A stretch of 64,000 nt of DNA from the IMG/VR virus record IMGVR_UViG_3300046786_000293, positions 256,001 through 320,000 of that record; one strand, given 5' to 3'. The number at the start of each line of letters is the position of its first letter. Positions within the stretch are counted from its first letter, which is position 1. This DNA comes from a virus (lineage: Duplodnaviria; Caudoviricetes). A program made the position numbers and the translations under genes. The notes under the pieces were generated by a model that ran no database searches, had not been told where the DNA came from, and saw only the letters and a list, made by a program, of their open reading frames with translations. Below are positions 1 to 64,000 of this stretch, one piece after another.

Positions 1-229
1 CAAAGATGCAGACCACACACGTTATAACTTAAACTACGACTATGATAGACAAGAAGCCGCTAAAGCATTGGCTAATGATATGAGCAATGCTCGTAAACCC
101 GATTCAGGTCCAGAGCGTGACGACGCTGTAAAGATTATTCGCTATATGCAACAGAATAGATTGCATACTATTTTAGATTTTGTTAACCACATTGCAGCAA
201 AGTGGAAGTCTATCCAGCAAAAGACTTAA
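1..229 (+). CDS. 3' end of a hypothetical protein (partial, runs off the left edge); only plus-strand gene in the window
   Basis: Open frame from position 2 (KDADHTRYNL...KWKSIQQKT) to TAA at 227-229, converging on the DegT gene. Confidence 0.6.
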   Translation, partial: KDADHTRYNLNYDYDRQEAAKALANDMSNARKPDSGPERDDAVKIIRYMQQNRLHTILDFVNHIAAKWKSIQQKT

Positions 230-1325
230 CAGACTTCACAATATATTCTACTTCAGCGTCTGTTAGTTCGGGATAGATTGGTAAACTGAGACATTCAGTA
301 CAAAACGCACTTGCATTTCTATATAACTCTGACACATAGTTAATGTAAGGATATCCAACTGGATATTCAAACAAAGGTTTTTCGTAATGAATCTTTGTTT
401 CTATTCCGCACAAAGACAAATGATGTTTAAGTTTAGTACGGTCGCTAGTTCTAATCACATACTTGTGCCAAGCATGGACAACATCTTTACTGTGTGTTGG
501 TGTGTCAATTAGTCTACAATCTGCAAGTTCTCGGTTATAGTATTCTGCAATCTCTGTTCTACGTCGTTGCCAAGCATCGAAGTACCTTAACTTGACTAGC
601 ATTTGAGAGCAGTCGGCTTCACTCATTTTGCTGTTAGTACCTGGATAATCGTGATCGTTGGTTTTACCGTTGTCGCGTAAATCTCTTAGTATCTTAGCAT
701 CGTATAAATTATCCACTAGAATCATTCCACCCGACCCATAGTTAGGTAAGTTTTTAGTAGGATCAAAACTTAGTACGCTAACATCCCCCAAACTACCACT
801 AGGTTGACCTTTATAGCTAGCACCAAAACTTTGTGCGGCATCTTCGATTATATATAAATCTTTATTAAAGAACTTGGCTTGCACACTAAATCTATCCCAA
901 TCTACAATGTTGCCAAATAAGTTAACATACATAATGCCATTAACGCCTGTAGCATTCAATGCATAGTCTATACTTTCTAAGTCTATTAGCGCATTGTCAT
1001 CTGTGTCACAGAGTAATGGTGTATTACCATTTAGCAATACGCTATTGATAGTAGCAACAAAACTAATAGTAGGAATAAGAATTTTCGAAGGTTCTTTAAA
1101 TAGCAATTGTTGTGAAAAAATCAAAGCCTGGGTGCAACTATTCACCGCAACTGCATATCGACGATGACAACGTTTTGCTATTTGTCTTTCGAACTCTTCG
1201 GTATAGTTTCCGTCTAATACTTGGCCTGTTGAATACACAACATCACTGGCGTCGAGTAACTCTTCACGCAGGATACTATATTGGCGCTTCAGACCAAAGA
1301 ACGGGATTATAATTTGTTTTGCCAA
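210..1325 (-). CDS. DegT/DnrJ/EryC1/StrS family PLP-dependent sugar aminotransferase
   Basis: AVAVNSCTQAL, IIEDAAQSFGA, LSFDPTKNL(K)..GSGGMI and C-terminal LSLPIYPEL motifs. Confidence 0.93.
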   Translation of the reverse strand: MAKQIIIPFFGLKRQYSILREELLDASDVVYSTGQVLDGNYTEEFERQIAKRCHRRYAVAVNSCTQALIFSQQLLFKEPSKILIPTISFVATINSVLLNGNTPLLCDTDDNALIDLESIDYALNATGVNGIMYVNLFGNIVDWDRFSVQAKFFNKDLYIIEDAAQSFGASYKGQPSGSLGDVSVLSFDPTKNLPNYGSGGMILVDNLYDAKILRDLRDNGKTNDHDYPGTNSKMSEADCSQMLVKLRYFDAWQRRRTEIAEYYNRELADCRLIDTPTHSKDVVHAWHKYVIRTSDRTKLKHHLSLCGIETKIHYEKPLFEYPVGYPYINYVSELYRNASAFCTECLSLPIYPELTDAEVEYIVKSVKSFAG

Positions 1326-2269
1326 AACGGATCGTTCTTAAACCAGTTATAGTAACGTTGAAATCCTTCTTCAACGTCCACCTTTGGATCAAATCTAAAG
1401 TCTCGACGGGCGGCATCGATGTTTAATGCACCACGACTTGGAAAGTCTGCATCTTTGTCGCGAACTTCGATTCTGCCACGTCCTGCAATTTTAACTGCGA
1501 GGTTGGCAGCATCTAATAGACTGTAACTGTGACTCTTAGTTATGTTATAGGTTTTATTATTTGCATCAGCGCTAAGTGCAGCCTGTGTAATACCACGTGC
1601 GGCATCTTCTACATATGTAAAGTCGAGGGTCTCTCCTGCACCGTTAACTTTGAGAGTTTGATCCCGCATAGCCGCAAGCATAAATTTCGACACCACGCGA
1701 TCCTCCACGTCCAGTTCTCCGTAAACAGCACTAGGACGAATGATAGTGTAATCAAAACACCCACGACGATGATAATCTTTAACAAGATGTTCTCCCATTA
1801 GTTTCATAATACCATATTGACCTTGCGGATTACAAATAGCATCTTCTTTTACGTCGTCAGTGAAGTCTCCGTATACCATACTACTACTAATGTACACAAA
1901 CTTTTTTACATGATTAATTTTGCTAGCCTCTAGTAGATTAATTAGTCCAGTACTCATAACTTCACTACCCCACGCAGGATTGCCGCTTACTACCTTCTGT
2001 CGGGGGAAACTAGCCAAGTGAATAACTAGGTCTGGGTGAAAGGTAATGAACATATTATTCAGAGCTTTCGGGTCCCTGATATCTACTCTATGTACAACAG
2101 CCCTAAACTTTTTGCATCTTTCTTTGAATAGATATTCTATTTCGTCAAGCGGAACAAATCCGTAGTTAGTTGTATTATCTACAATGAAACATTGATGTCC
2201 TTGTTCTTCTAACATACGAACAACATTGTGACCAATAAAACCGGCGCCTCCGGTTACTAAAATATTCAT
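1307..2269 (-). CDS. NAD-dependent nucleotide-sugar epimerase/dehydratase (extended SDR)
   Basis: N-terminal ILVTGGAGFIG, YxxxK (YGIMK), RPSAVYG, DFTYVED. Confidence 0.93.
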   Translation of the reverse strand: MNILVTGGAGFIGHNVVRMLEEQGHQCFIVDNTTNYGFVPLDEIEYLFKERCKKFRAVVHRVDIRDPKALNNMFITFHPDLVIHLASFPRQKVVSGNPAWGSEVMSTGLINLLEASKINHVKKFVYISSSMVYGDFTDDVKEDAICNPQGQYGIMKLMGEHLVKDYHRRGCFDYTIIRPSAVYGELDVEDRVVSKFMLAAMRDQTLKVNGAGETLDFTYVEDAARGITQAALSADANNKTYNITKSHSYSLLDAANLAVKIAGRGRIEVRDKDADFPSRGALNIDAARRDFRFDPKVDVEEGFQRYYNWFKNDPFWQNKL

Positions 2270-2508
2270 TTAATTCCCCATTTTAATGTAAAATATGTTG
2301 CGTCTTCTTCTCGTAAGTCTGCAGTGATAACTACCCGCACTCCATATCTTGAAATATCCCAGCCCGTATTCCAAACTGGCGGAGTTATGGCCCGATCCAT
2401 AACCCATTGTCCTTGCTCACTCTTTTCCCATTTATACAACGGATCGGCAATATAAACTTCGATGTCATCTACATCGCCCATATAAAATTCGTGTACGGCG
2501 ATCTTCAA
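2266..2508 (-). CDS. Small hypothetical protein of the 'E-x-DA-x-x-F-x-L-x-W' C-terminal family
   Basis: Ends [16 protein letters not shown]; overlaps both neighbours by 4 nt. Confidence 0.7.
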
Positions 2509-3416
2509 ACCGCCATCTCCGCTTTAATTGTACTATGACTTTGATAATTGATTAATTCAATGTCTGCCATAGTAAACTTATTAATATCTGTAATATTTTG
2601 ATTAAGCTGAAGTTGTGGACCAGATAAGGGTTCACGTGATAATTGCTCTTTTACCTGCTCTACATGATTTAGATATATGTGTGCATCACCTAATACGTGA
2701 ACGAACTCCCCCACATCCAAATTGCACACTTGAGCTATAAGATGCGTTAGCAAACTGTAGCTTGCGATATTGAAGGGTACACCTAAAAACATGTCACAAC
2801 TTCTTTGATACATCTGACAACTTAGTCGATTGTCTGCAACGTAAAACTGGGCAAAGGTATGACACGGTGGGAGGGCCATGGCTTCTAATTCACCTGGGTT
2901 CCATGCTGATAATATATGTCGTCTTCCGTGCGGGTCCCGTTTAATGCCCTCAATAAGATTCTTTAATTGATCGACTTCTTTAAAATGTACGTAGCCTGAT
3001 CTATGAAACTGGTTTCCAAAATCATCTTTAAATGTTTCTTGCTTATGCTCTATAGGTGTGCGCCATTTGCGCCATTGTACTCCATAGACTCTTCCAAGAT
3101 CTCCTGCATATTTTGCTTGAGGATACCAATAATCTGCCAAAGCGTTACCTGTCCATATAGTTGTCTTGCTACTGTCACGAGTACCATGTAGTATTTCGGC
3201 GAGCCGTCGTTCATCGCCGCTTCCTTCGATAAACCATAAAAGTTCGCTTACAACACTTTTCCAAGCTAGCTTCTTAGTAGTGATAGCAGGAAATTCTTTG
3301 CTTAGATCATAACGTTGTTGCATACCAAACACGCTAATAGTACCCGTACCAGTTCTATCTTGTTTGGTTGTACCATTTTCTAATACGTACTTTAATGCGT
3401 CTAAGTATTGTTTCAT
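2505..3416 (-). CDS. thyA: Thymidylate synthase ThyA
   Basis: [28 protein letters not shown] (catalytic Cys), [24 protein letters not shown]. Confidence 0.97.
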
Positions 3417-4153
3417 AATGATAATTTATTTTTAATATAATTAAATAGAATTCGGTGACCGTACCTATTAGGGTGAACGCCATCCGGATGAAATATTTCT
3501 TCTTTACTTATTATACTATTTTCTTTATGTTTGTATAGTTCTTTGACTATTTTTGTTTGCAATGCGTAATCGTATAAATTTAAATTTATATCGTTTATCG
3601 TCCAATCGGGATTTAACACTATAGATTCTTCGTTTAATCTTTTGTATTCTGCCATATGTCCAACTAGCATATGACTAAACGAAGAAACCAATGGTATTAG
3701 GTATTCGAATTGTCTAATTAGTGTTAAGTTGATGTTACATAATCCACCTATCACATACACAACAGTATTATATTCTTGTGCAATAATATTTAATTTATTA
3801 TAGTCAGTTCTAATTAAATCTAGAATTAAATTTTCTATACCGTCTGCATTTTGAATTGCTGTGGTTAAGATATGTTTGTTATATTCGAATAGCTGCAATC
3901 GTAAATTACGTATTGGATCAGTTTGAAAGATAAAAATATAATCTTCTGAGTTAAAATGTTCTATTAGATTTGTCAACAATCTATCAATAGCCGAAGCATT
4001 ACTACTACCCCCTTCAGAAGAATTGAATACTTCATATCCAGCTTCGATAAAGTATTGTTCTAATCCTTTATGTGAGATTCTCCTACCGGTGTGGTCTCTT
4101 GTCCATTCTCCGCATCCCCAGCTATCACCAGTGATAAAGATTTTATGCGACAT
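3413..4153 (-). CDS. SGNH/GDSL hydrolase-like protein
   Basis: ITGDSW block I and PDGVHPN (DxxH) at the C-terminus. Confidence 0.75.
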
Positions 4154-4155
4154 GT

Positions 4156-4662
4156 TTACCGTGTGAAAGGGTCAATGTTTTTATAAGTCATCCATGTACA
4201 TTTCCTATCCGTACTAGGACCTGCACTACGTGCTTGGAAAAAACTTAAATATTTTTTTAGATCGATTTGGACATCAGTTCGAAATTGTCCTTTGAAATGT
4301 GTAATATGTACTTCGTCTACTAAATCTCGAGTTGACATTAAAATTTCTGGCCCACCGATAATCCAAATAGTTTTCGTTGGATTATTTTCTGCAATAACTT
4401 TTATAGAGGAAGATATATCACCGCGGATAGTACGAACACCATCGTATCCAAATAATGGTCTATTAGTAACTACGTAAGTAGTCCTATTAGGTAATGGCTT
4501 AGGCATCTTGGGATCATCCCAAGTTTTCCTGCCCATTATTACTATATCGCCTTGTGTTTGTTCTTTGAAATACTGTAGATCTTCAGAGTGATGGGGCCAA
4601 GGCAATGAACCTTTAAGCCCCATTCCACCCCAATGATCTACGGCAAATATTGCCTTAATCAT
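4156..4662 (-). CDS. folA: Dihydrofolate reductase
   Basis: GMGLKGSLPWP, DLQYFK, IVIMGRKTW, PLPNR, WIIGG. Confidence 0.95.
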   Translation of the reverse strand: MIKAIFAVDHWGGMGLKGSLPWPHHSEDLQYFKEQTQGDIVIMGRKTWDDPKMPKPLPNRTTYVVTNRPLFGYDGVRTIRGDISSSIKVIAENNPTKTIWIIGGPEILMSTRDLVDEVHITHFKGQFRTDVQIDLKKYLSFFQARSAGPSTDRKCTWMTYKNIDPFTR

Positions 4663-4997
4663 AATTTACTTAATAACTTATCTGTTTCTGGCTGAACAGT
4701 TTTCTCTACTGCATCAATGTCTACAAAGAAATCTATATTGTCTATATACATATCTAATTCATCGAGTCTCGAATTAACATGTGTTTCTAATTCATCGGGG
4801 TCCGTACCTTCTGCTAAAATTCTCTTAATGTCTATTTGCACAATAGTTCCATCTTTAAGATGGACCATTAATTTTTCTAACACATGAATCGGGACTTCGT
4901 CTTTGTCTACGTCTTTAAGTATATTTTTCCAAGTTGACTTTGAATTAATATTAAGCCGTTTTGACTTTGGCTGTTTTTTTGGTTTTTGTTCCGCCAT
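4659..4997 (-). CDS. Hypothetical protein
   Basis: 112-aa ORF in the co-oriented operon; acidic C-terminal half. Confidence 0.65.
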   Translation of the reverse strand: MAEQKPKKQPKSKRLNINSKSTWKNILKDVDKDEVPIHVLEKLMVHLKDGTIVQIDIKRILAEGTDPDELETHVNSRLDELDMYIDNIDFFVDIDAVEKTVQPETDKLLSKL

Positions 4998-5640
4998 TTT
5001 CTTTTACTGCACCGTTAAGTTCTGAGGCTTCTTTCATTAGCCTATCTGCTTCTGCTAGCAATTGCTTGGCTTCGGCGGCCATCTTCTGAGCTTGTGCCAT
5101 ACGTTGTGTGGCCATCTGCTCATCTGAAAGTACTTCATTAATACTTATCGTATTTGAAACTTCTACAGGTGTACTGCGACTATTTCGTGGAGTACGAACT
5201 TCATTGATGTCTCTTCCTTCTGCAGGGCGACGTCTCTTGCCAGTCATACCAGCTCCAGCGTCTAATTCGGCCATTTCCTTAACTGCTTCTTCACCTAATT
5301 CCATCTTATTAAGAATTTCGTTTAGTTCATCTAGACGAACTGTACTCTTAGCATTAGGTGTAATGATAACTTGGTTCGTTGGAACTTTTTTAATCATGTT
5401 TTCACGATGTAATGTTTCCAACGCATTAGTACCATCTTGCATAGTAAATCTAAACAAGTAGTCGGCAAGATCTTTTGCTTGTTGCCCAGATTCGGACTCT
5501 AATGCTGCCATGATATCATCATGAATATGGCGGGGAAGTGTCTCAGGGTATAGTAATAGACACATGTGGTCTTCGCCAGGTACTTTTCTAAAAAGCAAAA
5601 CAACTTTCTTATTGCCGTGCTTGCCTACGTGTTTGATCAT
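4951..5640 (-). CDS. Hypothetical protein
   Basis: 229-aa ORF, ATGA-coupled to the upstream gene; C-terminal coiled coil. Confidence 0.7.
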   Translation of the reverse strand: MIKHVGKHGNKKVVLLFRKVPGEDHMCLLLYPETLPRHIHDDIMAALESESGQQAKDLADYLFRFTMQDGTNALETLHRENMIKKVPTNQVIITPNAKSTVRLDELNEILNKMELGEEAVKEMAELDAGAGMTGKRRRPAEGRDINEVRTPRNSRSTPVEVSNTISINEVLSDEQMATQRMAQAQKMAAEAKQLLAEADRLMKEASELNGAVKENGGTKTKKTAKVKTA

Positions 5641-5876
5641 TGAGGATCTCCTTGGGGTTGTTGTCCTTCAGCCGCGGCAGGCTGTTGGGGCTGTATAACA
5701 CCACTGGCTAGCAAGAAATTAAAAATTCTTTCGTAGCAAGGGCCGATGGTTGTGAATTCTTCAGGCTTGAATGCGCCACGACTAGAAGCTAAATTTAAAG
5801 TTTCTAGTACTACAACTAAATCAGATAGATTTAACTGTGGTTGATTCTGTGGCTGTTCTTTTGCTTGGTCTGACAT
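5637..5876 (-). CDS. Small hypothetical protein
   Basis: 79 aa, GGAG RBS, downstream of a TAAATA motif. Confidence 0.7.
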   Translation of the reverse strand: MSDQAKEQPQNQPQLNLSDLVVVLETLNLASSRGAFKPEEFTTIGPCYERIFNFLLASGVIQPQQPAAAEGQQPQGDPQ

Positions 5877-5884
5877 ATTTTCTC

Positions 5885-5920
5885 CGATAATACATAAGAT
5901 ATTTACTATGTGTATTATCA
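5885..5920 (-). promoter_or_regulatory. T4-like late promoter TAAATA in the loop of a hairpin adjacent to the RBS
   Basis: Minus strand reads GATAATACACATAG-TAAATA-TCTTATGTATTATC-GGAG; TAAATA at 5900-5905. Confidence 0.6.
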
Positions 5921-5936
5921 GTGAAAATATTTTTCT

Positions 5937-6227
5937 TTAAGTCAAACCCTGTTCCCAAGTATTAATTTTGTCCAAAAAGAGGCTGAAATAACTAGCTTCA
6001 CTATGAACCTCAAAGGCTGCACACTTGCGACTTTTTGTACCTTCGCTGTCGGTAAAGATGTAGTCACCGAAATAAAATCTACCATCTAAATGTTCGTAGA
6101 TCCAATCGGTTATTCTTTTTTCGGACGTTGCTAGATCAAACGGCACTATTGCAAAGTGCGGCGGACAATGAACCATTTGTCTTATACCGAATACATTCAA
6201 AGGATTAATTTCACCGTGTTTAAGCAT
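5937..6227 (-). CDS. Hypothetical protein, related to the small 'W..G...F...EA..F.L' family
   Basis: ITDWIYEHLDG...AAFEVHSEASYFSLF. Confidence 0.7.
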   Translation of the reverse strand: MLKHGEINPLNVFGIRQMVHCPPHFAIVPFDLATSEKRITDWIYEHLDGRFYFGDYIFTDSEGTKSRKCAAFEVHSEASYFSLFLDKINTWEQGLT

Positions 6228-6316
6228 TATTTAAATTGATTTAAAAAATAGTCAATTAGCCAAGCAATCAAACTTATTACTACAATAAAAAATATACATA
6301 GAATTAGGTACTCCAT
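6227..6316 (-). CDS. 29-aa single-TM micro-protein (not in ORF track)
   Basis: MEYLILCIFFIVVISLIAWLIDYFLNQFK*; TAATG overlap with the next gene. Confidence 0.55.
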   Translation of the reverse strand: MEYLILCIFFIVVISLIAWLIDYFLNQFK

Positions 6317-6390
6317 TTTACGGATTTTCCTTTCTTCCATTGGCGATAGCACCACTTTATATACAACCAACGCTCGCCTTTGAGTTCCAT
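6304..6390 (-). CDS. 28-aa basic, Trp-rich micro-protein (not in ORF track)
   Basis: MELKGERWLYIKWCYRQWKKGKSVKWST*; fills the gap between neighbours. Confidence 0.4.
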   Translation of the reverse strand: MELKGERWLYIKWCYRQWKKGKSVKWST

Positions 6391-6403
6391 AAATTTTTTA
6401 ATA

Positions 6404-6877
6404 TTAAACATTGTCGCCTTCCTTAGTTAATTCGCACACCATTAGAAATTGTTCAAATGCCAACTTAACAGTATCATATTTCATAAGTTTTTCAGCTTCG
6501 GCTTGCATAGCCGCAATACCTGCTTCGGCAACATCGTGAGCACTTTTCCAATGTAAAAATCTTGCTCGTTCGCCAAATACTTTAACAAGTTGTTCCCATG
6601 CTTCTTTTTGCTCGTTGGTAAGAGGAGTCTCGGAATTTTCTTCTCTGCGAATCTCCGAAGCCTCTTGTACAGCCCGAGTCATAGCATCTTCGGCAATACG
6701 TCCAGCGGCAATCAATGCGGCAAAGTTTGGTTCTACGTTATAACGAGTAGATTTGCCACCGGGATACACGCTGATTAAGTGATTGCCTTTGGGTAATGCA
6801 TCTAATAATGCGTAGTCATACTCGTATACCGGTTTGTATCTACGCCCAACTTTTTCATAAAAAATCTTCTTGGTCAT
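6404..6877 (-). CDS. Hypothetical protein
   Basis: 157-aa ORF in the operon. Confidence 0.7.
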   Translation of the reverse strand: MTKKIFYEKVGRRYKPVYEYDYALLDALPKGNHLISVYPGGKSTRYNVEPNFAALIAAGRIAEDAMTRAVQEASEIRREENSETPLTNEQKEAWEQLVKVFGERARFLHWKSAHDVAEAGIAAMQAEAEKLMKYDTVKLAFEQFLMVCELTKEGDNV

Positions 6878-7154
6878 TTTTTAAACCGTTACTATGTCTA
6901 TCTGTTTCTCGTTCAACGTCTTGAAATAGACGTTTTTCTTGTGCTGTAAGTTTGTCTTTGCCGCCGCTATGTCTCGGATTACCGCATAAGAAGCATTCAG
7001 GATTACCGCAATCCATTGCATGTTTCTTATGTAAACGATGCGGATCTTTGACCGGAGCTCCGTGTTCTTTTGCAATTTTGGCTTGTCTTTTTACTGCGGT
7101 TTCGTCAGCGTGTCTACGCTTACTGTTTTTGATTTTTGCGTCTTGGTTGCTCAT
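6855..7154 (-). CDS. Hypothetical basic protein with a CxxxxCxxC putative Zn motif
   Basis: HAMDCGNPECFLCGNPRH. Confidence 0.7.
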   Translation of the reverse strand: MSNQDAKIKNSKRRHADETAVKRQAKIAKEHGAPVKDPHRLHKKHAMDCGNPECFLCGNPRHSGGKDKLTAQEKRLFQDVERETDRHSNGLKNDQEDFL

Positions 7155-7186
7155 CGAAATTCCTTAACTGCAATGTATTTAATGTA

Positions 7187-7429
7187 TTATAACACATTGA
7201 TCTTTTGTTGCAAAGCAAAAAAGGTTGCCGGAATTGAATCCACACAGTCTTTACGAATCCAAATTTCACCGCGCGGTAAAGTAAACCAAGGACGCTCTTG
7301 TAACTTTTGAGTTGTATTATTGTCTCCTAAGTACTGGCGACACAATTCAACTTCGGGCCAAGTTTTAGAATCGAAGTCCCAATTTATAGCTACTTTGAAA
7401 CAAAGGTGTGTTTGTTCGTAGAGTTTCAT
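7187..7429 (-). CDS. Small hypothetical protein, last gene of the tandem array
   Basis: MKLYEQTH...ELCRQYLG...WIRKDCVDSIPATFFALQ; ATGA coupling at 7426-7429. Confidence 0.6.
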   Translation of the reverse strand: MKLYEQTHLCFKVAINWDFDSKTWPEVELCRQYLGDNNTTQKLQERPWFTLPRGEIWIRKDCVDSIPATFFALQQKINVL

Positions 7430-7581
7430 GACCAACCCAACATAAACATTAGTGCTTCGGCTTCTGTGTCAAAATCGTTATAGACCGTACCACGAGTACC
7501 GTAAGTTGATGTAAAGAACAAGGTAGCACGCCACATACCATCTATTTCTTCGATCTCCCAGTGACTTTCTTTGTATCTCAT
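7426..7581 (-). CDS. 51-aa array member (not in ORF track)
   Basis: MRYKESHWEIEEIDGMWRATLFFTSTYGTRGTVYNDFDTEAEALMFMLGWS*; ATGA overlaps at both ends. Confidence 0.7.
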   Translation of the reverse strand: MRYKESHWEIEEIDGMWRATLFFTSTYGTRGTVYNDFDTEAEALMFMLGWS

Positions 7582-7835
7582 GACCACCTTAACTTACACA
7601 GTAGTGCATCGTTTTCATTAATGAACCAAACACTTTTCAAAAACATTTTGTAAACGTGCGGGTCAAATGTTGCCTGGCACCATTCTGCGATTTTGGTATA
7701 TTTGTTTTCCTCTGACGGCAGGTAAATGGCACTTGCGTATTCTGCACCTTTGTGCCAACCCATGTCCGGTGCCTCGTAAGGATGCATAGGTACCCTAACC
7801 TTCTTGCCGTCAATGTAAATCCACAATTCGGTCAT
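7578..7835 (-). CDS. Small array-family protein
   Basis: IAEWCQATF...WFINENDALLCKLRWS. Confidence 0.75.
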   Translation of the reverse strand: MTELWIYIDGKKVRVPMHPYEAPDMGWHKGAEYASAIYLPSEENKYTKIAEWCQATFDPHVYKMFLKSVWFINENDALLCKLRWS

Positions 7836-8185
7836 TTCATTAACTCTTTAATCATGTTGTATTGATCAACAGCCTCCTGAACTTTCTTCCAGGCATCTTC
7901 TAAGGTTACATTGTGTGTTTGTTTTAGTTTACGCAAAGTAACACTGGGAGGATCTTCCTCGACCCAATCATCGGGTGTAGCATCAGTCCAGTAATAAACT
8001 ATAGCATAATGACTATCATCACTTTTGTAGTCACGCCATTCATTCTTTTTCTTATCGTAATAGAGATAATCGTGGTCACTGTCGCCGTCGGCCTTGCCAC
8101 CCATACCCCATCCGCGATAGGATAGATAGTATCCCGATGTATCGGGTTGACGTTCTTCTGTTCGATACCAAATACTTGTTCTCAT
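7832..8185 (-). CDS. Hypothetical protein
   Basis: 117 aa, aromatic-rich N-terminal domain (WYRTEERQPDTSGYYL). Confidence 0.65.
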   Translation of the reverse strand: MRTSIWYRTEERQPDTSGYYLSYRGWGMGGKADGDSDHDYLYYDKKKNEWRDYKSDDSHYAIVYYWTDATPDDWVEEDPPSVTLRKLKQTHNVTLEDAWKKVQEAVDQYNMIKELMK

Positions 8186-8641
8186 TTATTCAGTCTCCAA
8201 TACATTCCACATACCCAGTTTCTCTCGCAACATTTCGTTTTCTTTTTTAAACTTCTTAAGGTCTTGTTCTGTTTCTTGTTTGATATTGTTAGCAACTACT
8301 ACTTCCTTTTCCATTTCGTGAAGTATTTTGGCAATGTTGCGGGCTCGTAGTTGATCACGCTCTTGAGTCATATCTTCAAATTTACATTCCCAACTGTCAG
8401 ATTCACGTCTATAGAAGTCTACATCGTTTTCAAGTTGTCTGATATAATTACCTGGGCTGTAGCTTTGATAATCGATTTCAAATTCAAAAGTCTTTGGGTC
8501 CATACCTGCTGATACAAGATCAGCATATAGTCCACTGGTATCACGCAACAGCATATTCAGTAGTCGCCGGACAACGGGATCTTCGGACTCGAGATCCAAA
8601 TAGTGCAGAAGTTCTGCGTCTGATAACATAGTATAATTCAT
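8186..8641 (-). CDS. Coiled-coil hypothetical protein
   Basis: Start re-placed at the ATG in the ATGA overlap (MNYTMLSD); heptad-rich C-terminal half. Confidence 0.65.
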   Translation of the reverse strand: MNYTMLSDAELLHYLDLESEDPVVRRLLNMLLRDTSGLYADLVSAGMDPKTFEFEIDYQSYSPGNYIRQLENDVDFYRRESDSWECKFEDMTQERDQLRARNIAKILHEMEKEVVVANNIKQETEQDLKKFKKENEMLREKLGMWNVLETE

Positions 8642-8838
8642 GGCTTTCTCAATTCGAACCACATAGCATCTTCTTCACACTCAAACCATATGGTGTCGCT
8701 ACCATAGTAGAGATAGAATTTTCCTGTACTTTCTTGCAGTTGCAAATCACGTTTAACTGTGAGATAGTTCCACCCACCACGTTGAACACGATGCCAATGT
8801 TGTTCGCGAATGCGTTTATCTTTGTTCCAGTACTTCAT
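8638..8838 (-). CDS. Small array-family protein
   Basis: MKYWNKD...IWFECEEDAMWFELRKP. Confidence 0.75.
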   Translation of the reverse strand: MKYWNKDKRIREQHWHRVQRGGWNYLTVKRDLQLQESTGKFYLYYGSDTIWFECEEDAMWFELRKP

Positions 8839-9083
8839 GACCACCTCAATACAAACCACTCAAGGTCTTCTGCATCCCTAAATCGAGCTTCACCGTAGTA
8901 AATGTCATCTAACCACCTAGCTTGCTGTGTGTCAGAATTAAAGCCCGACGGGCCAAATGTCTCGTAACACCATGCACCAATGTCATAATAGTATTTCGGG
9001 GCGGTAAATGCCGCAACGTGCCATGGCCCGCCACCTGAACCATCTACATCCTTCTTTAGCTGATATGTGTGAATAAACATCAT
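8835..9083 (-). CDS. Small array-family protein
   Basis: IGAWCYETFG...RFRDAEDLEWFVLRWS. Confidence 0.75.
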   Translation of the reverse strand: MMFIHTYQLKKDVDGSGGGPWHVAAFTAPKYYYDIGAWCYETFGPSGFNSDTQQARWLDDIYYGEARFRDAEDLEWFVLRWS

Positions 9084-9295
9084 GCCCACTTCAACAAAAA
9101 TGCTGAATAACTTGCCTCGGCGGGAAATTTAACGATCATTTGGTGTCTTGGATTGATGTCCTGGTAAACTTTGATAGCACCGTAGTCACGCTCCAGCATT
9201 TCCCAAATGCTCATGCCCACAACATCGTAGCCGCCAGCATTGTCCCAATACCAGTTGGCCAGTTTCTTCCACTGCGGTTGTATATCTGCTATCAT
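9080..9295 (-). CDS. Small array-family protein
   Basis: MIADIQP...VKFPAEASYSAFLLKWA. Confidence 0.75.
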   Translation of the reverse strand: MIADIQPQWKKLANWYWDNAGGYDVVGMSIWEMLERDYGAIKVYQDINPRHQMIVKFPAEASYSAFLLKWA

Positions 9296-9594
9296 GCCCA
9301 CCTCAATGTAAACATTATAGCATCTTTTTCAGTTTCAAACCAGAAATTATTACCATTCCAAGCATAACTATCTTTACCAAAGTGTTCTACACACCATATG
9401 TGCATTTCTCGCCAATGCCCTGACCATTCAGCCAATCGGGGATTTACCATATAGTAACCACCACTACGAAACACCGAAGTCCAATCTGGTATTTCTGGCG
9501 GCACTATTTTTAGTAAAACTTCTGCGGCTGTTTGACGATTATACCGCTCACGGTGTTCGGTTCTTCGCTCTATGATAAATTCATGAATGTTCAT
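9292..9594 (-). CDS. Small array-family protein
   Basis: MHIWCVEHFG...FWFETEKDAIMFTLRWA. Confidence 0.75.
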   Translation of the reverse strand: MNIHEFIIERRTEHRERYNRQTAAEVLLKIVPPEIPDWTSVFRSGGYYMVNPRLAEWSGHWREMHIWCVEHFGKDSYAWNGNNFWFETEKDAIMFTLRWA

Positions 9595-9791
9595 TCCCAC
9601 CTCAGTGCAAACCATTCGGCATTACTTTTAACTTGAAATACATATCCACCATAACCCGATGACAGTAAAAAATGTTCTACGTGGTTTTCTTTCATCCACC
9701 CAATGAGGTCAAGCCAATCTTGAAACGATCTGACTCTATAAACCGGATAGTCGTTCCATCCAGAATACCCTGAGCGTTCTACTACTTTCAT
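9591..9791 (-). CDS. Small array-family protein
   Basis: LIGWMKEN...FQVKSNAEWFALRWE. Confidence 0.75.
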   Translation of the reverse strand: MKVVERSGYSGWNDYPVYRVRSFQDWLDLIGWMKENHVEHFLLSSGYGGYVFQVKSNAEWFALRWE

Positions 9792-10015
9792 GCCCACCTC
9801 AACACAAACAACAGTAACTCGTCGTCGGGGAAATCATCGGGAAATACTAAGTTATCGAAGTCCATTGGAACTAAGAATCCAAATTGCTTTAGCCATTTGA
9901 TATAATCGTTAAATCTGAAATGATCATTATCGTCAAATACGTTTGGTGTACCGCACTGGCGGTGGTATTCTGCTACAATATTTTGTAGATAGGGACGTTG
10001 TGGGATAGTTTTCAT
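9788..10015 (-). CDS. Small array-family protein
   Basis: YIKWLKQFG...FPDDELLLFVLRWA. Confidence 0.75.
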   Translation of the reverse strand: MKTIPQRPYLQNIVAEYHRQCGTPNVFDDNDHFRFNDYIKWLKQFGFLVPMDFDNLVFPDDFPDDELLLFVLRWA

Positions 10016-10224
10016 GCCCACCTCAACATAAACAACATAGCATCTTGTTCAGATCTAAAATGCCACACAGTTTGGTCTCGACGAAACATTGCGCCCCTGT
10101 AGTCGTCCTGACAGTTTTGTTTGCACCACTCAAACCTTTGATCCTGTCCCCAAACCCAACCACCTGAATGCGGCACTTCTACACGATGTTGGAGATCTTG
10201 ACTGCGACTGTATTTTGCTGTCAT
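10012..10224 (-). CDS. Small array-family protein
   Basis: FEWCKQNC...WHFRSEQDAMLFMLRWA. Confidence 0.75.
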   Translation of the reverse strand: MTAKYSRSQDLQHRVEVPHSGGWVWGQDQRFEWCKQNCQDDYRGAMFRRDQTVWHFRSEQDAMLFMLRWA

Positions 10225-10505
10225 GCCCACCTCAACAAAAATGCACTAACCAACTTCTCATCATAAAAGTAAATATGGCCACCGTGATAGTCCCAGCTAC
10301 TGGATTCTGCGCCTGCTAGATCACTGAGTGGATTGCCAAGTTCCCACAACCATTTATACAGACCATGCGGCCAGTCTATAGGCGTACGATAAGTTTCCCA
10401 GCGTTCTTTGCTGGGATTGTATTCAACCCGCCACTCGTTTTTGGTATGTTTGCGACGAATAGTTGCCAAAATTCTCTCCACTGGAGTTAAAGGTCCATGA
10501 CTCAT
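10221..10505 (-). CDS. Small array-family protein
   Basis: LYKWLWELG...YFYDEKLVSAFLLRWA. Confidence 0.75.
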   Translation of the reverse strand: MSHGPLTPVERILATIRRKHTKNEWRVEYNPSKERWETYRTPIDWPHGLYKWLWELGNPLSDLAGAESSSWDYHGGHIYFYDEKLVSAFLLRWA

Positions 10506-10708
10506 GACCACCTCATCAACAACCACTCAACACCGGGCTTGTTCATATAATACACACCCCAACCTACGTGCCAGTGCGGGATAGCATTTTCCTTTAACCA
10601 CGCAGTTACTTTGTCGGACCCAAGAGCGTCGGCACCGACTTCTACCCTGTAATTGTAGGGATATTGCTGTGATACTTTATAGCCGAGATCTTTGATTTCG
10701 ATTTTCAT
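10502..10708 (-). CDS. Small array-family protein
   Basis: VTAWLKEN...YMNKPGVEWLLMRWS. Confidence 0.75.
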   Translation of the reverse strand: MKIEIKDLGYKVSQQYPYNYRVEVGADALGSDKVTAWLKENAIPHWHVGWGVYYMNKPGVEWLLMRWS

Positions 10709-10929
10709 AACCACTTCAATGAAAAGAAGAAAGCGTCTTGCTCACGCTCAAATGCAAATTTGCTTTCGTTTGTTTTCGGATCAAATGTAGACTTAAACAG
10801 TCCTGGAATGTTGAACTGGCAATAAATGTGCAATCCCATATGAGCCACGTTATGTTGACGCCTTTGCTCTGTGGTAATTGTAACGGGGTGCCACCCTCTT
10901 CGAACAGCACCCCGCACACTTGTTGGCAT
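10705..10929 (-). CDS. Small array-family protein, first gene of the array
   Basis: MPTSVRG...FAFEREQDAFFFSLKWL; start re-placed at the ATG 7 nt after the vWA gene stop. Confidence 0.7.
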   Translation of the reverse strand: MPTSVRGAVRRGWHPVTITTEQRRQHNVAHMGLHIYCQFNIPGLFKSTFDPKTNESKFAFEREQDAFFFSLKWL

Positions 10930-10936
10930 ATTCTTT

Positions 10937-12232
10937 TTACGCACGGGCCAATTTCTTAGCTTCTTCGTAGTGCGCCCACACACCAAACTCGGGCTCGGCA
11001 TCTTTGTTGCCTTTAATAACCCATACAGTATCGCAGTAGTCTTTGACTTCGTCGGGACGCCAGCCAAAGAAGCAGAAGTCTGTAAACATAATCAGCTTCT
11101 TAGGTTCAACGTCATTGTCTTTGAGCCATTCCCACACACAATGCGGATCGGTGCCGCCACCGCCGCCGGGTTGGTATTCAGTAATGTCTGACATGTTTTC
11201 GCTACTAAACTCTACTGGGTTGTAAACTTCAGTATCCCAAGTCAACACACGAACCTTATACTCGTCGTAAGATTCCATGATACCTTTAACTTCACTCAAA
11301 AAGTCTTTCAAGTCCTGTTCGCTAATACTTCCTGAAGTGTCAATAGCAACACAGACATCAATCTGCGTACCGGGCTTCATGCCGGGCATAATTGCATCCA
11401 TATGCCAGCTACGACGGTTAGGGCGCATCCAGCTAAAGTCATCTTTAACAGTACTTTGGATTTGTTGCTCCAACAGTTCACGCCAGTTAACCACAGGCTT
11501 AGTCAAGTCTTTGATCAGACGCTTAACACCTGCGGGCAAGTTACCTGCACCAACTGCCTGTGCGGCCTGCAACAATGCTTCGCGGATCTCGTCTTTAATG
11601 CGCTCACGTTCTTCTTTAGAGAGACGCGGACGACCTTTGCCGTCCTTTTCGTCGCCGTCGCCATCGCCATCGCCGTCACCGGAGCCATCTAAGTGCTCAT
11701 CCAAAACTTGTTGTAGCAAATCGCTGATGTCAATCTTTTCTGCTTTGTCGTACAGGTCGTCGTAGACTTCTTCAGCCGACCAACCTTTGTACTTAGGATC
11801 GTACAGGCAAGGTGTAATCTTGTCACCAATCTTTTGTTCAATCAAATCACTGTTAACACAATAGTCAGCGGCACAATTGAACAGACGCTTGTCGCGAGTT
11901 TCGCCAACACGACCCATGTGGTCGTAGACATTGTGTAGAACTTCGTGGCCAAACAAGAACTCAACTTCTTTGGGTTTGAGTTTGTTAACAAATTCGGTAT
12001 TGTAATAAAAGTTACGACCATCTGTAGCCGCAGTGGTCAGCCAATCGTCTGCATTAACCAAAGACAAACGAGTAGCCAAGTTACCAAAGAACGGGGCACG
12101 AAGCAAAAGACCGATACGTGCCGTAACCAACTTCTCCCGCACTTGTCGATCCAAATTGGGGTCTACGGTATCAGTAAGACGACCGCCAAGTTTATGGGTA
12201 GTTTTTTCTGCACTAGTTGTATTTGTAGCCAT
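10937..12232 (-). CDS. vWA-domain protein with N-terminal zincin metallopeptidase-like domain (MoxR partner)
   Basis: TAATDG, HEVLH (HExxH), acidic GD linker, MIDAS DTSGS...GGGGT...FTD; start re-placed at MATNTT. Confidence 0.85.
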   Translation of the reverse strand: MATNTTSAEKTTHKLGGRLTDTVDPNLDRQVREKLVTARIGLLLRAPFFGNLATRLSLVNADDWLTTAATDGRNFYYNTEFVNKLKPKEVEFLFGHEVLHNVYDHMGRVGETRDKRLFNCAADYCVNSDLIEQKIGDKITPCLYDPKYKGWSAEEVYDDLYDKAEKIDISDLLQQVLDEHLDGSGDGDGDGDGDEKDGKGRPRLSKEERERIKDEIREALLQAAQAVGAGNLPAGVKRLIKDLTKPVVNWRELLEQQIQSTVKDDFSWMRPNRRSWHMDAIMPGMKPGTQIDVCVAIDTSGSISEQDLKDFLSEVKGIMESYDEYKVRVLTWDTEVYNPVEFSSENMSDITEYQPGGGGGTDPHCVWEWLKDNDVEPKKLIMFTDFCFFGWRPDEVKDYCDTVWVIKGNKDAEPEFGVWAHYEEAKKLARA

Positions 12233-12256
12233 TAAATGCTCCTTGTTAATGTATAT

Positions 12257-12305
12257 ATTATAGCAGAAAAGCGAATTTCTGCCAAGTAATACCAAGGTAT
12301 TACTT
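12257..12305 (-). promoter_or_regulatory. Sigma70-type promoter with an overlapping perfect palindrome (candidate operator)
   Basis: TTGGCA (12280-12285)-17 nt-TATAAT (12257-12262); AAGTAATACC-AA-GGTATTACTT at 12284-12305. Confidence 0.75.
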
Positions 12306-12306
12306 T

Positions 12307-12750
12307 TTAAAAGTTGAGTGTGATGTAGCCTGCGTGTACGTTAGCCATAATATTAGCGCAGACATTACTACGGGGTGCAGTTACCAAGTCATCAACGTAG
12401 AAGGTCTTTTGTCGACCCGACGTACAATTTGTGACTTGAATGCCACTGTAATAACGTTCGCGTTCAAAGCGCCATTTAGTACCTTTGCCATCAGTCCAAT
12501 ACCATTTGGAATTTTCGTTAAGCAATTGAAGTTTTTTGCTTTGACCAACCGGCACACACTTGTAACTCAAACCAATAGCCAAGTAGGAGTCCGCCTCTTG
12601 ACGTTTACGAATACGTTCCAACTTGCCACCAATGCTTACTAGGTCTTTGCCAGTCAGACCCATGAGTTGAGTGTAAGCAACCAATTGTCGAACTTGTTCT
12701 TGCTTGTCTGCAGAGAAGCGTCGAAACTCTAATTGGATTTCGTCTTCCAT
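12307..12750 (-). CDS. Hypothetical protein
   Basis: 147-aa ORF between the AAA and vWA genes. Confidence 0.7.
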   Translation of the reverse strand: MEDEIQLEFRRFSADKQEQVRQLVAYTQLMGLTGKDLVSIGGKLERIRKRQEADSYLAIGLSYKCVPVGQSKKLQLLNENSKWYWTDGKGTKWRFERERYYSGIQVTNCTSGRQKTFYVDDLVTAPRSNVCANIMANVHAGYITLNF

Positions 12751-12751
12751 T

Positions 12752-13039
12752 TTACATCCATTTCAATTTGATAAAACTTGCTTCGTTGTCGCTAGCAAGA
12801 TAAATGTAGCAATAACTTCTGCTGGAATTATAACTATCAACATTAAACGCCCATACAGGAGTTTTAAATGACGCATCCCGATAAGTAAACTCGAGTTCAC
12901 AACTCGGGCCCCAAATGGCCCAACAATCGGAACGAATTTTATTAAAGTCTGAATAACCTTTTTCGTTTGCAGTAAACGAAATTCGATATTTGAACTTGTC
13001 AATTCCTTTGTGTCGTCGATCTAACTTTTCTAGTATCAT
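12752..13039 (-). CDS. Array-family homolog inside the AAA-vWA operon
   Basis: MILEKLDRRH...DCWAIWG...YLASDNEASFIKLKWM. Confidence 0.65.
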   Translation of the reverse strand: MILEKLDRRHKGIDKFKYRISFTANEKGYSDFNKIRSDCWAIWGPSCELEFTYRDASFKTPVWAFNVDSYNSSRSYCYIYLASDNEASFIKLKWM

Positions 13040-13047
13040 AATAAATT

Positions 13048-13094
13048 GGGAGGACTTACGGTGAAAGGAGGAAAAAGCCCTGCCTCCCTTCACT
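13048..13094 (-). other. GC-rich intergenic hairpin (attenuator or processing site candidate)
   Basis: GTGAAGGGAGG...CCTCCTTTCAC 11-bp stem with one G-U pair; no U-tract; a second CCTCCC downstream offers alternative pairing. Confidence 0.45.
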
Positions 13095-13096
13095 CT

Positions 13097-14206
13097 TTAC
13101 TTGGCGCTTGCGGCAATAATGTACTTGCCGAAACGCTTATGGAACTCGTCGAAGTTCTTCAACTTGCCAGGAACAAACGGCAGGTTGTAGGTAGTCAACG
13201 CAACACGAGCACCCATAACAGTCAGTTCAGTGGTAAAGTTCTCCATCATGAACTTGAAGAAGTTATCGGCATTGGTATGCCAATCTTCGTTGGGTTTATT
13301 GCCCAACTTTTCTGCACGGTCCTTAAGCTCATAGCACAGGCTAATCACCATAGAGTACATAGCAGAGATTTCTTTGATCTTCAGCTCTTTGATCTTACCA
13401 TCCAACACTTCTTCGGGACGAGGCATTTGGCCTGCAATCTTACGATGTGCCATGAACTTAATAGCAACACCTTCACCAATTGCACCTGCAATCAAGTCAG
13501 TCAGTTCAGTATCAGTACTGTCGTCATCTTCCAACAGTTGGCTCACAAAGGTCCACGAACGCGGCGTAGCAAACGAACGGCTAGAACTACGCGGATCAAA
13601 GTCGTAAAGATCCTGTTTGGCGAAACCAATGTAACCAACCACATCCTTATGGACCTGATTAGTAACAGCCCAGTTCTGCCAGGATTCGTGATCCACACGC
13701 ATCTCCAAGTGAACGAAACGGTTTGCCAGCGGAGCAGGCATACGATAAGTAACACCTTTGTCGCTTTCACGGTTACCAGCGGCAACAACTACAACGTTAT
13801 CGGGCAGGGTATACTTGCCGATACGACGATTCAGAATCAGCTGATAGGCACTTGCCTGGATGCTAGGTGCGGCACTGTTCATTTCGTCGAGGAACAGAAC
13901 AACAATGGGATGCTGAGAGGCAGTTTCTGCATCGGGCAAGTCAATGGGAGGAGCCCAATCCATCTTGCCATTGTCCTTATTGAAGAACGGAATACCGCGC
14001 AGGTCAGTGGGTTCCATCTGAGCAAGACGCAGGTCAATAAACGCACCGCCGAGCTCTCGAGCAATACCTTCAACCACTTCGGACTTACCGATACCCGGAG
14101 GACCCCACAAGAAAGCAGGACGCTTCTTCTTAAAGCATTTCAAAATAGCACGTTTAGCACCATCGCTGGTAACTGTACGGTGTTCGGTTACTGAATCTTT
14201 AGCCAT
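13097..14206 (-). CDS. MoxR-like AAA+ ATPase
   Basis: Walker A GPPGIGKS, Walker B LFLDEM, VVVAAGN, PLANRF. Confidence 0.9.
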   Translation of the reverse strand: MAKDSVTEHRTVTSDGAKRAILKCFKKKRPAFLWGPPGIGKSEVVEGIARELGGAFIDLRLAQMEPTDLRGIPFFNKDNGKMDWAPPIDLPDAETASQHPIVVLFLDEMNSAAPSIQASAYQLILNRRIGKYTLPDNVVVVAAGNRESDKGVTYRMPAPLANRFVHLEMRVDHESWQNWAVTNQVHKDVVGYIGFAKQDLYDFDPRSSSRSFATPRSWTFVSQLLEDDDSTDTELTDLIAGAIGEGVAIKFMAHRKIAGQMPRPEEVLDGKIKELKIKEISAMYSMVISLCYELKDRAEKLGNKPNEDWHTNADNFFKFMMENFTTELTVMGARVALTTYNLPFVPGKLKNFDEFHKRFGKYIIAASAK

Positions 14207-14244
14207 TGTTTTCTCCTTTAAGTAATGACTGTGTTAAAAAATTA

Positions 14245-14277
14245 ATTATAGCAGAATTGTGATTTATTGTCTGTTGT
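14245..14277 (-). promoter_or_regulatory. Promoter with TATAAT and a CAACAGACAA box at -35
   Basis: TATAAT at 14245-14250, 17-nt spacer, CAGACA at 14268-14273; the same arrangement recurs at 27199-27230. Confidence 0.5.
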
Positions 14278-14279
14278 TT

Positions 14280-14768
14280 TTATGCAACACGTTTGACTTT
14301 TCGACGAGTAGCGTCCATGCCGTCGATAATCATACGACCATAGCTCGCGTGGAACCAATCAAACTCGGGTATACGTCCGGGGTTGGCTTTCATTTTGTAT
14401 GTAAGCAAACCCATTTTGGCCAAAGCCACAGGGTAGATGTTGTCTGCCACACTTGGCGGAATACCGCGAACACCTGCAACGTCCAAAGGACTAAACAAGA
14501 AGTCGTTTAGGGTTTCTACCATAGCTTCACTGTATGCAGGCACCTCAAAGTTTTCACGCAAGTATTTCAGCATAGTATTGAACCTTGCAGAAACTTCTGC
14601 TTCGTTTTGGCTAACAGCCACGCAACGATCAAACAAGCGAATAGCTTCTTTGTATTTGTTGGGTTTAGCAACTTCAGTGACCGCGGCAGTGGCCTCAGGT
14701 ACCGCAGTGGCAATCGAAGCCGTCGCAGCCAGCGCGGCCATACCTTGTAAAAATAAACGACGATCCAT
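14280..14768 (-). CDS. Hypothetical protein with a twin-arginine (Tat)-like signal peptide
   Basis: Start re-placed behind an AGGAG RBS: MDRRLFLQGMAALAATASIATAVPEATA. Confidence 0.7.
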   Translation of the reverse strand: MDRRLFLQGMAALAATASIATAVPEATAAVTEVAKPNKYKEAIRLFDRCVAVSQNEAEVSARFNTMLKYLRENFEVPAYSEAMVETLNDFLFSPLDVAGVRGIPPSVADNIYPVALAKMGLLTYKMKANPGRIPEFDWFHASYGRMIIDGMDATRRKVKRVA

Positions 14769-14778
14769 TACAATCTCC

Positions 14779-15129
14779 TTAGACCACGCAAACATAGGGC
14801 TGATTCCACTTGCCAATGTGGACGTTGATATAGTGACTGCAATGGAAGTAGTCAGTTTGGGCATCCGACTCGTCGAAGTAGTCGGGGCCGTACATAGCAG
14901 GGATCACTTCAGACAAAAAATCCTTTGCACGACCTTCGAAGTGTTCGTGATACCAATAAGGATTAACTTGAATATAATCACCGCCAAAGTCGATGTTGCC
15001 TTGTTTAACAGTCAGAACTAGCGACATATGACTACGAACAGAAAGGCTTGCTTTGATGCCATACTTTTTGCAAATAGCCTTGATAGTGGGGGCCAATTTT
15101 GCTTTATGCTCTTGACTCATGTACGCCAT
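14779..15129 (-). CDS. Hypothetical (early) protein
   Basis: 116 aa, GGAG RBS, own promoter. Confidence 0.75.
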   Translation of the reverse strand: MAYMSQEHKAKLAPTIKAICKKYGIKASLSVRSHMSLVLTVKQGNIDFGGDYIQVNPYWYHEHFEGRAKDFLSEVIPAMYGPDYFDESDAQTDYFHCSHYINVHIGKWNQPYVCVV

Positions 15130-15161
15130 TTGGTGCTCCTGTTGTGTTTCGCAATACTAGT

Positions 15162-15195
15162 ATTATAACAAAAACGGGAATTTCGAGCAATACCC
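15162..15195 (-). promoter_or_regulatory. Sigma70-type early promoter
   Basis: TTGCTC (15185-15190)-17 nt-TATAAT (15162-15167) with extended -10 TG; upstream CGGGTA is shared with the 15511 promoter. Confidence 0.75.
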
Positions 15196-15210
15196 GTTCA
15201 ATTTGTCGGG

Positions 15211-15483
15211 TTATGCAGATTCCAGCATGGCCAAAGGCACGTTGAAACGCTGGTTGTTAGTACGCACTAACGCATACTTAAGTTTAATCTTTTCGACAGT
15301 ACCTGTATAGGTAACACCGTTGCGATTGGATGTAAACTTAACATTATCGCCAGCCCAGAATGATCGGGCATTTTGCTTGGCAAGTTGACTACGGGCGAAC
15401 TTGATAGCATTGGCAATGGAGTTCAGGTCATCGTTAGTAAACACGCCCGAAATAATTGCAGAGTTAATGTCTTTAATATTCAT
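15211..15483 (-). CDS. Hypothetical protein with an SH3-like C-terminal beta domain
   Basis: GDNVKF...YTGTVEKIKLKYALV...FNVPLAML. Confidence 0.7.
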   Translation of the reverse strand: MNIKDINSAIISGVFTNDDLNSIANAIKFARSQLAKQNARSFWAGDNVKFTSNRNGVTYTGTVEKIKLKYALVRTNNQRFNVPLAMLESA

Positions 15484-15510
15484 CGCTAGCTCCTTTGTTG
15501 CAATATCAAT

Positions 15511-15591
15511 ATTATAACAAATTTTGGAATTTCGAGCAATACCCGAGTAAAACGAAAGGGTATTACAAAAGTAGTACTTAGGTATTACTTT
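15511..15591 (-). promoter_or_regulatory. Sigma70-type early promoter with an upstream imperfect palindrome
   Basis: TTGCTC (15534-15539)-17 nt-TATAAT (15511-15516); AAAGTAGTAC-TTAG-GTATTACTTT at 15568-15591. Confidence 0.7.
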
Positions 15592-15952
15592 CTAAATGGT
15601 CCAAATAACTAGCAAGATCACTACCTTGTAATTCGAGCCAAATAGCGTCTTGTTCGTCAAAAACAATGAATTTATTAGTGCGGGTCCAATAGTAGTAGGG
15701 GCCCGGAAAGAACCGTTCGAGTTGAAGAAGATTTTTGTTTGTGAGCGGGCGCTCTAGTTCAAACATATAGTCCCTAAGTTTCAACTCTTTCTTAAGGAAC
15801 TGATAGCCCGTCATACTTAGACGTAGGCTATTTTTATCGGTAAAGTTATGCCAAATAAATTTTGTATCAACTATGGCTTTGCTCAATTGCTGAGCAAATA
15901 TTTTTGCTAGTTGATGTTGCGTGTAGCGTTTAGGGGTAGATCCTGTCACCAC
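15578..15952 (-). CDS. Hypothetical protein
   Basis: 124 aa; ends FIVFDEQDAIWLEL, resembling the array-family motif. Confidence 0.7.
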   Translation of the reverse strand: MVTGSTPKRYTQHQLAKIFAQQLSKAIVDTKFIWHNFTDKNSLRLSMTGYQFLKKELKLRDYMFELERPLTNKNLLQLERFFPGPYYYWTRTNKFIVFDEQDAIWLELQGSDLASYLDHLESNT

Positions 15953-16217
15953 TTTTTAAGAGCACTACTGTAAACAAATCTGTTTTAAATAGTGTGTTCA
16001 TTTTTTTAGCCAAGTTAATGGCATGACCCGGATTTGAGAACGAAGTCTTTTTATATTTAGGCCCGGGGTAGTTGACGAGCATATTACTCGACTTTAAGTT
16101 GATTGGTTGGTTATCATAGAAAACAGCCCATATACCTTCACTACTCAAGATTTGTTCGCTCTTGTAGTTTGATTTGTTGACGTGTTCTACTAACACAGTT
16201 GGTTTAGGTCTACTCAT
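15930..16217 (-). CDS. Hypothetical protein
   Basis: 95 aa, downstream of a TAAATA motif at 16238-16243. Confidence 0.75.
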   Translation of the reverse strand: MSRPKPTVLVEHVNKSNYKSEQILSSEGIWAVFYDNQPINLKSSNMLVNYPGPKYKKTSFSNPGHAINLAKKMNTLFKTDLFTVVLLKSGDRIYP

Positions 16218-16262
16218 AGTTTATTGAACCACATATATATTTATCTTTTAAATGTGCGTAGA

Positions 16263-16490
16263 TTATTTAAATCCGCCACCATCCATAGCAATAGTTACAA
16301 TACTATCTGTTTGATTGTTCTGCACTCGTTGACTTAGGTGGGCACAATGATTTAGCAACTCAAATATATCTGCTTGCAAGTTACGTGCTTCGTTAGCACT
16401 TAGTGATAGGTCTTTTTTATTAGTTTGATTCATGACCTTTACTTTGTCATTGAACATTTTTAAATGTAAACTCAATTGAGATTCGTTCAT
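16263..16490 (-). CDS. Hypothetical protein
   Basis: 75 aa, ATGA-coupled. Confidence 0.7.
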   Translation of the reverse strand: MNESQLSLHLKMFNDKVKVMNQTNKKDLSLSANEARNLQADIFELLNHCAHLSQRVQNNQTDSIVTIAMDGGGFK

Positions 16491-16957
16491 TTGGCCATCC
16501 TGAGTGCTTCTTGCATTTCTGTTTTACTTTTAAACGGACCTTGGAAATCGTATCTGTTTAATGTAATAAATTTAGGGCAATAACTTTTAACCCATCCGTT
16601 GTTAAATTTGATGATATAGTAACCTGCACAGTAGTAACTTTTACTTTTGCTAGTCTTAGTGTATACTGGAAATTGATGTTTAACATCCCACAACACATTC
16701 CAAGGCTTTTGGCTAACAGGATATCCGTGTACTTCGTGTATCTCGGATAATTTTTCCTTTTTAGGAACAACATTATCGAACACAACGTTACGGGCCTTGC
16801 TTAGTAGTTTAATTGAAGCAAAACGTTCTCGAGCATGATTATGTACATAGACAAAACCGCCATCTTCGGCAGCTTGTATAGTGGCAACTTTATTACCTTG
16901 TTCTTCAACAATCCAGAATTTATTTTTAAGTACTGGTCGTGCAATCAATTCAGTCAT
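16487..16957 (-). CDS. Hypothetical protein
   Basis: Start re-placed at MTELIARP (ATGA overlap). Confidence 0.7.
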   Translation of the reverse strand: MTELIARPVLKNKFWIVEEQGNKVATIQAAEDGGFVYVHNHARERFASIKLLSKARNVVFDNVVPKKEKLSEIHEVHGYPVSQKPWNVLWDVKHQFPVYTKTSKSKSYYCAGYYIIKFNNGWVKSYCPKFITLNRYDFQGPFKSKTEMQEALRMAK

Positions 16958-17322
16958 AGAATAGTAAGTCCTGCAAATGCAATATAACACAACTGATGTG
17001 TCATTTGATCCAATCCAAGATGATTCCAGAATTGGGGAGTGGTAATATCACGATTACCGTAATTCATTTTAATCCAGTCAATATGATAGTGTAGGATAAT
17101 ATCCAAAGCACCCACAAAGAAAGCAAACTCTATGTTAGGCCAGCCGGTAACGACCCATAAACAAACAAAAGTACCAAGACCGTGTTTGAGACTATGCTTA
17201 ACACCGCGCCAATCTAAGTATTCACCTTTGTATTTGACTTCTTCGTTTGTTTGATTTACAAAGTCAATATACCAATGCTTAATCTGTAGCAAAACAAGAA
17301 TAAACAGTAGAGTATTAATCAT
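16954..17322 (-). CDS. His-rich membrane protein (DUF3307-like)
   Basis: LQIKHWYIDF, HSLKHG, HYHIDWIK, GLDQMTH with hydrophobic segments. Confidence 0.7.
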   Translation of the reverse strand: MINTLLFILVLLQIKHWYIDFVNQTNEEVKYKGEYLDWRGVKHSLKHGLGTFVCLWVVTGWPNIEFAFFVGALDIILHYHIDWIKMNYGNRDITTPQFWNHLGLDQMTHQLCYIAFAGLTIL

Positions 17323-17477
17323 TTATTATTCCTTTGTTGAAATCGATATTCTCGACGTAACCACCATTTATACTGTTGAAAGTATTCACTAAGTGAAAGT
17401 TTCTGACTGCCCCAATTCATTCGCTCTTCGCAGTTTTCATACCATAAGTCTTGTAGCCATGATCTAAATGATTTCAT
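17319..17477 (-). CDS. 52-aa Trp-rich hypothetical protein (not in ORF track)
   Basis: MKSFRSWLQDLWYE...SLSEYFQQYKWWLRREYRFQQRNNK*; ATGA overlaps at both ends. Confidence 0.6.
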   Translation of the reverse strand: MKSFRSWLQDLWYENCEERMNWGSQKLSLSEYFQQYKWWLRREYRFQQRNNK

Positions 17478-17860
17478 ACACCCTCAGGCACAGGTAAGTT
17501 ATCATAATATGTTGCAGCCACATCTTTAATGTACTCCATCATAGTATTTTCGTCTACTTCAGTAAAATAAACATTGTCGTAGGCTTTGTTTGGGTCGATG
17601 TTACGAACTCGTGCTTCTTGCAAATACGCATCTGCAAATTCAGGATTACGCCAGATAAAGCATTGATCGTATCCTGGCACATGAATTTGGATATCGTAGA
17701 CATTGTAAGTTTTGCAATCAAATACACAACTGCAAAACTCTTGACCGTCTGCATCGGCAAAGTCCATAAAACGTGCGTTAGGTCCCCAGCAATTCCATTG
17801 AAACTCACTACCTCCGCTCACCCGACCTTCTACGGCATTAATAACATCAATCAATTTCAT
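17474..17860 (-). CDS. Hypothetical protein
   Basis: Start re-placed at MKLIDVINA (ATGA overlap). Confidence 0.7.
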   Translation of the reverse strand: MKLIDVINAVEGRVSGGSEFQWNCWGPNARFMDFADADGQEFCSCVFDCKTYNVYDIQIHVPGYDQCFIWRNPEFADAYLQEARVRNIDPNKAYDNVYFTEVDENTMMEYIKDVAATYYDNLPVPEGV

Positions 17861-18090
17861 TGCATATCCTTCAAAATATCTATCGTTTGTTCGTAATCTA
17901 TTACACAGGCTATAGGCTTGAGCCAACCATTGTTAATACATTCTGCTATAATCATTTTGTATTCTTTAGGACAATGCTGATTAATCTCAAAGCCAGCTCT
18001 TGGATTTAAAGCAAATCCGTCGACAATATTAAAGCCTTGATCCCCCGAGCGGAGTAATCGGACGCGACTTTGGTGTGTGCGGAACGGCAT
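17857..18090 (-). CDS. Hypothetical protein
   Basis: MPFRTHQS... 77 aa. Confidence 0.6.
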   Translation of the reverse strand: MPFRTHQSRVRLLRSGDQGFNIVDGFALNPRAGFEINQHCPKEYKMIIAECINNGWLKPIACVIDYEQTIDILKDMQ

Positions 18091-18316
18091 TATGTTGGAA
18101 CCTTTCTTCAATAGCTTTTACACAATCTTCAATATTGGACATTGCACGATCATAATCGTGCGTGGTATAAACTGCACGTAGTGTCGCATTTCGAATAGTA
18201 TCGATACACTCGTCGACAATCTGTCGTGCAAATGCTTCTTGCATTTGTGGATTGACACTAGGATAGTGGCTACCACCGGCTTGTAATTGAAATTCTTTAA
18301 GTAATTCTTTATTCAT
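18029..18316 (-). CDS. Hypothetical protein
   Basis: MNKELLKEFQLQAGGSHYP... Confidence 0.6.
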   Translation of the reverse strand: MNKELLKEFQLQAGGSHYPSVNPQMQEAFARQIVDECIDTIRNATLRAVYTTHDYDRAMSNIEDCVKAIEERFQHNAVPHTPKSRPITPLGGSRL

Positions 18317-18324
18317 ATAATCCT

Positions 18325-18522
18325 TTAACTTCCACAGTCTATTCTCCATGGGCATCTTGATAATATTGAGGTTGAGCAATCATCTTCCCCGAAACACGCA
18401 GGAGCAGGTTGCGTCCGCATGAGTCTAATAGCAGTATGGAGTTGTTCTCGTTCCTCCTTGCGACCAGTGCCTTCATAAGACAAGTATGCTTCTTCGTCTA
18501 GTAGAATTTGAATGGACTTCAT
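18325..18522 (-). CDS. Small hypothetical protein
   Basis: 65 aa, ATGA-coupled to the RNase H gene; C-terminal Cys cluster. Confidence 0.55.
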   Translation of the reverse strand: MKSIQILLDEEAYLSYEGTGRKEEREQLHTAIRLMRTQPAPACFGEDDCSTSILSRCPWRIDCGS

Positions 18523-19508
18523 TTTGGATAACTGGCGCTTAAAATATCACCAATCGCTGTGGCGTTCTCGCTCAACTTAGTAAGCTCGTACTTGCCGCAG
18601 AACTTAAGAAACTGAGCACCCACCATGGGTCGATTCAAACGTTTTGCACCGTTAGAAATAGTTTCTGCAATCTTAACTTTAATGTCATCAGGTTGTGCAG
18701 AAAGATCAATCAACGTTTTATTGCGATAGTAGTCATCAAGCACTTTGTGCTCGATACCATTGTGGTCGGTCCAAGTCTGCAACATCATGTTGTTCCACGA
18801 GAACCCCTTCTTGTCCATGTCTGCAAACGCTTCAATCAAACCAACTTTGTTCTTAGAGCCTTTAGTGCGAACACCTGGATAGGCACTGAACACATTGTCG
18901 GTGGAATCTCCACGCATACATTTTTCAAATAGAATAAACTTAGGGTCAGGGATTTTCTTAGGCTCTTTGGTCTTCTTATCAATAACAGGTTTACCTTTTT
19001 TGTCAAAGATTCCTTGCAAGGTGTGAAGTTCGTCTGCAACACCATTGTACTGATTTACATTGTCGGCTAGCAATTGATGGAAGTCGGTGTCTGAACTTAC
19101 AATGGTATGGTGATCCTCAGGGTGACTTTGGATCCATCCTGCCACCAAGTCATCTGCTTCCAAGTTTTCGTGCCGGAGAACAGTACAATTGGTGCGTTCG
19201 GATAGGAATGTTTTAAGTTCGTCAAATGCTTCCCAGAAGAGTTTATCTTCTTCGGCTTCTGCTTCGGTGAGCGCCGCCCGGGCAACTGCTCTGTTCTTTT
19301 TGTAGGGCTCATAGTAATCCTTGCGCCATGAGCGACCTTCGAGACAGAACACAACGTGGTCGGCCTTTTGTTCGCGCCACGCTTTGTTTACGCTGGCTAG
19401 GGTGACATGAATCGCAAAACCTAGTTTATCCCACGTATCGCTTTGGCGATGGGCACTATGTCTTGCACGAAAGAAAGTATTGGCTGTATCAACGATTAAG
19501 TAACGCAT
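18519..19508 (-). CDS. rnh: T4-type RNase H / 5'-3' exonuclease (FEN-like)
   Basis: LIVDT, VFCLEG, SWRK, EADDL, IVSSDTDF, GDSTDNV. Confidence 0.9.
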   Translation of the reverse strand: MRYLIVDTANTFFRARHSAHRQSDTWDKLGFAIHVTLASVNKAWREQKADHVVFCLEGRSWRKDYYEPYKKNRAVARAALTEAEAEEDKLFWEAFDELKTFLSERTNCTVLRHENLEADDLVAGWIQSHPEDHHTIVSSDTDFHQLLADNVNQYNGVADELHTLQGIFDKKGKPVIDKKTKEPKKIPDPKFILFEKCMRGDSTDNVFSAYPGVRTKGSKNKVGLIEAFADMDKKGFSWNNMMLQTWTDHNGIEHKVLDDYYRNKTLIDLSAQPDDIKVKIAETISNGAKRLNRPMVGAQFLKFCGKYELTKLSENATAIGDILSASYPK

Positions 19509-19525
19509 AGAATAATAATAGCATA

Positions 19526-20194
19526 TTATCCATTAAGTGTCAACACATCTTTAACTTTTGGTAAAATGAAGTTAGCCCAGCCTTTATGGGCATCTGCATC
19601 GTAGTGATGCCATTTTGGGTCTACCAAATTGTATCCATTATTTTTTAACCAAAAATAGTAAGTCATATTTTGGTTATAGGGATCGACATAGAAAGGCCCG
19701 TATTCTAGTTTTGATCCGTATTTGTTTTCATCGTAGGCAAGTCTGTACATAAACCAACTAAAACAATTAAAAAACAAATGTGGAATATTCTGACTTAGTA
19801 GCTCTATATGAAAATTCCAGATTTTGTTGTAATTTTCATTTTCTTTTTGACGCTGGTTTTCTTTATCGGCATATTTGATAACCCATTCTTTGTATCTAGT
19901 TTTTAGTTCGTTAGGTACTTCATCTGCGCCGCTAGCAGTTACATGATAACTTTCACCGTTGTAAATCCATTCTTCTCGTTCCCAAGTCGACCACCCGATG
20001 ATAATAAAGTCTGGGCGTGTGTGTTGTAGATATTCTCGTGTTCGACGTATGATTCTATCATTACCTACAGCAGGTTCAGCATCGCATACAAATTCCCAAC
20101 CTAACGCATTTGCTACATGTCGGCCGTAACTATATTCGGGACCACCCGCATCATGCCCACAACTGTGACTATCACCGTTAACGTAGAGTATCAT
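19526..20194 (-). CDS. SGNH hydrolase-like protein
   Basis: YVNGDSHS, GNDRI, C-terminal HHYDADAH. Confidence 0.7.
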   Translation of the reverse strand: MILYVNGDSHSCGHDAGGPEYSYGRHVANALGWEFVCDAEPAVGNDRIIRRTREYLQHTRPDFIIIGWSTWEREEWIYNGESYHVTASGADEVPNELKTRYKEWVIKYADKENQRQKENENYNKIWNFHIELLSQNIPHLFFNCFSWFMYRLAYDENKYGSKLEYGPFYVDPYNQNMTYYFWLKNNGYNLVDPKWHHYDADAHKGWANFILPKVKDVLTLNG

Positions 20195-20436
20195 TCTTTG
20201 TATGCTGGATTAGGAACTTCTAGTTCAAATATATGATATAAATTAGTAACACCACCAGAGTTATTTGATTGATCTGACAGTATACACATGGTTCTGCCGT
20301 ACTCAGCTTCTGTTTGAGTAAGATAAAATCCTAATCCCATACCAGTGGTACTACTACCAGTGGTACTAAACGCTAACCCTGCTTGTCTTAGTAGACAATA
20401 GACTTTAATTAGCTTGGGCTGTGATAAGGATTGCAT
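20191..20436 (-). CDS. Hypothetical protein
   Basis: 81-aa ORF coupled to both neighbours. Confidence 0.55.
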   Translation of the reverse strand: MQSLSQPKLIKVYCLLRQAGLAFSTTGSSTTGMGLGFYLTQTEAEYGRTMCILSDQSNNSGGVTNLYHIFELEVPNPAYKE

Positions 20437-20909
20437 TAGCTTACCTCTGTGCGTCCGCCACCAATATCTCTACGTTGTACTCCAGTAGGCGGCCTAGGAT
20501 TGTTTGCTTCTACTTGTTCGTAAGTTTCTAGTACAACATTACGACAAACATCTTGGAACCATTGATCCACAATTTGTTGATCATCGCGACCTTTGTAGCC
20601 AGCACGAACAAGTTTAGCAACAAAGAATTCATTCCAATCTAATTCAAATGCACCTTGCCCGATGTTTTCTGGATCTAGCTCTACGCTGATAATATTAACC
20701 CACGGCTCACCTTTTTCCGTAGCAAGTTGCTTTGCGGTCTTTTTGGGTTTTGCTTCTTTGGGTTTCTTTACCTTAGGTACATCGGGTGTTTTCTTTGGAT
20801 CTGGCAATCCACGATCCACCGGAATAACTTCTCCTGATGCTTTAATAGCGTCAACTAATTTATCAACGTTAGATTCTTTCTTGCCAAATAGTTTATCAAT
20901 TAATCCCAT
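20436..20909 (-). CDS. Hypothetical protein
   Basis: Start re-placed at MGLIDKLFG; GAFELDWNEFF. Confidence 0.7.
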   Translation of the reverse strand: MGLIDKLFGKKESNVDKLVDAIKASGEVIPVDRGLPDPKKTPDVPKVKKPKEAKPKKTAKQLATEKGEPWVNIISVELDPENIGQGAFELDWNEFFVAKLVRAGYKGRDDQQIVDQWFQDVCRNVVLETYEQVEANNPRPPTGVQRRDIGGGRTEVS

Positions 20910-20919
20910 ATAGTTTCCT

Positions 20920-21786
20920 TTATTTGCCCCAACCATTGCCCCAAAGGTCAACGTGTAAGCGAGGACTGTAGTAGTATCCTCGACTACATGCCCAGTCTGC
21001 AACTCGCACACGGTTTGCCGCATAAGGAGTGACAACACCACCTTGTGGCATAACGTATACAACACCAGTAAATCCGCCTGCTCTAAATTCTTTTACAGCA
21101 CGCTCTACTTCTGCAAAGTGTTCTTCTGTTTCTACAACAAACTTAAGATAAACGGTGCCTAGATTTTGATAACTGGCCACAATATCAGGACAAATTGCTT
21201 CCTCCCACTTTTCGCCGCTTGCACTTAGTTTGGCACTTACACTGAATGTGACTTCTCTCTTAAAGTCTATACCAGGCAGTTGCCACAGTAATAGATATTC
21301 TGCAAATTTATCTTGCAGACGTTGTGTGCCGTTTGTTTCAAATGTGATATTACGAAGATCCTGCATACCTTCGCGACTTAGCAATTCTTCGTAAGCACGT
21401 TGCCAACCCAGTAGCGGCTCACCGCCTGTAATAACAAGATGTACATCGTTACCGTTGTCTTGCACCCACTTGTGATTGGGTGTTAGTGCAAGCATTTTGT
21501 CTACTAGTTCTTTAGTATCATAATTTGGGCTTAGTTCTTTGAATGCGGGGTGCCAGGATGCATAGCTATCACAGCCGGTGTTGACAAGAGGCAGCTCTTC
21601 AAATGTTTTATAAAGGTGTATGTTCTTTGCCACCTCGTCGGCTTCTTTGCTCTTACTACCAGGAGCGCAGCCAAAGCCTGCACACGTAAAGTTGCATCCA
21701 AACGTTCGAAGGAAAACGCTAGGAACACCAACAAAACGACCTTCGCCCTGTGCAGAGTAGAATAGTTCACTTACTTTAATCTTCAT
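20920..21786 (-). CDS. queE: 7-carboxy-7-deazaguanine synthase QueE (radical SAM)
   Basis: SELFYSAQGEG, FLRTFGCNFTC...CD, LVITGGEP, FETNG, PRLHVDLWG. Confidence 0.92.
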   Translation of the reverse strand: MKIKVSELFYSAQGEGRFVGVPSVFLRTFGCNFTCAGFGCAPGSKSKEADEVAKNIHLYKTFEELPLVNTGCDSYASWHPAFKELSPNYDTKELVDKMLALTPNHKWVQDNGNDVHLVITGGEPLLGWQRAYEELLSREGMQDLRNITFETNGTQRLQDKFAEYLLLWQLPGIDFKREVTFSVSAKLSASGEKWEEAICPDIVASYQNLGTVYLKFVVETEEHFAEVERAVKEFRAGGFTGVVYVMPQGGVVTPYAANRVRVADWACSRGYYYSPRLHVDLWGNGWGK

Positions 21787-22051
21787 ATATTTTTGACCAG
21801 AGTCTTAATTTATCTTTTTTGGCTTGTTTTGCTTGTTCAAGCCTTTCCCATGATAATACATTCTGTTCTACTAGAATGTCAATCATAGCCAATACATCAC
21901 CTATTTCATTTTCTAGCATCGTTGAATGAGTCAACCCTGTTTTATAGTGTTGACTATCAACACCAAACCTGCGACATTTACTAACTTCAACGATAACTTC
22001 AGCACATTCTTCTTGAAGAATGTCTAGTGTTTCTTGGATTTTTGGATTCAT
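21776..22051 (-). CDS. MazG-like NTP pyrophosphohydrolase
   Basis: LQEECAEV...ENEIGDVL (EExxE...E.GD). Confidence 0.8.
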   Translation of the reverse strand: MNPKIQETLDILQEECAEVIVEVSKCRRFGVDSQHYKTGLTHSTMLENEIGDVLAMIDILVEQNVLSWERLEQAKQAKKDKLRLWSKIYED

Positions 22052-22236
22052 GTAGTCTTTTCAATTCTTACCATTTTAAAGCAAACCCAACCATCGGGAG
22101 TCTTAACCATGGTACCACCCAATACTTCGCACTGATTGACTCGATCATCAAAACGAGCAAGCGCAAAGCCTGCGGCAATAATTGTAAGGGCCAAGAGTCC
22201 AAACATAATTTTTTCAAATAAACCTAAATTAGTCAT
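22048..22236 (-). CDS. Small membrane-anchored protein
   Basis: One TM segment followed by C...C. Confidence 0.55.
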   Translation of the reverse strand: MTNLGLFEKIMFGLLALTIIAAGFALARFDDRVNQCEVLGGTMVKTPDGWVCFKMVRIEKTT

Positions 22237-22239
22237 AGC

Positions 22240-22431
22240 TCACCAATGTCGAATAACACCTGCAATGATAAAACAGTTTGTTATAATGTATGATAGCACA
22301 ATGGCAGTACGAATGCAAGCAATACGGTCTGCTTCCGAATCCGTACTGCCTGCTTTTTCTCCAAGGGCTTTCGCCCAAAGTCTCCAAATTTTAGTTGCTA
22401 CTTTGAACAATGTTTTCGTTCTCGTCGACAT
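22240..22431 (-). CDS. Small membrane protein
   Basis: WRLWAKALGEKAG...ADRIA followed by a hydrophobic tail. Confidence 0.65.
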   Translation of the reverse strand: MSTRTKTLFKVATKIWRLWAKALGEKAGSTDSEADRIACIRTAIVLSYIITNCFIIAGVIRHW

Positions 22432-23032
22432 TAACTTTCTTTTGCAAGAAATTTAGCAACACACCATATGCGGGCAGAATAACAATCAGGCTAACAATAA
22501 TTTTGCTAATGCTATTGTTGGTAGCAACAGTAAACCAATTAGCAGCCATAAATTCATTTGCACCTTTGTAGAATGCTGTGAAGAAGAAGGTGTATGTGTC
22601 GATGAACGTGCTTACGATACTACTTAGAGTAGGAGCAATCCACCAGCTATTATACTTCTCTCGAAAATATTGGAATACATAGACATCTAACAAGTTAGAA
22701 ACAAAGTATGCCATACCCGATCCAAGACCAATTCGGAATGCGACGCTATCAGGTGCTCCGCCCAATTTGACTACTGCCATACTAACTAATATGGCAGGAA
22801 TAAATGCTAACGCAATAACTGCACGGCCTGTTTGTTTACCTAGCAATCGAACAGTCAGGTCTGTTAAAACAACAACTAACGGAAAGGTAAATGCCGCTAC
22901 TGCTAGAGGATTTCCAAAAACGTCAATTTTAAATTGAACAACATAGTTACTAATAGCAATAATGATGATATGAGCTAACATCAACTTATACGCTAATGCA
23001 CGGTCTACGCCGGCTAAAATTTTGTCAAACAT
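22391..23032 (-). CDS. yhhQ: YhhQ/VUT family queuosine-precursor (preQ0/preQ1) transporter
   Basis: Multi-TM; ISNYVVQ, FTFPLVVVLTDL, SNLLDVYVF, STFIDTYTFF. Confidence 0.88.
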   Translation of the reverse strand: MFDKILAGVDRALAYKLMLAHIIIIAISNYVVQFKIDVFGNPLAVAAFTFPLVVVLTDLTVRLLGKQTGRAVIALAFIPAILVSMAVVKLGGAPDSVAFRIGLGSGMAYFVSNLLDVYVFQYFREKYNSWWIAPTLSSIVSTFIDTYTFFFTAFYKGANEFMAANWFTVATNNSISKIIVSLIVILPAYGVLLNFLQKKVNVDENENIVQSSN

Positions 23033-23043
23033 ATTTTTACTCC

Positions 23044-23376
23044 TTAGTGATTACGTTTGCCGTCAAACACACATACAAAATACAATGTATGAGAATTTGA
23101 CTTATTATGAACACGATGGAACACACCGTCTTCAATTAGGACAACGTCGCCTCCTTGAACGGCCAAACGCTTGTCATCTAATTCCATTTCGCCAACGCCA
23201 GAAATAAAATAATATACTTCTTCTTGTCCGGCATGGCTATGTCCTCTTGTACTTTGTCCAGGTTTTAAATCTGTTGAACTTAGTACAAGATTCTTTAGTG
23301 TTTTGTTGTCTTTAAGAACATAAGTTTCATTGTCTTTAACAATGTCACCACCTATATCATATATGCTATATTTCAT
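23044..23376 (-). CDS. Cupin-domain protein
   Basis: GHSHAGQEEVYYF...GDVVLIEDGVFHRV. Confidence 0.85.
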   Translation of the reverse strand: MKYSIYDIGGDIVKDNETYVLKDNKTLKNLVLSSTDLKPGQSTRGHSHAGQEEVYYFISGVGEMELDDKRLAVQGGDVVLIEDGVFHRVHNKSNSHTLYFVCVFDGKRNH

Positions 23377-23382
23377 AATAAT

Positions 23383-24036
23383 TTAAAATTCTAAAACAAA
23401 ATGTGAAGTTTTTCTATAAACAGTACGTTTTGCCTTTAAACTCATGTTATCAAATAATTCGTCGTCGATTATTCTACAATGCATTTTTTCTGCGTCAGGC
23501 CATCCGCTTCCAATTGCTATAGGATGCATACCTGGATGATTCGCAATACACATTAGTCCACTAAATTGTTTACAGATATTATCCCACACAGGCTCGAATT
23601 CTTCTTCGAGTATATGTTCAATTGATTCTACCATGAGAACTGTGTCAAATTTTGAAAAATCTGCTACAAAATTTTTAACATTGGTTTCTATGACCTTTGG
23701 CGGAATAAACTCGTCTCCAAAGAACTGTTTACCAGTTCGATCAAACCAATTCTGAATGTTGATTGCTATATCCACCGCAGTAACAGGAATACCTAATTTG
23801 GATAAAACACATGATATTTCTCCTCTGCCAGGCCCTATTTCCAATACATGGTTGGGAGTTCTAGTTTTATAATTATTTAAAAATTGCAACTGATCTTCAA
23901 GTGTATTACACTCGATTAAATCATAAATGCCAAATGCATAACACAAGGCCGGAAACTGATCATTCGACCTTAACATTTTTTTATTCCAATTATCTAAATC
24001 AGAATAAAAATACCCTTCTTGGTATGCAAAACTCAT
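23383..24036 (-). CDS. Class I SAM-dependent methyltransferase
   Basis: VLEIGPGRG, AVDI, ESIEHI; ATGA-coupled to queD. Confidence 0.8.
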   Translation of the reverse strand: MSFAYQEGYFYSDLDNWNKKMLRSNDQFPALCYAFGIYDLIECNTLEDQLQFLNNYKTRTPNHVLEIGPGRGEISCVLSKLGIPVTAVDIAINIQNWFDRTGKQFFGDEFIPPKVIETNVKNFVADFSKFDTVLMVESIEHILEEEFEPVWDNICKQFSGLMCIANHPGMHPIAIGSGWPDAEKMHCRIIDDELFDNMSLKAKRTVYRKTSHFVLEF

Positions 24037-24536
24037 GCAAATAAATCCTCGTTCCATTCACGATGACCTTCACGGAATGCCATATTGCTTTGTGTTTCAC
24101 GCACCTCTACACGATAGCACCATAGTCGTTGTGCTTCTCCTGGCCCCCACAGGTCAGGTATATAAACACCATTGACATACTTGTAAAGCATGTCGGCCAG
24201 GCCTTCGCAACCCAGTCTCGGTAAGACTACAACCTTGGCCATTTTCTTGGCTTCTAGTAGTTTGTATGTTTCCATTTCAGGATCATCTTGTGCCACAATC
24301 AACGTGTGGTCGAACATATCCTCTAATAACTTCTTCAAGTCTTTCAATCCACCGTAGTCAGCGGCCCAGTTGCGTACATCTAGGTCATTAGTACCAAAGT
24401 AAAACTTCATTGAAAAACTGTAGCCATGAATTAAGTTACAGTGACTATCGGCACGCCATTGACGATACGCACAGGGAAATGCGTCGTGATATTCTTTGGT
24501 GCTTGTGTATTTGTAGGTAATTGTTTGATTTGCCAT
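24033..24536 (-). CDS. queD: 6-carboxy-5,6,7,8-tetrahydropterin synthase QueD
   Basis: HCNLIHGYS, DYGGLK, FDHTL, CEGLA, VEVRET. Confidence 0.9.
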   Translation of the reverse strand: MANQTITYKYTSTKEYHDAFPCAYRQWRADSHCNLIHGYSFSMKFYFGTNDLDVRNWAADYGGLKDLKKLLEDMFDHTLIVAQDDPEMETYKLLEAKKMAKVVVLPRLGCEGLADMLYKYVNGVYIPDLWGPGEAQRLWCYRVEVRETQSNMAFREGHREWNEDLFA

Positions 24537-24571
24537 CTCTAGTCTCCTTTATGTTAGGTAGCAAGTTTGAT

Positions 24572-24614
24572 GGTATGCAGAATCTTTATAGAGGGATGAA
24601 TGCCAAGTCCTCTT
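24572..24614 (-). ncRNA. preQ1-I-like riboswitch aptamer candidate in the queD 5' UTR
   Basis: AGAGG-ACUUGGCAUUCAUC-CCUCU-AUAAAGAUUCUGC: 5-bp P1, C immediately before the 3' arm, A-rich tail, loop GCA able to pair with tail UGC; follows TAAATA (24622-24627) and precedes the AAGGAG RBS. Confidence 0.6.
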
Positions 24615-24624
24615 GAGTAAGTAT

Positions 24625-25134
24625 TTATTCCCACCAACGCTCGTAGGGAAAAACAATCCATTCTTTTTTGCTTTTAGTAATCTCTTCGCCACTAAAGTCT
24701 ATGGTAACGTGGGACTTACTGCTAACGTTATCGTATACTACTGCAAATTTTACATTATGATTCCAAACATCTTTCCAACTTGGATCCTTGGGTAAACAAC
24801 TAGATTGCCAATCTTCGATAAGCCAATTAATTGTTTTACCTGTATCATTGATGTCGTCGACAATGAGAATCTTTTTGCGAGCAGTTACCTCAGGCTTGCC
24901 GTATTCGTAGCCAAATGCATCTTCAGCCATCCACAAATTACTTTCGTTAGTTTCGGGCTTGCTGGTTACATGTAGTGCATACATAGGAATATCAAAATAG
25001 TGACTAATCATAACTGCGGGAATAAGACCACCGCGAGTTAGTCCTACAATATAATCGGGGCGCCAATTACTAATAGCAATGCTTCGACAAATTTTAGCGA
25101 CCCGGCTATTATATTCTTTATTAGTAAGATCCAT
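24625..25134 (-). CDS. Type I phosphoribosyltransferase (purine PRTase-like)
   Basis: IVGLTRGGLIPA, ILIVDDINDTGKT (PRPP loop), WIVFPYE. Confidence 0.88.
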   Translation of the reverse strand: MDLTNKEYNSRVAKICRSIAISNWRPDYIVGLTRGGLIPAVMISHYFDIPMYALHVTSKPETNESNLWMAEDAFGYEYGKPEVTARKKILIVDDINDTGKTINWLIEDWQSSCLPKDPSWKDVWNHNVKFAVVYDNVSSKSHVTIDFSGEEITKSKKEWIVFPYERWWE

Positions 25135-25459
25135 GTTGTTCTCGTTCCATTTGTTCTTTAAGATTATGATTAGTGATTATATTACTAAACTTAAGTATAA
25201 ACATACTAGCAATACTAGCATCTTCACCATTGAAATGCAATCTACTGCCGCCGAGGCCATTTTGATGATGATGACACCATTTACCTTTGCCGTATGATAC
25301 GTAAGGTACATTATTTTCTTTGCCCCGGCTATTCCAAAAGTGTTCGACTTTTTTATTGCCGCCAATTTGGTCGTACCATTCAACAACTTCGTCGTTGAGT
25401 TCTTCTATGTCTATCCAAATTGGATAAACTACTCGACACCCTGGGGGTAGTGCTATCAT
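25121..25459 (-). CDS. Hypothetical protein, array-family-like C-terminus
   Basis: VEWYDQIGG...LHFNGEDASIASMFILKF. Confidence 0.65.
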   Translation of the reverse strand: MIALPPGCRVVYPIWIDIEELNDEVVEWYDQIGGNKKVEHFWNSRGKENNVPYVSYGKGKWCHHHQNGLGGSRLHFNGEDASIASMFILKFSNIITNHNLKEQMEREQHGSY

Positions 25460-25905
25460 TTTGCCCTTTCAGACAAATATTGTTCCCACTGTACCCATTG
25501 TCCTTTGCGTAGGAATCCCCATTCGCGTTGTTTTGCTCCGGGCATAAACAATGTCCAACAAGTTACATCAGGATCAAGTTCGATACGATGATAACTGTTT
25601 GCACTACAAATACGAAAGTGTCCGGGGCCACGCCAATGTTGAAATTCGGCAATCTTAACTCCTTGATTGTTAAACACAGGAGTCCATTCCCAATATCCGC
25701 CTTTAAGGATAATAGTTGCATAGGGCCAAGGATGATCGTGCAAATCGTCGGGGTCGGACTTAAGAAATTTGTGTAGAAATATGTTAAATGGAAACCGTGT
25801 TCTGTCTTTGAGAAACACATAATAGCGTTCCAAGTAAGGTTCGTTGTTGACACGGTCCATAACAATACGTTTACGACCTAACTTTTCTAGCAATTTAAGA
25901 AACAT
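25456..25905 (-). CDS. Cupin-fold hypothetical protein
   Basis: LHKF, LHDHPW, GGYWE, YHRIEL, WTLF. Confidence 0.75.
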   Translation of the reverse strand: MFLKLLEKLGRKRIVMDRVNNEPYLERYYVFLKDRTRFPFNIFLHKFLKSDPDDLHDHPWPYATIILKGGYWEWTPVFNNQGVKIAEFQHWRGPGHFRICSANSYHRIELDPDVTCWTLFMPGAKQREWGFLRKGQWVQWEQYLSERAK

Positions 25906-25950
25906 AATAGTCCTTTAAAGTTTTGCACATAGATTTTAGTTGAAATAACT

Positions 25951-27192
25951 TTATAAGTCAATGCTTAAAGTTGGTTTGGTAAAATAGACATTTGTTCTAT
26001 TGCTGTCGTTTACTGTGTAAACAAAACCCCATTTATTACCAATTCGAATCGGAAGTGTGATTTGTTTATTTGGTATTTGTGTATACGCTCTACGAGTCCA
26101 GCGGCCTTGCCCGCTTATTAACATTTGCGGACTAGTCCAAATATCAGGGATACCGTCGCCATTAAAATCTTGAATCATAGGCATGTAATCAATATCTATA
26201 TTTGAATTAAAATCAGTTAAGTTAGTTTGATCTACAAAGTTAAAATTACCTTGATTAATTAAAATTTGTACTCGACCTTCGGCAGTCCATTGATTGTTTC
26301 TTGCTGACGCCCACGGTCTACTAAACACAACAATATCTTGTAGTCCGTCATTGTTCATGTCTGCTACTTTACATCTTACATCGTGACTAATTTCAGTAAG
26401 ACCAGAATTACCAACTTCATAGTGGGGTGGAGTTAATAAATGTTGTGCAACAGGCTTTAAATTTGAATTTAGTTCGAATACAGCAGTATCATTAAATGGC
26501 CATTGTCCGTTGGCAATATTTAAATCGGTAATGACTATCTGTTTGCGTCCGTCGTTTGCAAAATCTCCCACGCATACTCCCATACCATGCATCCAGAACA
26601 AACTATTGGCCCAGGTGTGGTCTTTAAATGTAAAGTTGCCGGAACCGTCGTTGATCCACATTTTGCCTTCTGCATCCACAACGTCTAAATTTCCATCACT
26701 ATTAATATCGGCTACAGTTGCACTATGACTCCATGTATATTCTAATAATTGATGACTATGATATGTGCCTGGACGACTTAAAAATAGATGTGTAACAGTA
26801 AGTTGGTTTGAGATATCTACAAAACCTGGCAAAAATATATCGTCTATTCCGTCATTATTAAAATCTGCCACCAACGGTGTTGCTACACTAACTCTAGGTA
26901 CACTGGGCCCGAGAATATCTGCCGTTACATCAGTGCCGCCACCATTTTCATTTAATTTAAAAATATTAACGGGCACAGTCCCGCCCATTTCAATCTGACT
27001 GCCTGTAACTAATACGTAAGTATTACTGTCATTTTTAAAATGGCCTTGCACTATTGCAACACCCATAAAATAATCTGTTTGAATGCCTTTAATAAATGTG
27101 GAATCAACAGTAGCAGAACTACTAGAACCTCCACCGCCTCCGCCACAAGCAGACAACAACAGGCTAAAAAGAAAGGGTATGACTAGTTTCAT
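25951..27192 (-). CDS. Lipoprotein with FG-GAP/VCBS repeats
   Basis: Lipobox LLSAC then a poly-Gly linker; repeats ADFNNDGIDD, ADINSDGNLD, GDFANDGRKQ, ADMNNDGLQD, QDFNGDGIPD. Confidence 0.85.
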   Translation of the reverse strand: MKLVIPFLFSLLLSACGGGGGGSSSSATVDSTFIKGIQTDYFMGVAIVQGHFKNDSNTYVLVTGSQIEMGGTVPVNIFKLNENGGGTDVTADILGPSVPRVSVATPLVADFNNDGIDDIFLPGFVDISNQLTVTHLFLSRPGTYHSHQLLEYTWSHSATVADINSDGNLDVVDAEGKMWINDGSGNFTFKDHTWANSLFWMHGMGVCVGDFANDGRKQIVITDLNIANGQWPFNDTAVFELNSNLKPVAQHLLTPPHYEVGNSGLTEISHDVRCKVADMNNDGLQDIVVFSRPWASARNNQWTAEGRVQILINQGNFNFVDQTNLTDFNSNIDIDYMPMIQDFNGDGIPDIWTSPQMLISGQGRWTRRAYTQIPNKQITLPIRIGNKWGFVYTVNDSNRTNVYFTKPTLSIDL

Positions 27193-27198
27193 ACCCCA

Positions 27199-27230
27199 AT
27201 TATACAGCCAAAATGAATTTTTGTCTGTTG
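27199..27230 (-). promoter_or_regulatory. Promoter with TATAAT and a CAACAGACAA box at -35
   Basis: TATAAT at 27199-27204, 17-nt spacer, CAGACA at 27222-27227. Confidence 0.5.
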
Positions 27231-27235
27231 TATTT

Positions 27236-27673
27236 TTACGACGGATTTCTGAGTAATTCCATGCTCACAATTTGGGCAATTGCCGCAGATGCATCTTCGG
27301 TGTCGGGAATTACATAATTTTGGTATTGATTTCTGTCGTTGCGGTGATCGTAACTACGCATACTCAAGATGATTCCGCCTCGAGCACTAGTTACTTGGAA
27401 TCGAATTGCGTGGTCATCTTGGTAACCGAGTTCATCTTCTCTAGTAGAGATAGATACTTTAGCTTCATTTTCCGGGAACATGAATGCGTGTAGTTTGCGA
27501 CGTAGCCATTCTTTCATAGTTGATTTTTCTTTGAGTTTAGTTGCTTTAGTTACAGTGGAGTTTCTGTAATTTTTTGGATAGACTTTTCCTGCAGGGATTC
27601 CCTGGCTTCCAATTGCGTTACTTCGAATCCTCGGTACAGAGTATTGCGAGTTCGCGTAGTTTGAGTTCGGCAT
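27236..27673 (-). CDS. Hypothetical protein (start uncertain)
   Basis: Open frame ending IAQIVSMELLRNPS. Confidence 0.6.
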   Translation of the reverse strand: MPNSNYANSQYSVPRIRSNAIGSQGIPAGKVYPKNYRNSTVTKATKLKEKSTMKEWLRRKLHAFMFPENEAKVSISTREDELGYQDDHAIRFQVTSARGGIILSMRSYDHRNDRNQYQNYVIPDTEDASAAIAQIVSMELLRNPS

Positions 27674-27983
27674 CTTTAAGACTTTCGATTGCATCTGCCA
27701 CAGCAGGATGTTTCTTTGCTAATTCTTGATATTCAAGTTGACGAGCACGTTCTTCTTTGGCCCAGTCTATTGCTTGTTGAGCATCCGGAGTCAGCTCTAC
27801 AGTTGTATAGTTTGTGGGCATAGTAATCCACGAATTGCCATCGTAGACTTCTATGTTCTGTGTGCTTGGACTATATCGCATGTTGCCTATACCGGTGGCA
27901 CCACTATAAGCATTTAAATACATTGAGCTAGAGCTACCGTTAATAACATTAACGTGCTTGCCGCCCATTATACCTTTAATCAT
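27618..27983 (-). CDS. Hypothetical protein
   Basis: 121 aa; GNMRY...EVYDGNSW. Confidence 0.7.
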   Translation of the reverse strand: MIKGIMGGKHVNVINGSSSSMYLNAYSGATGIGNMRYSPSTQNIEVYDGNSWITMPTNYTTVELTPDAQQAIDWAKEERARQLEYQELAKKHPAVADAIESLKDAELKLRELAILCTEDSK

Positions 27984-28188
27984 CTAGTTCCATCTCGCTG
28001 GCTTCGCGAACTAGAGCAACTAGCTCGTCTATCGAGCCGACCATAATTTTAGCAGTTTTGTAGTCGCCTTTTTTGTTCCGACCACCAACTTCAAACATAA
28101 ATCCATTGTCGTAACGATTGATGGTGAAAGATTCGTTAACCTTGGTCAGTTTGTCGCTGACCTTGGTTACAGGTTTAGCAGTTGCCAT
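27976..28188 (-). CDS. Small hypothetical protein
   Basis: MATAKP...ESFTINRYDNGFMFEVGG. Confidence 0.7.
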   Translation of the reverse strand: MATAKPVTKVSDKLTKVNESFTINRYDNGFMFEVGGRNKKGDYKTAKIMVGSIDELVALVREASEMELDD

Positions 28189-28222
28189 AATTGATTTTTC
28201 CAAGTTGGTTGATTGATTTAAT

Positions 28223-28504
28223 TTACTGTGGATCGCGATCTTTGTTAGCAGCTAATTTAGCATTCACTTCATCGTGAATCTCAGACATGCGAGGTGTACC
28301 CAAAGCGTTTTGCACCCACTGTATCATAGTATCATTAGTAAATGCACTAGCAGGTTGGCCTTGTGCTTCTGCTGGTAAATCAGTAAGTTCTCCTAGCACT
28401 TCTTGCATATAAGCGCCGTCTCTAACAAAATAACCCCAACGAATGCGGTTTAAATTGCCTTGTTCGTTGTTGAATGTTTCCATAATGTGCCAATGGTAAT
28501 CCAT
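28223..28504 (-). CDS. Hypothetical protein, probably late-expressed
   Basis: 93 aa with an AGGAG RBS and TAAATA at 28524-28529. Confidence 0.7.
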   Translation of the reverse strand: MDYHWHIMETFNNEQGNLNRIRWGYFVRDGAYMQEVLGELTDLPAEAQGQPASAFTNDTMIQWVQNALGTPRMSEIHDEVNAKLAANKDRDPQ

Positions 28505-28526
28505 AGATATCTCCTAATATTAGTAT

Positions 28527-29255
28527 TTATCGTGGTGCAAATTCTTGTTGGAGCTTGATATTGTCAAAGAATTCTTTCTTTGTGCCTGCATCATCTTTAA
28601 AAGCACCTCTTAGAACAGTGGTTTGCGTGAGACTAGAGTGCGCCATAATGCCGCGATTTTCACAGCACCCGTGCGTGGCTTGGATGTAGACCGCAACATC
28701 CTTGGAACCAGTAGCAAACTCAATCTCTCTTGCAATGTCCATGCACAACTCTTCTTGTAGTGTGCCTCGACGAGCGCACCATTGAGCGATGCGACTATAC
28801 TTCGATAACCCAATAAGTTTAGGTCCAGCAATAATACCAATATACGCAACACCCGAAACAGGTTGGTGATGATGGCTACACATACTCTTGAGTTCGCTAC
28901 GAACAACAAGCATTCCGTCATACTTACCTTCACTATCATTAGGGAACGCAGTAGCATTGGGACTTTGTTCATATCTACCTGCCATAATCTCATTGAAATA
29001 CATTTTAGCAAGTCTACGTGCTGTACCTTGACTATTAGGATCAGTCTCTCGATCAATTAGTAGTCGATCAAGCACTAATTCAAATGCTTCTGTTGCTTCG
29101 TCGATAAGTTGGTCCATATGAAACTCATCAACATAATCACTGATGTTGTCTCCAGCCCAGAAACGTTTACCTTCTCGTTTCATTTTAAAACGAAGTACAT
29201 CTGCCAGGTACGCTTCTTCGTAACCACCTGTGTCTAATTCCTTACCGATATCCAT
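28527..29255 (-). CDS. folE: GTP cyclohydrolase I
   Basis: TARRLAKM, SMCSHHHQP, GLSKY, LQE, HGCCENRG, TQTT...G.F. Confidence 0.95.
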   Translation of the reverse strand: MDIGKELDTGGYEEAYLADVLRFKMKREGKRFWAGDNISDYVDEFHMDQLIDEATEAFELVLDRLLIDRETDPNSQGTARRLAKMYFNEIMAGRYEQSPNATAFPNDSEGKYDGMLVVRSELKSMCSHHHQPVSGVAYIGIIAGPKLIGLSKYSRIAQWCARRGTLQEELCMDIAREIEFATGSKDVAVYIQATHGCCENRGIMAHSSLTQTTVLRGAFKDDAGTKKEFFDNIKLQQEFAPR

Positions 29256-29258
29256 TAA

Positions 29259-29885
29259 TTATTCCTCGATTGTAAATTGCCGCAAATCTGCGTATTCAAC
29301 ATATTTTGGTTTAGGCTTATTTTCTTTAACGCCCTTTAACAACGCTAACCCCCATTCTGCTTCTTCGGGTCGCGGTTTGTAGTGATAACCTATCTTAAAT
29401 ACTTTTTGATCAGTCCACGGTTTAATATTTAGGTCGCGACCGTCATACCGCATACGAATTAATGCTTCATATGCTTGTGCATCGTCTAATAGTATAGCAC
29501 CACCTCTGCCTATATGTAAAGGTTTATCGTGTCCAAAACTCAAACATTGAATCATTCCAGGGCGATACATATTTTGTTCTAGTCGACGAGCACTATCCCA
29601 AATGCGAGTAAGTTCGAACTTATACTCGCCAACCCAGTGTTGACGATGTGACACAGTGTCGGGGTAGTACTCGTACTTGATACCTAATTTATGCATGGTC
29701 ATTGGAATGCTAATATAGGTATACGGCGTAAATGTACATTGTTTAATGTTGTCGTAGCGCATACACATTTCAATGGCATGGGTACAACAATCAGTCATAA
29801 TGGCATAAGGTGCGCCAGTAAACTCTGCCAGTTCTCGTTCGAACTGAAAAATTTTATCAAAACCTGTTAACGAGCTCATTTGCAC
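29259..29885 (-). CDS. Short DegT-like PLP-dependent aminotransferase
   Basis: TDCCTHAIE, WDSA, LSFGHDKPLHIGRGGAIL; only about 208 aa. Confidence 0.8.
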   Translation of the reverse strand: MQMSSLTGFDKIFQFERELAEFTGAPYAIMTDCCTHAIEMCMRYDNIKQCTFTPYTYISIPMTMHKLGIKYEYYPDTVSHRQHWVGEYKFELTRIWDSARRLEQNMYRPGMIQCLSFGHDKPLHIGRGGAILLDDAQAYEALIRMRYDGRDLNIKPWTDQKVFKIGYHYKPRPEEAEWGLALLKGVKENKPKPKYVEYADLRQFTIEE

Positions 29886-30924
29886 TAAAAAACTTTTCCG
29901 TTAAATCCAATGCCTGTTGTTTAATCAACGGCAAATAACTATCATATTCTTCGATATAGGATGTAATACGATTACAAATATCTGTTTTGTTGGCTACATA
30001 ACTGTCCCAAGTAATAGTCCAGTTACTGGGATATTTAAACCGGTCGGTGTACATTTCTGAATAGGACAATCGATCAGGCACCATGGGAATAGCATCTACT
30101 AATGCACCTTCGTAACATCCGATACCCAATGTTTCTTGTAGACTAGCACTGAACACAATCTTTGCTTCGCCGAGAATATTATGATATTCATTCTTTGTTA
30201 GTGCTTGATCCTGACAAACAACAAATTCATACTGGGGCAGTTGTTCTTTAAGATCTCTAAATATTTCAACTTGCTTCTCAGGCGCAATACGATGCGGGAA
30301 TACAACAAGGTTGCGCTTAGTCATACCTTTGTATGGAGCAAGAGTTTGGTCCATATACTCCATGGGCCAACCAGTGCGTACAATCTTATCGTTGTCGTGA
30401 TTTTCTCGCAAACCAACAATACAACCTAGTAGTTCTTCACAAAACAATTCGATGTGAAAGTCTGTAGCAAAGTAGTTATAATCAATAGCGTGGAAGAAAC
30501 TCTTCTCTGCATGACGTACCCATGGGGTGTTACCAATTAACCGACCTAGAAAGTCGTGGGGATCATAACTACCAGCATGCCACAATGCGTGAATCTTAAC
30601 TGGTGTGTTAAGAAGTTCACTCATATACTTTAAGTTTATGATGCCAGGATGCCAAGCATCAGTAAACAAAAAATGATCGCCAGGCTTAACTGCTCCGGAG
30701 CAGAATAAACGGCCCATTCCTTCAACTTGAGCAGACTTATAGATATTAGTCCCACCAAAGTTAAGAAAAGCACCAGGAGTGGTTGCACTAGGGATATCCG
30801 TAGGACCAGCAAGAATTTGAACATTGTGTCCGGCCTTTCTCAGCAAGTTAGGTACGTGATCTTTCCACTGAGCCGTGTAGCGTGTTTCTACAGGCTCAAG
30901 ATCTATCAAAAAGATATTAGCCAT
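29857..30924 (-). CDS. GT-B fold glycosyltransferase (family 4-like)
   Basis: FPHRIAPEKQ, QETLGIGCYEG...PMVPDRLSYSE. Confidence 0.85.
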   Translation of the reverse strand: MANIFLIDLEPVETRYTAQWKDHVPNLLRKAGHNVQILAGPTDIPSATTPGAFLNFGGTNIYKSAQVEGMGRLFCSGAVKPGDHFLFTDAWHPGIINLKYMSELLNTPVKIHALWHAGSYDPHDFLGRLIGNTPWVRHAEKSFFHAIDYNYFATDFHIELFCEELLGCIVGLRENHDNDKIVRTGWPMEYMDQTLAPYKGMTKRNLVVFPHRIAPEKQVEIFRDLKEQLPQYEFVVCQDQALTKNEYHNILGEAKIVFSASLQETLGIGCYEGALVDAIPMVPDRLSYSEMYTDRFKYPSNWTITWDSYVANKTDICNRITSYIEEYDSYLPLIKQQALDLTEKFFSANELVNRF

Positions 30925-31120
30925 TTGCTCGTTCGGCTTGTCTCATTTGCCAGTTACGAGTCTTTTCAAATTTGCGATATTGCTCGCTTTTATAAAGATC
31001 GCGCTCGTCAAACTTTAACATATTAAAACGACAGTAATCTTTATACTGCTCAAGATCATCAAAGATCCTGTTGACTTCTGGTTTAATTTTGAGATATTTC
31101 TCTACCCATTTTTCAGCCAT
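30917..31120 (-). CDS. Small hypothetical protein
   Basis: 67 aa, coupled to the glycosyltransferase gene. Confidence 0.7.
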   Translation of the reverse strand: MAEKWVEKYLKIKPEVNRIFDDLEQYKDYCRFNMLKFDERDLYKSEQYRKFEKTRNWQMRQAERANG

Positions 31121-31131
31121 TTTATTTTCCT

Positions 31132-31581
31132 TTAGATTTTAACACTAAGATTAGGTCGGTGAGTTTCATATTTAATAAGTGCGCCGTTTTCACCATCTTC
31201 AGCCACTTCAATCCAAACTGCCCGATTGGGATACCGTTCAGCAATTTGTAGATATAAGTCATCTGCAATCATTTCGCAGGATTTGTAGTCGAGTTTGAGG
31301 ATTCCGCCTGCGTAGAGATTTTCGAGCCAGCGTTTGAATTGGATGAACTCGATGTCTCTGTCATTGTGTACAACATCAATCCACACCCGGAAATGGAAGA
31401 TATGGCGGTGAGGACTGCCAAGGAAACTAACGTCATACTCATCGCCCGTCGCAAGTTCGGGTGCTGTTGCGGCTGCTGGATAGCAGTGTATTCCTTCTTT
31501 GCGGAAGGTAATCCAGATTTTTCGTTCTGCATGTTGCTTGATTCTTTCAACAGTTTCTCGGTCAGTTGCGTTCATTTTCAT
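31132..31581 (-). CDS. QueD-like T-fold protein (DpdL-like candidate)
   Basis: FLGSPHRHIFHF, DRDIEF, SCEMIA, IEVAEDGENGA; second QueD-fold gene in the window. Confidence 0.65.
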   Translation of the reverse strand: MKMNATDRETVERIKQHAERKIWITFRKEGIHCYPAAATAPELATGDEYDVSFLGSPHRHIFHFRVWIDVVHNDRDIEFIQFKRWLENLYAGGILKLDYKSCEMIADDLYLQIAERYPNRAVWIEVAEDGENGALIKYETHRPNLSVKI

Positions 31582-32107
31582 CTTCCTCTTCTACTGGAAA
31601 TACAGTTGTATCTCCTACATAATCTTTCCAATCGGTATATACACTACGAGACATTAGTTTATTAAGAGGATGACACCATACGCCAGTATTTGTATCGCCC
31701 CAAGTATTATCATCAATCTTAACAGTGGCATGGTAGTTATATAGTCTAATATAAGGAATCTTAACACTGATCATGGGAATAAATGTTTTATATTCGCACC
31801 ATGATTGCTCATGTAGATCTCTACAATATTGTACATCAAAGTCTAGTGTAACATAATAGTCTTTAACTAGCAAGGGTTTGATCATGTCATCCCATTGTGC
31901 CCAATCGTAAGGACTGAAGGGATGAAAACTTTGGCTAGTACCAAAGTAGATATGCCGAATCTTATGTTTTTCTGCTAGTTTAACGATTTCGTCTACAGGT
32001 TTAATACCTACAACGAATAAGGTCGACTCCCCCTTCATGATAGTGTTTTCAACTTCTGTGCCAACGAAGTAATCTACTTGTTGGCGCCCACTTGTATCAA
32101 TAGCCAT
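31562..32107 (-). CDS. Hypothetical protein in the deazaguanine cluster
   Basis: Start re-placed at MAIDTSGR; YFVGTEVE, TLFVVG, HIYFG, VKIDD, GVWCH. Confidence 0.7.
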   Translation of the reverse strand: MAIDTSGRQQVDYFVGTEVENTIMKGESTLFVVGIKPVDEIVKLAEKHKIRHIYFGTSQSFHPFSPYDWAQWDDMIKPLLVKDYYVTLDFDVQYCRDLHEQSWCEYKTFIPMISVKIPYIRLYNYHATVKIDDNTWGDTNTGVWCHPLNKLMSRSVYTDWKDYVGDTTVFPVEEEDENERN

Positions 32108-33026
32108 TATTTTCCCAATAAATGTAGCCCCTGCTATATCCAGCGGGCCTGTTGTTACCGTCTCCGAATGCTTGTTGCCATTCGGTGTTTCTATTATAAC
32201 CTTTTGTCCAGAACCTGTCAACTACTAGGTCACCATTTGTAATCCAATATTCGGCATCTTTCATACATTGATAAAATTTATCTGTTCTTGGACTTGGAAA
32301 TATCATAGTACAGGCTTTCCAAAGTAAGTTGCCCCAAGAACCTTCGATTTCTTTTTCGACACCCATAACAATCAATGATTCATTTTTGACAATGTCAAAG
32401 TCAAACACTATGTTGGTGGGACTAAGATCAATTACAACATCAAATTGACCTGTGTATGTGGGACTCAATTTGTCGCCCCAAAGTTCTTTGTTGCTGTGTC
32501 CAAATACAGTAATTTCGAAATCTAAATGATTAAGCAGGATAGTGTTATAAGCAATCCAAGCAAGAAAGCCACTACCCAGTATTAAGAGTCTGCGGCCTGA
32601 TCCGCTTCGTTCGGCAATTTCACGTAAGGGTTGGTGAACAACGTTAATGCCGCAAGCCACTGGTTCCAATATATATCTTGGATGAGCCTCGGGAACAACA
32701 ACATACTCTCGATTTCTAACATTGTAAATATCGGCGTAGGCCGGTTCACCTCTTGTTGCAACATAGTCTCCGAATTTGACATCATTTATTTCTGCTCCTA
32801 TACCAATTACTCGGCCTAGTCCTTCATGTCCTTGCATATGCAAAGGTAAAGGACCAAAGTTTCCTAACATCATATCTACATCACTGCGACACACACCAGT
32901 CATTACAGCACGTACACATATTTCGTCTGGAGCCAATGGCGGAATGTTGTATTCTGTTTCTATAAACTCGCCTTGGCCTGAGGTTGCTAGTACTCTGTTT
33001 ACAGATTTATTCTTTTGTGAATCCAT
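32097..33026 (-). CDS. Zn-dependent (MDR, GroES-like) sugar/alcohol dehydrogenase
   Basis: GVCRSD, GHEGLG, GDYV, ILEPVACG, LILGSGFL. Confidence 0.85.
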   Translation of the reverse strand: MDSQKNKSVNRVLATSGQGEFIETEYNIPPLAPDEICVRAVMTGVCRSDVDMMLGNFGPLPLHMQGHEGLGRVIGIGAEINDVKFGDYVATRGEPAYADIYNVRNREYVVVPEAHPRYILEPVACGINVVHQPLREIAERSGSGRRLLILGSGFLAWIAYNTILLNHLDFEITVFGHSNKELWGDKLSPTYTGQFDVVIDLSPTNIVFDFDIVKNESLIVMGVEKEIEGSWGNLLWKACTMIFPSPRTDKFYQCMKDAEYWITNGDLVVDRFWTKGYNRNTEWQQAFGDGNNRPAGYSRGYIYWENNGY

Positions 33027-33874
33027 AGATCCTGCTCAAATTGATTAAGCCAATAGTCGTTATTGGTTCGATTTTCGATGGCTTCTTGAATCATTGCTCG
33101 ATAAGCATATTCAGGACACAAGCCCAGCGGAATCTTGTAATCGTCAAAATAGATAGCAACATCGTCGTGAGTATTACTACGCCAATTTGCTTTAATTGTC
33201 CATTTCTTTCCGTTAACTATACCCTCTAATTCGACACTATCGTCAACATTATAAACACCACTGGGATCAACAGCGCCGTAGTCACTGTCTTTAAGATCAT
33301 CTAAGTTCCAGCGTTGCCATACTTGTTTGAATGTCCAGTTGGTATTGTAGTACTGGGGTTCTATAGCAATCATAAGACTTAGTAAATGAGGAAGCAAATC
33401 TCTACTTACTCCGCCGAACGCCATGTCTTTATTAGTAAACCAACTTCCAGGCTTGGGCACACGGTTTTGATTAATCCAATTTAGTTTAATATTATTAGAA
33501 GTCTGGTAATGCTCGCGCATTTCTTTAAGATTGTCACGCCATTGGTTATTTTTAACCATCATAAAGCGTGTAGTAGTCATATAATCTGTGACCATAGAGC
33601 GCCACAGTTCTGCATCTGGTACACCAGGTTTCTCTACAAATACAATACCTGCTTCGTGAATAGCCGCATGGCGTGCAATGTTTAGATGTGTATAGTTGGG
33701 CGTACAGATATGTACAGTATCAAATCGACCATGCGCCGAAAAGGCGAACCCATAGTCATAAAAATCTGCGCCCATAGCAGGATTTTGATCCACTGTTATA
33801 ACTTCGTGGCCAAGCTCAGTAAGCACGGACTTATAAAGTTGTCCAATGCCCATACCAATAATTAAACTCTTCAT
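32999..33874 (-). CDS. Gfo/Idh/MocA family oxidoreductase
   Basis: LIIGMGIG, HICTPNYTH, FVEKP, GGVSRDLLPH. Confidence 0.85.
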   Translation of the reverse strand: MKSLIIGMGIGQLYKSVLTELGHEVITVDQNPAMGADFYDYGFAFSAHGRFDTVHICTPNYTHLNIARHAAIHEAGIVFVEKPGVPDAELWRSMVTDYMTTTRFMMVKNNQWRDNLKEMREHYQTSNNIKLNWINQNRVPKPGSWFTNKDMAFGGVSRDLLPHLLSLMIAIEPQYYNTNWTFKQVWQRWNLDDLKDSDYGAVDPSGVYNVDDSVELEGIVNGKKWTIKANWRSNTHDDVAIYFDDYKIPLGLCPEYAYRAMIQEAIENRTNNDYWLNQFEQDLWIHKRINL

Positions 33875-34092
33875 TTAACTCGTTTTAGTCTAGTAGTTAC
33901 TTTAGCCCGGACTGCCGGTTTCTTTTGACTTAGTTCGTATTGCATTGTAGCATCACGCACCTCTCTTGCCAAGGCTTCATCGTCCCAAACTAATTCAGTT
34001 CGCCCATCTTCGTATGTAGTTACAGTTAAATGTGTGCCTTGTACAATTTTAGGCCAAACTGTATCGTTGCTTTTATTTTTACGTGTTGCCAT
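33871..34092 (-). CDS. Small hypothetical protein
   Basis: 73-aa ORF in the operon. Confidence 0.65.
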   Translation of the reverse strand: MATRKNKSNDTVWPKIVQGTHLTVTTYEDGRTELVWDDEALAREVRDATMQYELSQKKPAVRAKVTTRLKRVK

Positions 34093-34119
34093 TTTCTTTT
34101 CCTGAGAAATTTTATTAAT

Positions 34120-34332
34120 TTATCGATCATCGCCATAGTCGATTGTTTCGTGATCGTGTTCCCATTGCAGTCGTTCGAGTCTACGGATCTCGTCTTTAAG
34201 TGCAAGTTTTTGTTTTTTCCATTCTTGCATCAATTGACTTTCTGTACCTGGATGTTCGCGTTCGTGTTTAATAATACGTTCATCTAAAACTCTGTGGGAT
34301 TCTTTTAAATGTTTAATTCGGCCTTCATACAT
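34120..34332 (-). CDS. DUF465/YdcH-like coiled-coil protein
   Basis: LKESHRVLDERI...KKQKLALKDEI. Confidence 0.75.
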   Translation of the reverse strand: MYEGRIKHLKESHRVLDERIIKHEREHPGTESQLMQEWKKQKLALKDEIRRLERLQWEHDHETIDYGDDR

Positions 34333-35467
34333 AAGGATTCTCCAGATTAAATGTTTGACTAAAACTTTGATTTCGAGATAGATCTAGATCTTTTGTAAAT
34401 TCTGCAAATTTTTCGACAATCTTTGGTTCGTCACAGGTATTTAATACATTTAATATATTTCTTAAATCATTAATACTGTGTTCTGGGTTGTTTGTTACAG
34501 CAGCTAATAATTGTATAGATTTTTCTAATTCTTGTCTAGCCCGATTGGATAACTCGCCAGTTAATACATACGGGTTCAAACGTTTAGGCCATTGGCATGT
34601 ACCAAACCAAAGTTCTAATGGTCCTTTAGCAAGTTTTTTGGTTTCTATAAAGAACTCTACTACACGACTAATATCTAATACACTATACGCACTGAGGGTT
34701 GCATTCATTGCGACGCTATGCCCTAATTCTAAAATACTTTTTATATTTTTAATAATCACTGGCCAATTGGAGCCGTATCTGATATATTCAGCTGATTTTT
34801 CAACGCCATCTATACTTAATGTCCAATGTACTCTTTTAAAGTGTTTAATTACTTCTAGCCAATCTTGATTCATAACACTACAATTAGTTGTTATTAAAAT
34901 TTCACAATTAGTGTTTCCGATCGCAATTAATTCTTCTAATATTTTTAAATTGTCTTTAATTAGTAAAGGTTCGCCGCCCGTAAACAATATTCTATTAACA
35001 TTACTTAGATTATTTTTAATATCTTCTGCAATGTTTTCATATAAGTTTTTTCTAGGTAGTATATTATTATAATATTTCTGAAGAGAAACATTCTCAGTTA
35101 CTTCTCGTCCAATACTAGAACTGAAATCAGGACTACACATCCTACAACTAAAATTACATAGATTATTATATCTTAAATCGTAGTACTGTATTTTATGTTC
35201 TATATTATCTTTGTTAAGTAAAGGATAATCTCTTATAGCACTTTGCCTTACGCTGTTCAACCCTTTACTTTCCAACTCGTAGCAACCGTTACAGTGACTG
35301 TGCGGTGTGTCATTTAAAATATTATTTTTAACTTCTTGTAGTTCGGTACTATGTTCAAATTCTGAGGGACTACAAGATTCTTGATAGCCACTGTTACAAC
35401 ACATTTTAACACCAGTTGTTGTTACAAACTGGTGAATCCAAGGTAAAGGGCACCAAACTTTAGACAT
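34325..35467 (-). CDS. Radical SAM protein with an N-terminal SPASM/twitch-like Cys cluster
   Basis: CPLPW...CC...CNGC; CNFSCRMC; FTGGEPL; ITTN; SIDG. Confidence 0.88.
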   Translation of the reverse strand: MSKVWCPLPWIHQFVTTTGVKMCCNSGYQESCSPSEFEHSTELQEVKNNILNDTPHSHCNGCYELESKGLNSVRQSAIRDYPLLNKDNIEHKIQYYDLRYNNLCNFSCRMCSPDFSSSIGREVTENVSLQKYYNNILPRKNLYENIAEDIKNNLSNVNRILFTGGEPLLIKDNLKILEELIAIGNTNCEILITTNCSVMNQDWLEVIKHFKRVHWTLSIDGVEKSAEYIRYGSNWPVIIKNIKSILELGHSVAMNATLSAYSVLDISRVVEFFIETKKLAKGPLELWFGTCQWPKRLNPYVLTGELSNRARQELEKSIQLLAAVTNNPEHSINDLRNILNVLNTCDEPKIVEKFAEFTKDLDLSRNQSFSQTFNLENPYV

Positions 35468-37016
35468 TTTGTTCTAATTCATCTAGAGCAGACTCGTCTA
35501 ATCCGCTGTCGTCGATGTGATGTTCTTCGGGTTCGACTTGATCAAACAAGGAATTAAACATAGTACCAGCGTTAATAGTTTTCTTACCTACTGCTCCACG
35601 AGTACCAATGATACTTAACCAATATCTATTGTAGTGTTCGATAAGTTTTTCTGCACGACCACGATCACTAGTAGCAAAGATATCATTAACAATATCTCGG
35701 AAGAATGTGCGATCATAGACTCTAAATCCTTTCTTATCCGATGTAGTTGCAACTAACATCTGCGGATATGAGCCGGCGTCATATTGTCTATTTGCTTCTT
35801 GCACCGCATGAATGTGCGTCCATACGTTATGTCCCATCTGTAAAGTATAACTAAAACTGTCCCAGCTGGTTCGACCTTCTTTACCAATTTTGTTTAAGTC
35901 TCCGGGTTTGTAGTGACAAACATCGTTAACAAGCAATCGTTCACTGACTGGACTTTCTAAGAAAGTATCAAATATCTTGTCTTGCAGTACTGCATCTCTA
36001 AATGTACGAGAATCTGTAGCATACTTTTTATTATCTATGCTAGGTTGCATTTGATAACTCCATTTAGCACGATCCGGAGTAACTACATCATAGTAAATTT
36101 GTCCATTAGCAGTTGCTAAAAATGGACTCGCACAGTCGAAACTAATAGTAAAGTTTTCATTGTGATACTTACGCACCGCACGTTGAACATCGGTAAGCAA
36201 AGTTGCCCATTCGAGTTTACTTGTGCCTAAGAAATGCATCCAGTCATGTAAGCCTGGTTCTAGCAATCCATCGAATCGTAACGCCACAAGTCTACGCAAT
36301 AGCAAGTGAACATCACACATATTTTGTCCACCCATAGCCCAACCTTCGAATGGCTGTGCGTATTGCTTAGGATCGCAGTATTTTTTCATACGTTCATACC
36401 AATCGTCAGCATCAGTGTGATTTTCACCTTGTAGAACGTTTAAGAACTTGCAACGACCAGTTCGTTTACGCATGAAGTATTCATTATTAATATATGTAGC
36501 GTCGACTGCTTCCTGATATGTGCTAATACCAGTAGCACGTTGACCTGCAGGACTACGTGCAACCCACGCAGGAATATCCAAAATCATACCTCGATCCATA
36601 TAAGCATCCATCCATGCAAGAACTTGTTCACGTTTCTTTTGTGCTTTTGGACAATTAGGATCTTTCCAGTCGCCTTCCCATACACCCTTACCAATTTGAA
36701 ATCCGCCCGAGTCCCCTAGTACAAAACTATTAGGATCACGATTGCGAACCATATCTTCCTTGGCATCAAACTTGTTTACATCTAAATTGGCATGACCTGC
36801 ACTATACAATGCCCATTTATAAGGGAAATAGGCTTCTTTAGGATTAAGCCAATTAAGTCCTTCCATGCCATTTTCGAACTTAGCTGGCATACGTTGGGCA
36901 TCTACGTAATTGGGGTCGTGCCGTTGCTTGCCTACGTAGGTTGCATAGAACCCGCTTAACGCTGGCAAGAACACAGCATAGTCATTTTGTTTGCTGGTTA
37001 AATTATCAATTCTCAT
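35460..37016 (-). CDS. dpdA: DpdA, 7-deazaguanine DNA transglycosylase (TGT-like, long form)
   Basis: VLGDSGGFQ, MILDIP, NVLQG, WAMGG, MHFLGT, SFDCASP; co-located with folE, queD and queE. Confidence 0.8.
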   Translation of the reverse strand: MRIDNLTSKQNDYAVFLPALSGFYATYVGKQRHDPNYVDAQRMPAKFENGMEGLNWLNPKEAYFPYKWALYSAGHANLDVNKFDAKEDMVRNRDPNSFVLGDSGGFQIGKGVWEGDWKDPNCPKAQKKREQVLAWMDAYMDRGMILDIPAWVARSPAGQRATGISTYQEAVDATYINNEYFMRKRTGRCKFLNVLQGENHTDADDWYERMKKYCDPKQYAQPFEGWAMGGQNMCDVHLLLRRLVALRFDGLLEPGLHDWMHFLGTSKLEWATLLTDVQRAVRKYHNENFTISFDCASPFLATANGQIYYDVVTPDRAKWSYQMQPSIDNKKYATDSRTFRDAVLQDKIFDTFLESPVSERLLVNDVCHYKPGDLNKIGKEGRTSWDSFSYTLQMGHNVWTHIHAVQEANRQYDAGSYPQMLVATTSDKKGFRVYDRTFFRDIVNDIFATSDRGRAEKLIEHYNRYWLSIIGTRGAVGKKTINAGTMFNSLFDQVEPEEHHIDDSGLDESALDELEQNV

Positions 37017-37665
37017 ATTGTATTGAATTAATTAAGTCGTAGTCTTTTTTATAGTAAGATTTTATTTTTTCTACGGCGCTGATATTATTATTTAGATTTT
37101 TTAAAAGTTCTTCTTTAAAAAACTTATGACTATAGTCCAACTGGGAATTGTTCAGTAGTCCTATATCTATAAAAGGAGTATTATTTTCGGAGAATTTTTC
37201 TATTAGAGTTTTGTTTAACCAACCTCGAATATTATCCTTGGCATTTAAAAAAACACAATCATTTGTATCTATCCCGTTTAGGTAATAAGATTGCAGTTCA
37301 GTATGGTCGTCAAATACCACTTTGTCGACTAGTAATTCGAAAATGTCTTTAGTTATACTTTTAATGGTATCGCCGTGATACATGCTCAAATATTGAACCA
37401 TACCCGAGATCCAACGTTGATAAGGATCGCGAAGTATTACTAATACTTTTTGATTTCTGTTGGGTTTGTATATTTCTTGGTAATAGGCACTGGACCACCC
37501 CATGTTCCTAAGCCCGTCAGTTACAAAAGAACTGGCGTTCTTTGGTATTACAACGTATAAAAATCTTTCAACGCCTGGGCGATGATTGGCTAAACAAAAA
37601 CCAGCAGTAGGACCAAATCTGTCATCCCGCTGCCAGTATTTGTTAAAGTCAAAATCAATCAGCAT
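37006..37665 (-). CDS. Sulfotransferase family 2-like protein
   Basis: IPKNASS (5'-PSB loop), ILRDPYQRWISG, HTELQ, YYKKDYDL. Confidence 0.75.
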   Translation of the reverse strand: MLIDFDFNKYWQRDDRFGPTAGFCLANHRPGVERFLYVVIPKNASSFVTDGLRNMGWSSAYYQEIYKPNRNQKVLVILRDPYQRWISGMVQYLSMYHGDTIKSITKDIFELLVDKVVFDDHTELQSYYLNGIDTNDCVFLNAKDNIRGWLNKTLIEKFSENNTPFIDIGLLNNSQLDYSHKFFKEELLKNLNNNISAVEKIKSYYKKDYDLINSIQYEN

Positions 37666-38396
37666 TACTTAGTTTGTGCAGGTAAGATATAGTTGTAGTC
37701 AGCAATACCGCTGTCTACAGTAATCATTGCGGCACCTTCGTCACTGATTTTAAATGTCTTGTCTCCAGGCAAACTTAAAATACTGATGACAACTCCTACA
37801 GGCCATGCCCACGCTTTAGTAAGATTTCCACTAACACCAGTTTGAAACACAAAGTTACCAGCATGGCTACTATGATCCCCGAAGAAGAATTTCAATTCCC
37901 CGTTTTCTGTTTTAGCAATAAATGTGTTTTCTTCGCTATTGGCACTAGCTTGGAAACGTAGACGTTGAATACTAGCATTTGTTGGCACAATATCAACACT
38001 CCACTTAACGCCTTTGAACTTAACAGTCTTGAGTTTGTCGTTAACAATCTCTGCACTCATAAAACGATAGTCGTTCTTAAAATCGCCTGCTTTGTTTTCA
38101 AAGTGTACACCGACTGGAATCTTATCTCCGTTTTTGTCTTGTTTGTTAACAGTAATGCTGGCATCTTCTTTATATTCTGGAATATTAAGAATAGTGTTTA
38201 GTTTGCTCAGGTTAGGCATGCCAAATGTGCCCACAAACTCTCCTACGACGCCTTTAAATTTGGCTTGTAAAATAACGCTACGATCTTCAGCAATTGCTTC
38301 TAGCGCAGTTTCATTTTCTGTACCTGTAATTTTAACTAGGTCGATTACGCCTAGATTATGTGTATGCTGTACAATGTCTAATAGATGGTCTTTCAT
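37665..38396 (-). CDS. DNA polymerase sliding clamp (gp45-like)
   Basis: 243 aa, near the polymerase; ends GAAMITVDSGIADYNYILPA. Confidence 0.65.
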   Translation of the reverse strand: MKDHLLDIVQHTHNLGVIDLVKITGTENETALEAIAEDRSVILQAKFKGVVGEFVGTFGMPNLSKLNTILNIPEYKEDASITVNKQDKNGDKIPVGVHFENKAGDFKNDYRFMSAEIVNDKLKTVKFKGVKWSVDIVPTNASIQRLRFQASANSEENTFIAKTENGELKFFFGDHSSHAGNFVFQTGVSGNLTKAWAWPVGVVISILSLPGDKTFKISDEGAAMITVDSGIADYNYILPAQTK

Positions 38397-38441
38397 AAGT
38401 TCTCCGATTAATAGTGATTTTATATGTTTTATTTAGAAAAA

Positions 38442-39386
38442 TCAACGGCTATAGTTTTTTATTTCACCTAATGCCTGATGAGTTTTTACCGTTTTTAGTG
38501 CCCCAGGTTTTTTAATACAAACCCAAGATTCGTTTTCTATAGTGTTTATTTCTATCTCAAATCCAAGTTCTGTACATATAGATAAAATAAGTTCGTCGGT
38601 CATCCAACTTTTATTTCCTATCTCTGCAAAATTTACACCTATCACGGTATTGCAATTATTATAAGAAAATAACATTCTGCCCCCGGGTCTTAGTATTTTA
38701 AAACAAGATTCTAAATATTGTTTAGTTTGCTGTGCAGGAAAATAATCGAATACATTCCAACTAAAAATAAATCCGAATTGATTTTGGGGAAGTTTATCTA
38801 AATTATATGGGTCGCTAAAATCTAATAGGTACTGTCTTAATCTTCTACGATACTGTTCTGGAAATTTAATAGATGTAGAATCTAAAAACTCTTGATGTAT
38901 ATCTACTAGATATAACGGATCACTGGCAACTAACAGAGGAGTCCACTCTCCATCTCCGGGTCCTATTTCTAAACAAGCATAACTAGGATTGGTATATTTT
39001 TGTATAACCGACAGAACTTTTTGTTTTGACGAATCTGATGGAATAGTAATTCTATTAGATCTTTCCAGCTCATAAGTAGTACAAGCTGAATATTGATTAC
39101 CGTTATCTGTAGTATAACCTTCAGTATCCCATGTATTGATTTTTCTGTCAATGTCCTGTTTAATTTTACTGTTCAGATCATTGAGCAAGGATTTAGTATG
39201 ACTTAAGACATTTTTTAGATCATTTAAATCTTGGTTTAATTTTTCAACAAATTCAGTGTACTCGGGGTCGCAGGTTACAACTACGTTTACTAAAGAACTT
39301 ATATATTTTTCGTATTCGGCAATAAGACGACTATCGTTAATAACGGATATTTGATTTTTGTTTTTAACTAAGTTAACTAATTTCAT
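38442..39386 (-). CDS. Class I SAM-dependent methyltransferase with an N-terminal coiled coil
   Basis: CLEIGPGDG, LVDI, FSWNVF, ILRPGG. Confidence 0.8.
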   Translation of the reverse strand: MKLVNLVKNKNQISVINDSRLIAEYEKYISSLVNVVVTCDPEYTEFVEKLNQDLNDLKNVLSHTKSLLNDLNSKIKQDIDRKINTWDTEGYTTDNGNQYSACTTYELERSNRITIPSDSSKQKVLSVIQKYTNPSYACLEIGPGDGEWTPLLVASDPLYLVDIHQEFLDSTSIKFPEQYRRRLRQYLLDFSDPYNLDKLPQNQFGFIFSWNVFDYFPAQQTKQYLESCFKILRPGGRMLFSYNNCNTVIGVNFAEIGNKSWMTDELILSICTELGFEIEINTIENESWVCIKKPGALKTVKTHQALGEIKNYSR

Positions 39387-39387
39387 A

Positions 39388-42069
39388 TTATTCCCAACTA
39401 AACAAAGAATCAAATGTTGTTTTAATATCGGTACTTTCGGCTATTTTCCACTCAAGTACCCCTAACAAGTTCTCTACCTTTTGATCTACGATGCCAGCTT
39501 CCATTAAATCTTGATCGAATGGCAAATCTTTGAACCATTGTGGTATATGTGTTTCGTCTGTAGGATAACCTACAGATGTATAACCTAATGGATTATCTCG
39601 TAGTTTACACACAATAGTTTTCATACCGTCAACGATCTGCATACTGTAATTGTCGCTATGCATACGGCGTAGACTGTTCCAGTTCATTGCCGCACGAACG
39701 TGTCCGGGCATATTAGCTTTGCCTAGCCGTTGTTCGTCAGCAGTATACTTGGTCAAATTATTAACACGCTTAGGTGTGCCCTTTTCCCATGCAGGTCTCT
39801 TTTGAAACTCTAGTTTAAAGTTGCGTACCTTCTCGATAACACTTTCACGTTCTGCACCTGTTAGTACATCTAATAGAATCTCACTTAAAAAGTCCTGTAC
39901 AACCTTTGGAGTATCACTGCGCTTCAAGTCCAAGCCCATAGCTTTTACTTTACCTGGTTTGCCACCGATATCTTGACGTTTTCCTTCTTTGTCAATAATA
40001 AGAACCGCATAACGTTTCTTTTTAATAAACAATCCCTTACTGGCAACAAGCTCTCGGCCGCCTTTGATAATAGCACCATTTTGTCGGGGACAATGAAATG
40101 CCTTTTCCATAAATCCTGGGAACGATTCATTTACTTGATCTGCAATAGTATCATAGAGTTGAATACAAGTGTCATTATTCCATTCCATGCGACCTGCTTC
40201 AATATCTGCTTTGAGTGCAGGATAAGCACTAAAATAAACAGAGTCAGTATCACCATAGATAATTGCATCGCCCACATGATCATATGTACCATGAATACAT
40301 TCGTTAACAAAACTATCCATATGCTTGGCAATACTGCGGCCAGTTAGTGTAGTCGATTGACCAATTCTGTGATCAAAGAAACGACAGCCTGGATTTAGAA
40401 TAGCACCATACAAACTGTTCAAGTTAATCTTTTTAACTAACTGACGTTTATCCCAATATTCCTGATCCTCGGGAGTTGTGGACTCTTTAAGTTTGGCCTG
40501 CATCTGCTTACGTTCAGCATACCAACGTTCCAACAAGCCTGGAACAATACCTTTACGTTCATTGGTAAAGATAGTACCGTTGGCACTCAATACCCACGAT
40601 TTGTTGCTATCGAATATAATACGCCAAACATCTGCGGCGCTGACTACATCGCTAGTACCATCTGCTTCCCAGTCGATAGTAATCTCTGTTCCTACATCTC
40701 CACGCATTACTGCCTCATATTCTAAACTGGCAAACAAACCTTCCCACGCCGCGGCAAAACTCATACCTTGTGCCATACGGTCGGCAATGAGTTTGTCAGT
40801 CATTATAGGTCTTAGTTGTCCGACAATTGTTTCTGGTCCCATGTTAAGGGCACGAATAGCCGAGGGATAGAGTGAGTTAATGTCAATGGCTCCAATGTCT
40901 CTGTGCATTCCTTTTTTGGGATGAGCAACGTAGGCACCTGCGGCCTGCGTTTCGCTGGGCCCGTCATCGTCTGTGGGCTCGATTCTTGCTTTGCGGTTAG
41001 GTACGACCAATCCTTGACTGTGTGCTTCATTGATAATTGCCTGTTCAGTGGTTGCTACGGCCCCCATTGTTGTCTGCAATAACACCGTGTTATCGTGAGC
41101 AATGGTATTTGCCAAATCTAAGAAACGAAGTTTCTTATCCAGTTTCGCAATCAAGCGAGTATCTTGTCTGTTGTATTCTAAGAACTTTTCGAAGTCTTTG
41201 TTATACAGTTGATCCAATGTACCTTCATAAGGAGTCTTGCGCTCGTCTAGTTCGTATTCCCCGATGGCATCCAAACTATAACTGTGACGTTCTTCATAGG
41301 TATACTTACGATACAGTTGCATATAGTCCATATGGACACGACCAATCAAGTCGAATGTAATGTTTGTTGCACCATATCGTGCAAACTCACGCTGTTTAGG
41401 AAACTGTCCCCACAAGCACAAACGACGAGTGTCGTCTTTACTTAGTACCCGGGTAATACGTCCAATAGTATACGGAATATCGTAGCCTTCACTATTCCAG
41501 CCAGTTACAATATCTGCATCATCAATTAAATTTAAGAATGTATCTAATAGATCTTCTTCCCGTTCAAAAATATAGCAGTCAGTATGTTTACGTGAAATTT
41601 CCTCCGCAGTTTCCCACGACATCGACTTTGGGGGGATAGCCAAGGTGACCAGTTTATCCAGCCAGTCTAAGTATACCGAAATAGCAGTAATATTATTAAA
41701 TGGATCGGTGGTAGGAGCGAATCCTTTGACAGGGTCAAAGTTCGCCTCGATGTCGAAAAATGCTGTTTGTAACCGAGGCGGTTCTGCACCGAGATAGTTT
41801 TCTTCGAGACAGCGAAATACTGGCTTAAAGTCACTTTCCCACAGTCTTTTGTTACCCTGGATACGAATCTCTTTCTGAAATTCTTTGCCGTTGCGAGTGG
41901 CAAATCTTGAAACGGGAGTTCCATAGATAGTGCGATGTTTGCCCTTGGGGTCATCGTAATAGAATATGTAATTGGCAGGATATTCCTTATATTCTCTAAT
42001 GCCGTTTACACGTTCTACAACATGAATACGATCACGTTGCTTGTCAAATAGTGCGTCTACGTAACTCAA
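39388..42069 (-). CDS. Family B DNA polymerase (T4 gp43-like)
   Basis: Exo FDIE, GWNSEGYD, YNRQD; Pol DINSLYPS, KINLNSLYG, YGDTDS, KKRY. Confidence 0.97.
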   Translation of the reverse strand: MSYVDALFDKQRDRIHVVERVNGIREYKEYPANYIFYYDDPKGKHRTIYGTPVSRFATRNGKEFQKEIRIQGNKRLWESDFKPVFRCLEENYLGAEPPRLQTAFFDIEANFDPVKGFAPTTDPFNNITAISVYLDWLDKLVTLAIPPKSMSWETAEEISRKHTDCYIFEREEDLLDTFLNLIDDADIVTGWNSEGYDIPYTIGRITRVLSKDDTRRLCLWGQFPKQREFARYGATNITFDLIGRVHMDYMQLYRKYTYEERHSYSLDAIGEYELDERKTPYEGTLDQLYNKDFEKFLEYNRQDTRLIAKLDKKLRFLDLANTIAHDNTVLLQTTMGAVATTEQAIINEAHSQGLVVPNRKARIEPTDDDGPSETQAAGAYVAHPKKGMHRDIGAIDINSLYPSAIRALNMGPETIVGQLRPIMTDKLIADRMAQGMSFAAAWEGLFASLEYEAVMRGDVGTEITIDWEADGTSDVVSAADVWRIIFDSNKSWVLSANGTIFTNERKGIVPGLLERWYAERKQMQAKLKESTTPEDQEYWDKRQLVKKINLNSLYGAILNPGCRFFDHRIGQSTTLTGRSIAKHMDSFVNECIHGTYDHVGDAIIYGDTDSVYFSAYPALKADIEAGRMEWNNDTCIQLYDTIADQVNESFPGFMEKAFHCPRQNGAIIKGGRELVASKGLFIKKKRYAVLIIDKEGKRQDIGGKPGKVKAMGLDLKRSDTPKVVQDFLSEILLDVLTGAERESVIEKVRNFKLEFQKRPAWEKGTPKRVNNLTKYTADEQRLGKANMPGHVRAAMNWNSLRRMHSDNYSMQIVDGMKTIVCKLRDNPLGYTSVGYPTDETHIPQWFKDLPFDQDLMEAGIVDQKVENLLGVLEWKIAESTDIKTTFDSLFSWE

Positions 42070-42356
42070 TTAATTAACATCCTTGCTAGTGCTACACTAT
42101 CAATTGTAACAAGTAATAGATAATTTGCAAGCATTCCGGAACTTCGACGAGTCCACGCTGCCCAACCAAATATAGCACATTGTAAAATAAAAAGGGGATA
42201 AAGAATTAAAAATGGTGGAGTGGGAACGGTAAGCATCATAGTAAAGCTACATGCAATACTCAATACCCATGCCACAATTTCTAAAAAACATCTGACGGGA
42301 TTTGATTTCCAATCTTGTTTAATCCAATCTAATGTACCTATTAGGATATCGTTCAC
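42066..42356 (-). CDS. Small membrane protein
   Basis: Three hydrophobic segments. Confidence 0.75.
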   Translation of the reverse strand: MNDILIGTLDWIKQDWKSNPVRCFLEIVAWVLSIACSFTMMLTVPTPPFLILYPLFILQCAIFGWAAWTRRSSGMLANYLLLVTIDSVALARMLIN

Positions 42357-42619
42357 AGAGTCTTGCCAACAGTTTCTAAGATAGTGTTAAGTTCGTCGTG
42401 ATCTCGATTGGTTTCGCCCAGTTTAGCTTTGTGAGCAATTTTGATTGCTTTTTTCAAGGTACCTGATTTAATTTCAAGTTCTTCTGCTACGGCTTTGATA
42501 GTATCATTGAGGCCTGCGTTTAGGTCTTCGACTTCTTGAAGAACTTGCATGCCTTCATTGATAAGTTGAGTAAGTTTAATTTTGGCGTCGCCGTTGAAAC
42601 TACGATTGTAATCTGACAT
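42353..42619 (-). CDS. dsDNA-binding protein (T4 DsbA/GapR-like)
   Basis: Helical; IKAVAEELEIKSGTLKKAIKIAHK. Confidence 0.65.
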   Translation of the reverse strand: MSDYNRSFNGDAKIKLTQLINEGMQVLQEVEDLNAGLNDTIKAVAEELEIKSGTLKKAIKIAHKAKLGETNRDHDELNTILETVGKTL

Positions 42620-42630
42620 ATTTTCTCCTA

Positions 42631-43761
42631 TTAGTTGCTAGATAAACTTGTTCCATGATTATTATACACTTTTTCAACCGACAATTGCAATACTTTCATT
42701 GCTCGTTGTGGCCAGTGTTCGGGCACTTTATTTTGATCAGTCATATGAATACCAAAATGGTTCCATGGGAAATTAATTTGTGTTTTGTCCAAATAGTGCT
42801 GATCCCTTGCTATGTTCATTACGTTATGGTCTATATTGGGTGCGACAATAATTTCTTTAATGTAAGGTTTCCAAAACGCCGGCAAGTCTTCTAAAGTGAA
42901 TTTATAGTCTGCACCGTTAACAGGATCTACAGAGTATAAATTGCTAGCCATAGGATTAATGTTTACACAGTCAGGATCTCTGTCGTCAAAGCCATATCGA
43001 ATAGTCATTCCGTCAAAAAAATGGGGAGGTAATTCAACAGGCGGACAAACTTCCGCTCCAATTTCACAGCACCAATAGCCGTCGTAGTGTCTGAACTGTT
43101 CGTTGATTGCACTATAAATTTTGTTGCGAGGCTGTGCTACTCTATTCCAATCTTCAAATCTAAAAAACTTATTTTCGGGACGTTGTTGTTTAATGTACCA
43201 GTATAAAAATTGTTTTTTAATTACACGTATACTATCATTGTTTACTTGTTCGTATACTGTGAATTTTCCATCTGCTGTTAGATAACCACCGAATACATAA
43301 CTTGTCCTAACATGTTCGGGATAGTGGCTAGTCATTAATACTGCGGCTGGATTCGGATCATTTAAAATAGTTTTAAGTCCATCTTCAAATAATTCTGTAT
43401 TGCTGTCCATGAAGATATGATCTTCGTTGGCATTAAAGAAGACTAAGTCATCGGGAATAGTATCAATTAGTTGCGCTATTTCCATCCATTGGTTCATATA
43501 ATCACAACGATGCCAATAGATAATAACTTTATCTTCGGTTAACTTAGATTTTATCCATTCTTCCATTTCCTGTTCTCTACCCGTAAACTCAGCTAGGTCC
43601 AAACAAAAAATATATTTGGATACTAAATGATCTAAAGGCGCAAGGCTTGCAAAACTGTACTTGGCGATATCGAACCGACAGTCGGTGCGTAATGTATATC
43701 TTTTATTTAAATGGGGGTGTAGACGAACGTCTGTGATTTTACAATTAAACCAAACTATCAT
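42631..43761 (-). CDS. Hypothetical protein, possibly glycosyltransferase-related
   Basis: 376 aa; FFNANEDHIF, FRHYDGY. Confidence 0.65.
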   Translation of the reverse strand: MIVWFNCKITDVRLHPHLNKRYTLRTDCRFDIAKYSFASLAPLDHLVSKYIFCLDLAEFTGREQEMEEWIKSKLTEDKVIIYWHRCDYMNQWMEIAQLIDTIPDDLVFFNANEDHIFMDSNTELFEDGLKTILNDPNPAAVLMTSHYPEHVRTSYVFGGYLTADGKFTVYEQVNNDSIRVIKKQFLYWYIKQQRPENKFFRFEDWNRVAQPRNKIYSAINEQFRHYDGYWCCEIGAEVCPPVELPPHFFDGMTIRYGFDDRDPDCVNINPMASNLYSVDPVNGADYKFTLEDLPAFWKPYIKEIIVAPNIDHNVMNIARDQHYLDKTQINFPWNHFGIHMTDQNKVPEHWPQRAMKVLQLSVEKVYNNHGTSLSSN

Positions 43762-43775
43762 AATATTATTGAAAA

Positions 43776-43857
43776 GTGCTCACTCTAGAGTATACAGTAG
43801 CGAATTGTATATGTCAAGGCAGCAGCCGCCTACCCGGTCCTAAGGCACAGGTCTAGT
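43776..43857 (-). ncRNA. Unassigned structured RNA candidate
   Basis: GC-rich intergenic island after TAAATA (43862-43867); hairpins AGGCGG-CUG-CUGCCU and UAUACA-AUUCGCUAC-UGUAUA, closed by GUGC/GCAC. Confidence 0.5.
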
Positions 43858-44852
43858 TAAGTATTTAGTAGATTGTAATCGGTCAATCGAGAGACCAAAT
43901 TTGCTCTAAATGAATCTGACAAAAAGTATTCTCTATTATACTCTATTTCTTTAATTTTGGCAGCGAATAAATCTGCCAGATTATTGTAAATTTTATCTAA
44001 TAGCTCTAACATACAATCTATTCTAACCATCATATCGCTATGTGATTCGTAAGCATGATTATCTAGTATATCGTCGAAGCATTCAAACCCCAATGATCGC
44101 AATGTGTCTAGACTATTCTTGCCGTTTACTGAAAGAAACAATTGGCCTGCGGCTAATGGCTTACAAGTTTTTTCACTAAAGAACGTATATGTATATGCAG
44201 ACTCTGTGATTAAATTTAAATAGCAATCTGCAAATGCCGGGTGATAAAATGAATGATCGTTGTCCCAGTGATTATCGCCAGGCACACATTCTTTATACAT
44301 TTGTGTTTTTGATATTTTATCGCATACTTCTAAAGGCAAATGATTTACACCCAATTGAAACGCAGTTAACTCTTGTCCATTGTAGGGATTTTTAAAACCA
44401 TAACAACTTACTAAGTTATTTTTGTCTAATTCTTTTTCCAATAGTCGATATACCAAATACAGTCTATGTGGTGCGGGATATCTATTTAAACTACTAAAAT
44501 TATATTTTCTATTAGACGATATAGTGTAATCATGCTTAGAATATTCTAGACTAGATGCATATAGCCATCCGGGAAAAAATATAATGCGGTCTTCTTGATA
44601 AGTTGCATCAGCAGTTAGATAATAAACATCTGCGCCTATTTGTTGATCTAATATATTTTTTACATCTATTAGATTTGGCGGTTGAACGCTACGATCATGA
44701 TCTTTGGTAAAATCTAAAATGACTGGACCATTGATCTTATTAAGAATATCTTTGTGATTTAAGTTATTGGATTGATCGAAGAGTTGTTGTGTTTGAAAAT
44801 CAAAAATTACCGGTATGCATGTATACCGGTAATCGGGGCGCCTAAAAATCAT
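43857..44852 (-). CDS. Hypothetical protein, exostosin/glycosyltransferase-like C-terminus
   Basis: FSSLNRYPAPHR, LNLITES, FSEKTCKPL, GFECFDDILD. Confidence 0.65.
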   Translation of the reverse strand: MIFRRPDYRYTCIPVIFDFQTQQLFDQSNNLNHKDILNKINGPVILDFTKDHDRSVQPPNLIDVKNILDQQIGADVYYLTADATYQEDRIIFFPGWLYASSLEYSKHDYTISSNRKYNFSSLNRYPAPHRLYLVYRLLEKELDKNNLVSCYGFKNPYNGQELTAFQLGVNHLPLEVCDKISKTQMYKECVPGDNHWDNDHSFYHPAFADCYLNLITESAYTYTFFSEKTCKPLAAGQLFLSVNGKNSLDTLRSLGFECFDDILDNHAYESHSDMMVRIDCMLELLDKIYNNLADLFAAKIKEIEYNREYFLSDSFRANLVSRLTDYNLLNT

Positions 44853-45287
44853 TTATTTTAAACTAGAACGTAACATCCATGCATGTTTGTCATGAGCGTC
44901 CATGCGCTCTGCCAAGAAGTTGCTTAAGCCATGCTTGCCTTCGCGTTCGGATAAGTCATAGACTAGTTTTAGTACTCTAACAATTTTTCCGCTGTCTTCT
45001 AATAGTTCCGCTACCATTGCTTCTTTTGGTGGAACTTGTGTTTCGTCGTCGATTTGACTTAGCATACTTAGACGACTAAAACTAGCAGGAGTATAACTGC
45101 CTAACTTACGAATATTCTCTCCAAATGGATCGATGCTGTCCAACACTTCTTCGTATATCTTACCAAATAAATCATGATATTCTAAAAAGTCAGATCCTTC
45201 TACGTTGAAGTGGAAGAAATGTGCTTTTAGATAAAATGCAAATTCTGTACTGTATGCAATTTTCATTGCTTTAATTAGTTCATCCAT
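44853..45287 (-). CDS. dps: Dps / ferritin-like DNA protection protein
   Basis: KAHFFHFNVEG..F...HDLF...Y......D..GE.IR; HDKHAWML. Confidence 0.92.
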   Translation of the reverse strand: MDELIKAMKIAYSTEFAFYLKAHFFHFNVEGSDFLEYHDLFGKIYEEVLDSIDPFGENIRKLGSYTPASFSRLSMLSQIDDETQVPPKEAMVAELLEDSGKIVRVLKLVYDLSEREGKHGLSNFLAERMDAHDKHAWMLRSSLK

Positions 45288-47265
45288 TTTTCTTTACCTT
45301 CTTAACTCGTTGTTGTCCACGTGGTACGCTACCTACAGGGCTAACGAAATTATCATCGCCTATTGTAGCCGCACTAACTGTATGCTTACTTAAATCATAT
45401 TCAGTAAATGTGCGTGTTGCTTCTAAATATAATTTTTTAAAGTTTTGGTTGCTTTCACTTAGGAACCAACCATTATTGTCTTTTCTAAGTCCGAACTTGT
45501 TGCGTAGTTCTCCTGCGCTGGTTCCGGATATTTTAAAATAGCGACGACTTTCGCTGATACTATTGTTTGTTCTTTGTAGTCTTTCCAGTACATCTTGTAC
45601 AGCCAGATCTAAGTCGCTCATGCTGCCGATTTCGCCGTATTTGTCTACAACGTCCATAATAGCGTCTCCGACTACTTCGTGTCCAAATTGACGTACAACA
45701 TCCCCCTCTATTTGATTTAGTGCCTTGAAAATAGCATCGGCTAAATCTAGTCCGCTGATTGTTTCGCTAATTGGAATGTTTTGAATATCTAATATAGCCG
45801 CTGGCTTAGGACCACCACCGCCCGAAGTTGGTGGCTTAGGTGGAGTACGTTGTCCGCTTGGTGGTACATACACTTGTTGTGGTGGATATGTTCTGGTAGG
45901 TTGTGTGCTTAGTACAGGAGTAACAGGACCTATACGTTGTTCCGCCATGCTTTGCTTCTGACGCCACACACTGGAATTCTTTAGTCTGCTGGTTGAACCC
46001 CAAGCAATGCTACGACCGTTGAATACAAAAATCAATTTGTTCAACACCACAGCAGGGCTATGTGGATCTGAGCCAAACTCGCCAGAAACATCACCTATCT
46101 TACGAGCACCCTTGGACTCCAAGAACTTCCAAAACTTTTCAACTGCTTTGGCTTTATGCCACTTGGGTTGATCCTCTGGTTTCAAATCACGGTCAATAAA
46201 AATGTATCCTGGGTCTTTGTATCGTGAGCCATCACCACGAGTCCACATTCTCATACCGGGATTTTTATAATCCATTGGATAGTATGGGCTCCCGCTCATT
46301 TGTTTATTAAATTCAGAGATTAGGCCTCTAATAAAATCAATGGTAGGAGATTCGGTTATAGTATCTTCCGCCACACCTGAATCAGGTCTTGCTGTCATCA
46401 TGGCACCGGGATCAATATTGCCCTTGTTGTCATAACGATGCTGAACACCCTTCTTACCTGCTTTGACTAGTCTTTCCATTGCGGCTTTGGCATCACGATA
46501 GTTATCGTGTGTGGTGGTCTTGATCCAATCACCACTTGAATTGCGATAGCCTACATGAATTTTGCCTTCCGCCACACCTTTAACATCCCAGGTTTTATGG
46601 CACTGGTGACATTCCTTCTCGCCATCACTGTATGTTTTTATGTCGGTGGAATGACAACGCGGGCACTGGTATTGTTTGCCCAGACGACCTTCGTTGCCAT
46701 CATCGCGGATTGGGTGTTCTTCGTCATCGTAGCCTTCCGCCACACCTTGACTTTTACTACGATTAAAATCTCTTGTTGCTTGACGACTTCTGGCGCGGGT
46801 GCTCGGTTCTTTGTATGCTCTCCAACGATCAACCTTTGTGCCACACTTGGTGCAATGTAATACACCATCCATGTCATCGTGGATGCTGGTTTCTTGATAC
46901 TTGCCCTTCTTACACTTTTCGCAAGTCTGACCAGTCATATCTTTTTGTGTAGAGCCTTCCTCCACACCTTGCTTGGTTCTAATAATCTCACGGTCAAGGG
47001 CTCTGATCTCTGATTTCAAATCAACTAATCTTAACTCACCATTTTCTAATGCTCGTTTAATCCCCAATTTAGTATCAACTAAATCAGTAACTGACATATT
47101 TTGAATCTGACTTAGTAGGTCTGCATAATACCCAGCATAATAATCATTGGTATCGTCATCGTCTAAACCTTCAGACACACCTTCATTTAAATGTGTGCAA
47201 TTGCAAGGCGTTTGCCCGCACACATTACACATATCTCTACTTTCAAAAAAATCAAATAATTTCAT
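45280..47265 (-). CDS. Modular protein with repeated GV(A/S/E)E linkers and Cys-pair (Zn-ribbon) modules; likely internal head protein
   Basis: Starts MKLFDFFE; five GVxE linkers; CxxC pairs (CNVC..C.C, CEKC..CTKC, CPRC..CHQC). Confidence 0.75.
   Translation of the reverse strand: MKLFDFFESRDMCNVCGQTPCNCTHLNEGVSEGLDDDDTNDYYAGYYADLLSQIQNMSVTDLVDTKLGIKRALENGELRLVDLKSEIRALDREIIRTKQGVEEGSTQKDMTGQTCEKCKKGKYQETSIHDDMDGVLHCTKCGTKVDRWRAYKEPSTRARSRQATRDFNRSKSQGVAEGYDDEEHPIRDDGNEGRLGKQYQCPRCHSTDIKTYSDGEKECHQCHKTWDVKGVAEGKIHVGYRNSSGDWIKTTTHDNYRDAKAAMERLVKAGKKGVQHRYDNKGNIDPGAMMTARPDSGVAEDTITESPTIDFIRGLISEFNKQMSGSPYYPMDYKNPGMRMWTRGDGSRYKDPGYIFIDRDLKPEDQPKWHKAKAVEKFWKFLESKGARKIGDVSGEFGSDPHSPAVVLNKLIFVFNGRSIAWGSTSRLKNSSVWRQKQSMAEQRIGPVTPVLSTQPTRTYPPQQVYVPPSGQRTPPKPPTSGGGGPKPAAILDIQNIPISETISGLDLADAIFKALNQIEGDVVRQFGHEVVGDAIMDVVDKYGEIGSMSDLDLAVQDVLERLQRTNNSISESRRYFKISGTSAGELRNKFGLRKDNNGWFLSESNQNFKKLYLEATRTFTEYDLSKHTVSAATIGDDNFVSPVGSVPRGQQRVKKVKKNG
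46366..47181 (-). repeat. Dispersed 12-nt repeat GGTGTGGCGGAA (Gly-Val-Ala-Glu)
   Basis: Exact copies at 46366, 46567 and 46735; variants at 46957 and 47170; also 51651 (exact) and 51846 (variant). Confidence 0.85.
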
Positions 47266-47266
47266 A

Positions 47267-49558
47267 TTACTTTCCTTGCCTTGCCAACATTGCTGCATTA
47301 CTTAGTGCTGTTTTTAGAGCAGGTGCAGATTGCGGACTTTCTGCAGCCTTGGCAATTAACGGTGTTAGTGCGCTCATAGACATAGATTCAGGCGAAGTTA
47401 ATGGTTTATTATCGCTTATTTTTGTAACTGCACTGCTTAATGTATTTGTATCTACTTTTGGACCTAGTACACTAGATAAACCGCTCATCGTGCTTTTGGC
47501 AGTAGATACATCTTGCATTTGGTCTAATTGTTGTTGTTTTACAGCAGCAGGATCTTGTTGTACGCTTGTTTGGCTTGTGATTTGTATATCTGGATCCTGT
47601 TTATTAACTGCGGGATCTTCTACTTCATTTGTCTTTTTGCGATCTAACGCACGTAATTTTTGTGCAAGTTTGGCTATATCTACTGGACCATGTTCACGTT
47701 CTTGTTTTTGTACAAGTTTTTTAACACGAGCAATCATGTTATCAAAATCATCTGGATCATAGCGGCTTGCTATTAAATTGTCATCTTTGTTTTCTTTCAT
47801 TCCTGAACGATACCCTGTGTGTTGTACGTGTACTGGATCATTGGGGAGAAATCCTAAATTATACTTATCACCCTTTGGATCATTTTTTGCCAACCAATTG
47901 CGTAATGCCGCAATTTGGTCTGCTCTTGCGTCAATTGCATGGGCTTTGTGGCTTTCGGGATCTTTAGGAGGAGCCCCGTAAACACCAGGTCTTCCTGCTT
48001 TATAATCTCGATGAAGTTTTTCCTGTTCTGCGGCTGTTCTTGCTGAGCTAGTAACGGTTATTGGTATACCCGAATCTTTGCTGGCACGTTCTAAATTAGA
48101 TCTGAATGTTGAATCTAATTTTGTATAACGATCAGCTTGTTTAGCATCGGCGAATCCGAAGTGACTAGGAGAAGTATCTAATGCTTCGATGTTTTTTGGA
48201 TTTTTTACGTGCCAACGACCGTCGTCTGACTTGTAAGTACCGTCAGATTGTTTAGTGAAACTTACGTTAATATTTTTTGTTGGATCTGAAGGATCCTTTA
48301 CATCTCTGAATAACTTGGTTCCTGGAAGATGTCCAGTAATCTTAGTAGGAGTTTGTTGATCTGCAGGAGTAGATGCAGCAGCCGAGGCCTGGCTTGGGAC
48401 TGTTTGAGTAGAAGCGGGTGCAGGTGCGGCTGTTTTAGTTGCCGGTTGAGTAGCAGTAGGCGTAGGTGCAGAACTTGCGGCGGTTTTGTTAACAACTCGT
48501 TCACCGGGTGACAAAGAATCTGCCGTGCTCACCGAAGGAGTTGGTGTTGTACTTCTTGTAGTCGGTGCCGCCGAAGTGTTTGTTCGTGTAGATGTTGCAG
48601 GAGTTTGAGCATTGGGGTCAACGCTACTACCACCAATTTCACCTCTTCGTACTTTTGCAGCAATTTTTTCTAATGTGTCCCCGGGACTAACTATATGCTT
48701 TTCGGTGCTTCCAGGTAATTTAATTTCTTGCCCGGGATAAATTTTATTAGGATTCTTGATAGCTGGATTACTCTTCCAAACTTCTTGCCAACTTCCTGGA
48801 GCAGGATTTTTTGGCATTTGTGGAATAACTGGAGCAGCAGGTTTGGTTGGTGCTGGCGCGGTTGCAGTTGTGGCTGGGGGCAAAGGTTGTGAAGTAATTT
48901 TAACGGGCTCTGCGACAGGTTTAACTTCTGGACCAGGTACAACGGTGCTAGGTGCAGGTTGTGCTACAGGTTGTTGTGCTACGGTAGTTCCTGGTTCGCG
49001 TGCTATACTTTGATCTCTGTCCGGACTTACTAGATCTGCTGCCTTTGCTACATTAATTTGACCACCAGAGCCAACTGGTGCGCCTGAGCCACTTCTAACT
49101 GGCTCACCGGTACTTGTTTGTACTACAGGGGGATTTTTATCTAAGTATGTTCTTATTTCATCTTGTGTAGCAGGTTGCATACCCATACGTTGACGAACGA
49201 TAGGATCTATTCCTGTATATGTAGGAGTCTTACTGGCATTCCATTGTTTATCTAATTCTGCTTTAGGTAAATCAGGACCACTGGAGGCTCTTAACGCTGC
49301 CCAATCATTTGCTGTATTATTGGTTTCTTCTTTAAACTTATTAAATTTTTCTAATAAGGACCACTCGGTGACTTTTTCTTTAGCAGTATTGTGTAGATCT
49401 TTTATTATACTTTCTTCGCAGCCACCGACCATTTTAGATTTGGCTTTGCTAGCAGGATCAGTACCTTTCCAGTAGCCGGGAAATTTAGGACCTGTAGATT
49501 TTTTAGCAGCCTTTTCCATGCTATCTACTGCTTCTAAAAGTTTACGCATATTGGTCAT
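47267..49558 (-). CDS. Pro/Thr-rich protein with LysM-like and M15-type peptidase domains
   Basis: NPAIKNPNKIYPGQEIKLP and HIVSPGDTLEKIA (LysM halves); SSARTAAEQ, SHKAHAID, DPVHVQ (M15 Zn peptidase). Confidence 0.8.
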   Translation of the reverse strand: MTNMRKLLEAVDSMEKAAKKSTGPKFPGYWKGTDPASKAKSKMVGGCEESIIKDLHNTAKEKVTEWSLLEKFNKFKEETNNTANDWAALRASSGPDLPKAELDKQWNASKTPTYTGIDPIVRQRMGMQPATQDEIRTYLDKNPPVVQTSTGEPVRSGSGAPVGSGGQINVAKAADLVSPDRDQSIAREPGTTVAQQPVAQPAPSTVVPGPEVKPVAEPVKITSQPLPPATTATAPAPTKPAAPVIPQMPKNPAPGSWQEVWKSNPAIKNPNKIYPGQEIKLPGSTEKHIVSPGDTLEKIAAKVRRGEIGGSSVDPNAQTPATSTRTNTSAAPTTRSTTPTPSVSTADSLSPGERVVNKTAASSAPTPTATQPATKTAAPAPASTQTVPSQASAAASTPADQQTPTKITGHLPGTKLFRDVKDPSDPTKNINVSFTKQSDGTYKSDDGRWHVKNPKNIEALDTSPSHFGFADAKQADRYTKLDSTFRSNLERASKDSGIPITVTSSARTAAEQEKLHRDYKAGRPGVYGAPPKDPESHKAHAIDARADQIAALRNWLAKNDPKGDKYNLGFLPNDPVHVQHTGYRSGMKENKDDNLIASRYDPDDFDNMIARVKKLVQKQEREHGPVDIAKLAQKLRALDRKKTNEVEDPAVNKQDPDIQITSQTSVQQDPAAVKQQQLDQMQDVSTAKSTMSGLSSVLGPKVDTNTLSSAVTKISDNKPLTSPESMSMSALTPLIAKAAESPQSAPALKTALSNAAMLARQGK

Positions 49559-51525
49559 TTTATTTTTCTTTTATCGTACGGTACTTTAAAGTCATTGATA
49601 AATTCTTTAAATTCTTTAACAGCTCCAGGTATACCTCCAGGAGTTATTCTATGTAAACGTTCAATCCAGTCGTCATTTTTTGAACTACCAGATCCTACTC
49701 CTGGCCCAGTACCTGTTCCTACACCGCCACCGGTACCTCCGCCGGACCCACTGCTTTGTTGTGAATCTTTTTCTTTATCTTTACCAGACGCTGCGGGCGC
49801 AAAGGTAGGCTCGCTTGCTGGTTTTTGCTGTGGTGTTGCTTGTGGCTTAACAGGCTCAGGTTGCGGCTTTACTTGAGGTTTAGTAGGCTCAGGTTGCGGT
49901 TTTACTGGTTCAGGCTCAACGGCAATGTCTGCGGGTTTTGTAACTGGAGGCAAATCTTCTGGTCTCCATATTTCGACAGGCATCGGTACAGTTTGTGATG
50001 TTGGTTCTGCGGCAGGTTCTTGATCTACTTTGCCTTGCCCTTGTCCTTCTTTACCGCCGCCGCCTGTAGTCATTGAAGCACCCACAGGCACAGCCGCTGG
50101 GCTCCACATTTTTTTATCGCCTTGCATTTTGGGCGGTAAAGGTTCGTCAGCTCTTGACGTCGATGTTGGAGGTTTAATTGGCTGGTCATCCCCTGGTCTT
50201 GTTTGCATTAATTCTTGATCTCGGCGACGGGCCTGTGCTTGTGTGCGTGCGGGATTAATTCGAATTGGATTGGCTATAATAGGAGCATTGGCTGAGGTTG
50301 TTGCTCCCGGTGCAACTTGAGAAGGCTCATTAACAACTTTTAATCTAGGTTTTGGCCCTGCAGGAACTTCTGCACCTTGTGGCATAGCTGAAGGTTGTCC
50401 CGCTCTTTGATAAGCAGGAACTTCAACATTTGCTGGTGTGCGAGGCACAGGTCCCGGAGTAACTCTTGGTCCACTTACTACAGCCCCGCCAGCTCCGCCT
50501 GGCGGAAACTCTAAAGGTATTGTAGTTGGTTTAAAAGGACCTTTGGTTTGTTCTTTTAACTTTCGGCTGCTAATAGGAAAGTTTGTACTTAAAAATTCTT
50601 CAAATTCTTCAGCAACCTTTTTAGTTGCTTGCTCTTTGATCGCTCCAGGTATACCACCCGGTGTTATTCTATGTAAACGTTCAATCCAATCCCCGTCGGG
50701 AGTTTTATAATATGTTGGTTCTTGTTGTGCAACTGCTACCGGCGCCGCAGCTAATTGCCCAGGTCTACCCGGACCTGATGGTTCGTTAGGTCTTGTTGCT
50801 AGTTGTGTCTGCGGGGCAAGTTCGGGCTCGGTGTCGGGCTGCGATGATGTTGCTATACCACGCTGTTGTAATAAATTTAATTCTGCTTTTAAATTGGGAT
50901 CATCGGGAGTCTTTTCGAGTTCACGTCGGACGTCCTTGGCATACTGTTGATCAGCAAATGATGGTTTGTTCCCACCGCCTGCGGCAGTAGAATACACGTT
51001 TGAGTATTCACTTCCTGCGCCAACTTTTACACGAGGTTGTGGCTTTGTTAAAGTAGATACTGTGGCAGATTGTTTTGGTATGCTAGGTTCATTTGCTGCA
51101 ACCGGTGCAGCCTTTGCAAATTTAGTGTCCGGTCCAGTACCGCCAATTACACCCAACGGTTGCGGCGGAGTTGTACCAGCAGCCTTTCGCATATAGGCCG
51201 GTTCTTTAGCACCTTTTGGATCTAACCATGGTTGCTTAGGTGTATATGCTGGAGTTTCTGGATCTATAGAGGGCGGTAATGTAAGTGGTAATGATTTTTG
51301 CCCAGGTGCAGGTGTTGTTGCCCCGGTAGCAGGCTTCTGTGTTGGCTCGACAGGTTTTGTTAATTGCTGACCCATCATATTGAATGCTTTATTACCGGCT
51401 GGTATGTTAGTTAATGTACCTATGGGTAACTTTTGTTGAGAGGGAAAATCATAGACTTTTTTCGCCGCCTGTCCTTGTTCGGCAAGTTTATCTAATGACT
51501 CTAACAAACGACGGATGTCTGACAT
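49555..51525 (-). CDS. Pro/Gly-rich low-complexity modular protein; likely internal head protein
   Basis: Starts MSDIRRLLE; duplicated DWIERLHRITPGGIPGAxKE; KPQPEP repeats. Confidence 0.75.
   Translation of the reverse strand: MSDIRRLLESLDKLAEQGQAAKKVYDFPSQQKLPIGTLTNIPAGNKAFNMMGQQLTKPVEPTQKPATGATTPAPGQKSLPLTLPPSIDPETPAYTPKQPWLDPKGAKEPAYMRKAAGTTPPQPLGVIGGTGPDTKFAKAAPVAANEPSIPKQSATVSTLTKPQPRVKVGAGSEYSNVYSTAAGGGNKPSFADQQYAKDVRRELEKTPDDPNLKAELNLLQQRGIATSSQPDTEPELAPQTQLATRPNEPSGPGRPGQLAAAPVAVAQQEPTYYKTPDGDWIERLHRITPGGIPGAIKEQATKKVAEEFEEFLSTNFPISSRKLKEQTKGPFKPTTIPLEFPPGGAGGAVVSGPRVTPGPVPRTPANVEVPAYQRAGQPSAMPQGAEVPAGPKPRLKVVNEPSQVAPGATTSANAPIIANPIRINPARTQAQARRRDQELMQTRPGDDQPIKPPTSTSRADEPLPPKMQGDKKMWSPAAVPVGASMTTGGGGKEGQGQGKVDQEPAAEPTSQTVPMPVEIWRPEDLPPVTKPADIAVEPEPVKPQPEPTKPQVKPQPEPVKPQATPQQKPASEPTFAPAASGKDKEKDSQQSSGSGGGTGGGVGTGTGPGVGSGSSKNDDWIERLHRITPGGIPGAVKEFKEFINDFKVPYDKRKIK
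49622..50691 (-). repeat. About 50-nt direct repeat encoding DWIERLHRITPGGIPGA
   Basis: Copies at 49622-49671 and 50642-50691, differing at a few synonymous positions. Confidence 0.9.
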
Positions 51526-52295
51526 TACTTTGCCTTTGTTTGCTTTTGCTTGTATGTACCGCCAAACAACGAACCTACTTTGGCTTTGTTCTTTGCTGGG
51601 GGATTCACTACAGTGGCCACGCTGCCTGCTGACATTTCATTCACTGTTGCTTCCGCCACACCTTTCCAGTCAGTTTCGCCGCCCAAATCATCAATATACA
51701 TTGCTTGTTTGATAATGTTCAGTAGATACTTCTTTGCTTCTGGTGTAGGTGCCATCTTAGCATATTGCTTTGCTGTGTAGTCGTCACCATTCTCTAACGC
51801 ATCTCTAACATCTTGCTCAAGGCGTGTTGTGTCAGGATCCCATCCTTCTGCCACACCTTGTTCACGCTCTGCCTGACGCTTTGCCCAACGCTCTTTGTTG
51901 CGCTGAACTTGTTGAGGACTTGCTTTCTTTTCTTTGCTTAGGTCACGATGCAGTGCTTTACCTAGTGCGCTAGTATGCGGATTCTTTTCAGACTCCGCCA
52001 CAGGCATAGCATCGCCAACTACGGCAACTACTTCTTCAGCAGGACCACCGCTCATTAATTGATATTCTAAGTGTTCACGGACGGTGTTTAGATAGTCTGC
52101 AGCCAGGGTAATTTTACTGCTTACCCAACCTTCTAAGCCTTGTTGTTCACTAACATGGCGTAGTAGTTTGTGTAATGCAATTGCGTCTTCTGCAGCATGA
52201 TACAGTTCTTTTCGAGCCATTTGCACTTCATGATCTAAGTGCATTTCGTGTGCATCTTCGGCAATGCCTTCATTTAAAAAATCTAAACTTTTCAT
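51525..52295 (-). CDS. Modular protein with GVAE linkers; likely internal head protein
   Basis: Starts MKSLDFLNEGIAE; LEGWVSSKITLAADYL module; two GVAE linkers; TAAATA at 52319-52324. Confidence 0.75.
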   Translation of the reverse strand: MKSLDFLNEGIAEDAHEMHLDHEVQMARKELYHAAEDAIALHKLLRHVSEQQGLEGWVSSKITLAADYLNTVREHLEYQLMSGGPAEEVVAVVGDAMPVAESEKNPHTSALGKALHRDLSKEKKASPQQVQRNKERWAKRQAEREQGVAEGWDPDTTRLEQDVRDALENGDDYTAKQYAKMAPTPEAKKYLLNIIKQAMYIDDLGGETDWKGVAEATVNEMSAGSVATVVNPPAKNKAKVGSLFGGTYKQKQTKAK

Positions 52296-52321
52296 AGTAT
52301 GTTTCCGTGATTATAGTATAT

Positions 52322-52630
52322 TTATTCGCTGATAACGAATCGACCTTTTGATGGGGATTCCACAATAATATCGTCTACCATTAAGTTGGTGAAGTAAAAC
52401 CCTCTAAAACTTGGATCTAGTGATTCTAATTTGACTTCATGATTCCCTGCAGTTAAATTAACCCATATGTTTTCTTTTACAAATTGTCCATTAGTTGTAG
52501 TAGGAGGTTTTGCATTAGACCAAATATATGTACGTTCAGTAATTAAATCACCGTCTAAATAAATTCTATAAACTGGATTTTCGTTGCCGTGTTTATGACA
52601 AAAAACATCTATATTGATTTTATATTCTTT
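52322..52630 (-). CDS. Hypothetical beta-rich protein
   Basis: MKEYKINIDV...YRIYLDGDLITERTY (probable start inside the tracked ORF). Confidence 0.65.
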   Translation of the reverse strand, partial: KEYKINIDVFCHKHGNENPVYRIYLDGDLITERTYIWSNAKPPTTTNGQFVKENIWVNLTAGNHEVKLESLDPSFRGFYFTNLMVDDIIVESPSKGRFVISE

Positions 52631-55236
52631 CATTTTTCTCTGCCTCGACGCATATTTGCTTGCCAATGTGCTAATTGTTTTTTACGGGGACTAGCAGTTT
52701 TTGAACGTGTAATTTTATCTAGAGTAGACAAACTTGCTTTTTTGGGAATACCATGTCTTGCTGAATCGCCTTTGTCTTGGGGATTACGACCGTCAGCAAA
52801 GTTTTCTGCCACGTTGAATGTTGGATCTACTTTTTGACGCGGCATATTTTTAGGCTGATTAGGATCAACGGGATCTATATCTGTAGTAGTTAGTCCAGTT
52901 TTTTCTAAATCTTTAATATACTTGTGTTCTTCTTCTTCGCTACCAAAAGAAAACATGGTGCTAGGAGGTCCCTTTCCAAAGTCATGTTTGCCTAACCCTT
53001 TTAAGTTACTAATATGCTGTCCTAGCTTATACCAATCATAAACGTCCGATACATCTACTCTGACAGATCCTTGAGGCATAGTGGGTTTAAATTCTGGGCC
53101 GTAGGGAGTGTCGTTTGGGTGTCTATCTTCGTTCTTCTTTCTGCCAGCACAGTGAGCTTTTTGACTAAAGCCTTTGGGATCGGAGCAATTAATAGAACTC
53201 TTATATTCTTTGCTCCACGATTCGTCTAACTCTAACGGCTTAGATTTAATAGCGTTGGGATACTTCTTGTTGAAGTGCCGCATAATAATACCAGCGACCC
53301 AATGTGCTTCGTTTTCAATTGGACTTCCAGTATCACCTGCACCGTCATACATTTTACCTTGTTCGTATTGTTTGAAGTGTACCATTTCATGTGCTAGTGT
53401 TCTTAGAATATCTACAGGGTGCCTATCGGCAATGCCAAGATATATTTTTTCTTCTTCATTAACAAAACGACCGAATGTTGCTTGCCCGTCGTTGGATTTG
53501 ATGTGCGGTTGTAAAACAATATGTGGGATTTCTTTAAGTTTAAGTTCTTTCATTGCCAAGGGCATAAACTCTTTAATCATCGCCATCATATCTTCTTCAG
53601 TAACACTACGATTATTTTTTGCTTCTTCTTTAACAACATTGCCTAAAAATGTACGGGCAAATGTTTTACACATTTTTACAATAGCAGGATTACGTGTTTG
53701 CATAACATGAAATGTTTTATTCATGTCTTCTTCTTGTGTAGGGTCTTTATATCCGCAATATACTTTGTGGCAGTCTGTATCGTTAATGATCTCTGTGCAA
53801 CTGTCTCCGTAACGATCGTCCATCGGGTGACAGCATGGACTTAGAGTTGTAAGAATAATACTGCCTGCAGGTACACGACCGTGCTCTGCTTCGTAGTTCA
53901 TTATTGCGGCACGTTCGGCATGTATACGTTTGTCCTTACCGTCGTCGAAGTAGTTAATACCAAAGGCGAAATTATTATCAGGATCAAGTACACAGGCTGC
54001 AACCATGCCAAATGCATCGGCGTTTAGTTTTTGTCCCTCTACTACCATTTCGCATAAGTTAACTAGGATATGATCCAATTTGTCAAAGTTTTTAATTTCA
54101 AAATCTTCGGGGTTTATTCGCGCTGAGAAATCTTCTGCCAGTCTAAAATCACGTAGCATATTTTTTGGTGTGCGAGGCTTAACATCTTTAGTAATGCTCA
54201 TCGAATATCTTGGGTCTTTGGCCATCTTCTTATTCTTAGCCACAACACCGACTCCGGCAGCATCCTCTGACATTTCTTGCTTTAATGCACGAATAACATC
54301 TCCTGCGAGCTGAGTTAAACTACGTTGGGGTCCTGCTTGAAAAACTTTTTGGGCTAAGTTTTCAACATACTCGTTGCCAAATTTTTCAAATATACCAGGT
54401 TGCATTTCACGCAAAAATTCTAATATCTGTGCAGTTCTATCTTGGTCGAATTCTTTCCAATCGTGATAATGTTTTTCGTCTGTTTCTTCTATGTCAGCAA
54501 TTTCATGAAATACCCTTGCACCGCTAATAGGACTAGAACTATAGTTACTGTCAACTTGTCCTATGTCTTCACTGACTGCGGCAGGAATCTTATTAAAAAT
54601 ATGTACTAGTTCAGACGTAGCACGGCCATATAATCCTGCCAAAAATTCTTTTGAGGATTCCGGATCATTCCGTACCATATTCCACAAATTACGACATTCT
54701 GTGCCGTGACTCACATCATATGTTTTGCCTTTGATGTTTACCGCTTTTTTAATTTCGGGGATAACAATCACATAACCGTGTTGGTCGGCAGTCATCGGGG
54801 CGTGACTTTCATCCCATGTTTTGTAATAGCTTGCGCTGCCTGCAGGCTTGATTACGTTTCCGTCTTTGTCTTTTTGATCACGCTTTGTAAATGTATCGGG
54901 ATTTAAGCGATCTTTATCGGGGGCACCTACAGCAGTAACAAATATAGTACTGGAAGGATCAAATCCTGCAGGTAGCTTGTACATTTGATTTGTTTCAATG
55001 ATGCGATCACCGGGCACGCCGGCTGCTGTCATTAATTGGTATTTGTCGGAAAAGTTAAATGGACTTTTAGCGCTAGACTGGTCATTACTAGTTAAAATGT
55101 AGACGCTGTCGCGACCAAATTGCTTTTGTAATTTTGCAAAAACTCCGGCGTGCCCTTGGTGAAAAGGCTGAAAACGTCCAGGATAAGTTACAACAACTTG
55201 TGGCTTACCAGCCTCATATAATTCGTGTGCGTACAT
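52630..55236 (-). CDS. Multi-enzyme protein: HxGH nucleotidyltransferase + cytidine-deaminase-like + zincin metallopeptidase + small C-terminal modules
   Basis: YPGRFQPFHQGH; IHAERAAI...TLSPC...C; RTLAHEMVH; modules separated by (V/L/M)-x-E sites. Confidence 0.85.
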   Translation of the reverse strand: MYAHELYEAGKPQVVVTYPGRFQPFHQGHAGVFAKLQKQFGRDSVYILTSNDQSSAKSPFNFSDKYQLMTAAGVPGDRIIETNQMYKLPAGFDPSSTIFVTAVGAPDKDRLNPDTFTKRDQKDKDGNVIKPAGSASYYKTWDESHAPMTADQHGYVIVIPEIKKAVNIKGKTYDVSHGTECRNLWNMVRNDPESSKEFLAGLYGRATSELVHIFNKIPAAVSEDIGQVDSNYSSSPISGARVFHEIADIEETDEKHYHDWKEFDQDRTAQILEFLREMQPGIFEKFGNEYVENLAQKVFQAGPQRSLTQLAGDVIRALKQEMSEDAAGVGVVAKNKKMAKDPRYSMSITKDVKPRTPKNMLRDFRLAEDFSARINPEDFEIKNFDKLDHILVNLCEMVVEGQKLNADAFGMVAACVLDPDNNFAFGINYFDDGKDKRIHAERAAIMNYEAEHGRVPAGSIILTTLSPCCHPMDDRYGDSCTEIINDTDCHKVYCGYKDPTQEEDMNKTFHVMQTRNPAIVKMCKTFARTFLGNVVKEEAKNNRSVTEEDMMAMIKEFMPLAMKELKLKEIPHIVLQPHIKSNDGQATFGRFVNEEEKIYLGIADRHPVDILRTLAHEMVHFKQYEQGKMYDGAGDTGSPIENEAHWVAGIIMRHFNKKYPNAIKSKPLELDESWSKEYKSSINCSDPKGFSQKAHCAGRKKNEDRHPNDTPYGPEFKPTMPQGSVRVDVSDVYDWYKLGQHISNLKGLGKHDFGKGPPSTMFSFGSEEEEHKYIKDLEKTGLTTTDIDPVDPNQPKNMPRQKVDPTFNVAENFADGRNPQDKGDSARHGIPKKASLSTLDKITRSKTASPRKKQLAHWQANMRRGREK

Positions 55237-55265
55237 ACTACAATTTTAGGTTATTGTAGTATTTA
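55235..55265 (-). promoter_or_regulatory. Late promoter TAAATA overlapping a 10-bp hairpin that covers the start codon
   Basis: Minus strand reads TAAATACTACAAT-AACCTAAA-ATTGTAGTAT-G; perfect arms at 55235-55244 and 55253-55262. Confidence 0.7.
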
Positions 55266-55269
55266 GCGA

Positions 55270-55752
55270 TTAAATATTTTCCAACAACCACAAATAAAAT
55301 GGACTTGTAAATTCGAGAATGTAAGTGCCGTTCCACCCCAAATTTACACACTGTTTTAACACAGGACGAGCGGGATCGTCGGCGACAAATTCACTAGAGT
55401 CCCACATTAGTTGTTCTAAAGAAATATCGTCTATTTCTATACTATTGATATTAAGCAACAAGTCCTTAATGATGGCTGTTTTGTCATCATTTTCAATAGT
55501 ATCATTATCTTCCTTATTCTCTAGTCTTATTTGTAGTCTATTCTTAGAATCTTCTTCTAACTCGGCTGCAAATTCTATATATTTTATAGGACTTACTTTT
55601 TGTTCGCCGCCCGGATCTATGTCAAATTTTATAAAATTTCTTTCTATTAGAACATCATTTAATAAAATAGAGTATTCTGGGAACTTGTCCCAGAATACTG
55701 CACTTAATCCGATTTTAAAAGTTAGTTTTTCTTTAGGCTGACTGTTCGGCAT
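55270..55752 (-). CDS. Hypothetical protein
   Basis: 160 aa; ends NLGWNGTYILEFTSPFYLWLLENI. Confidence 0.75.
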   Translation of the reverse strand: MPNSQPKEKLTFKIGLSAVFWDKFPEYSILLNDVLIERNFIKFDIDPGGEQKVSPIKYIEFAAELEEDSKNRLQIRLENKEDNDTIENDDKTAIIKDLLLNINSIEIDDISLEQLMWDSSEFVADDPARPVLKQCVNLGWNGTYILEFTSPFYLWLLENI

Positions 55753-56656
55753 TTTCTTTTGCGGCGGTCAATGCTTCTTCTGCTGCCTTCTTTTGTGCCT
55801 CTAATGCAGCCTTACCTTCGGCACTATTGGCATCTACACGCTTTAGACCTTTACGCTCTAATGCAGCCAAGTCGCCTTTGAATTCATAGTGTCCAATGTG
55901 ATTCAATAGTACACGACTGTCGGCCCAAATATCCCCGCCCATTGCTTGCCAACGACGGCAGAATGTCCAGTCTTCGCTCAAGTAGTGACCACGTTCGTCA
56001 ATGATAGTATCAAAAATACTATACATAAATGGTTCAAACTGCTTACCAAGACCAATATCATCAACATACTTGCACTCGGGGTGTGCGGCGATTAGTTTTT
56101 CATAAACGTGTTTCTTGAACAACAAGAATCCTGTACCTTGTGTGTCGACTTGAAAAATAGGACCTTCGATTCGTCCGCCATTCTTCAAATTAATAACATA
56201 GTCAATAGGTAGGCTCTTCTTAGGATATAGTCCACCAATCACATCTTTATCTGCGGCAATCATACCAAAGATTGCTTCAGGTTCAAAACGAATGTCTGCA
56301 TCAATAAACATAAAATGTGTAGCTTGTGCATTAGTCATCATCTTGGCACATAGGTTGTTACGTGCTCTAGTCACCAATGATTCGTTAACCATGGTGTCTA
56401 AACTCCAATTAAGACCAACTTTTCCAGCTAACAAAGTAAAACGCAAGAAACTAGTCATTGTTGGTTCACTAACCATACCACCGTAGCAAGGTACTGCAAA
56501 GTGGACATGAACTTTACTAAAGTCAAATTGTCCTTGTTGTACTTGCGCCTGTGTTTTAGCCAATTGTGGTACTGGCATAATAGGTTTAGTTAGTTTTGGT
56601 GCAGGTTTATTTCCGCTAGATTGGGGCGTAACTTGTTTTGGAGTATTATTGCTCAT
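55733..56656 (-). CDS. GT-A fold glycosyltransferase-like protein
   Basis: VPCYGG, RARN, FMFIDADI (DxD), GTGFLL, SEDWTFC, HIG. Confidence 0.8.
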   Translation of the reverse strand: MSNNTPKQVTPQSSGNKPAPKLTKPIMPVPQLAKTQAQVQQGQFDFSKVHVHFAVPCYGGMVSEPTMTSFLRFTLLAGKVGLNWSLDTMVNESLVTRARNNLCAKMMTNAQATHFMFIDADIRFEPEAIFGMIAADKDVIGGLYPKKSLPIDYVINLKNGGRIEGPIFQVDTQGTGFLLFKKHVYEKLIAAHPECKYVDDIGLGKQFEPFMYSIFDTIIDERGHYLSEDWTFCRRWQAMGGDIWADSRVLLNHIGHYEFKGDLAALERKGLKRVDANSAEGKAALEAQKKAAEEALTAAKENAEQSA

Positions 56657-56676
56657 TGATTTCTTTCTTAAAATGA

Positions 56677-56844
56677 TTAGGCTGGTTGAATTTCTACAAT
56701 AATGCCTGAGCCTGCCAGTTCTTCGGCTACAGCATTAAGACTTTCTAGCATTTCTGCTGTAATGATACCTTCATCGGATGAAGATTGATCTTTAACTAGT
56801 TTACTAAAAGTAATTACTAATGATTCTGATTGAATTTTAGCCAT
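56677..56844 (-). CDS. 55-aa hypothetical protein (not in ORF track)
   Basis: MAKIQSESLVITFSKLVKD...VAEELAGSGIIVEIQPA*; TATAAATA at 56867-56874. Confidence 0.7.
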   Translation of the reverse strand: MAKIQSESLVITFSKLVKDQSSSDEGIITAEMLESLNAVAEELAGSGIIVEIQPA

Positions 56845-56869
56845 ATAGGATCCTTGAATATGCTATTAT

Positions 56870-57628
56870 TTATAGATCGGGATTACTTAGTTTATAAATT
56901 CCGGCAATGCATTCGGGTGCTATTAGATTAATAAAAGTTACAATTTTTTCATCTTTGGCATAAAAATATCCGCCGGGGAACCACATATGATTGCTACCTA
57001 AATGTTTTACCAAACTTTTAGTAAGGCATACTTCGTCGTCGCCAAGATTGTACAAATAGTCTAATAGAGTCCGTTTAGTTTCGACGTCTTTAATTTTATT
57101 TTCCCTAAGCATAATTTTATATTGAAATTCGGGATAACTCTTAAAGATAATCTCTCCTCGATTTAATATTTCTATACTTTTTTCATTTGCAGGAGAATGT
57201 ATTTCTTCAACTCTTTCGGGATAGTTTTTCACTAATAAACAGTACAATAGTTCTTGATCATTGCAATAAACTGATAAATTAGGTTCCTCTAATCTAAGTT
57301 TAATTGAACCTTTTAGTGCATTTCTAATAGATATCCAATATTCAAGTTGATCTATTCTTGCATGAACTTTCAAATATTCTACACGTCTTTGAGTATAACT
57401 ACTAGACCAAGATCCAATTCTATAATTAGCAGTTGACTCCAATAAGTTTATTCGTTGATTGAGTAGATGTTCTACTCCTTTATACAGAATTTTATTGTCG
57501 TTTATAATTCTACACCCAGGTGTATGAACTACTGCTTTGTATAGATATTGATTAAAAAATTTCTTTTTTGTCTCTATACATTTAACAGTTGGATTTAATT
57601 GCGTCCAGAACGATGTATCCATTTTCAT
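56870..57628 (-). CDS. Hypothetical protein
   Basis: 252 aa; ends YFYAKDEKIVTFINL, similar to the array-family motif. Confidence 0.7.
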   Translation of the reverse strand: MKMDTSFWTQLNPTVKCIETKKKFFNQYLYKAVVHTPGCRIINDNKILYKGVEHLLNQRINLLESTANYRIGSWSSSYTQRRVEYLKVHARIDQLEYWISIRNALKGSIKLRLEEPNLSVYCNDQELLYCLLVKNYPERVEEIHSPANEKSIEILNRGEIIFKSYPEFQYKIMLRENKIKDVETKRTLLDYLYNLGDDEVCLTKSLVKHLGSNHMWFPGGYFYAKDEKIVTFINLIAPECIAGIYKLSNPDL

Positions 57629-59876
57629 CCGTTAACGATTGTGTAGGGAAAACTATGTATTCGTTTTCTTTAATTTCAAATTCTAATTTATCTTTATAGT
57701 CAACATTAACTAAACAGTTAGCAACATTTTCAAATAGAATCTTTTTACTCAAAGGCACTTTAATTAGTTCGTTAATCTTTCGACCCAACGGACGAGCACC
57801 CATTTTACTATCATACCCTTGACTAATGATATAATCTGTAGCTGCTTCTGACAAAGTAACACGTATACGTTTATCGCTAAGTAGTTCATTCATTTCACTA
57901 ACAAACTTATAAACAATCTTACGAACATTAACAGAATCTAGTTTGTTAAACTTGATAATACCATCTAATCGATTACGAAACTCTGGCTTAAAGAAATCTT
58001 TAACAGCCTTGTCATCTTCACCTGTCTTCTCTAGACTACGACCAAAACCGATACTGTTGCGTTCGTTGTCAGCGGCTCCTAAGTTACTTGTTAGAATAAC
58101 TACAGCATTACGGCAATCTGCCTTCTTGCCGTTGCTACTAGTAATCATGCCCTCATCCATTAAACTAAGAAGCAAATTGCTAACATCCGGGTGGGCTTTT
58201 TCAATCTCGTCGAAAAGAATAATACAATTAGGATTCTTTTCAACATCACTAATAAGCAATCCGCCGCCTAAATTACCATCATCATAGCCGATATACCCGG
58301 GGGGAGCGCCAATCAGTTTTGCAACCGAGTGGCGTTCTTGGTACTCACTCATGTCATATCTTAATAGTTTCATCCCGAGATTCTCTGCCAGCAACTTTGC
58401 TAGTTCAGTTTTACCTGTGCCAGTTGGACCTAAGAATAGGAATGATCCAACCGGTTTATTCAGTGCTTTAAGGCCAGCACGTGACACATAAATTTTATCC
58501 AGCACATCTATTACAGCCTGATCTTGTCCGTAAAGTTTACCTTTAATATTACCTTCAAGGTCTCCTAGATTTTTAACTGCATCAGTGTCTAATTGTTCTA
58601 CTGGAATTTTAGTAAACTTACTTAACGAATCGATAATATGACTCTTACGAACCACAAACCCTGTAGTGGAAATTTTTAGTTTAGCAGCCGCAGTATCAAT
58701 TAAATCAATGGCTTTGTCGGGTAATCTCTTATCTGTTTGATAACGAACACTAAGATCCACTGAGGCATCGATTGCTTCGTCGCTGATATCGCCGCCATGA
58801 AATTCTTCAAAATACTCTTTAAGTCCTTTAAGAATCTGTTTTGCAACTTCTGGTGTCGGTTCCTCTACAGTCATACGATAGAAGCGACGCATCAATGCAC
58901 GGTCCTTTTCGAAGCTTTGACTGTATTCTTCCCAAGTGGTGCTAGCAATAACTTTAACGCGGCCCTTAGTTAATGCAGGCTTAATAATATTAGCAAAGTC
59001 TGGCCCGCTTTGGCTACCACTACCAGCGCCTCGCATAGTATGTGCTTCGTCGATAAACAAAATGGCTTTACCTTTGGCATTTAAAGCCTTGATAATTTCT
59101 TTAATTTTTTCTTCAAAGTCTCCGCGATATTTACTACCTGCAAGAATACTGCTAATATCTAAATTATATACTGTGTGATCTTTAAGATATTCAGGTACTT
59201 CACCTTTAGTAATATTAAGGGCAAGTCCTTCTGCAATTGCAGTCTTACCTACACCAGGATCGCCGACCATTAGAACGTTACTCTTATTGCGCTTGGCTAG
59301 TACCTGTGTAATTTCGTCGATTTCGTTATTACGACCAATGATGGGATCAATACGACCTTGTTCTGCTGCATCGTTCAGGTTATCGCAGTATTCTTCTAAA
59401 ATAGTATCTGCTGTGCTTCTGGTTTTCTTTTTAGTTTTGTTTTCTGCAAAATTCTTATTCCAAAAGTTAACAACTTTGGCTCGTTCTAGTCCAAATCTAA
59501 CTAACAGATATCGAGCATAACTCTTATCTTCTGCCATAATACTAAGGAATAAGTCAATAGTTTGCAAGTTTTGTCGTCCACTAAACAGGACTTGTGTAAA
59601 TGCTCTATTAAACACACGTTCTAAACTGTGCGTTTTTTTCGGAACAATGTCGTATCCTTTACTAATTAGAAATGTTTGAGTAGTTAAATAATCATCTATT
59701 TCTTTTATAAGTAGATCTACATCACAACCAAAGTTGACTAGTATTTCTTTAAAGGACTCATTAGTAACCATTGCATGAAGCAAATGTTCTAACGTCACAT
59801 ATTCGTGGTTTTTATTGGCTGCATATTGTGTAGCCGATTCGATCATTAGATCAATCTCTGGACTTGTTTGTAGCAT
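57582..59876 (-). CDS. clpA: ClpA/ClpB family AAA+ chaperone (ClpA-like, no middle domain)
   Basis: Clp N-domain (HEYVTLEHLL), GDPGVGKT/FIDE, GPTGTGKT/LFDE, FKPEFRNRLD, GARPL. Confidence 0.92.
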   Translation of the reverse strand: MLQTSPEIDLMIESATQYAANKNHEYVTLEHLLHAMVTNESFKEILVNFGCDVDLLIKEIDDYLTTQTFLISKGYDIVPKKTHSLERVFNRAFTQVLFSGRQNLQTIDLFLSIMAEDKSYARYLLVRFGLERAKVVNFWNKNFAENKTKKKTRSTADTILEEYCDNLNDAAEQGRIDPIIGRNNEIDEITQVLAKRNKSNVLMVGDPGVGKTAIAEGLALNITKGEVPEYLKDHTVYNLDISSILAGSKYRGDFEEKIKEIIKALNAKGKAILFIDEAHTMRGAGSGSQSGPDFANIIKPALTKGRVKVIASTTWEEYSQSFEKDRALMRRFYRMTVEEPTPEVAKQILKGLKEYFEEFHGGDISDEAIDASVDLSVRYQTDKRLPDKAIDLIDTAAAKLKISTTGFVVRKSHIIDSLSKFTKIPVEQLDTDAVKNLGDLEGNIKGKLYGQDQAVIDVLDKIYVSRAGLKALNKPVGSFLFLGPTGTGKTELAKLLAENLGMKLLRYDMSEYQERHSVAKLIGAPPGYIGYDDGNLGGGLLISDVEKNPNCIILFDEIEKAHPDVSNLLLSLMDEGMITSSNGKKADCRNAVVILTSNLGAADNERNSIGFGRSLEKTGEDDKAVKDFFKPEFRNRLDGIIKFNKLDSVNVRKIVYKFVSEMNELLSDKRIRVTLSEAATDYIISQGYDSKMGARPLGRKINELIKVPLSKKILFENVANCLVNVDYKDKLEFEIKENEYIVFPTQSLTDENGYIVLDAIKSNC

Positions 59877-59884
59877 AAAAATAT

Positions 59885-60709
59885 TTACCGCTGAGTTGTT
59901 ATTGTATAAATTAACTGTTTTTGATCTTCTGTCAGGTTAGTGGGAATTTTTATATTCACAGAAATGTATAAACTACCTTTAATATCATTCTGGAATCCGT
60001 TTAATCCTTCTCCAGAAATCTTTAATTTTGTTCCATGTTGGCAACCTTGCGGAGTTTGAATTATAAATTCTTTACCATCGAGACCTACAACAGTTTGTTC
60101 ACTACCTAGTATAGCCTGAAAACAATCTATTGTCAAGCTAGTAATTAAATCCAATCCGCTTACTTGAAAAGCAGGATCTGCCATAACTTGAATTATAATA
60201 TATAAGTCGCCCCTGGGCAAGTTATCAAACATGTTGTCTCCCATTCCGGGATACTTCATAGTTGTGCCACTGGTAATACCTTTAGGGACAACAATATCTA
60301 CGTTTTGTCTAGTGCCGTTTGCTGTTTTAATACTTAGAGTTTTATTTTGATCTGTTAATGTATCTCTAAGAGTAATAACTAATTCGGACTTAATATCTTT
60401 GTTTCTGCGCGGTGCAGGCGGTTGCCTACGACCAAACATATCAAATCCAAACTGAGCGAAAATGTCTTCCATATTTCCATTATTAAAATTAAAATGGAAA
60501 TGATTTGGCCCCATTTGTTGAACAGGATTATCGTATTCTGCTCGTTTTTGCGAATCACTTAATACACGATATGCTTCTTCTACTTGTTGGAATTTGGCCG
60601 TATCGCCACCCTTGTCAGGATGATGCTGACTAGCTAACTTTCGATAAGCACGTTTAATTTCGTCGGGTGTTGCAGTTTTGGATATGCCCAAAACTTCATA
60701 ATAATTCAT
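59885..60709 (-). CDS. DnaJ/CbpA-class co-chaperone (no Zn finger)
   Basis: YYEVLG, HHPDKGG (HPD), DnaJ C-terminal domain (PRGDLY). Confidence 0.92.
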
Positions 60710-60715
60710 ATGTAT

Positions 60716-60753
60716 ATTATATAGCGAAAAAAGGCAGTGGTCAACTGCCTTTT
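60716..60753 (-). terminator. Rho-independent terminator whose loop contains the -35 of the DnaJ-gene promoter
   Basis: AAAAGGCAGT-TGACC-ACTGCCTTTTTT; TTGACC (60739-60744)-17 nt-TATAAT (60716-60721). Confidence 0.75.
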
Positions 60754-60774
60754 AAACCTAAGTACAAGAAAGAA

Positions 60775-60978
60775 TTATTTCTTGCCGTCAGGTACTTTTT
60801 CGCCTTCTACCTTTTTGTGAACTTTGATAGTCTTGCAAACTTGCTCGGGCTTGCCGTCTTTGCCGTTTACAACTTTACCGGCTTTGTCTTTTTTGTCTTC
60901 GCAGACTTTCTTTTCTTCACCTCCGGCAAAGGCTGTTGATGCAAGTGCTAATGTTAATAGTGCGATTAAATGTTTCAT
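60775..60978 (-). CDS. Small secreted, Lys-rich protein
   Basis: Signal peptide MKHLIALLTLALASTAFA; two Cys. Confidence 0.75.
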   Translation of the reverse strand: MKHLIALLTLALASTAFAGGEEKKVCEDKKDKAGKVVNGKDGKPEQVCKTIKVHKKVEGEKVPDGKK

Positions 60979-60991
60979 TTTATTTTCCTTA

Positions 60992-61546
60992 TTAAATTAA
61001 TGGTTGTTGTTCTTCTGGAACAATTTTCTTACCGCTGGCTGTAAATGCCGGTTGTTGTGCCGGGAAATTATTTCCAAACCCACTTCCGTTTCCCAAAGGT
61101 TGTGAGCCAAAGGAATTAGTGACTGGTGCTGGAGAACCGAATCCTCCTGCTGCCGTAGAGCCAAATGCTGAAGCCCCGCCTGATGAAAAGGATGTTGCTG
61201 AACCATTTCCAAATCCTCCACTGGTTGGTGTAGTAGGTGCAGGAGGTTTATCCCACCCTTTGTTTGCTGCTGCTAAGGCCTGCTTTTGAGCATCTTTATC
61301 GCCGCCCGCTAGCATAATACCAGATAGTGTACCTGTCAAGAATGTAGCAATAGGAACAATTAATTCAAAGAATTTTTGGTCTATTGGACTTATGGCATTA
61401 AGTGGCTGTGTTACAAATATTAATGAATATAACACGACAAAAACAATACCAGTTAATGTCATTGCAAGACAAACTCCGATAAAGAATTTTAGACGAGCCA
61501 TTAACTGCTCTTCTGTATAGATAAATGGTGTTGTATTATTTTCCAC
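60992..61546 (-). CDS. Two-TM membrane protein with a Gly/Ser-rich tail
   Basis: GTG start after GGAG; ARLKFFIGV...; FLTGTLSGIMLA. Confidence 0.7.
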   Translation of the reverse strand: MENNTTPFIYTEEQLMARLKFFIGVCLAMTLTGIVFVVLYSLIFVTQPLNAISPIDQKFFELIVPIATFLTGTLSGIMLAGGDKDAQKQALAAANKGWDKPPAPTTPTSGGFGNGSATSFSSGGASAFGSTAAGGFGSPAPVTNSFGSQPLGNGSGFGNNFPAQQPAFTASGKKIVPEEQQPLI

Positions 61547-61835
61547 AATTTGCTCCTTGGATTGTTGCGGGGGCACATGCCGGCGCAGTCGAAATATTAG
61601 TTGTTTGAGTCGGTTCATCTTTTGGTAATCCTAATCTTGGGTCCCTTTGACCTTTAAAAATATGCTCAGGACAAGTTCTTGTCACATCGCATTTTGGTTT
61701 TTGACAAAATTCTTTATCCCAGTTTTCAGGGTCCTGACAAGGATATCGAAATCTGTCGCCGCTGCACATAGCCATGCCAATTGGTAATGCCAGTAATACT
61801 AAAAGGTACTTAACTAGCTTATGGTCATCGTTCAT
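61536..61835 (-). CDS. Membrane-anchored Cys-rich protein (possible lipoprotein)
   Basis: Hydrophobic N-terminus; DRFRYPCQDPENW...C....C.....C. Confidence 0.7.
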   Translation of the reverse strand: MNDDHKLVKYLLVLLALPIGMAMCSGDRFRYPCQDPENWDKEFCQKPKCDVTRTCPEHIFKGQRDPRLGLPKDEPTQTTNISTAPACAPATIQGANCGK

Positions 61836-61858
61836 AGTTAACTCCCTGCCCTTTTTTA

Positions 61859-62197
61859 TTATACATCTTTAGATCCTATTTTATTATTTAAATATTTGTC
61901 CATGATTGCGTTACCTACCCATATGGCCATATATCCTGTAAAATACCATTCTGTAAATTTATCATCTAATATTAAATAGACAAATCCCCAAGTACTAACA
62001 ATCCATGCTCCTAAACGTGTAAATTTCTTTTCGTCCAAATGGCCGTCTTTACAAATAAGGTCTTTAAGATCTACCCTACTTTGACTGTCTTTGTGCCATA
62101 GGTATAATAGTGCTAGTAAAAAAAATACAACAATAGCAAGCACAGCGCTCATACTAAGATGCATTTTAGATATTGAAGCCCAATCTATGTTAAACAT
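61859..62197 (-). CDS. Holin-like membrane protein
   Basis: Three hydrophobic segments, located in the lysis cassette. Confidence 0.5.
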   Translation of the reverse strand: MFNIDWASISKMHLSMSAVLAIVVFFLLALLYLWHKDSQSRVDLKDLICKDGHLDEKKFTRLGAWIVSTWGFVYLILDDKFTEWYFTGYMAIWVGNAIMDKYLNNKIGSKDV

Positions 62198-62205
62198 TTG
62201 TATTA

Positions 62206-62469
62206 TCAGTTTTTATTAAATATTTTTTTTTGTTCAGCATACCAGTCTTGCCAGCCGTGTGTTTTTTCAGCACACTGATAATATGTGGCGTAATTTTGTA
62301 TTACTACTTTTAACATTTCTCTCAGTGAATTTTTTCCGTCATCTACGGTTAGCAGATCTGGGCAACGTTCTAATAGAATTTGCGGAGCAACAGGAAAGTC
62401 TTGCTTAACAGGGACCACTGTAGAACAAGCACTGAAAAATAACACACAAACTAGAACCAAGTATTTCAT
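62206..62469 (-). CDS. o-spanin-like lipoprotein
   Basis: Lipobox FSAC, P..LLERCP..L; overlaps the i-spanin gene. Confidence 0.7.
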   Translation of the reverse strand: MKYLVLVCVLFFSACSTVVPVKQDFPVAPQILLERCPDLLTVDDGKNSLREMLKVVIQNYATYYQCAEKTHGWQDWYAEQKKIFNKN

Positions 62470-62960
62470 TTGCTTGCCCCTTTGCGTTGTTCTTCTATAA
62501 TTTTATTCATGCGGGCTGCTTCATTGTGAACATCGATTGCTTCTTTGGGAATAGGACAAGTCTCTTCGAATTTCACTATCTCTTTAACCCTGTCAACATA
62601 TTGAACAATGGTATCCGCTTTTTCTTTAATTACTTTTGTCTTTGTAACAACTTTAGTTTCTACTACCGTATTGACTTTAGCAGATTCTTTTTTTGCTTCC
62701 TCTAATTGTGCTTCTACTTCTTTGACACGTTCGCGCCATTCCATTTCGGTACTATAACCACCTTTAAGATATAGTCCAGTGGCTAAAATTATTACACTAA
62801 CGACTTGTAAAAGTAAATGATAATTTGCCAGTACTGGAAATAATCTTAGTAATCTATTAAGTACAAAAAATGTTAAAATGGTACTTATAATACCGATAAT
62901 CAATATAGTGTTAACTATAAAGAGCAAAAAGCTGTCAGGCAAAAAGTGCAGGATCCACAT
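62466..62960 (-). CDS. i-spanin-like inner-membrane protein
   Basis: N-terminal TM segments, periplasmic coiled coil, C-terminal CPIP..A...HN.AA. Confidence 0.7.
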   Translation of the reverse strand: MWILHFLPDSFLLFIVNTILIIGIISTILTFFVLNRLLRLFPVLANYHLLLQVVSVIILATGLYLKGGYSTEMEWRERVKEVEAQLEEAKKESAKVNTVVETKVVTKTKVIKEKADTIVQYVDRVKEIVKFEETCPIPKEAIDVHNEAARMNKIIEEQRKGASK

Positions 62961-63599
62961 TTAATGTGCTCCGAGAACGTGTAAAGCGTGATTGTAATGT
63001 TTTATGCGATCTTCTAATCCGATAGTTCCGCCATTGATACGCTTAGTTAATGTTAAGATGTCGCCTTTGTCAGCCCACTGATTTAAGTTATTAGCTTCCC
63101 AAAACCAAGCTGCACTTTGCACACAGCCTTCGAATGTTGTTAAATGCTCTGAAGCTTCTTCAACAGTTTGCTCTGTAGATTGGGCATAACGTGTATAGTT
63201 ATCTTTGCCTGTTAATTGAATCAGTCCTCGACCACAATAACGATATCCGTCACCGCTTTCTTCGGGCCCATTGCCCATACGATTGGCGTATATACGATTG
63301 GCAATAGCTTCTTGTTTGTTAGGCTTGGCACAATATTCTTCTGCTAGTGCGTCAGTGGGAAAGTATTTTGCAAATAGTTTGCGTAATGTCGGTGGGCGAT
63401 AGTTTAAGTTTTCTTTAATAGCTCTAAAGCTGCCCGACTCATGGGCACATTGCGCTAAAAATGCTGCAACACGCTCTTTAGTATCAATATCGTAGTCTGG
63501 CAAAATTATGCATAATGCTTCGTACCAGTGATCTATATAAGGGTTGTTTGGAACAATTTGTTTTAATTGGGCTAAGGTAAATTCAAATTTGAAGCTCAT
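62961..63599 (-). CDS. Glycoside hydrolase family 19 endolysin
   Basis: FLAQCAHESG, ENLNY, YANRMGNG, YCGRGLIQLTG..NY, TKRINGG..GL.DR. Confidence 0.93.
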   Translation of the reverse strand: MSFKFEFTLAQLKQIVPNNPYIDHWYEALCIILPDYDIDTKERVAAFLAQCAHESGSFRAIKENLNYRPPTLRKLFAKYFPTDALAEEYCAKPNKQEAIANRIYANRMGNGPEESGDGYRYCGRGLIQLTGKDNYTRYAQSTEQTVEEASEHLTTFEGCVQSAAWFWEANNLNQWADKGDILTLTKRINGGTIGLEDRIKHYNHALHVLGAH

Positions 63600-63644
63600 T
63601 CATATCTCCGTTGACATGAATATTTATCGAATTTTTGGTAAAAT

Positions 63645-64000
63645 TTACTTCAACCCAGCAGCCACTCTTAGACTTTCAGTAAAATCATTAACTGGGGCTT
63701 TTTTGTTCATTGGAACTCTTGCGGTTTCTTTCATTGCGTCAATTTCGTCAGATTCTACTTCATCTGTTTCACCAAATTTAGCAACATATGCTTCGGGGCT
63801 AGTTGGAACTATACGATTTATGTTCTCGACGGTGAGGTCATATTCTGAACTATCTTTACGATATTGGAACTTCCACTCGGATATTTTTTGATCTGTTAAG
63901 TTCAAAATGTCTTTTATTAAAGTTTGAATGTTTTTTGCAGATTTCATATCTCTTGCTAGTTCTGCAAAAACTAGATATTCGCCGTCTTCTAATTCACCTG
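63645..64000 (-). CDS. Hypothetical protein, 5'-partial (frame open to the window edge)
   Basis: No stop upstream of the tracked ATG: ...GELEDGEYLVFAELARDMKSAK... Confidence 0.7.
   Translation of the reverse strand, partial: GELEDGEYLVFAELARDMKSAKNIQTLIKDILNLTDQKISEWKFQYRKDSSEYDLTVENINRIVPTSPEAYVAKFGETDEVESDEIDAMKETARVPMNKKAPVNDFTESLRVAAGLK

Follow-up and report, generated by a model that had tools for sequence, protein, structure and literature searches.

The genome of a freshwater jumbo phage (338.5 kb, 97% complete) contains a tandem run of small genes that probably represents a translationally coupled, and likely polycistronic, chain of anciently diverged paralogs, placed in a hypervariable slot and reshuffled via the repeats at its gene junctions. 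In the window (the whole 64,000-nt stretch of this genome that was analysed), positions 10929-7187 of the minus strand are filled by 15 abutting ORFs with zero intergenic bases, in agreement with the 15 consecutive ORFs of the initial annotation. ATGA overlaps join them at 13 of the 14 junctions, and at the other one (8186/8185) TAA is directly followed by ATG; the stop/start spacing of all 14 lies within -4 to +3 nt, the range set for coupled operons.

The variable slot lies between MoxR/VWA genes and a conserved 99-aa gene. Twelve of the 15 ORFs belong to one small-protein family with the C-terminus F-x-L-R/K-W-S/A, referred to here as the LRW-tail family. A profile built from the array itself found 12 members in the genome, and an external profile, made from 131 metagenomic sequences alone (window sequences excluded), matched all 12 with E values from 1e-21 to 7e-3. 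From upstream to downstream, the slot and its borders comprise:

10937..12232, minus strand: DUF2201 metallopeptidase/VWA gene, conserved upstream border of the variable slot
10705..10929, minus strand: m01, family member, 74 aa, ends SLKWL, external profile E 4.9e-12; first gene downstream of the VWA/metallopeptidase gene
10502..10708, minus strand: m02, family member, 68 aa, ends LMRWS, external profile
10221..10505, minus strand: m03, family member, 94 aa, ends LLRWA, external profile
10012..10224, minus strand: m04, family member, 70 aa, ends MLRWA, external profile
9788..10015, minus strand: m05, weakest family member, 75 aa, ends VLRWA, own-array profile E 9e-8, external 0.007
9591..9791, minus strand: m06, family member, 66 aa, ends ALRWE, external profile
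9292..9594, minus strand: m07, family member, 100 aa, ends TLRWA, external profile E 1e-21; modelled representative
9080..9295, minus strand: m08, family member, 71 aa, ends LLKWA, external profile
8835..9083, minus strand: m09, family member, 82 aa, ends VLRWS, external profile
8638..8838, minus strand: m10, family member, 66 aa, ends ELRKP, degenerate junction, external profile
8186..8641, minus strand: non-member within the array, 151 aa, C-terminal half helix-rich by eye; no family match
7832..8185, minus strand: non-member within the array, 117 aa; no family match
7578..7835, minus strand: m13, family member, 85 aa, ends KLRWS, external profile
7426..7581, minus strand: m14, shortest family member, 51 aa, ends MLGWS, external profile
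7187..7429, minus strand: terminal ORF, 80 aa, possible remote member (pattern by eye; hhalign E 0.083, external profile E 0.21), TAA stop, no coupled gene downstream
6855..7154, minus strand: conserved 99-aa gene (phrog_4499), downstream border of the variable slot

Neither of the two mid-array non-members (151 aa and 117 aa) was matched by the external profile. Twelve paralogs, compared with the approximately 13 proposed initially, are secured by this profile; in the terminal 80-aa ORF the pattern is visible by eye but lacks statistical significance. When copies were counted across phages, as the initial annotation had suggested, the 12 array genes were joined by 579 cluster representatives (E<=1e-3, among 1.84 billion), almost all of them 60-110 aa long with the domain at the very C-terminus. 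Single phage genomes contain up to 37 matches (G002, 37; G003, 34; G001, 6; PA5oct, 3; Atu_ph07, 6 weak ones), and a profile search of phage 121Q gave no member. What emerges is a large family of small phage proteins, so far unannotated, with hundreds of 50%-identity clusters: neither Pfam nor PHROG has an entry for it, the names of matched proteins are all "hypothetical", the solved-fold search gave no match (best VIA Z 4.7), and our literature search found no paper describing it.

The family core of about 65 residues appears to have a beta-alpha-beta-beta-alpha arrangement. Structure models were made for two of the 12 members: in the AlphaFold model of m07 (pLDDT 91.4) this core is complete, and in that of the weakest member, m05 (pLDDT 70), both helices are in register and no sheet is modelled. 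The L, the W and the preceding F of the C-terminal motif are nearly invariant at the protein level, uncoupled members included, and the R/K position varies. Since these nearly invariant aromatic and hydrophobic residues fall in the confidently modelled last helix, the C-terminal L and W are probably structural. The pI of the members is mixed (4.4-9.9).

The gene junctions are marked by a repeat. With up to three mismatches allowed, the 15-mer TTGAGGTGGxCATGA occurs 13 times in the window against 1.36 expected (0/100 shuffles reached 13); 12 of these 13 matches lie inside the array, and the nine consecutive junctions originally described are indeed found, from 10705 to 8835. Longer versions are a 48-nt repeat at gene ends (nine copies) and a 28-nt repeat with the following reference copy:

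9786..9813, minus strand: 28-nt junction repeat, encoding F-x-L-R/K-W-S/A, stop, GAGGTG and the next ATG

The 12 copies of the 28-nt repeat start at 7424, 7576, 8636, 8833, 9078, 9290, 9589, 9786, 10010, 10219, 10500 and 10703.

GAGGTG is complementary to the 16S 3' tail, and its distance of 3 nt from the next ATG gives the same aligned spacing as the AGGAG located 6-7 nt before ATG in the genome's own genes. The comparison with genomic Arg usage proposed earlier showed AGG at 8/8 junction Arg positions of the array and in 5.6% of Arg codons genome-wide. In a survey of 131 members from 12 loci of ~11 phages, whose counts are not phylogenetically independent, AGG was the R/K codon at 56/93 coupled junctions (56 of the 69 Arg codons) and at 0/12 uncoupled ends (Fisher 4.7e-5), where K, Q or CGN is found instead. 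Junction codons are thus not freely varying. Members at the ends of arrays have CGC, CGA or AAA in place of AGG and stop with TAA (CGC and TAA in the final gene of a 23-gene array), a natural control that separates selection on the ribosome-binding site from concerted evolution incompletely, because terminal members also escape recombinational homogenisation. At coupled junctions outside the window Lys is encoded by AAA 15 times and by AAG 7 times, and AGA is used for 10 Arg codons, so a strong Shine-Dalgarno (SD) sequence does not seem to be obligatory. The fixed AGG, the fitting spacing and the codon switch at array ends all point to the initial proposal that each gene carries the ribosome-binding site and overlapping start of the next one.

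It could be argued that the repeat is a by-product of the L-R-W-S/A protein constraint and of gene conversion among neighbours, and plays no role in translation. The near-invariance of L, W and the preceding F even in uncoupled members would fit such an explanation, as would the recombination that demonstrably occurs in the array segment. However, the protein constraint permits six Leu, six Arg and four to six Ala/Ser codons, yet the same codons are kept across distant phages: TTG-AGG-TGG-NCA-TGA persists in phages with members that are <30% identical, among them a cyanophage-like contig. Moreover, AGG is otherwise rare in the genome, the motif can pair with the 16S tail at the SD spacing usual in this genome, and uncoupled ends dispense with AGG. 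We therefore regard the by-product explanation as unlikely.

We propose instead that the last helix must end with L-(R/K)-W, and that in arrays the codons for this ending have become fixed as TTG-AGG-TGG-NCA-TGA. A single 15-base junction would then serve as C-terminus, TGA stop and ATGA overlap and would place a GAGGTG SD 3 nt ahead of the following start codon, and a ribosome ending one cassette would be handed over to the next, whatever gene follows. The ATGA-type -4 overlap is the commonest prokaryotic spacing motif and the most efficient one for coupling (Brown and Wade 2025, PMC12548453). The phage array shares with -4 (NTGA) coupling, as in trpB-trpA (PMC12548453), its ATGA overlaps (13/14) and an SD within the last codons of the upstream gene. 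It differs in that the predicted SD and the overlap form part of the family's conserved C-terminal motif and are copied with every paralog, and in that the element is kept across distant phages and appears to double as a recombination substrate. The junction may be a naturally occurring case in which a single short sequence is constrained in three ways (as protein, translation signal and recombination substrate), with the array ends as its control.

The array directly follows the VWA gene. A gene located between MoxR and VWA, in this phage and in several relatives, is a possible remote family member. The best sigma-70-like promoter match is placed upstream of the VWA gene:

12257..12285, minus strand: sigma-70-like promoter match, 11/12, TG extended

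The number of promoter-like sites is not above that in shuffles, and within the array there are weak sites only; this match is a candidate promoter for the VWA gene and the array, to be treated as a lead only, from which the array may be co-transcribed. Given this position, the members might serve the neighbouring MoxR AAA+ ATPase and VWA/metallopeptidase as dedicated adaptors or substrates; the array may share the promoter of the VWA gene, and the possible remote member lies between the MoxR and VWA genes. We find this improbable: the closest relatives keep MoxR and VWA with one member after them, the large arrays of G002, G003 and G001 are sited beside a ligase or metallophosphoesterase gene, far from the VWA gene, the PA5oct members are also located elsewhere, and the similarity of the intervening gene to the family is weak (hhalign E 0.007; external profile E 0.05).

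Relatives of this phage gain, lose and reorder cassettes, with breakpoints at the repeat. Where the VWA protein of a relative is 84-87% identical, the slot holds a single member; in more distant relatives it holds about 8-12. In contig L004 (85% DNA identity), an additional cassette bordered by the 28-nt repeat sits exactly between the orthologs of m02 (P0002, 81% identical) and m03 (82% identical). On L107, the m04 ortholog (P0025) is 83% identical and has different neighbours, and a 44% ortholog of the 117-aa non-member lies two genes after it; on L108, the m08 ortholog (P0020, 59% identical) directly follows the m10 ortholog. Ortholog adjacencies are scrambled on L003, L107 and L108. Between G002 and G003 (~90% nucleotide identity), the interval -45..+5 nt around a member stop contains 13/13 block ends of array A and 6/8 of array B (P 1.4e-9 and 3.5e-5, respectively), the actual spread in array A being from 41 nt upstream to 2 nt downstream. 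In contigs from other freshwater samples, similarity to the array ends exactly at 9292 and 10012. Neither content nor order of the arrays is invariant, and the comparison among relatives called for by the initial annotation supports its view that cassettes are added, lost and reordered at the repeat. Selection against disrupted genes, as opposed to a preference of recombination, could account in part for the position of the breakpoints at gene borders.

Every cassette ends in the same 15-48 nt, which makes cassette-wise recombination possible. Such direct repeats would recombine so that whole cassettes are deleted, inserted or reordered with expression left intact, and exchange of this kind may have produced the arrays of 1 to >20 members seen in related phages. 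No more than ordinary recombination between direct repeats of 15-48 nt is needed to account for the turnover.

Integrons consist of the IntI integrase, attI, attC sites and the Pc promoter, the attC sites being imperfect inverted repeats that fold as hairpins. The initial annotation had called the array integron-like, and a site-specific recombinase might capture and excise cassettes at the junction repeat TGAGGTGG; relatives do differ in content and order, with a short conserved site marking the breakpoints, and the cassettes have no convincing internal promoters. By analogy, the two kinds of array seem alike in outcome: small, putatively promoterless genes, expandable and reorderable, would be read from upstream and exchanged at cassette borders. 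Integron membership is nevertheless very improbable and was not borne out. A six-frame search of the whole 338.5-kb genome for PF00589 tyrosine recombinases gave 0 matches (control genomes, 14/14 positive), and there is no attI. The junctions hold direct repeats alone, with no attC-like inverted repeat or hairpin and no Rfam match; inverted pairs were detected twice, with spacings of 609 and 2360 nt, and both lie away from the junction repeat copies. The crossover repeats are, moreover, themselves coding, and coding and ribosome-binding-site constraints explain them.

Tandem arrays of similar genes, with >30 copies, have been reported in jumbo phages G and 121Q (Hua et al. 2017, PMC5646251). 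Like these arrays and the multigene families or genomic accordions of large eukaryotic DNA viruses, the LRW-tail array is a head-to-tail family that extends over kilobases and differs greatly in copy number between relatives, but recent amplification of one gene is scarcely credible, since array neighbours are 12-30% identical, 7/12 members are far closer to an ortholog in another phage (57-83% identity over 28-100 aligned residues) than to their best array paralog (26-47% over short stretches), and 121Q lacks the family. On the basis of these ortholog and paralog identities, recent tandem duplication was rejected for the array. Its members are old, diverged paralog lineages, most with closer orthologs elsewhere, and not near-identical duplicates. 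The orthologs are under purifying selection (pooled dN/dS 0.15 over 28 ortholog pairs).

The hyperplastic or hypervariable small-ORF regions of T4-like and cyanobacterial myoviruses are usually described as mixtures of unrelated ORFs. They resemble the slot in containing variable small non-structural ORFs between conserved genes, among nucleotide-metabolism and replication genes, and differ from it in that the slot is dominated by a single family with a single junction. This type of array and junction is also present on a contig with cyanophage-typical genes (heme oxygenase, bilin reductase, HSP20, ClpS).

None of the homology, fold and context evidence that we checked assigns a function to the family. 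It may comprise non-virion early or middle proteins with a conserved aromatic core and free surfaces that act as a repertoire of small binders or inhibitors in host takeover or counter-defence, a suggestion that we make tentatively. A more speculative and rather doubtful extension is that the cassettes are integrase-free plug-and-play units, one element serving as C-terminus, SD, overlap and preferred crossover, by which large freshwater or cyanophage-like myoviruses exchange putative small binders without silencing downstream genes; in a bolder form still, the GGTGG-containing junction would also be a recombination hotspot signal in the host. The array would illustrate how, even without specialised cassette machinery, a phage can maintain expression of a gene repertoire that is free to expand and change order.

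The family occurs in uncultured freshwater jumbo phages and extends to the cultured phages PA5oct and Atu_ph07, in which it is open to study. PA5oct gp237, gp210 and gp209 (family profile E 6e-8 to 9e-5) are small hypothetical proteins, not flagged as virion components by mass spectrometry and encoded among nucleotide-metabolism genes. These proteins and the six weak Atu_ph07 matches share the family-profile match, but are encoded by single or paired genes, with no arrays and no junction repeat. In genome annotation, the junction motif can be used to mark short overlapping genes and their true ATG starts. An array of G002 also contains an apparent counterpart of the 151-aa ORF, judged by eye from its similar C-terminal tail.

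The source virus record (338.5 kb, of which the window represents bases 256001-320000) is estimated to be 97% complete, and the DUF2201 metallopeptidase/VWA protein encoded by it shares 38-45% identity with counterparts in Pseudomonas phage PA5oct, Agrobacterium phage Atu_ph07 and Rak2-like jumbo phages; the public runs listed as containing the stretch are freshwater metagenomes, with no RNA run among them. Between 10929 and 7187 the minus strand carries fifteen consecutive ORFs with zero intergenic bases between neighbours. Thirteen of their 14 junctions are ATGA overlaps, and the remaining one is a TAA directly followed by ATG. Automatic ORF calling places the start of most array genes at a GTG (or ATG/TTG) that lies in frame further upstream; the start whose ribosome-binding site is correctly spaced is the overlap ATG. 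The junction 15-mer TTGAGGTGGGCATGA had 13 matches at <=3 mismatches, 12 of them located in the array, against 1.36 expected (0 of 100 shuffles gave as many), and a direct-repeat search revealed a 28-nt repeat in 12 copies and a 48-nt repeat in nine, at gene ends. These counts bear out the initial annotation as regards the row of consecutive small ORFs with a repeated junction.

Features of the window and of the genome
2266-2523 (minus strand): scattered small ORF
5937-6230 (minus strand): scattered small ORF
6855-7154: conserved 99-aa gene
7186-7214 (minus strand): sigma-70-like promoter match
7832-8185 (minus strand): larger ORF embedded in the array
8186-8641 (minus strand): larger ORF (151 aa) embedded in the array
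10937-12232: VWA gene
12752-13039 (minus strand): 95-aa gene between the MoxR and VWA genes
15578-15955 (minus strand): scattered small ORF
25121-25468 (minus strand): scattered small ORF
94743-94994 of the genome (minus strand): scattered small ORF

A profile derived from the array found 12 members within it and just faint matches elsewhere in the genome, and an external profile built from 131 metagenomic relatives only recovered 12 of 12 (E 1e-21 to 7e-3). The paralogy proposed earlier thus stands, securely for 12 genes; the proposed count of about 13 does not. The two larger embedded ORFs gave no match to the external profile, the terminal 80-aa ORF (7187) looks by eye like a degenerate member with scores that are not significant, and the weak or borderline remote candidates (7187, 12752, 2266, 5937, 15578 and 25121) were excluded from the member count. 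Purifying selection acts on the orthologs (dN/dS 0.15 when 28 pairs are pooled), so the members are real genes.

Among 1.84 billion cluster representatives the array profile had 579 matches at E<=1e-3, nearly all of 60-110 aa with the domain reaching the final residue. Every named match to this family (LRW-tail, with the C-terminus F-x-L-R/K-W-S/A) in a 5.8-billion-protein collection is a "hypothetical protein", and neither Pfam nor PHROGs, scanned with 10 members from the window and 10 homologs from elsewhere, has a family matching the domain. In the family alignment no run of 7-10 columns is conserved. Neither megablast with the array nor tblastn with member m07 or the outside protein P0071 as query gave a match in 50,697 cultured phage records, and a literature search found no description of the family or architecture beyond general papers on coupling and jumbo-phage duplication. 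Some members located within ordinary arrays (P0024, P0082, P0095 at 481-900 of contig L097, and P0071 at 4995-5387 of contig L098) have N-terminal extensions resembling fragments of other phage proteins, i.e. a P-loop-like G-R-Q-x-G-K-S, a polymerase-B-like Y-G-K-F-G and a Laminin_G_3 piece. The scattered small ORFs contain the segment F-x-F-x-x-E-x-D-A-x-x-F-x-L followed by extra residues, with borderline profile scores (E 3e-5 to 7e-3 at Z=12); these sequence matches suggest a wider superfamily outside arrays. The product of the 95-aa gene terminates in K-L-K-W, and its alignment to the family is weak (hhalign E 0.007, external profile E 0.05). In several relatives counterparts of this gene, some of which pass the family profile, occupy the equivalent position, and it may be a fixed, remote family member tied to the MoxR/VWA pair.

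The AlphaFold2 model of m07 (143 sequences, pLDDT 91.4) has a beta-alpha-beta-beta-alpha core and a variable N-terminal part. Aromatic or hydrophobic residues predominate among the conserved positions (W67, C68, W79, F86, E89, D91, F95, L97 and W99); conservation of R98 is 77%, and surface positions vary widely. In the model of the weakest member, m05 (pLDDT 70), both helices are in register and the strands are absent; the predicted fold, modelled for m07, probably extends by homology to most other members and may extend to m05. Solved structures provided no match (best Foldseek E against PDB 1.1), the best Z in a wide VIA-align search was 4.7, to generic alpha/beta two-layer domains (V-ATPase subunit, ACT, RRM-like), and searches of BFVD, as well as shape and feature searches of the ESM Atlas, retrieved viral hypothetical proteins only, so that no function could be derived from fold searches. 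A homodimer prediction for m07 (score 0.14, mark 0.42) bears neither way on dimerisation.

The GAGGTG of the junction pairs with CACCUC of the 16S rRNA 3' tail. In the larger genes of this phage AGGA and GGAG are enriched about 5-fold, as expected of Shine-Dalgarno (SD) signals, with AGGAG ending 6-7 nt before the ATG; because GAGGTG sits 3 bases further 3' on the anti-SD register, its 3-nt spacer is equivalent to the aligned spacing of AGGAG. Comparison with genome-wide arginine usage confirmed that the AGG codon is conserved at the junction: it occupies 8/8 Arg positions of the array L-R-W motif, whereas in 298 genes from the rest of the genome it accounts for 5.6% of Arg codons. TTG, which makes up 18.6% of Leu codons, is found in 8/11 array Leu positions preceding R/K (a hand count of gene ends). 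In a survey of 131 members from 12 loci of about 11 phages, whose counts are not phylogenetically independent, the R/K codon was AGG at 56 of 93 coupled junctions, i.e. those where the next start overlaps or adjoins (56 of the 69 that encode Arg). At ends without an adjacent start AGG was found in 0/12 cases (codons CGC, CGA, AAA, AAG, CAA and TTA; Fisher 4.7e-5), a control limited by the fact that array-terminal members are also spared any homogenising recombination. The 23-gene array of the related phage G002, for example, terminates in CTA-CGC-TGG-CAA-TAA, followed by a 90-nt gap.

Uncoupled members retain L and W, and the last helix therefore probably needs the motif primarily for structural reasons; recruitment for the SD and the stop/start overlap would then have affected the R/K position, which varies, and the synonymous sites. 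A strong SD is not obligatory, since AAA-Lys and AGA-Arg junctions also occur. In prokaryotes no gene spacing is commoner than the -4 NTGA overlap (PMC12548453). The architecture is thus ordinary; what is unusual is its fusion to a family-wide protein motif.

We gathered 80 syntenic loci via the VWA protein. Their backbone has a conserved order (MoxR, small gene, VWA, variable slot, 99-aa gene, 157-aa gene, DHFR, further genes), while the slot contains one member where the VWA protein is 84-87% identical and about 8-12 where it is 74-81% identical; in this virus it holds 12 members and three other ORFs. In one relative (L004), DNA identity of 85% spans the m02 and m03 orthologs, exactly between which lies an extra cassette with both ends within the 28-nt junction repeat; the same contig is without m04 and m05. 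In L003 an m07-like gene comes after an m10-like one, an m10 ortholog (70%) is directly followed by an m08 ortholog (59%) in L108, and L107 carries an m04 ortholog (83%) among different neighbours. Similarity to the window ends exactly at junctions 9292 and 10012 in contigs of two other freshwater studies. Four further joints (8186/8841, 8855/9292, 8855-8858/10012 and 8856/9080) were not counted as evidence of deletions, their shorter side being 21-31 nt; they may stem simply from the junction recurring in the contigs of relatives, and of these read placements only the loose ends at 9292 and 10012 were relied on.

The profile matches 37 times in G002 and 34 times in G003, two complete relatives (~90% identical) whose arrays occupy other places in their genomes. 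The alignment of these two phages across the 4.6-kb array A splits into eight blocks, and 13/13 block ends fall within -41 to +2 nt of a member stop codon (test zone -45 to +5 nt, 21% of positions qualifying; P 1.4e-9); in array B, 6/8 block ends fall in the test zone (P 3.5e-5). Array content and order thus vary among relatives with breakpoints at the repeat, as had been anticipated from the sequence of this array alone, and the pattern could partly be due to selection against broken genes. Unequal or homologous recombination between direct repeats of 15-48 nt would be sufficient for such turnover. Because array members share 12-30% pairwise identity, whereas 7/12 have orthologs in other phages at 57-83%, the array is an assembly of old lineages rather than a recent amplification. 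Inside array B of G002 lies a 402-aa ORF without a Pfam match (contig L093, 10187-11395, plus strand), which G003, collinear in other respects, lacks; it represents a clean 1.2-kb insertion between two cassettes. The 151-aa non-member has, by eye from its C-terminal tail, an apparent counterpart in a G002 array (L093 4289-4765, plus strand) and may travel with arrays.

In its outcome, an expandable row of cassettes, the array resembles an integron. The integron-like label fails as a statement of membership, however: a tyrosine recombinase was found nowhere in the genome (control genomes being positive), no inverted repeats or hairpins were detected at the junctions, and Rfam gave no match. The nearest known things include ordinary translational coupling, the hypervariable small-ORF regions of large myoviruses, and the tandem gene arrays of jumbo phages G and 121Q (PMC5646251), the latter phage itself being without the LRW-tail family. 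A 53.5-kb ENA contig (L098) encodes about 17 family members sharing the array junction (2530-7504); since it carries genes typical of cyanophages (heme oxygenase, ferredoxin-dependent bilin reductase, HSP20 and ClpS), the family extends past the jumbo-phage clade. The new elements are the protein family, the recruitment of its C-terminal motif as SD and overlap, retained across distant phages including this cyanophage-type contig, and the demonstrated coincidence of cassette exchange points with the junction element.

As to function, we tentatively consider it possible that the members are small binders outside the virion that combine a fixed core with free surfaces and together form a repertoire serving host takeover or counter-defence; the three members of PA5oct (gp237, gp210 and gp209) are not flagged as mass-spectrometry-detected in its record. 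A role as MoxR/VWA adaptors is weakened by the closest relatives, which keep the MoxR/VWA pair with just one member, and by G001-G003, whose large arrays are located elsewhere. Uniformly acidic DNA-mimic proteins are ruled out by member pI values of 4.4-9.9. The arrays sit among replication and nucleotide-metabolism genes, such as DHFR in the window and, in G002, DNA ligase together with a metallophosphoesterase; on L098 too a metallophosphoesterase is near family members, and one adjoins PA5oct gp237. Calcineurin-like metallophosphoesterases lie beside or near members in four unrelated contexts (L093 66-908, L098 1187-2002, L108 9721-10533 and PA5oct gp236), a proximity that may merely represent shared placement in a nucleotide-metabolism module. 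The sigma-70-like match (10 of 12 positions, TG-extended) overlaps the extreme end of the array's final ORF, and this promoter-like site, just upstream of the 99-aa gene, fits a new transcription unit beginning where the variable slot ends.

Follow-up and report, generated by a model that had tools for sequence, protein, structure and literature searches.

A conserved preQ1-I-like pseudoknot ahead of a jumbo-phage QueD-like operon is a candidate translational ON riboswitch

Riboswitch classes are few, and almost all of them have been defined in bacteria. Class I preQ1 riboswitches (RF00522; types I-III, for example those of B. subtilis queC, T. tengcongensis and E. coli) are small H-type pseudoknots with a P1 of ~5 bp, a G-C pair that serves as the floor of the pocket, a specificity cytosine directly 5' of the P1 3' strand, a conserved U as the first base of L1 and an OFF platform; these features, together with the role of the cytosine, are summarised in PMC11625349, and the class I-III preQ1 riboswitches described there all turn genes off. 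In class I, the conserved U (U6) reads the N9-H edge of the ligand, L3 is A-rich, spans ~6-9 nt and runs straight into P2, and genes are switched off through a Shine-Dalgarno (SD) sequence that lies in or beside P2, or through a terminator that forms on binding.

Three other systems are relevant to the phage leader element that we describe here. PreQ1-II and preQ1-III riboswitches (RF01054 and RF02680) are likewise pseudoknotted aptamers for a 7-deazaguanine, and in class III the SD is distant from the pocket, but they fold as HLout pseudoknots of ~80-100 nt with an embedded hairpin and another pocket. Translational ON riboswitches that act by anti-sequestration (the add adenine riboswitch and guanidine-III, a small H-type fold) resemble our proposal in their small size, in working without a terminator and in taking up a strand that masks the SD or start; their folds and ligands are unrelated, however, and for the phage element the ON direction is predicted from complementarity alone. 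Finally, the mRNA of phage T4 gene 32 has a 5'-terminal pseudoknot in its leader, near the ribosome site, and this pseudoknot binds the gene's own protein product, whereas the products encoded behind the element described here are divergent enzyme subtypes and the RNA resembles a metabolite aptamer.

The element lies in a stretch of 64,000 nt (hereafter the window; positions 256,001 to 320,000 of IMG/VR virus record IMGVR_UViG_3300046786_000293), taken from a jumbo-phage record of 338,510 bp with a completeness estimate of 97%. All long ORFs of the window are on the minus strand, and the element occupies an 88-nt intergenic leader on that strand, which leads from a phosphoribosyltransferase (PRTase) gene (24625-25134) to a PTPS/QueD-like gene (24033-24536). 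A sequence-based reading of this leader (the original prediction) had proposed a preQ1-I-like riboswitch that controls queD. When the leader was re-read, all the parts that it listed were confirmed (TAAATA, AGAGG, a 14-nt loop, CCUCU, AUAAAGAUUCUGC, AAGGAG and ATG), but its string had left out 27 nt between UGC and AAGGAG (24576-24550, AUACCAUCAAACUUGCUACCUAACAUA), and it is this omitted stretch that holds the true P2 3' strand, AUACC. The layout is as follows, in order along the transcript:

24622-24628, minus strand: ATAAATA, a promoter-like element by its sequence, with a putative promoter function.
24609-24613, minus strand: P1 5' strand, AGAGG; each of the five pairs is standard in every one of the 60 sequences.
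24605-24608, minus strand: L1, ACUU, from column counts over 60 aptamers.
24600-24604, minus strand: P2 5' strand, GGCAU, within the P1 loop; its partner is the 4-5 nt directly after the invariant CUGC.
24595-24599, minus strand: L2, UCAUC; the U, the C and the final C (24595) are each present in 60 of 60.
24590-24594, minus strand: P1 3' strand, CCUCU, from the covariation analysis.
24577-24589, minus strand: L3, AUAAAGAUUCUGC; an A-rich 5' half, then the invariant U-C-(U)-G-C.
24572-24576, minus strand: P2 3' strand, AUACC, from the comparative alignment.
24569-24575, minus strand: putative anti-start strand, UACCAUC, which shares four of the five bases of the P2 3' strand.
24544-24549, minus strand: Shine-Dalgarno sequence, AAGGAG, conserved in the window's platform class.
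24531-24537, minus strand: GAUGGCA, which pairs with the anti-start strand and spans the start codon (24536-24534) and the bases that flank it.
24033-24536, minus strand: PTPS/QueD-like gene of 167 aa (Pfam PF01242, phrog_2389), operon head, putatively regulated.

The P1 loop is the 14-nt ACUUGGCAUUCAUC (24608-24595). The hexamer TAAATA (24627-24622) shares bases with the TAA that ends the upstream PRTase gene, and 8 nt separate it from P1. The pattern AGAGG-N8-18-CCCTCTATAAA matched once in the window and in none of 100 shuffles, a test that is partly circular because the pattern was derived from the same site.

More than 594 relatives of the QueD-like protein are found in IMG/VR, and the same leader was present in nearly all of the 80 QueD-like loci that we fetched. 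We aligned 60 distinct homologous aptamers; this set is free of RNA-pattern bias, because it was collected by homology of the QueD-like protein. In the alignment, every cell of P1 (100%) is paired, with covariation at three of the five pairs (A-U/U-A, G-C/C-G and C-G/A-U/U-A), while the top two G-C pairs are invariant (60/60); the variants are AGAGG/CCUCU, AGCGG/CCGCU, AGUGG/CCACU, UGCGG/CCGCA and ACCGG/CCGGU. For P2, the helix of the pseudoknot, the paired fraction is 89.6% of cells, again with three covarying pairs out of five. Its loop strand GGCAU faces AUACC in the window and AUGCC or AUGUC in relatives, and the pair types include GGCA:UGCC, GGCG:CGCC, GGCU:AGCC, GACA:UGUC, GACGU:AUGUC, GACGC:GUGUC and GGCUU:AAGCC. 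The observed covariation was matched in 0 of 500 shuffles, and slid controls were 37-49% paired. In addition, at least 13 unpaired positions are invariant across the 60 aptamers, including the C before the P1 3' strand, the U-C of L2, three A of L3 and the U-C and G-C of the motif UCUGC. The consensus is N-C-U for L1 (position 2 is C and position 3 is U in 59 of 60 each), U-C-A-U-C for L2 (the base before the final C is U in 50, C in 6 and A in 4) and W-U-A-M-A-A-A-Y-U-C-U-G-C, 13 nt, for L3.

Altogether, these results establish the leader element as a genuine conserved H-type pseudoknot of ~50 nt. Tested among related queD leaders, both helices covary, and with the conservation this upholds the central claim of the original prediction, namely that a phage QueD-like gene has a conserved pseudoknot in its 5' leader. 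A chance origin is unlikely because the conservation and covariation extend over 60 distinct homologous leaders. On its own, a stem of 5 bp that closes a 14-nt loop is weak and could have been a chance hairpin or a terminator of the upstream PRTase gene; the element is, however, conserved irrespective of the upstream gene, its helices covary and no terminator-like site was found, so that this reading is already refuted and keeps a negligible probability.

The details of the fold depart from those first proposed. Of the two pairings offered for P2, GCA:UGC has no comparative support, since its UGC is invariant and cannot covary, and UGGCA:UGCUA forms 5 bp in no more than 6 of 32 leaders (the window's platform class plus three unclassified), the UGCUA target not being part of the other platform types. 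The P1 sequence had been matched to that of the B. subtilis 34-mer aptamer (printed verbatim in PMC10639078 and PMC8494917); this identity is coincidental, 50 of the 60 relatives having AGCGG/CCGCU. The window itself carries a G in the A-tract of L3 where 54 of 60 have A; in its P2 3' strand, an A replaces the G of 58 of 60 relatives and leaves a C.A mismatch in the middle of P2. Because two near-invariant positions differ and P2 is mismatched, the window's own copy may be a weakened one.

How close is this element to preQ1-I? The layout announced by the original prediction is there: a 5-bp P1 with G-C closure, a C directly preceding the P1 3' strand, an L3 that opens A-rich and a loop-tail pseudoknot. 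The element is also a small H-type pseudoknot, the G-C pair that closes P1 (the pocket floor in class I) is invariant, L2 is ~5 nt long and ends in an invariant C, mostly after U as in type I (A in types II and III), L3 starts as UAxAAA, and the associated genes (QueD, QueE, YhhQ) are those of queuosine precursors. The differences are equally consistent across the alignment. The first base of L1 is variable (C in 23, U in 23, A in 14) where class I has its conserved U, while the next C and U are conserved; the window has A, as the original prediction had noted against the canonical U. L3, at 13 nt, is ~5 nt longer than in class I, and its three invariant A are followed by an inserted, invariant UCUGC that class I aptamers lack. 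P2 comprises 4-5 (up to 7) Watson-Crick pairs without the SD, which in the window lies at least 23 nt downstream of P2. The platform logic appears inverted, ON being predicted from complementarity, and the element occurs almost only in uncultured phages.

The original prediction had pointed to the Rfam PreQ1 model, and that model does not detect the leader: with RF00522 (gathering cut-off 39 bits) we obtained no match at E up to 10 on window positions 24480-24700 or on the leader of one relative (L001). Over the whole phage genome the best RF00522 scores were at most 14 bits, at sites elsewhere, whereas control genomes do give a match. Neither the window nor 20 related loci gave a match at the gathering score of any of the 4227 families of Rfam 15, and the preQ1-II and preQ1-III models gave no match in these all-family scans of the window and relatives. 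Weak matches to DnaX, JPX, bxd and cyano_het_sRNA (window, 20 relatives and L001) were at chance level and were discarded. By the tests run, the element thus has a preQ1-I-type architecture, yet is not a member of the Rfam PreQ1 family.

These comparisons bear directly on the possibility that the element is a divergent but ordinary class I preQ1 riboswitch, in which preQ1 or preQ0 would turn queD off by negative feedback. Such a riboswitch would explain the H-type layout with its 5-bp P1, invariant G-C closure, invariant C and A-rich L3 start (cf. PMC11625349), as well as an operon that encodes a YhhQ queuosine-precursor transporter beside QueD-like and QueE-like proteins. It would not explain why the PreQ1 model is silent at the leader (14 vs 39 bits at best in the genome, and elsewhere), why the first L1 base is not a conserved U, why L3 has 13 nt with an invariant UCUGC, or why the SD lies outside P2 and the P2 3' strand is instead an anti-SD or anti-start strand, which predicts ON. 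We regard it as improbable, and we judge right the remark in the original prediction that the aptamer is possibly retuned.

The element is almost confined to phages in the sequences searched. Our own covariance model returned exactly one copy in the phage's own genome (53 bits) and one in each of five other jumbo-phage genomes (303-365 kb). A pattern scan blind to genes gave at least 120 viral loci; among the matches listed, 80 loci, the first called downstream ORF was PTPS-family in 73 of 75 ORFs of at least 30 aa, and the two exceptions, a cupin and a methyltransferase, are both from families present in the window's operon. The PTPS proteins behind the aptamer form four subtypes that are 32-41% identical to each other. 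In prokaryotes (one genome per species, 185,579 species), the same pattern matched seven stretches, and one of them was a true copy, on an 8-kb MAG contig (L093); the matches in Magnetococcales and Lachnospiraceae were pattern only, at 18-20 bits and without a proper loop. No real match was found among 50,697 GenBank phage records (blastn with 3.5 kb and two leaders), and no description of the element in the searched literature; uncultured phages carry hundreds of representatives. As far as these searches reach, the element is phage-restricted, widespread and nearly absent from cellular genomes.

The genes behind the leader suggest the pathway that it serves. The operon runs from the QueD-like PTPS (PF01242, 1.5e-14; phrog_2389, 3e-36) through a SAM methyltransferase, a cupin, a YhhQ queuosine-precursor transporter (TIGR00697, 106 bits, above cut-off) and a MazG-like pyrophosphohydrolase to a QueE-like radical-SAM enzyme (phrog_2076, 9e-52), and the upstream neighbours include the purine-type PRTase, a CDO-like cupin and, ~4 kb away, FolE. 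A 7-deazapurine pathway is therefore plausible. The six jumbo-phage genomes with the element contain no detectable TGT/DpdA and no full QueC (partial, weak QueC-domain matches only), and the DNA-modification pathway of the original prediction is not supported by them; the usual DNA-transglycosylase route is not evident in these six genomes.

The expression platforms were compared over 142 distinct full leaders and follow at least four designs. In every platform, the strand 3' of CUGC, that is the P2 3' strand plus 2-4 bases, has a complement of 6-8 bp in the SD/start region: CCUAUG with CAUAGG of the SD; UGYC(A/G)UC with GAUGGCA over the start codon, which is the window's design (UACCAUC in the window); (U)GYCAUUG with CAAUGGC(A); UGUCUU with GAGAC(A/G); and A(A/G)GUCAUC with GAUGACUU. 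In two loci (L182 and L195), GACUU occurs in the aptamer loop as well as in the start region, facing AAGUC or AGGUC. The window-type anti-start helix has seven pairs and is paired in nearly every cell over 32 leaders, with little variation and with an A.C mismatch in the window only. The hairpin of the commonest platform is 98.8% paired without covariation, and there only 1-2 bases are common to P2 and the sequestering hairpin. Within a platform class, the anti-SD and anti-start helices hardly vary, so they show little formal covariation, and their support comes from comparison between classes.

Folding models (ViennaRNA) are consistent with a competition between P2 and the initiation region. 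Without the pseudoknot, the P2 3' strand pairs with the initiation region with a probability of 0.54-0.88. Keeping the P2 strands unavailable raised the modelled unpaired probability of the window's AUG from 0.00 to 0.55. The accessibility of whichever site was less open, SD or AUG, rose with this step from 0.04 to 0.31 for the window's class and from 0.07 to 0.52 for the CAUUG class, but only from 0.20 to 0.29 for the commonest class. Overall, imposing the pseudoknot increased accessibility in 110 of the 142 leaders. On the commonest platform, RNAalifold gave instead a marginal YUCU:GGAG helix (-0.27 kcal/mol). A short upstream ORF seen in the window's platform class (AUG UCA UCA AAC UUG CUA CCU UAA) has neither conservation nor an SD and is missing from the window.

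Together, these data point to the following mechanism. The pocket would lie between P1 and P2, with the invariant C pairing with a guanine-like face of the ligand. When the ligand is absent, the P2 3' strand and the next few bases would pair with the translation initiation region; in the window, UACCAUC would pair with GAUGGCA and cover the AUG. Ligand binding would let P2 form and take up the anti-start strand, and the freed ribosome site would make the leader a translational ON switch. The ON direction is predicted because ligands stabilise aptamer folds and the P2 3' strand doubles as an anti-SD or anti-start strand. We estimate a probability of about 0.6 that this ~50-nt preQ1-I-like aptamer before the phage PTPS/QueD-like operon is such a riboswitch. 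The element shows the general traits of a riboswitch: a conserved aptamer with covarying helices and invariant junction bases, variable platforms joined to it and a position in the 5' UTRs of functionally related genes. The negative feedback of the original prediction is not what the wiring suggests, the complementarity and the folding models pointing to activation by the ligand; nevertheless, a switch that turns on before a biosynthetic gene would be unusual if the ligand were the product of the pathway.

Two explanations without a small-molecule ligand were weighed against the same evidence. In one, a phage or host protein, such as a RegA-like repressor or the PTPS itself, would recognise the pseudoknot with its conserved loops as a translational operator, much as happens at T4 gene 32. 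An operator could account for conserved unpaired bases and for a pseudoknot beside the ribosome site, and also for the commonest platform hairpin, which is conserved in sequence rather than covarying. It is hard to reconcile, however, with an element that is kept before PTPS subtypes only 32-41% identical, that is joined to several unrelated platforms and whose layout and pocket-position residues mirror a known small-molecule aptamer, and the neighbouring genes have no evident RNA-binding domain; an operator is thus unlikely, if deserving of some weight. In the other, the structure would work independently of any ligand, for instance as an RNA thermometer, by fixed attenuation of translation, or through an effect on the stability or processing of the RNA. 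The alternative pairing of the start region could indeed respond to temperature or ribosome load alone, and the folding energy of the window leader as a single sequence is unremarkable (z = 0.31). Yet at least 13 invariant unpaired bases and a covarying pseudoknot exceed what a thermometer needs, and the association with a single enzyme family is strict, which leaves a ligand-independent structure quite improbable.

In 92 of 138 distinct upstream flanks, a TAAATA or TAAGTA hexamer ends 3-14 nt short of P1, vs 12 of 138 in a control window further upstream, and another 18 flanks have a TATAAT-like hexamer at the same place. The T4-type late promoter is TATAAATA, and the ATAAATA upstream of P1 resembles it. 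Because this promoter-like element is just upstream, the aptamer is probably at the very 5' end of the mRNA. The leader of one relative is present on a freshwater metatranscriptome contig, which is weak evidence of transcription because DNA carry-over is possible.

As for the ligand, the invariant C before the P1 3' strand argues for a guanine-like face, and the ON logic would suit an end product less well than a substrate or a signal. Our leading candidate, at slightly less than even odds, is a 7-deazapurine base or nucleotide. A pterin intermediate such as dihydroneopterin triphosphate has a modest chance of being the ligand, about the same as that of there being no small-molecule ligand at all, and another purine would be somewhat less probable than either.

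In conclusion, the element is most likely a phage-specific riboswitch candidate built on a preQ1-I-like scaffold and predicted to activate translation. A broader proposal is more tentative, and we hold it to be rather less probable than its opposite: that this is the first virus-only riboswitch class, a ligand-activated preQ1-I scaffold retuned by its variable L1 base and by the UCUGC of L3, which would sense a ligand other than preQ1 (the pterin substrate of QueD or a 7-deazapurine nucleotide) and, in freshwater jumbo phages without a DpdA-type DNA transglycosylase, activate a 7-deazapurine pathway. The aptamer is short enough for direct biochemistry and structural work. The locus also flags an unusual putative phage 7-deazapurine pathway, with FolE, QueD, QueE, YhhQ, PRTase and MazG and without DpdA or QueC. 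If the proposed switch is real, it would be either an extension of the preQ1 family or an orphan class of its own, and it would provide a natural example of the preQ1 scaffold wired for activation, where the classes described in PMC11625349 are all OFF.

In the leaders of the commonest platform class, the Shine-Dalgarno (SD)-sequestering hairpin is conserved in sequence and does not covary (alignment A3, which holds the leaders of this class). In most of these leaders, including that of the related locus L001 (2462-2500), the hairpin loop consists of an extended -10-like sequence, TGCTATAAT or TGCTAAAAT, and it is conceivable that an internal promoter here bypasses the aptamer. On the same alignment, RNAalifold also predicts a helix between YUCU in the invariant L3 element and GGAG in the SD; this helix is 4 bp long and energetically marginal, and may be either an additional anti-SD contact or a product of chance.

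In the platform class of the window, the stretch between P2 and the SD (CAAACUUGCUAC, window 24576-24550) is highly conserved. In relatives of this class, the P2 3' strand contains an AUG that starts an ORF of 7-11 codons; in the window, AUA replaces that AUG and the short ORF is absent.

A DnaX frameshift element was matched weakly (13.3 bits, E 1.1) over GCAAAAAAG (window 24623-24688, minus strand), close to the 3' end of the PRTase gene, and this match is probably due to chance. The gene-blind search pattern also matched a repeated element containing GGCAUAGGUCUGCUCAUCCCUCUUUAAAAAAUCUGCG in Magnetococcales contigs (MAGs; L091, L092, L094 and L097), but the aptamer loop is missing there and the element is therefore unrelated to the phage motif.

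At L005 (2490-3500), a second PTPS paralogue (N-terminus MAKITATRYHDFSTGHRV...) follows the aptamer and the window-type PTPS lies ~500 nt further downstream, so that two tandem PTPS genes stand behind one leader. At two other loci, the gene directly 3' of the aptamer encodes, in place of a PTPS, either a cupin of 113 aa or a SAM-methyltransferase-like protein of 243 aa:

L131:6748-6830, aptamer motif
L140:4353-4440, aptamer motif

Downstream of the PTPS operon, at a distance of a few kb, relatives carry strong terminator-like hairpins, in which a GC stem (AAAGGGCUCC...GGAGCCCUUU) is followed by a U-rich run:

L016:3412, GC-stem terminator-like hairpin
L026:3751, GC-stem terminator-like hairpin
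L040:4096, GC-stem terminator-like hairpin
L063:6053, GC-stem terminator-like hairpin
L069:6040, GC-stem terminator-like hairpin

The wider jumbo-phage gene set (window 20920-29255; the phage's own genome, G000, and five related genomes) comprises FolE, QueD-like, QueE-like, YhhQ, a purine-type PRTase, a MazG-like protein, a methyltransferase and cupins. Neither TGT/DpdA nor a full-length QueC was found in these six genomes and, instead of DNA transglycosylation, this gene content suggests a 7-deazapurine route via the nucleotide pool or a different product.

Follow-up and report, generated by a model that had tools for sequence, protein, structure and literature searches.

The gap between two open reading frames (ORFs) of this jumbo phage encodes a structured RNA that belongs to a real, undescribed family without close functional precedent. 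The fold consists of three hairpins (P1, P2 and P3) and a pseudoknot that joins the loop of the middle hairpin to the 3' tail, and two conserved loops, L1 and L3, have no partner within the RNA and are complementary to 23S rRNA. Binding to the rRNA is likely, and we regard it as probable that the element is a late phage RNA that would pair with free or immature 50S subunits through helices H69–H71 of 23S rRNA.

The window, a 64,000-nt stretch of DNA, is contained in a 338.5-kb virus record (G000, 97% complete) that encodes ~40 tRNAs, a tmRNA and bS21. The nearest cultured relatives of its polymerase are those of Sinorhizobium phage Phosso (52%), Atu_ph07 and the Rak2/121Q-like jumbo phages. 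The features of the locus are collected in Table 1. The upstream ORF gave a weak glycosyltransferase-10-like lead, and its adjacency to the element is not conserved. The downstream ORF is likewise a swappable neighbour, ahead of an 88-aa DNA-binding gene, which matches PA5oct-group phages too, and DNA polymerase B. Further upstream of the element, the minus strand carries a Dps/ferritin gene and long low-complexity proteins with repeated VAEG-type motifs (window:44853-45287 and 45280-51525), which are probably late head-internal proteins.

Table 1 Features of the element and its flanks in the window
Feature	Position	Strand	Description
Upstream 331-aa ORF	43857..44852	-	No Pfam/PHROG match; stop 12 nt before L1
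Late-promoter-like TAAATA	43862..43867	-	Inside the end of the upstream ORF
Folded RNA element	43852-43778	minus	Fills nearly the whole 95-nt gap between the 331-aa and 376-aa ORFs
Hairpin P1	43832..43852	-	5' arm 43852-43848, 3' arm 43836-43832
L1, CCUUAGGACCG	43835..43845	-	11-nt exact complement of 23S 1920-1930 (H69 3' strand, H69/H70 junction)
Hairpin P2	43817..43831	-	4 bp, 7-nt loop L2; covariation
Hairpin P3	43786..43816	-	Interrupted stem bearing L3; alignment helices 3 and 4
L3, AUUCGCUAC	43797..43805	-	8-nt complement of 23S 1930-1937 (H70)
Pseudoknot	43778..43826	-	G43826-C43778, C43825-G43779, U43824-A43780, C43822-G43781; G43823 bulged
3' tail (pseudoknot strand) and U-rich run	43771..43785	-	Likely 3' end (inferred)
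Sigma70-type promoter	43789..43817	-	TTGACA, 17 nt, TATACT; 11/12; consensus match only
Downstream 376-aa ORF	42631..43761	-	GT-A-like fold lead (glycosyl/nucleotidyl transferase)

In the same genome, we also observed a lone tRNA with a CUA (amber) anticodon outside the tRNA cluster (G000:C1:183606-183679), a T4 RNA ligase 1-like gene (G000:C1 112748-113308) and a two-piece tmRNA (G000:C1 5387-6021). The phage bS21 gene (G000:C1:48204-48359, L542) lies beside Hsp20 and ClpS genes. Assignment of this bS21 to Chen's Bacteroidetes bS21 clades was unsupported, given the ClpS/Hsp20 context and a far lower score against the Bacteroidetes-type chain 7jil than others.

The sequence quoted in an earlier sequence-only reading was found on the minus strand at 43851-43776. 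That reading had described a GC-rich island within an intergenic gap; the element is richer in GC than the window (46.7% vs 39.7%), but the excess is modest, and it occupies almost the entire gap rather than an island in it. The two small hairpins that had been drawn, AGGCGG/CUGCCU and UAUACA/UGUAUA, both exist. The long-range pairs had been drawn wrongly: the proposed outer stem, together with a pseudoknot or switch pairing a loop with GUAGGCGG, gave a joint covariation of 0.066 against 0.075 for shuffled controls, and three of the seven outer-stem positions are unpaired in 70-78 of 96 homologues. A pseudoknot is present, as had been suspected, but it joins the P2 loop to the 3' tail.

The large family obtained from the homologue search supports this fold by covariation. 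Pairing holds in 92.5% of the cells of P2, P3 and the pseudoknot, 14 of the 15 pairs change on both sides, and the covariation score is 0.543 compared with 0.149 for shuffled and at most 0.144 for slid controls. All four pairs of P2 have two-sided changes (98% of cells paired), and the pseudoknot, which has many compensated variants across homologues, is paired in 100% of cells with both sides changing in four of its five columns. P1 was left out of the alignment scoring because its register shifts; its arms vary freely with complementarity maintained, and its per-sequence helices are nearly all Watson-Crick. Many homologues have an extra hairpin inserted in P1, while the window carries the minimal form without this optional hairpin, which is complementary to the H69 loop. 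The single window sequence folds no better than its shuffles (z +0.5 to +0.6). Pairing of L1 with the tail or with L3 was rejected because the tails and L3 change while L1 does not. A DNA-level role as an I-CeuI or attachment site was also rejected, since the site is split, swapped and placed within covarying stems that contain G.U pairs.

The family comprises more than 230 distinct homologues in uncultured phages of 300–370 kb, nearly always with one copy per genome. The search started from a 16-mer of the middle hairpin, which was found in 114 viral contigs, and was enlarged by looser patterns, by loci picked by synteny alone and by a metagenome scan. This yielded 237 distinct parsed copies, including a few false or double parses, and further copies in metagenomes. 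Because the homologues are related, these counts are not independent. Most of the searches required L1, and among the 94 homologues found without that requirement, 92 have it. The covariance model detected one copy in seven of eight near-complete genomes, most of which had been chosen for carrying the motif, and in the eighth the copy is diverged: L1 is present together with a lengthened 5' part, whereas L3 cannot be recognised (G004, L674:528-640). One genome has a second copy that retains P2, the pseudoknot, L3 and the tail and has lost L1 (G002:C1:76941-77017, L673). L3 is altered in L639, and in two longer variants on a different scaffold (L576:2751 and L657), L1 and L3 are intact and an intrinsic terminator follows. 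A GTDB scan gave two real matches, both in contigs of Bacteroidota MAGs (Haliscomenobacter, copy L238 in G058:C1; Lishizhenia, copy L235). A bacterial copy was rejected for the Haliscomenobacter contig, which is a binned phage because it carries the polymerase of the window's phage group at 69%. The window element had no blastn match among isolate phages.

The element is the end of a transcript and not the leader of the next gene, because promoters lie inside or after it, a U-run follows it, its neighbours vary and stop codons precede it. The sequence-only reading had taken the RNA for a small ncRNA, ribozyme or cis-regulator; the structured ncRNA is borne out by the covarying family, whereas regulation of the downstream gene in cis conflicts with neighbours from 57 downstream and 77 upstream gene clusters, with a promoter that lies within the element or directly behind it in 111 of 230 homologues and with the terminator behind the PA5oct copy described below. 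The downstream ATG (43761) lacks an SD, as had been noted; this is ordinary here because only 69 of 292 ORFs have an SD-like word. On the upstream side, a stop codon marks the start of 201 of 226 homologues (89%), in 42 of which it is the UAG within L1, and the stop-to-element spacing peaks at 5-11 nt. Past the tail, the U fraction is 0.47-0.70 at positions +2 to +6 and ~0.33 further on. The ratio of G.U to A.C in the stems (49:24) favours the gene strand; the G.U excess comes from P2 (9:0) and P3, while P1 shows the reverse (A.C to G.U, 8:3).

The TAAATA word was present as reported (43867-43862, minus strand), and it is a real promoter-like word in this genome: 61 of 292 ORFs have it in the 40 nt upstream, compared with 43 of 6249 coding windows. 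In the window, transcription from it could yield a standalone RNA of ~85 nt that begins just before P1, and it lies upstream of only ~21 of 236 homologues. The candidate sigma70 promoter in the P3 DNA would start the downstream mRNA near 43782, inside the tail and without L1–L3. The near-consensus promoter embedded in P3 occupies the same site in 11 related homologues, the window element and ten relatives, and a clade that puts the same DNA to dual use as P3 and promoter includes the window, L015, L033, L079, L240, L244 and L246.

A diverged copy was detected, by the covariance model only, in the cultured Pseudomonas phage PA5oct (NC_071039.1:115465-115562, E 1.4e-4), and its sequence occurs in eleven records, including Paride, MIJ3, Callisto and Cassandra. 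In this copy L1 and L3 are intact, P2 and the tail are changed, and by inspection a 5-bp pseudoknot can still form; it is immediately flanked by a stop codon on the 5' side and an intrinsic terminator on the 3' side. Six relatives (Phosso, Atu_ph07, 121Q, Vibrio 2.275.O, XaC1 and Serratia BF) had no copy. The 11-mer containing TAAATA at window:43861-43871 also precedes the PA5oct element, 40 nt upstream there (L679 near 1460), and is probably a late-promoter word common to both genomes. Four ncRNAs were annotated from PA5oct RNA-seq by Lood et al., and the element locus is not among them (PMC7318152). With the PA5oct/Paride copy, a family of metagenomic sequences gains a cultured phage-host pair for which RNA-seq has been published, and the family is now testable because a diverged copy followed by a terminator exists in these cultured phages.

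The complementarity to 23S rRNA, which the sequence-only reading had overlooked, was assessed against the E. coli sequence. In the window, the 8-nt match of L3 is its longest to 23S rRNA and directly abuts the L1 target (helix 69–70). Across the family, the L3 types fall by target into ~185 at 1927-1937, ~30 at 1964-1969, ~14 at 1966-1978 and 3 at 1938-1944. Six loop modules together match 47 nt in one 80-nt stretch, compared with 32 for the best stretch elsewhere in 16S and 23S rRNA and at most 34 for shuffled modules, two of the six having been picked after the match was seen. The optional hairpin carries GUU(A/G) opposite 1911-1914 in 95 of 120 inserts (shuffled mean 28, maximum 44), and its position opposite 1915, a nucleotide that is N3-methylated and cannot pair, is nearly free while its neighbours are not. 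The few changes in L1 opposite 1922-1923 are of the G.U type in six of seven cases, and L1 and L3 are both retained on altered scaffolds (L576, L657 and PA5oct). The commonest 5-mers of the P3 3' strand complement 1938-1942 and 1955-1959 (23 copies vs 0.8 shuffled, a count inflated by kinship). For all 14 gene-strand elements, co-folding gave the segment 1905-1954 a rank between 1 and 11 of 174; with the opposite strand it ranked 111th. Positions 1905-1961 are identical in the 23S rRNA of five further genera.

Some observations count against the pairing. The predicted accessibility of L1 averages only 0.33-0.65, the 23S target is itself structured, the first A of L3 is kept though it has no Watson-Crick partner at 1938, and a few copies lack one module (L3 in G004, L1 in the second copy of G002). 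In a subfamily comprising L138, L334, L359, L562, L610 and PA5oct, a sense copy of the rRNA word pairs in cis with part of L1, so that only a short toehold stays free. We also noticed that the common form of L2 (window:43819-43828) complements 16S 519-527 (530 loop) and 23S 1069-1075 and that the tail (window:43778-43784) complements 23S 1098-1104, the 23S targets of L2 and tail being nearby L11-binding segments. These matches were discounted, since they are lost in pseudoknot variants and chance alone can produce 7-9-mers.

We propose that a non-coding RNA of ~80-100 nt would be made as the 3' end of a late transcript, in the window possibly also from its own late promoter, and would be released from the mRNA. 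The central pseudoknot would lock the 3' tail and hold the two flanking hairpins, whose loops may base-pair in trans with H69–H71 of the host 23S rRNA: L1 with 1921-1930, L3 with 1930-1937 or the facing strand 1964-1978, and the optional anchors with the H69 loop and 1938-1942. The target would be free or not-yet-matured 50S subunits because this region is buried in the 70S ribosome. H69 and H71 are flexible in pre-50S particles (PMC11260487), and PNA against H69 is reported to block translation (Kulik 2017, as cited in PMC12828698). In exposed subunits, 23S decay is initiated by an RNase E cut after nucleotide 1942 (PMC4931109), and Paride replicates in dormant cells (PMC10761892). The RNA may cover the interface beside the RNase E cut and keep subunits usable in slow-growing hosts. 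Taken by itself, such shielding of the 50S subunit is the most likely purpose, albeit one in which we place low confidence; it is favoured because the anchors surround the site where 23S decay starts, because a phage that encodes tRNAs and bS21 depends on ribosomes and because Paride grows in dormant cells. Blocking of subunit joining or maturation by the same pairing is nearly as likely.

The main rival explanation is that the element acts in cis, catching the 50S subunit of a just-terminated ribosome on the mRNA past the stop codon and thereby affecting recycling or re-initiation. The placement at stop codons, the use of the L1 UAG as a stop, the peaked spacing and the identical layout in PA5oct fit this explanation, which we nevertheless consider unlikely: the upstream genes are of 77 unrelated clusters, L009, L198 and L347 have a promoter and no adjacent stop, each genome has a single copy, a terminator or promoter separates the element from the next gene, and compact genomes yield the same stop spacing. 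It is less likely still that the RNA guides or performs a chemical change in 23S rRNA near 1921-1930, such as modification, cleavage or a repair splint. Two arms abutting at 1929/1930, with L1 fixed and L3 movable, resemble a guide or splint, yet the anchors in L3 are displaced by as much as 40 nt, the pseudoknot exchanges its sequence freely, which a catalytic core would not, and no neighbouring enzyme is conserved. A search of five carriers for four enzyme families found no RluA/RluD-type pseudouridine synthase and no RtcB, and RNA ligases in only one carrier each.

The opposite strand could instead be functional, as an rRNA-piece mimic that acts as a decoy for H69/H70-binding proteins or nucleases. 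Folding energies without strand preference (125 vs 111) and the A.C excess in P1 would allow this, but the G.U excess in P2 and P3, the promoters, U-run and terminator all on the gene strand, and rRNA pieces that stand in swapped order and are unpaired where the rRNA pairs them make it very improbable. The least likely explanation is that the element acts on its own transcript, as a riboswitch or a self-cleaving ribozyme, with the rRNA match an accident or relic. The compact pseudoknot and conserved junction bases are in keeping with it, L2 with the tail loosely resembles the SAM/SAH aptamer, and CUUAG loosely resembles preQ1-II/III. Against it, neither Rfam 15 (no hits at the gathering threshold or at E<=10) nor ARAGORN gave a match, in agreement with the sequence-only reading, which had recognised no known tRNA, riboswitch or ribozyme; covariation refutes the switch, no downstream gene is consistent, and the complementarity to rRNA greatly exceeds chance and reappears in loop types that are independent of one another.

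Comparison with known systems places the 50S-pairing reading beside several partial parallels. CopA/CopT of R1 and RNA I/RNA II of ColE1 carry conserved recognition bases in hairpin loops on variable stems, and they are encoded opposite their targets and fully complementary to them. The phage element similarly presents conserved unpaired loops that complement a target RNA, with L1 partly accessible in prediction, and would likely start by kissing followed by strand invasion. Unlike these antisense RNAs, it is trans-encoded and combines two to four short anchors (6-12 nt, rarely longer) with a pseudoknot core and a host rRNA target. Guide snoRNAs and sRNAs of archaea and eukaryotes (H/ACA, C/D and U3), a class not known from bacteria or phages, make short bipartite pairings with rRNA at functional centres. 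The element shares the short, bipartite complementarity at such a centre, probably on immature particles, and differs in having no guide-box layout and, among the five carriers, no partner enzyme found. Like the TURBS, which serve re-initiation in caliciviruses, it is an rRNA-complementary mRNA element near a stop codon; the TURBS lie upstream of the stop-start and match small-subunit rRNA, whereas the element lies downstream of the stop, matches 23S rRNA and often has a promoter or terminator between itself and the gene that follows, and its match to 16S 519-527 is lost in pseudoknot variants.

With the SAM/SAH and preQ1-II/III riboswitches, the element shares an H-type pseudoknot, a purine-rich 3' tail and the CUUAG word; it differs in lacking an Rfam match and a fixed downstream gene (57 clusters), in a tail that is not the SD and in freely exchanging loop and tail sequences. 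Self-cleaving ribozyme classes gave no Rfam match either, and the topology derived from covariation fits none of the classes compared. We are aware of no RNA that occurs naturally in bacteria or phages and pairs with a functional centre of 23S rRNA, and our literature search, which covered few subscription papers, found neither such an RNA nor a published description of the element. Phage bS21 (PMC9723584) and YjgA, a 50S-interface binder (PMC11260487), resemble it in their candidate action on host ribosomal subunits; these are proteins, whereas the element is an RNA that would read rRNA sequence.

We tentatively suggest that an RNA serves jumbo phages as a ribosome factor. This small, pseudoknotted RNA may clamp H69–H71 of free 50S subunits and control their fate, through protection from RNase E decay or through subunit joining, and may help Paride-like phages replicate in starved or dormant cells. 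The element is a candidate for Paride's unexplained replication in dormant cells, as a hypothetical link only. If binding is confirmed, this would be a new viral way of handling host ribosomes, conserved from lake phages to Pseudomonas phages.

Follow-up and report, generated by a model that had tools for sequence, protein, structure and literature searches.

Gene organization of the block

The window analyzed here is a stretch of 64,000 nucleotides from the 338.5-kb genome of a freshwater T4-core jumbo phage, whose capsid protein places it in the T4-core Rak2/PA5oct-like group. It contains a block of five genes, g868, g256, g656, g763 and g672, all on the minus strand (Table 1). The block lies 110 kb away from the head genes and is flanked by genes for a ClpA/B-like ATPase and a DNA polymerase. 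The first-pass annotation described the five as adjacent genes for large proteins. Adjacency holds in general, except that a small open reading frame separates g868 from g256, and size does not hold for g256. The small ORF has no cargo-type leader and no match in Pfam or PHROG, and it is kept in six related loci. At the other end of the block, a neighbouring Dps/ferritin-like gene shares 8 nt with the end of g672, is transcribed in the same direction and is syntenic across 26 related loci. Megablast of the block found no match among 50,697 phage records.

The genes had also been described as late-promoter-associated. A minus-strand search of the window for the T4 late promoter in its exact form, TATAAATA, gave a single site (56867), which does not lie upstream of any of the five genes; the looser motif NTAAATA was used in its place. 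Within the block, the late-type motif (A/C)TAAATA(C/T) is present upstream of g868 and g256 only, and the same class of motif precedes the capsid gene and many tail genes by 24 to 34 nt. By this consensus match, g868 and g256 may be under late-type promoters; the other three genes are translationally coupled. The start of g656 overlaps the stop of g256, g763 and g656 share an ATGA overlap, and the leader of g672 begins at an internal Met codon with AAGGAAAG before it and the g763 stop just upstream.

Table 1. Positions, in the window, of the genes and sequence elements in and next to the block.
Feature	Positions	Strand	Remarks
Dps/ferritin-like DNA-binding protein	44853-45287	-	Pfam Ferritin, E 2e-17; PHROG 3636
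g672	45280-47298 (672-aa ORF)	-	Polyprotein; leader MKLFDFFE then S
g672 from Met12	45280-47265	-	661 aa; internal Met at 47265
g763	47267-49558	-	763-aa basic protein; leader M(TN)MRKLLE then A
g656	49555-51525	-	656 aa, pI 9.3 (basic), 15% proline; leader MSDIRRLLE then S
g256	51525-52295	-	256-aa polyprotein; leader MKSLDFLNE, then GIAE, then D
Late-type promoter-like motif ATAAATA	52319-52325	-	30 nt upstream of g256 start; consensus match
Small ORF	52322-52666	-	103-114 aa, between g868 and g256; probable start MKEYK at 52633
g868	52630-55236	-	868-aa ORF, polyprotein; leader MYAHELYE then A
Late-type promoter-like motif CTAAATA	55260-55266	-	30 nt upstream of g868 start; consensus match
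Canonical linker 13-mer GGTGTGGCGGAAG	46365-46377	-	GVAE, in frame
Canonical linker 13-mer, further copies	46566-46578; 46734-46746; 51650-51662
Linker copies with one mismatch	51845-51857; 46956-46968		GVEE at 46956-46968
Linker copy with two mismatches	47169-47181		GVSE

Module structure of g868, g256 and g672

The g868 protein starts with a nucleotidyltransferase of the HxGH type (residues ~9-223; Pfam CTP_transf_like at 18-82, E 7e-8) and contains a cytidine/dCMP deaminase-like module (369-547; Pfam dCMP_cyt_deam_1 at 406-495, E 2e-10). The next module, 548-672, is HExxH zincin-like, with weak metallopeptidase matches (Pfam E ~0.04, below the cut-off). It is followed by a Cys-rich segment, WSxKYKxSINC (673-703), and a basic NFADG module forms the C terminus (812-868); further modules span 224-324, 325-368 and 704-811. 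The module boundaries were seen in a histogram of homology breakpoints, and the predicted joints are AVSE223, EMSE324, RLAE368, SVTE547, ELDE672, KKNE703 and NVAE811. KKNE703 is a recurrent breakpoint whose P3 residue is not hydrophobic. In the ortholog at locus L015, GLAE replaces EMSE before DAAG, and extra modules lie between GVAE joints. Modules of g868 occur as separate small ORFs in cyanophages.

The g256 protein comprises modules 14-101, 102-150 (basic), 151-215 and 216-256 (basic), joined at PVAE101, GVAE150 and GVAE215, and its second and third modules are found in other orders in loci L004, L006, L007 and L008. About nine modules make up g672, three of them zinc-ribbon-like mini-modules of the Cys4 type, with joints at GVSE32, GVEE103, GVAE177, GVAE233, GVAE300, SMAE442, PISE501 and SISE572. 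Its relatives (634 representatives at E<=1e-3, after clustering at 50% identity with one protein kept per cluster) align to discrete segments, and some of them are stand-alone modules. The 142-residue alpha/beta module at 301-442 is predicted to fold alone (pLDDT 87.4, with low-confidence terminal residues); searches for similar folds in the PDB and in AlphaFold DB clusters yielded nothing credible. A peptidase module was found neither in g256 or g672 nor in most relatives.

Judged from these alignments, g868, g256 and g672 each string together modules that also occur independently, and related phages shuffle them at joints of the type hydrophobic-x-Glu (h-x-E, with V, L, I or M as the hydrophobic residue).

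Two proteins with collinear families

The first-pass annotation had read all five proteins as module strings. Breakpoints bear this out for g868, g256 and g672; g656 and g763 belong instead to collinear, proline-rich families whose ends are conserved. Scans of viral contigs with these two proteins returned no loci, and it was protein searches that later revealed the families. The family of g656 has only five relatives, collinear throughout and with an invariant leader. The protein contains two copies of DWIERLHRITPGGIPGA(I/V)KE, and the proposed cleavage site AIKE is not kept as a Glu site among its distant relatives. By its alignments, g656 is a member of a collinear family and not a shuffled polyprotein.

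The 65 relatives of g763 have conserved ends, and some of them carry SLT instead. In g763 itself, both the N-terminal region (GPKFPGYWKG) and the C-terminal region are conserved, and a LysM domain lies at ~256-302 (Pfam, E 8e-7). In the ESM Atlas, its neighbours by feature and by structure suggest a VanY/M15-like peptidoglycan peptidase at ~445-607, an identity that we treat as a lead; neither Pfam nor a PDB sequence search confirmed it. The protein is a candidate virion-borne cell-wall hydrolase.

The joint at the protein level

In g672/g868/g256, 65% and 53% of internal homology breakpoints lay at most 6 residues from an [LIVM]xE site, with 24% expected, in counts that include related hits and are therefore not independent. 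The breakpoints of module gain and loss in orthologs, which the polyprotein reading expects at the linkers, do fall there. The tetrapeptide GVAE is present five times in g672 and g256 and is absent from the remainder of the proteome (105,231 residues). It is also the commonest 4-mer among 149 non-redundant relatives, and it occurs, with variable flanks, 210 times in 69,229 residues of relatives. Where the canonical linker is missing, h-x-E is retained at 85 of 116 boundaries, for example as SMAE, DVAE, NVSE, DLAE, PISE or MVYE.

The loose (V/L/I/M)-x-E motif, on which the first-pass annotation had relied, shows no enrichment in the five proteins (16.5 vs 15.1 per 1000 residues). Its frequency within modules, as in the remaining proteome, is that expected by chance, and specificity would therefore require exposure of the joint. 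The joint has no resemblance to 2A-like skipping or self-cleavage motifs, and these candidates were rejected. A literature search on GVAE/QGVAE in phages and on polyproteins together with prohead proteases gave no account of this design. Vibrio phage 2.275.O, the cultured phage nearest to this one (70% identity in the capsid protein), contains no GVAEG-coding site and so is of no use as a model.

The joint at the DNA level

The linker DNA, GGTGTGGCGGAAG, is fixed at silent sites. With at most one mismatch, this 13-mer has seven copies in the 338.5 kb, each in frame within polyprotein genes. It uses rare codons: genome-wide, GTG accounts for 12% of Val codons and GCG for 8% of Ala codons. In locus L008, a module was inserted together with a duplicated linker. 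The fixation of silent sites in combination with rare codons suggests that the linker is a recombination joint as well, and thus points to an additional role, at the level of DNA, which the first-pass annotation had not foreseen.

Leaders

As the first-pass annotation had reported, short leaders ending in Glu were read in all five ORFs (Table 1). Each ends in hydrophobic-x-Glu and resembles the T4 sequence MKTYQEFIAE, with which, followed by A, the internal proteins IPII and IPIII start (T4 record NC_000866). In the T4 leader, residues 4 and 7 serve targeting and residues 8 and 10 processing, and Asp in place of the terminal Glu prevents processing while targeting is retained (PMC9026906). Relatives share the leaders: the strict leader pattern is present in 37 of 103 independent relatives of at least 250 residues, compared with 14 of the 431 proteins of this genome.

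A module that directly follows the leader Glu of one protein can, in a second protein, directly follow the Glu of an internal linker. Thus, AFDQPY comes after MFINEVITE in this genome and after NVNE in locus L030. Similarly, MRAYEFINE is followed by EWS in locus L025, LELDE by SWS in g868 and FRE by SWS in S-SM2. Across these aligned junctions, leader and linker are interchangeable. We considered that the leaders might reflect a mere bias toward A/U-rich 5′ codons, and dropped this reading because modules begin exactly after leader Glu and linker Glu alike.

Head genes and prohead protease

The head-assembly set of the genome comprises a portal, a prohead protease (Peptidase_S77, 92.5 bits; genome positions 192276-192914), a dedicated scaffold gene adjoining that of the protease, and a gp23-type capsid protein (Gp23, 328.8 bits). 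The T4-type S77 protease on which the polyprotein reading depends is thus encoded by this phage, and all five of the five large related contigs with such modules also encode S77. The capsid propeptide contains ILE34 followed by N, and LAE42 followed by N, where the T4 gp23 maturation cut would correspond. Proteases of the gp21 type cleave after Glu (PMC5694885), and the canonical joint Q-G-V-A-E-G agrees with the cleavage rule of the head protease that this phage encodes.

Relation to known systems

No internal-head-protein or Alt family was among the Pfam/PHROG matches, which thus gave no homology to IPI, IPII, IPIII or Alt. The T4 internal-protein family is defined by its leader and not by homology. 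The likeness to T4 lies in the short leader, which has hydrophobic positions and ends in h-x-Glu, the S77 protease in the phage, the highly variable cargo behind a conserved leader and the location of the genes outside the head cluster. T4 internal proteins and Alt carry a capsid targeting sequence and are processed by gp21 (Mullaney & Black 1996, via PMC9026906 and PMC3012670). However, the T4 cargo consists of single proteins with one or two cuts, whereas the strings of this block link as many as about nine unrelated modules through a conserved, predicted-cut joint of fixed DNA, with combinatorial shuffling over hundreds of protein clusters.

The cyanophage families T4-GC119 and T4-GC1207 (S-SM1 SSM1_115; S-SM2 SSM2_108 and SSM2_109; PMC3037559) are annotated merely as hypothetical or structural. 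T4-GC119 shares modules with g256, whose module 1 resembles the S-SM2 protein (E 1e-5), and with a polyprotein at genome positions 139301-140686 (E 2e-17); cyanophage proteins of these families show 79% identity to g868 over 33 residues. Like the block proteins, they have h-x-E ahead of modules, and SSM2_108 starts with MKTLKQFLKE, but they lack the canonical GVAEG joint and lie between terminase genes. T4-GC119 was detected in purified cyanophage virions with 13 peptide counts (Sullivan et al. 2010, PMC3037559, Suppl. Table 8). This detection bears on the block indirectly, by module sharing and not by orthology, and is silent on cleavage.

Polyvalent proteins (Iyer et al. 2017, PMC5512222) similarly combine disparate domains in one polypeptide that is predicted to be delivered with the DNA, as g868 does with its nucleotidyltransferase, deaminase and zincin-like domains. 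In that model, embedded peptidases free the domains, and no conserved joint between domains and no leader for capsid targeting are described. Here, in contrast, a peptidase is missing from most strings, and the joints are of a kind that suits the prohead protease. Pfam detected none of the polyvalent signature domains (MuF, ART, DNA methylase, ArdC, ParB-like etc.).

In the jumbo phages phiKZ, 201phi2-1 and SPN3US, the prohead protease processes ejection or inner-body proteins (PMC5694885, PMC7411985, PMC10052503). Many of these head-internal proteins are cut after Glu, some of them multiply, and are ejected into the host. They differ from the block in lineage, in their motif, (S/A/G)-x-E or A-x-E, which the joints with V, L, I or M at P3 do not match, and in that cutting mostly serves to remove long propeptides from members of conserved paralog families. 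Those systems have no strings in which shuffled modules are linked by a single fixed joint, and their inner-body paralog families had no PHROG match here.

A model for loading, cutting and shuffling

We lean slightly toward the view that the block is a variable late-gene locus whose proteins are loaded into the head, cut in the case of the module strings, and travel with the DNA. On the sequence evidence, g868, g256 and g672 are probably cut into many cargo proteins. The earlier polyprotein reading is thus partly supported, for three of the five genes, with packaging and cleavage as steps that we infer. The leader would dock the precursor on the scaffolding core while the prohead assembles. 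Once activated, the prohead protease would cut after every exposed joint Glu, as T4 gp21 does on IP, Alt and scaffold proteins, and the freed modules would remain with the DNA and then be ejected into the host. T4 gp21 works only within the assembled prohead core. The ejected set would include the nucleotidyltransferase, the deaminase, the zincin-like domain, the zinc-ribbon mini-proteins and the basic C-terminal modules. By this model, g763, with its LysM and M15-like peptidase, and g656 would each be one long protein, ejected or part of the core, from which the leader alone is removed.

More tentatively, the six-residue, 18-base joint Q-G-V-A-E-G (CAAGGTGTGGCGGAAGG) may be both a protease cut site and a microhomology for module swapping, which together with the portable leader would make for combinatorial loading, cutting and injection of effectors. 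The fixed linker DNA would then promote module insertion, loss and swapping such that the cut site survives. With similar reserve, we suggest that the swapping phages are aquatic T4-type phages that draw hundreds of small effector modules from a shared pool, on which cyanophages and podophages would also draw for free-standing genes.

It is unlikely, in our view, that the strings are uncleaved multidomain (“polyvalent”) proteins whose joints are flexible spacers conserved through recombination at ~13-18-nt microhomology, and we give as little credit to the corollary that whole chains act in the cell or after injection. Recombination alone could explain a linker fixed at silent positions and rich in rare codons; the confinement of the 13-mer to these genes and the insertion with a duplicated linker in L008 also favor this alternative, for which the N4 virion RNA polymerase, a polyvalent phage protein packaged unprocessed (PMC5512222), is a precedent. 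However, recombination alone does not account for the hydrophobic-x-Glu that is kept at boundaries without the canonical DNA. The interchange of leader Glu and linker Glu before the same module also argues for cutting, as does the fact that the genome's own protease family cleaves such sites in T4.

Cutting without injection appears less probable still. In this version, the proteins are core or filler proteins of the prohead, loaded by the leader and cut at the joints, whose pieces exit like scaffold fragments after a role in head assembly or size. T4 gp22, gp67 and gp68 are indeed cut to short fragments that leave the head (PMC5694885); acidic and basic modules alternate in the strings, and jumbo heads require much internal mass. 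The modules, however, include enzyme folds (nucleotidyltransferase, deaminase, M15-like peptidase) and independently conserved stand-alone domains, and a dedicated scaffold gene is present beside that of the protease. Such extreme turnover of content is usual among genes for host interaction. We consider it most improbable that the strings are cytoplasmic polyproteins, cut by another protease (the HExxH module of g868 or a host enzyme) or left unpackaged, that act late in the cell. The weak metallopeptidase matches of g868 and the location of the block outside the head-gene cluster would fit, and embedded peptidases are the proposed processing route for polyvalent proteins (PMC5512222). Nevertheless, g256, g672 and most relatives have no such module, the joint fits the rule of a Glu-specific serine protease and no known zincin rule, and the leaders match the capsid-targeting design of T4.

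Should the joints be cut in the head as we propose, these phages would deliver a large, quickly reshuffled set of pre-made proteins alongside their DNA, and the T4 internal-protein paradigm would widen from single proteins to polyproteins. A leader plus h-x-E joints would provide a simple sequence rule for recognizing head cargo in uncultured T4-type phages and, for engineering, a natural design by which one gene yields several capsid-loaded proteins. With its dual constraint, the joint would be an uncommon case of one sequence under selection as a protease site and as a recombination handle. The modules themselves would be a rich hunting ground for anti-defence and host-takeover activities.

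Architecture and setting of the gene block

Three of the five minus-strand genes, g868, g256 and g672 (named by their length in residues), almost certainly encode strings of shuffled modules linked by short hydrophobic-x-Glu (h-x-E) joints behind T4-like leaders. The first-pass annotation had extended the module-string reading to all five genes; it does not hold for g763, whose family has conserved ends, nor for g656, whose relatives are collinear. The five leaders, short N-terminal peptides ending in h-x-Glu and likened to the T4 capsid targeting sequence (CTS), were all located at the N termini of minus-strand ORFs, that of g672 beginning at an internal Met (47265). Closely preceded by the g763 stop and a good ribosome-binding sequence, this Met is the likelier start of g672. 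Each of g656 and g763 overlaps the stop codon of the gene before it. No exact T4 late promoter (TATAAATA) occurs upstream of the five genes. A late-type motif, (A/C)TAAATA(C/T), precedes g868 and g256 by 30 nt, a spacing shared with the capsid gene and many tail genes, and the block thus looks like two late transcription units.

Downstream of the block is a family B DNA polymerase gene, which puts the cargo locus in a replication-gene neighbourhood, not next to the head genes. The Dps/ferritin-like gene, for which synteny extends to 26 related loci, may share the late transcript of g672. The ClpA/ClpB-like ATPase matches PHROG 4871 'ATP-dependent protease' (E 1e-239) and shows synteny with homologs of g868 in 28 related loci.

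Coordinates of the block genes and of related features (window positions unless marked otherwise)
Feature	Position	Strand	Remarks
g868	52630-55236	-	ORF
Small ORF	52322-52666		between g868 and g256
g256	51525-52295	-	ORF
g656	49555-51525	-	ORF
g763	47267-49558	-	ORF
g672	45280-47298	-	ORF
142-aa module of g672	45949-46374		residues 301-442
Dps/ferritin-like DNA-binding protein	44853-45287	-	8-nt overlap with g672 end
Family B DNA polymerase	39388-42069	-	PHROG 262, E 8e-190
ClpA/ClpB-like ATPase	57582-59876	-	764 aa, double AAA+, two genes upstream of block
T4-type prohead protease	genome 192276-192914		Peptidase_S77, 92.5 bits
Further polyprotein	genome 139301-140686	-	461 aa, leader MKVNDVITE, outside window
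Module strings, locus L080	Synechococcus phage S-SM2 91376-93927		between terminase genes, h-x-E before modules
Module strings, locus L083	S-SM1 98536-100023		between terminase genes, h-x-E before modules

Modules are exchanged at h-x-E joints

A HMMER search with g672, covering 1.84 billion representatives in full, returned 634 proteins at E ≤ 1e-3. The matches fell on discrete segments (residues 26-106, 95-157, 196-237, 229-302, 297-442 and 498-659), which recur anywhere along proteins ranging from 60 to 1,395 aa and also as stand-alone proteins. Homology breakpoints peaked at GVSE32, GVEE103, GVAE177, GVAE233, GVAE300, SMAE442, PISE501 and SISE572 in g672, and at AVSE223, EMSE324, RLAE368, SVTE547, ELDE672, KKNE703 and NVAE811 in g868. 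Internal breakpoints lay within 6 residues of [LIVM]xE in 65% (g672) and 53% (g868) of cases, versus 24% expected, the hits being related and the p-values inflated. Breakpoints among orthologs thus cluster at h-x-E in both proteins rather than being unrelated to the x-x-E sites, the pattern that the first-pass annotation had named as refuting its cleavage proposal. The same modules are reordered and recombined in related viral contigs, with joints such as GVAE, GVSE, GMAE, DVAE and GLAE. In one of them, L015, the g868 ortholog has additional modules inserted between GVAE joints, and reads GLAE/DAAG where g868 has EMSE/DAAG (slash, predicted cut point).

The modules of g868 include a nucleotidyltransferase resembling cytidylyltransferases (E 7e-8), a domain similar to cytidine/dCMP deaminases (E 2e-10) and, with only weak metallopeptidase matches, an HExxH module. 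In g672, three Cys4 mini-modules are accompanied by a 142-aa module, the most widespread of all, with dozens of embedded and stand-alone copies. The latter is confidently predicted to adopt an alpha/beta fold by itself (pLDDT 87.4, pTM 0.82, with low-confidence first and last residues), for which PDB and the AlphaFold DB clusters held no credible structural neighbour. Acidic and basic modules alternate, and the C-terminal module is strongly basic in all three strings.

Constraint on the joint

The loose (V/L/I/M)-x-E pattern does not exceed chance: the five proteins have 16.5 occurrences per 1000 residues, versus 15.1 in the other 426 ORFs. The joint GVAE does exceed chance, with five copies in g672 and g256 and none in the remaining 105,231 residues of the proteome. 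It was also the commonest 4-mer in the best 149 of the 634 g672 relatives, each less than 50% identical to the others (210 copies in 69,229 residues), where the joint reads K-(E/K/Q)-Q-G-V-A-E-G by consensus, between variable flanks.

Constraint on the joint appears to act at both the protein and the DNA level. The DNA of 58 GVAE joints from related loci is nearly fixed (GGT in 49, GTG in 45, GCG in 45 and GAA in 56), even in its use of GTG and GCG, which represent 12% of Val and 8% of Ala codons in this genome. Allowing up to one mismatch, 338.5 kb contain seven copies of the 13-mer GGTGTGGCGGAAG, always in frame within polyprotein genes, versus about 0.4 copies expected by our own calculation, and in the related locus L008 an inserted module is flanked on both sides by a duplicated joint. 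These features suggest that the joint serves as a recombination handle.

Boundaries without the canonical DNA still retain h-x-E. Before the 142-aa module, relatives of 35-95% identity carry ALEE, NVDE, DVAE, SMTE, VAAE, CVSE, EMTE, GLTE, VISE, KVDE, DVNE or SVEE. Over eight boundaries, h-x-E was found within alignment slop at 85 of 116 non-canonical junctions, compared with an estimated 12% or so for a random 10-residue window. SMAE442 of g672 occupies the position of QGVAE in four relatives, and its DNA is three bases off the canonical joint (AGT ATG GCA vs GGT GTG GCG). T4 genetics assigned CTS positions 8 and 10, which are P3 and P1, to processing (PMC9026906); the residues retained at the joints correspond exactly to these.

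Leaders exchange with joints in a genome encoding a prohead protease

Judging from module order, leader and joint are interchangeable. The AFDQPY module follows a leader in this genome (MFINEVITE/AFDQPY, genome 254910) and an internal joint, NVNE/AFDQPY, in two related loci (L030 and L051). Likewise, L025 (MRAYEFINE/EWS) and the related protein P0099 have the Cys-rich WSxKYKxSINC module behind a leader, and g868 (LELDE/SWS) and SSM2_108 of cyanophage S-SM2 (FRE/SWS) have it behind an internal joint. In T4, gp21 removes the equivalent leader after its Glu (PMC9026906), and the T4 record gives MKTYQEFIAE/A as the N termini of IPII and IPIII. The exchange is the strongest sequence argument that internal joints would be cut like the leader.

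The prohead protease gene that such cutting calls for was found in the 338,510-bp record (estimated completeness, 97%), of which the window spans bases 256001-320000. It lies with the gene for a gp23-type major capsid protein (328.8 bits) in a head cluster ordered portal, acidic protein, protease, scaffold, capsid, and each of the five large related contigs that were tested carried an S77 protease. When the capsid protein is aligned with mature T4-type gp23, its ILE34/N and LAE42/N fall at the position of the maturation cut. Among cultured phages, Vibrio phage 2.275.O (70%), PA5oct and GAP32-type jumbo phages come closest by this protein. We regard prohead-protease cutting of the joints as plausible and lean modestly towards it.

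A strict leader pattern was present in 37 of 103 independent relatives of at least 250 aa versus 14 of 431 proteins of this genome, and several of these 14 look like further cargo candidates. The further polyprotein, one of the 14, has joints SVAE, GLAE, IIAE, NLAE, VIAE and SVNE and modules in common with the cyanophage protein family T4-GC119. Cargo-type leaders also occur on about ten other proteins dispersed through the genome, e.g., at 11192, 66433, 70759, 126599, 138928, 254375 and 254910.

The T4 CTS and internal-protein system likewise combines leader, protease and variable cargo, but its cargo consists of single proteins. Polyvalent proteins share the many-domain idea with these strings; their model relies on embedded peptidases and describes neither the joint nor the leader, both present here. 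In phiKZ and SPN3US, ejection proteins are cleaved behind the Glu of (S/A/G)-x-E, but these proteins form conserved paralog families in a different lineage from this phage. Our literature search found no paper on GVAE-type joints or on the cleavage of phage cargo polyproteins by a prohead protease.

g656 and g763

Both proteins are basic (pI 9.3) and Pro/Thr/Ala-rich, and have in common a second leader type, MSDI(K/R)(K/R)LLE. In the 65 relatives of g763, the leader Glu is invariant and the N-terminal (GPKFPGYWKG) and C-terminal regions are conserved, while the centre varies, with LysM followed by differing cell-wall hydrolase modules. The g763 centre resembles a VanY/M15 peptidase by language-model features and predicted structure, an assignment that Pfam did not confirm. 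g656 has only five relatives. We read both as probable single long head or ejection proteins, not polyproteins, and g763 as a putative virion-borne peptidoglycan hydrolase. Among g763 relatives P0154-P0217, the central hydrolase is swapped (VanY/M15-like, SLT (PF01464) and others) and both ends stay conserved. g656 contains a 21-residue motif, DWIERLHRITPGGIPGA(I/V)KE, twice, centrally and near the C terminus, and a long Gly-rich tract (GGGTGGGVGTGTGPGVGSG).

Cyanophage modules and virion association

Modules of these strings are found in cultured T4-like cyanophages. SSM2_108 has a T4-like leader, MKTLKQFLKE, at its start and the Cys module of g868 (79% identity) at its end. SSM2_109 (708 aa, T4-GC119) matches residues 21-82 of g256 (E 1e-5) and the further polyprotein (E 2e-17). 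T4-GC119 was listed as 'Structural protein', with 13 peptide counts from purified virions, in Supplementary Table 8 of Sullivan et al. 2010, whose ORF table flags it with proteomic data and whose text identifies the counted proteome as that of S-SM1 (PMC3037559). The S-SM1 member, SSM1_115, has several modules in common with g672 relatives, with h-x-E before them. Solely through module sharing, this supports a virion association of the protein class, and we consider virion packaging likely. Modules of T4-GC119 are present in 489 phage records, among them Pelagibacter and Prochlorococcus podoviruses, and the family is still annotated as hypothetical despite its detection in virions in 2010.
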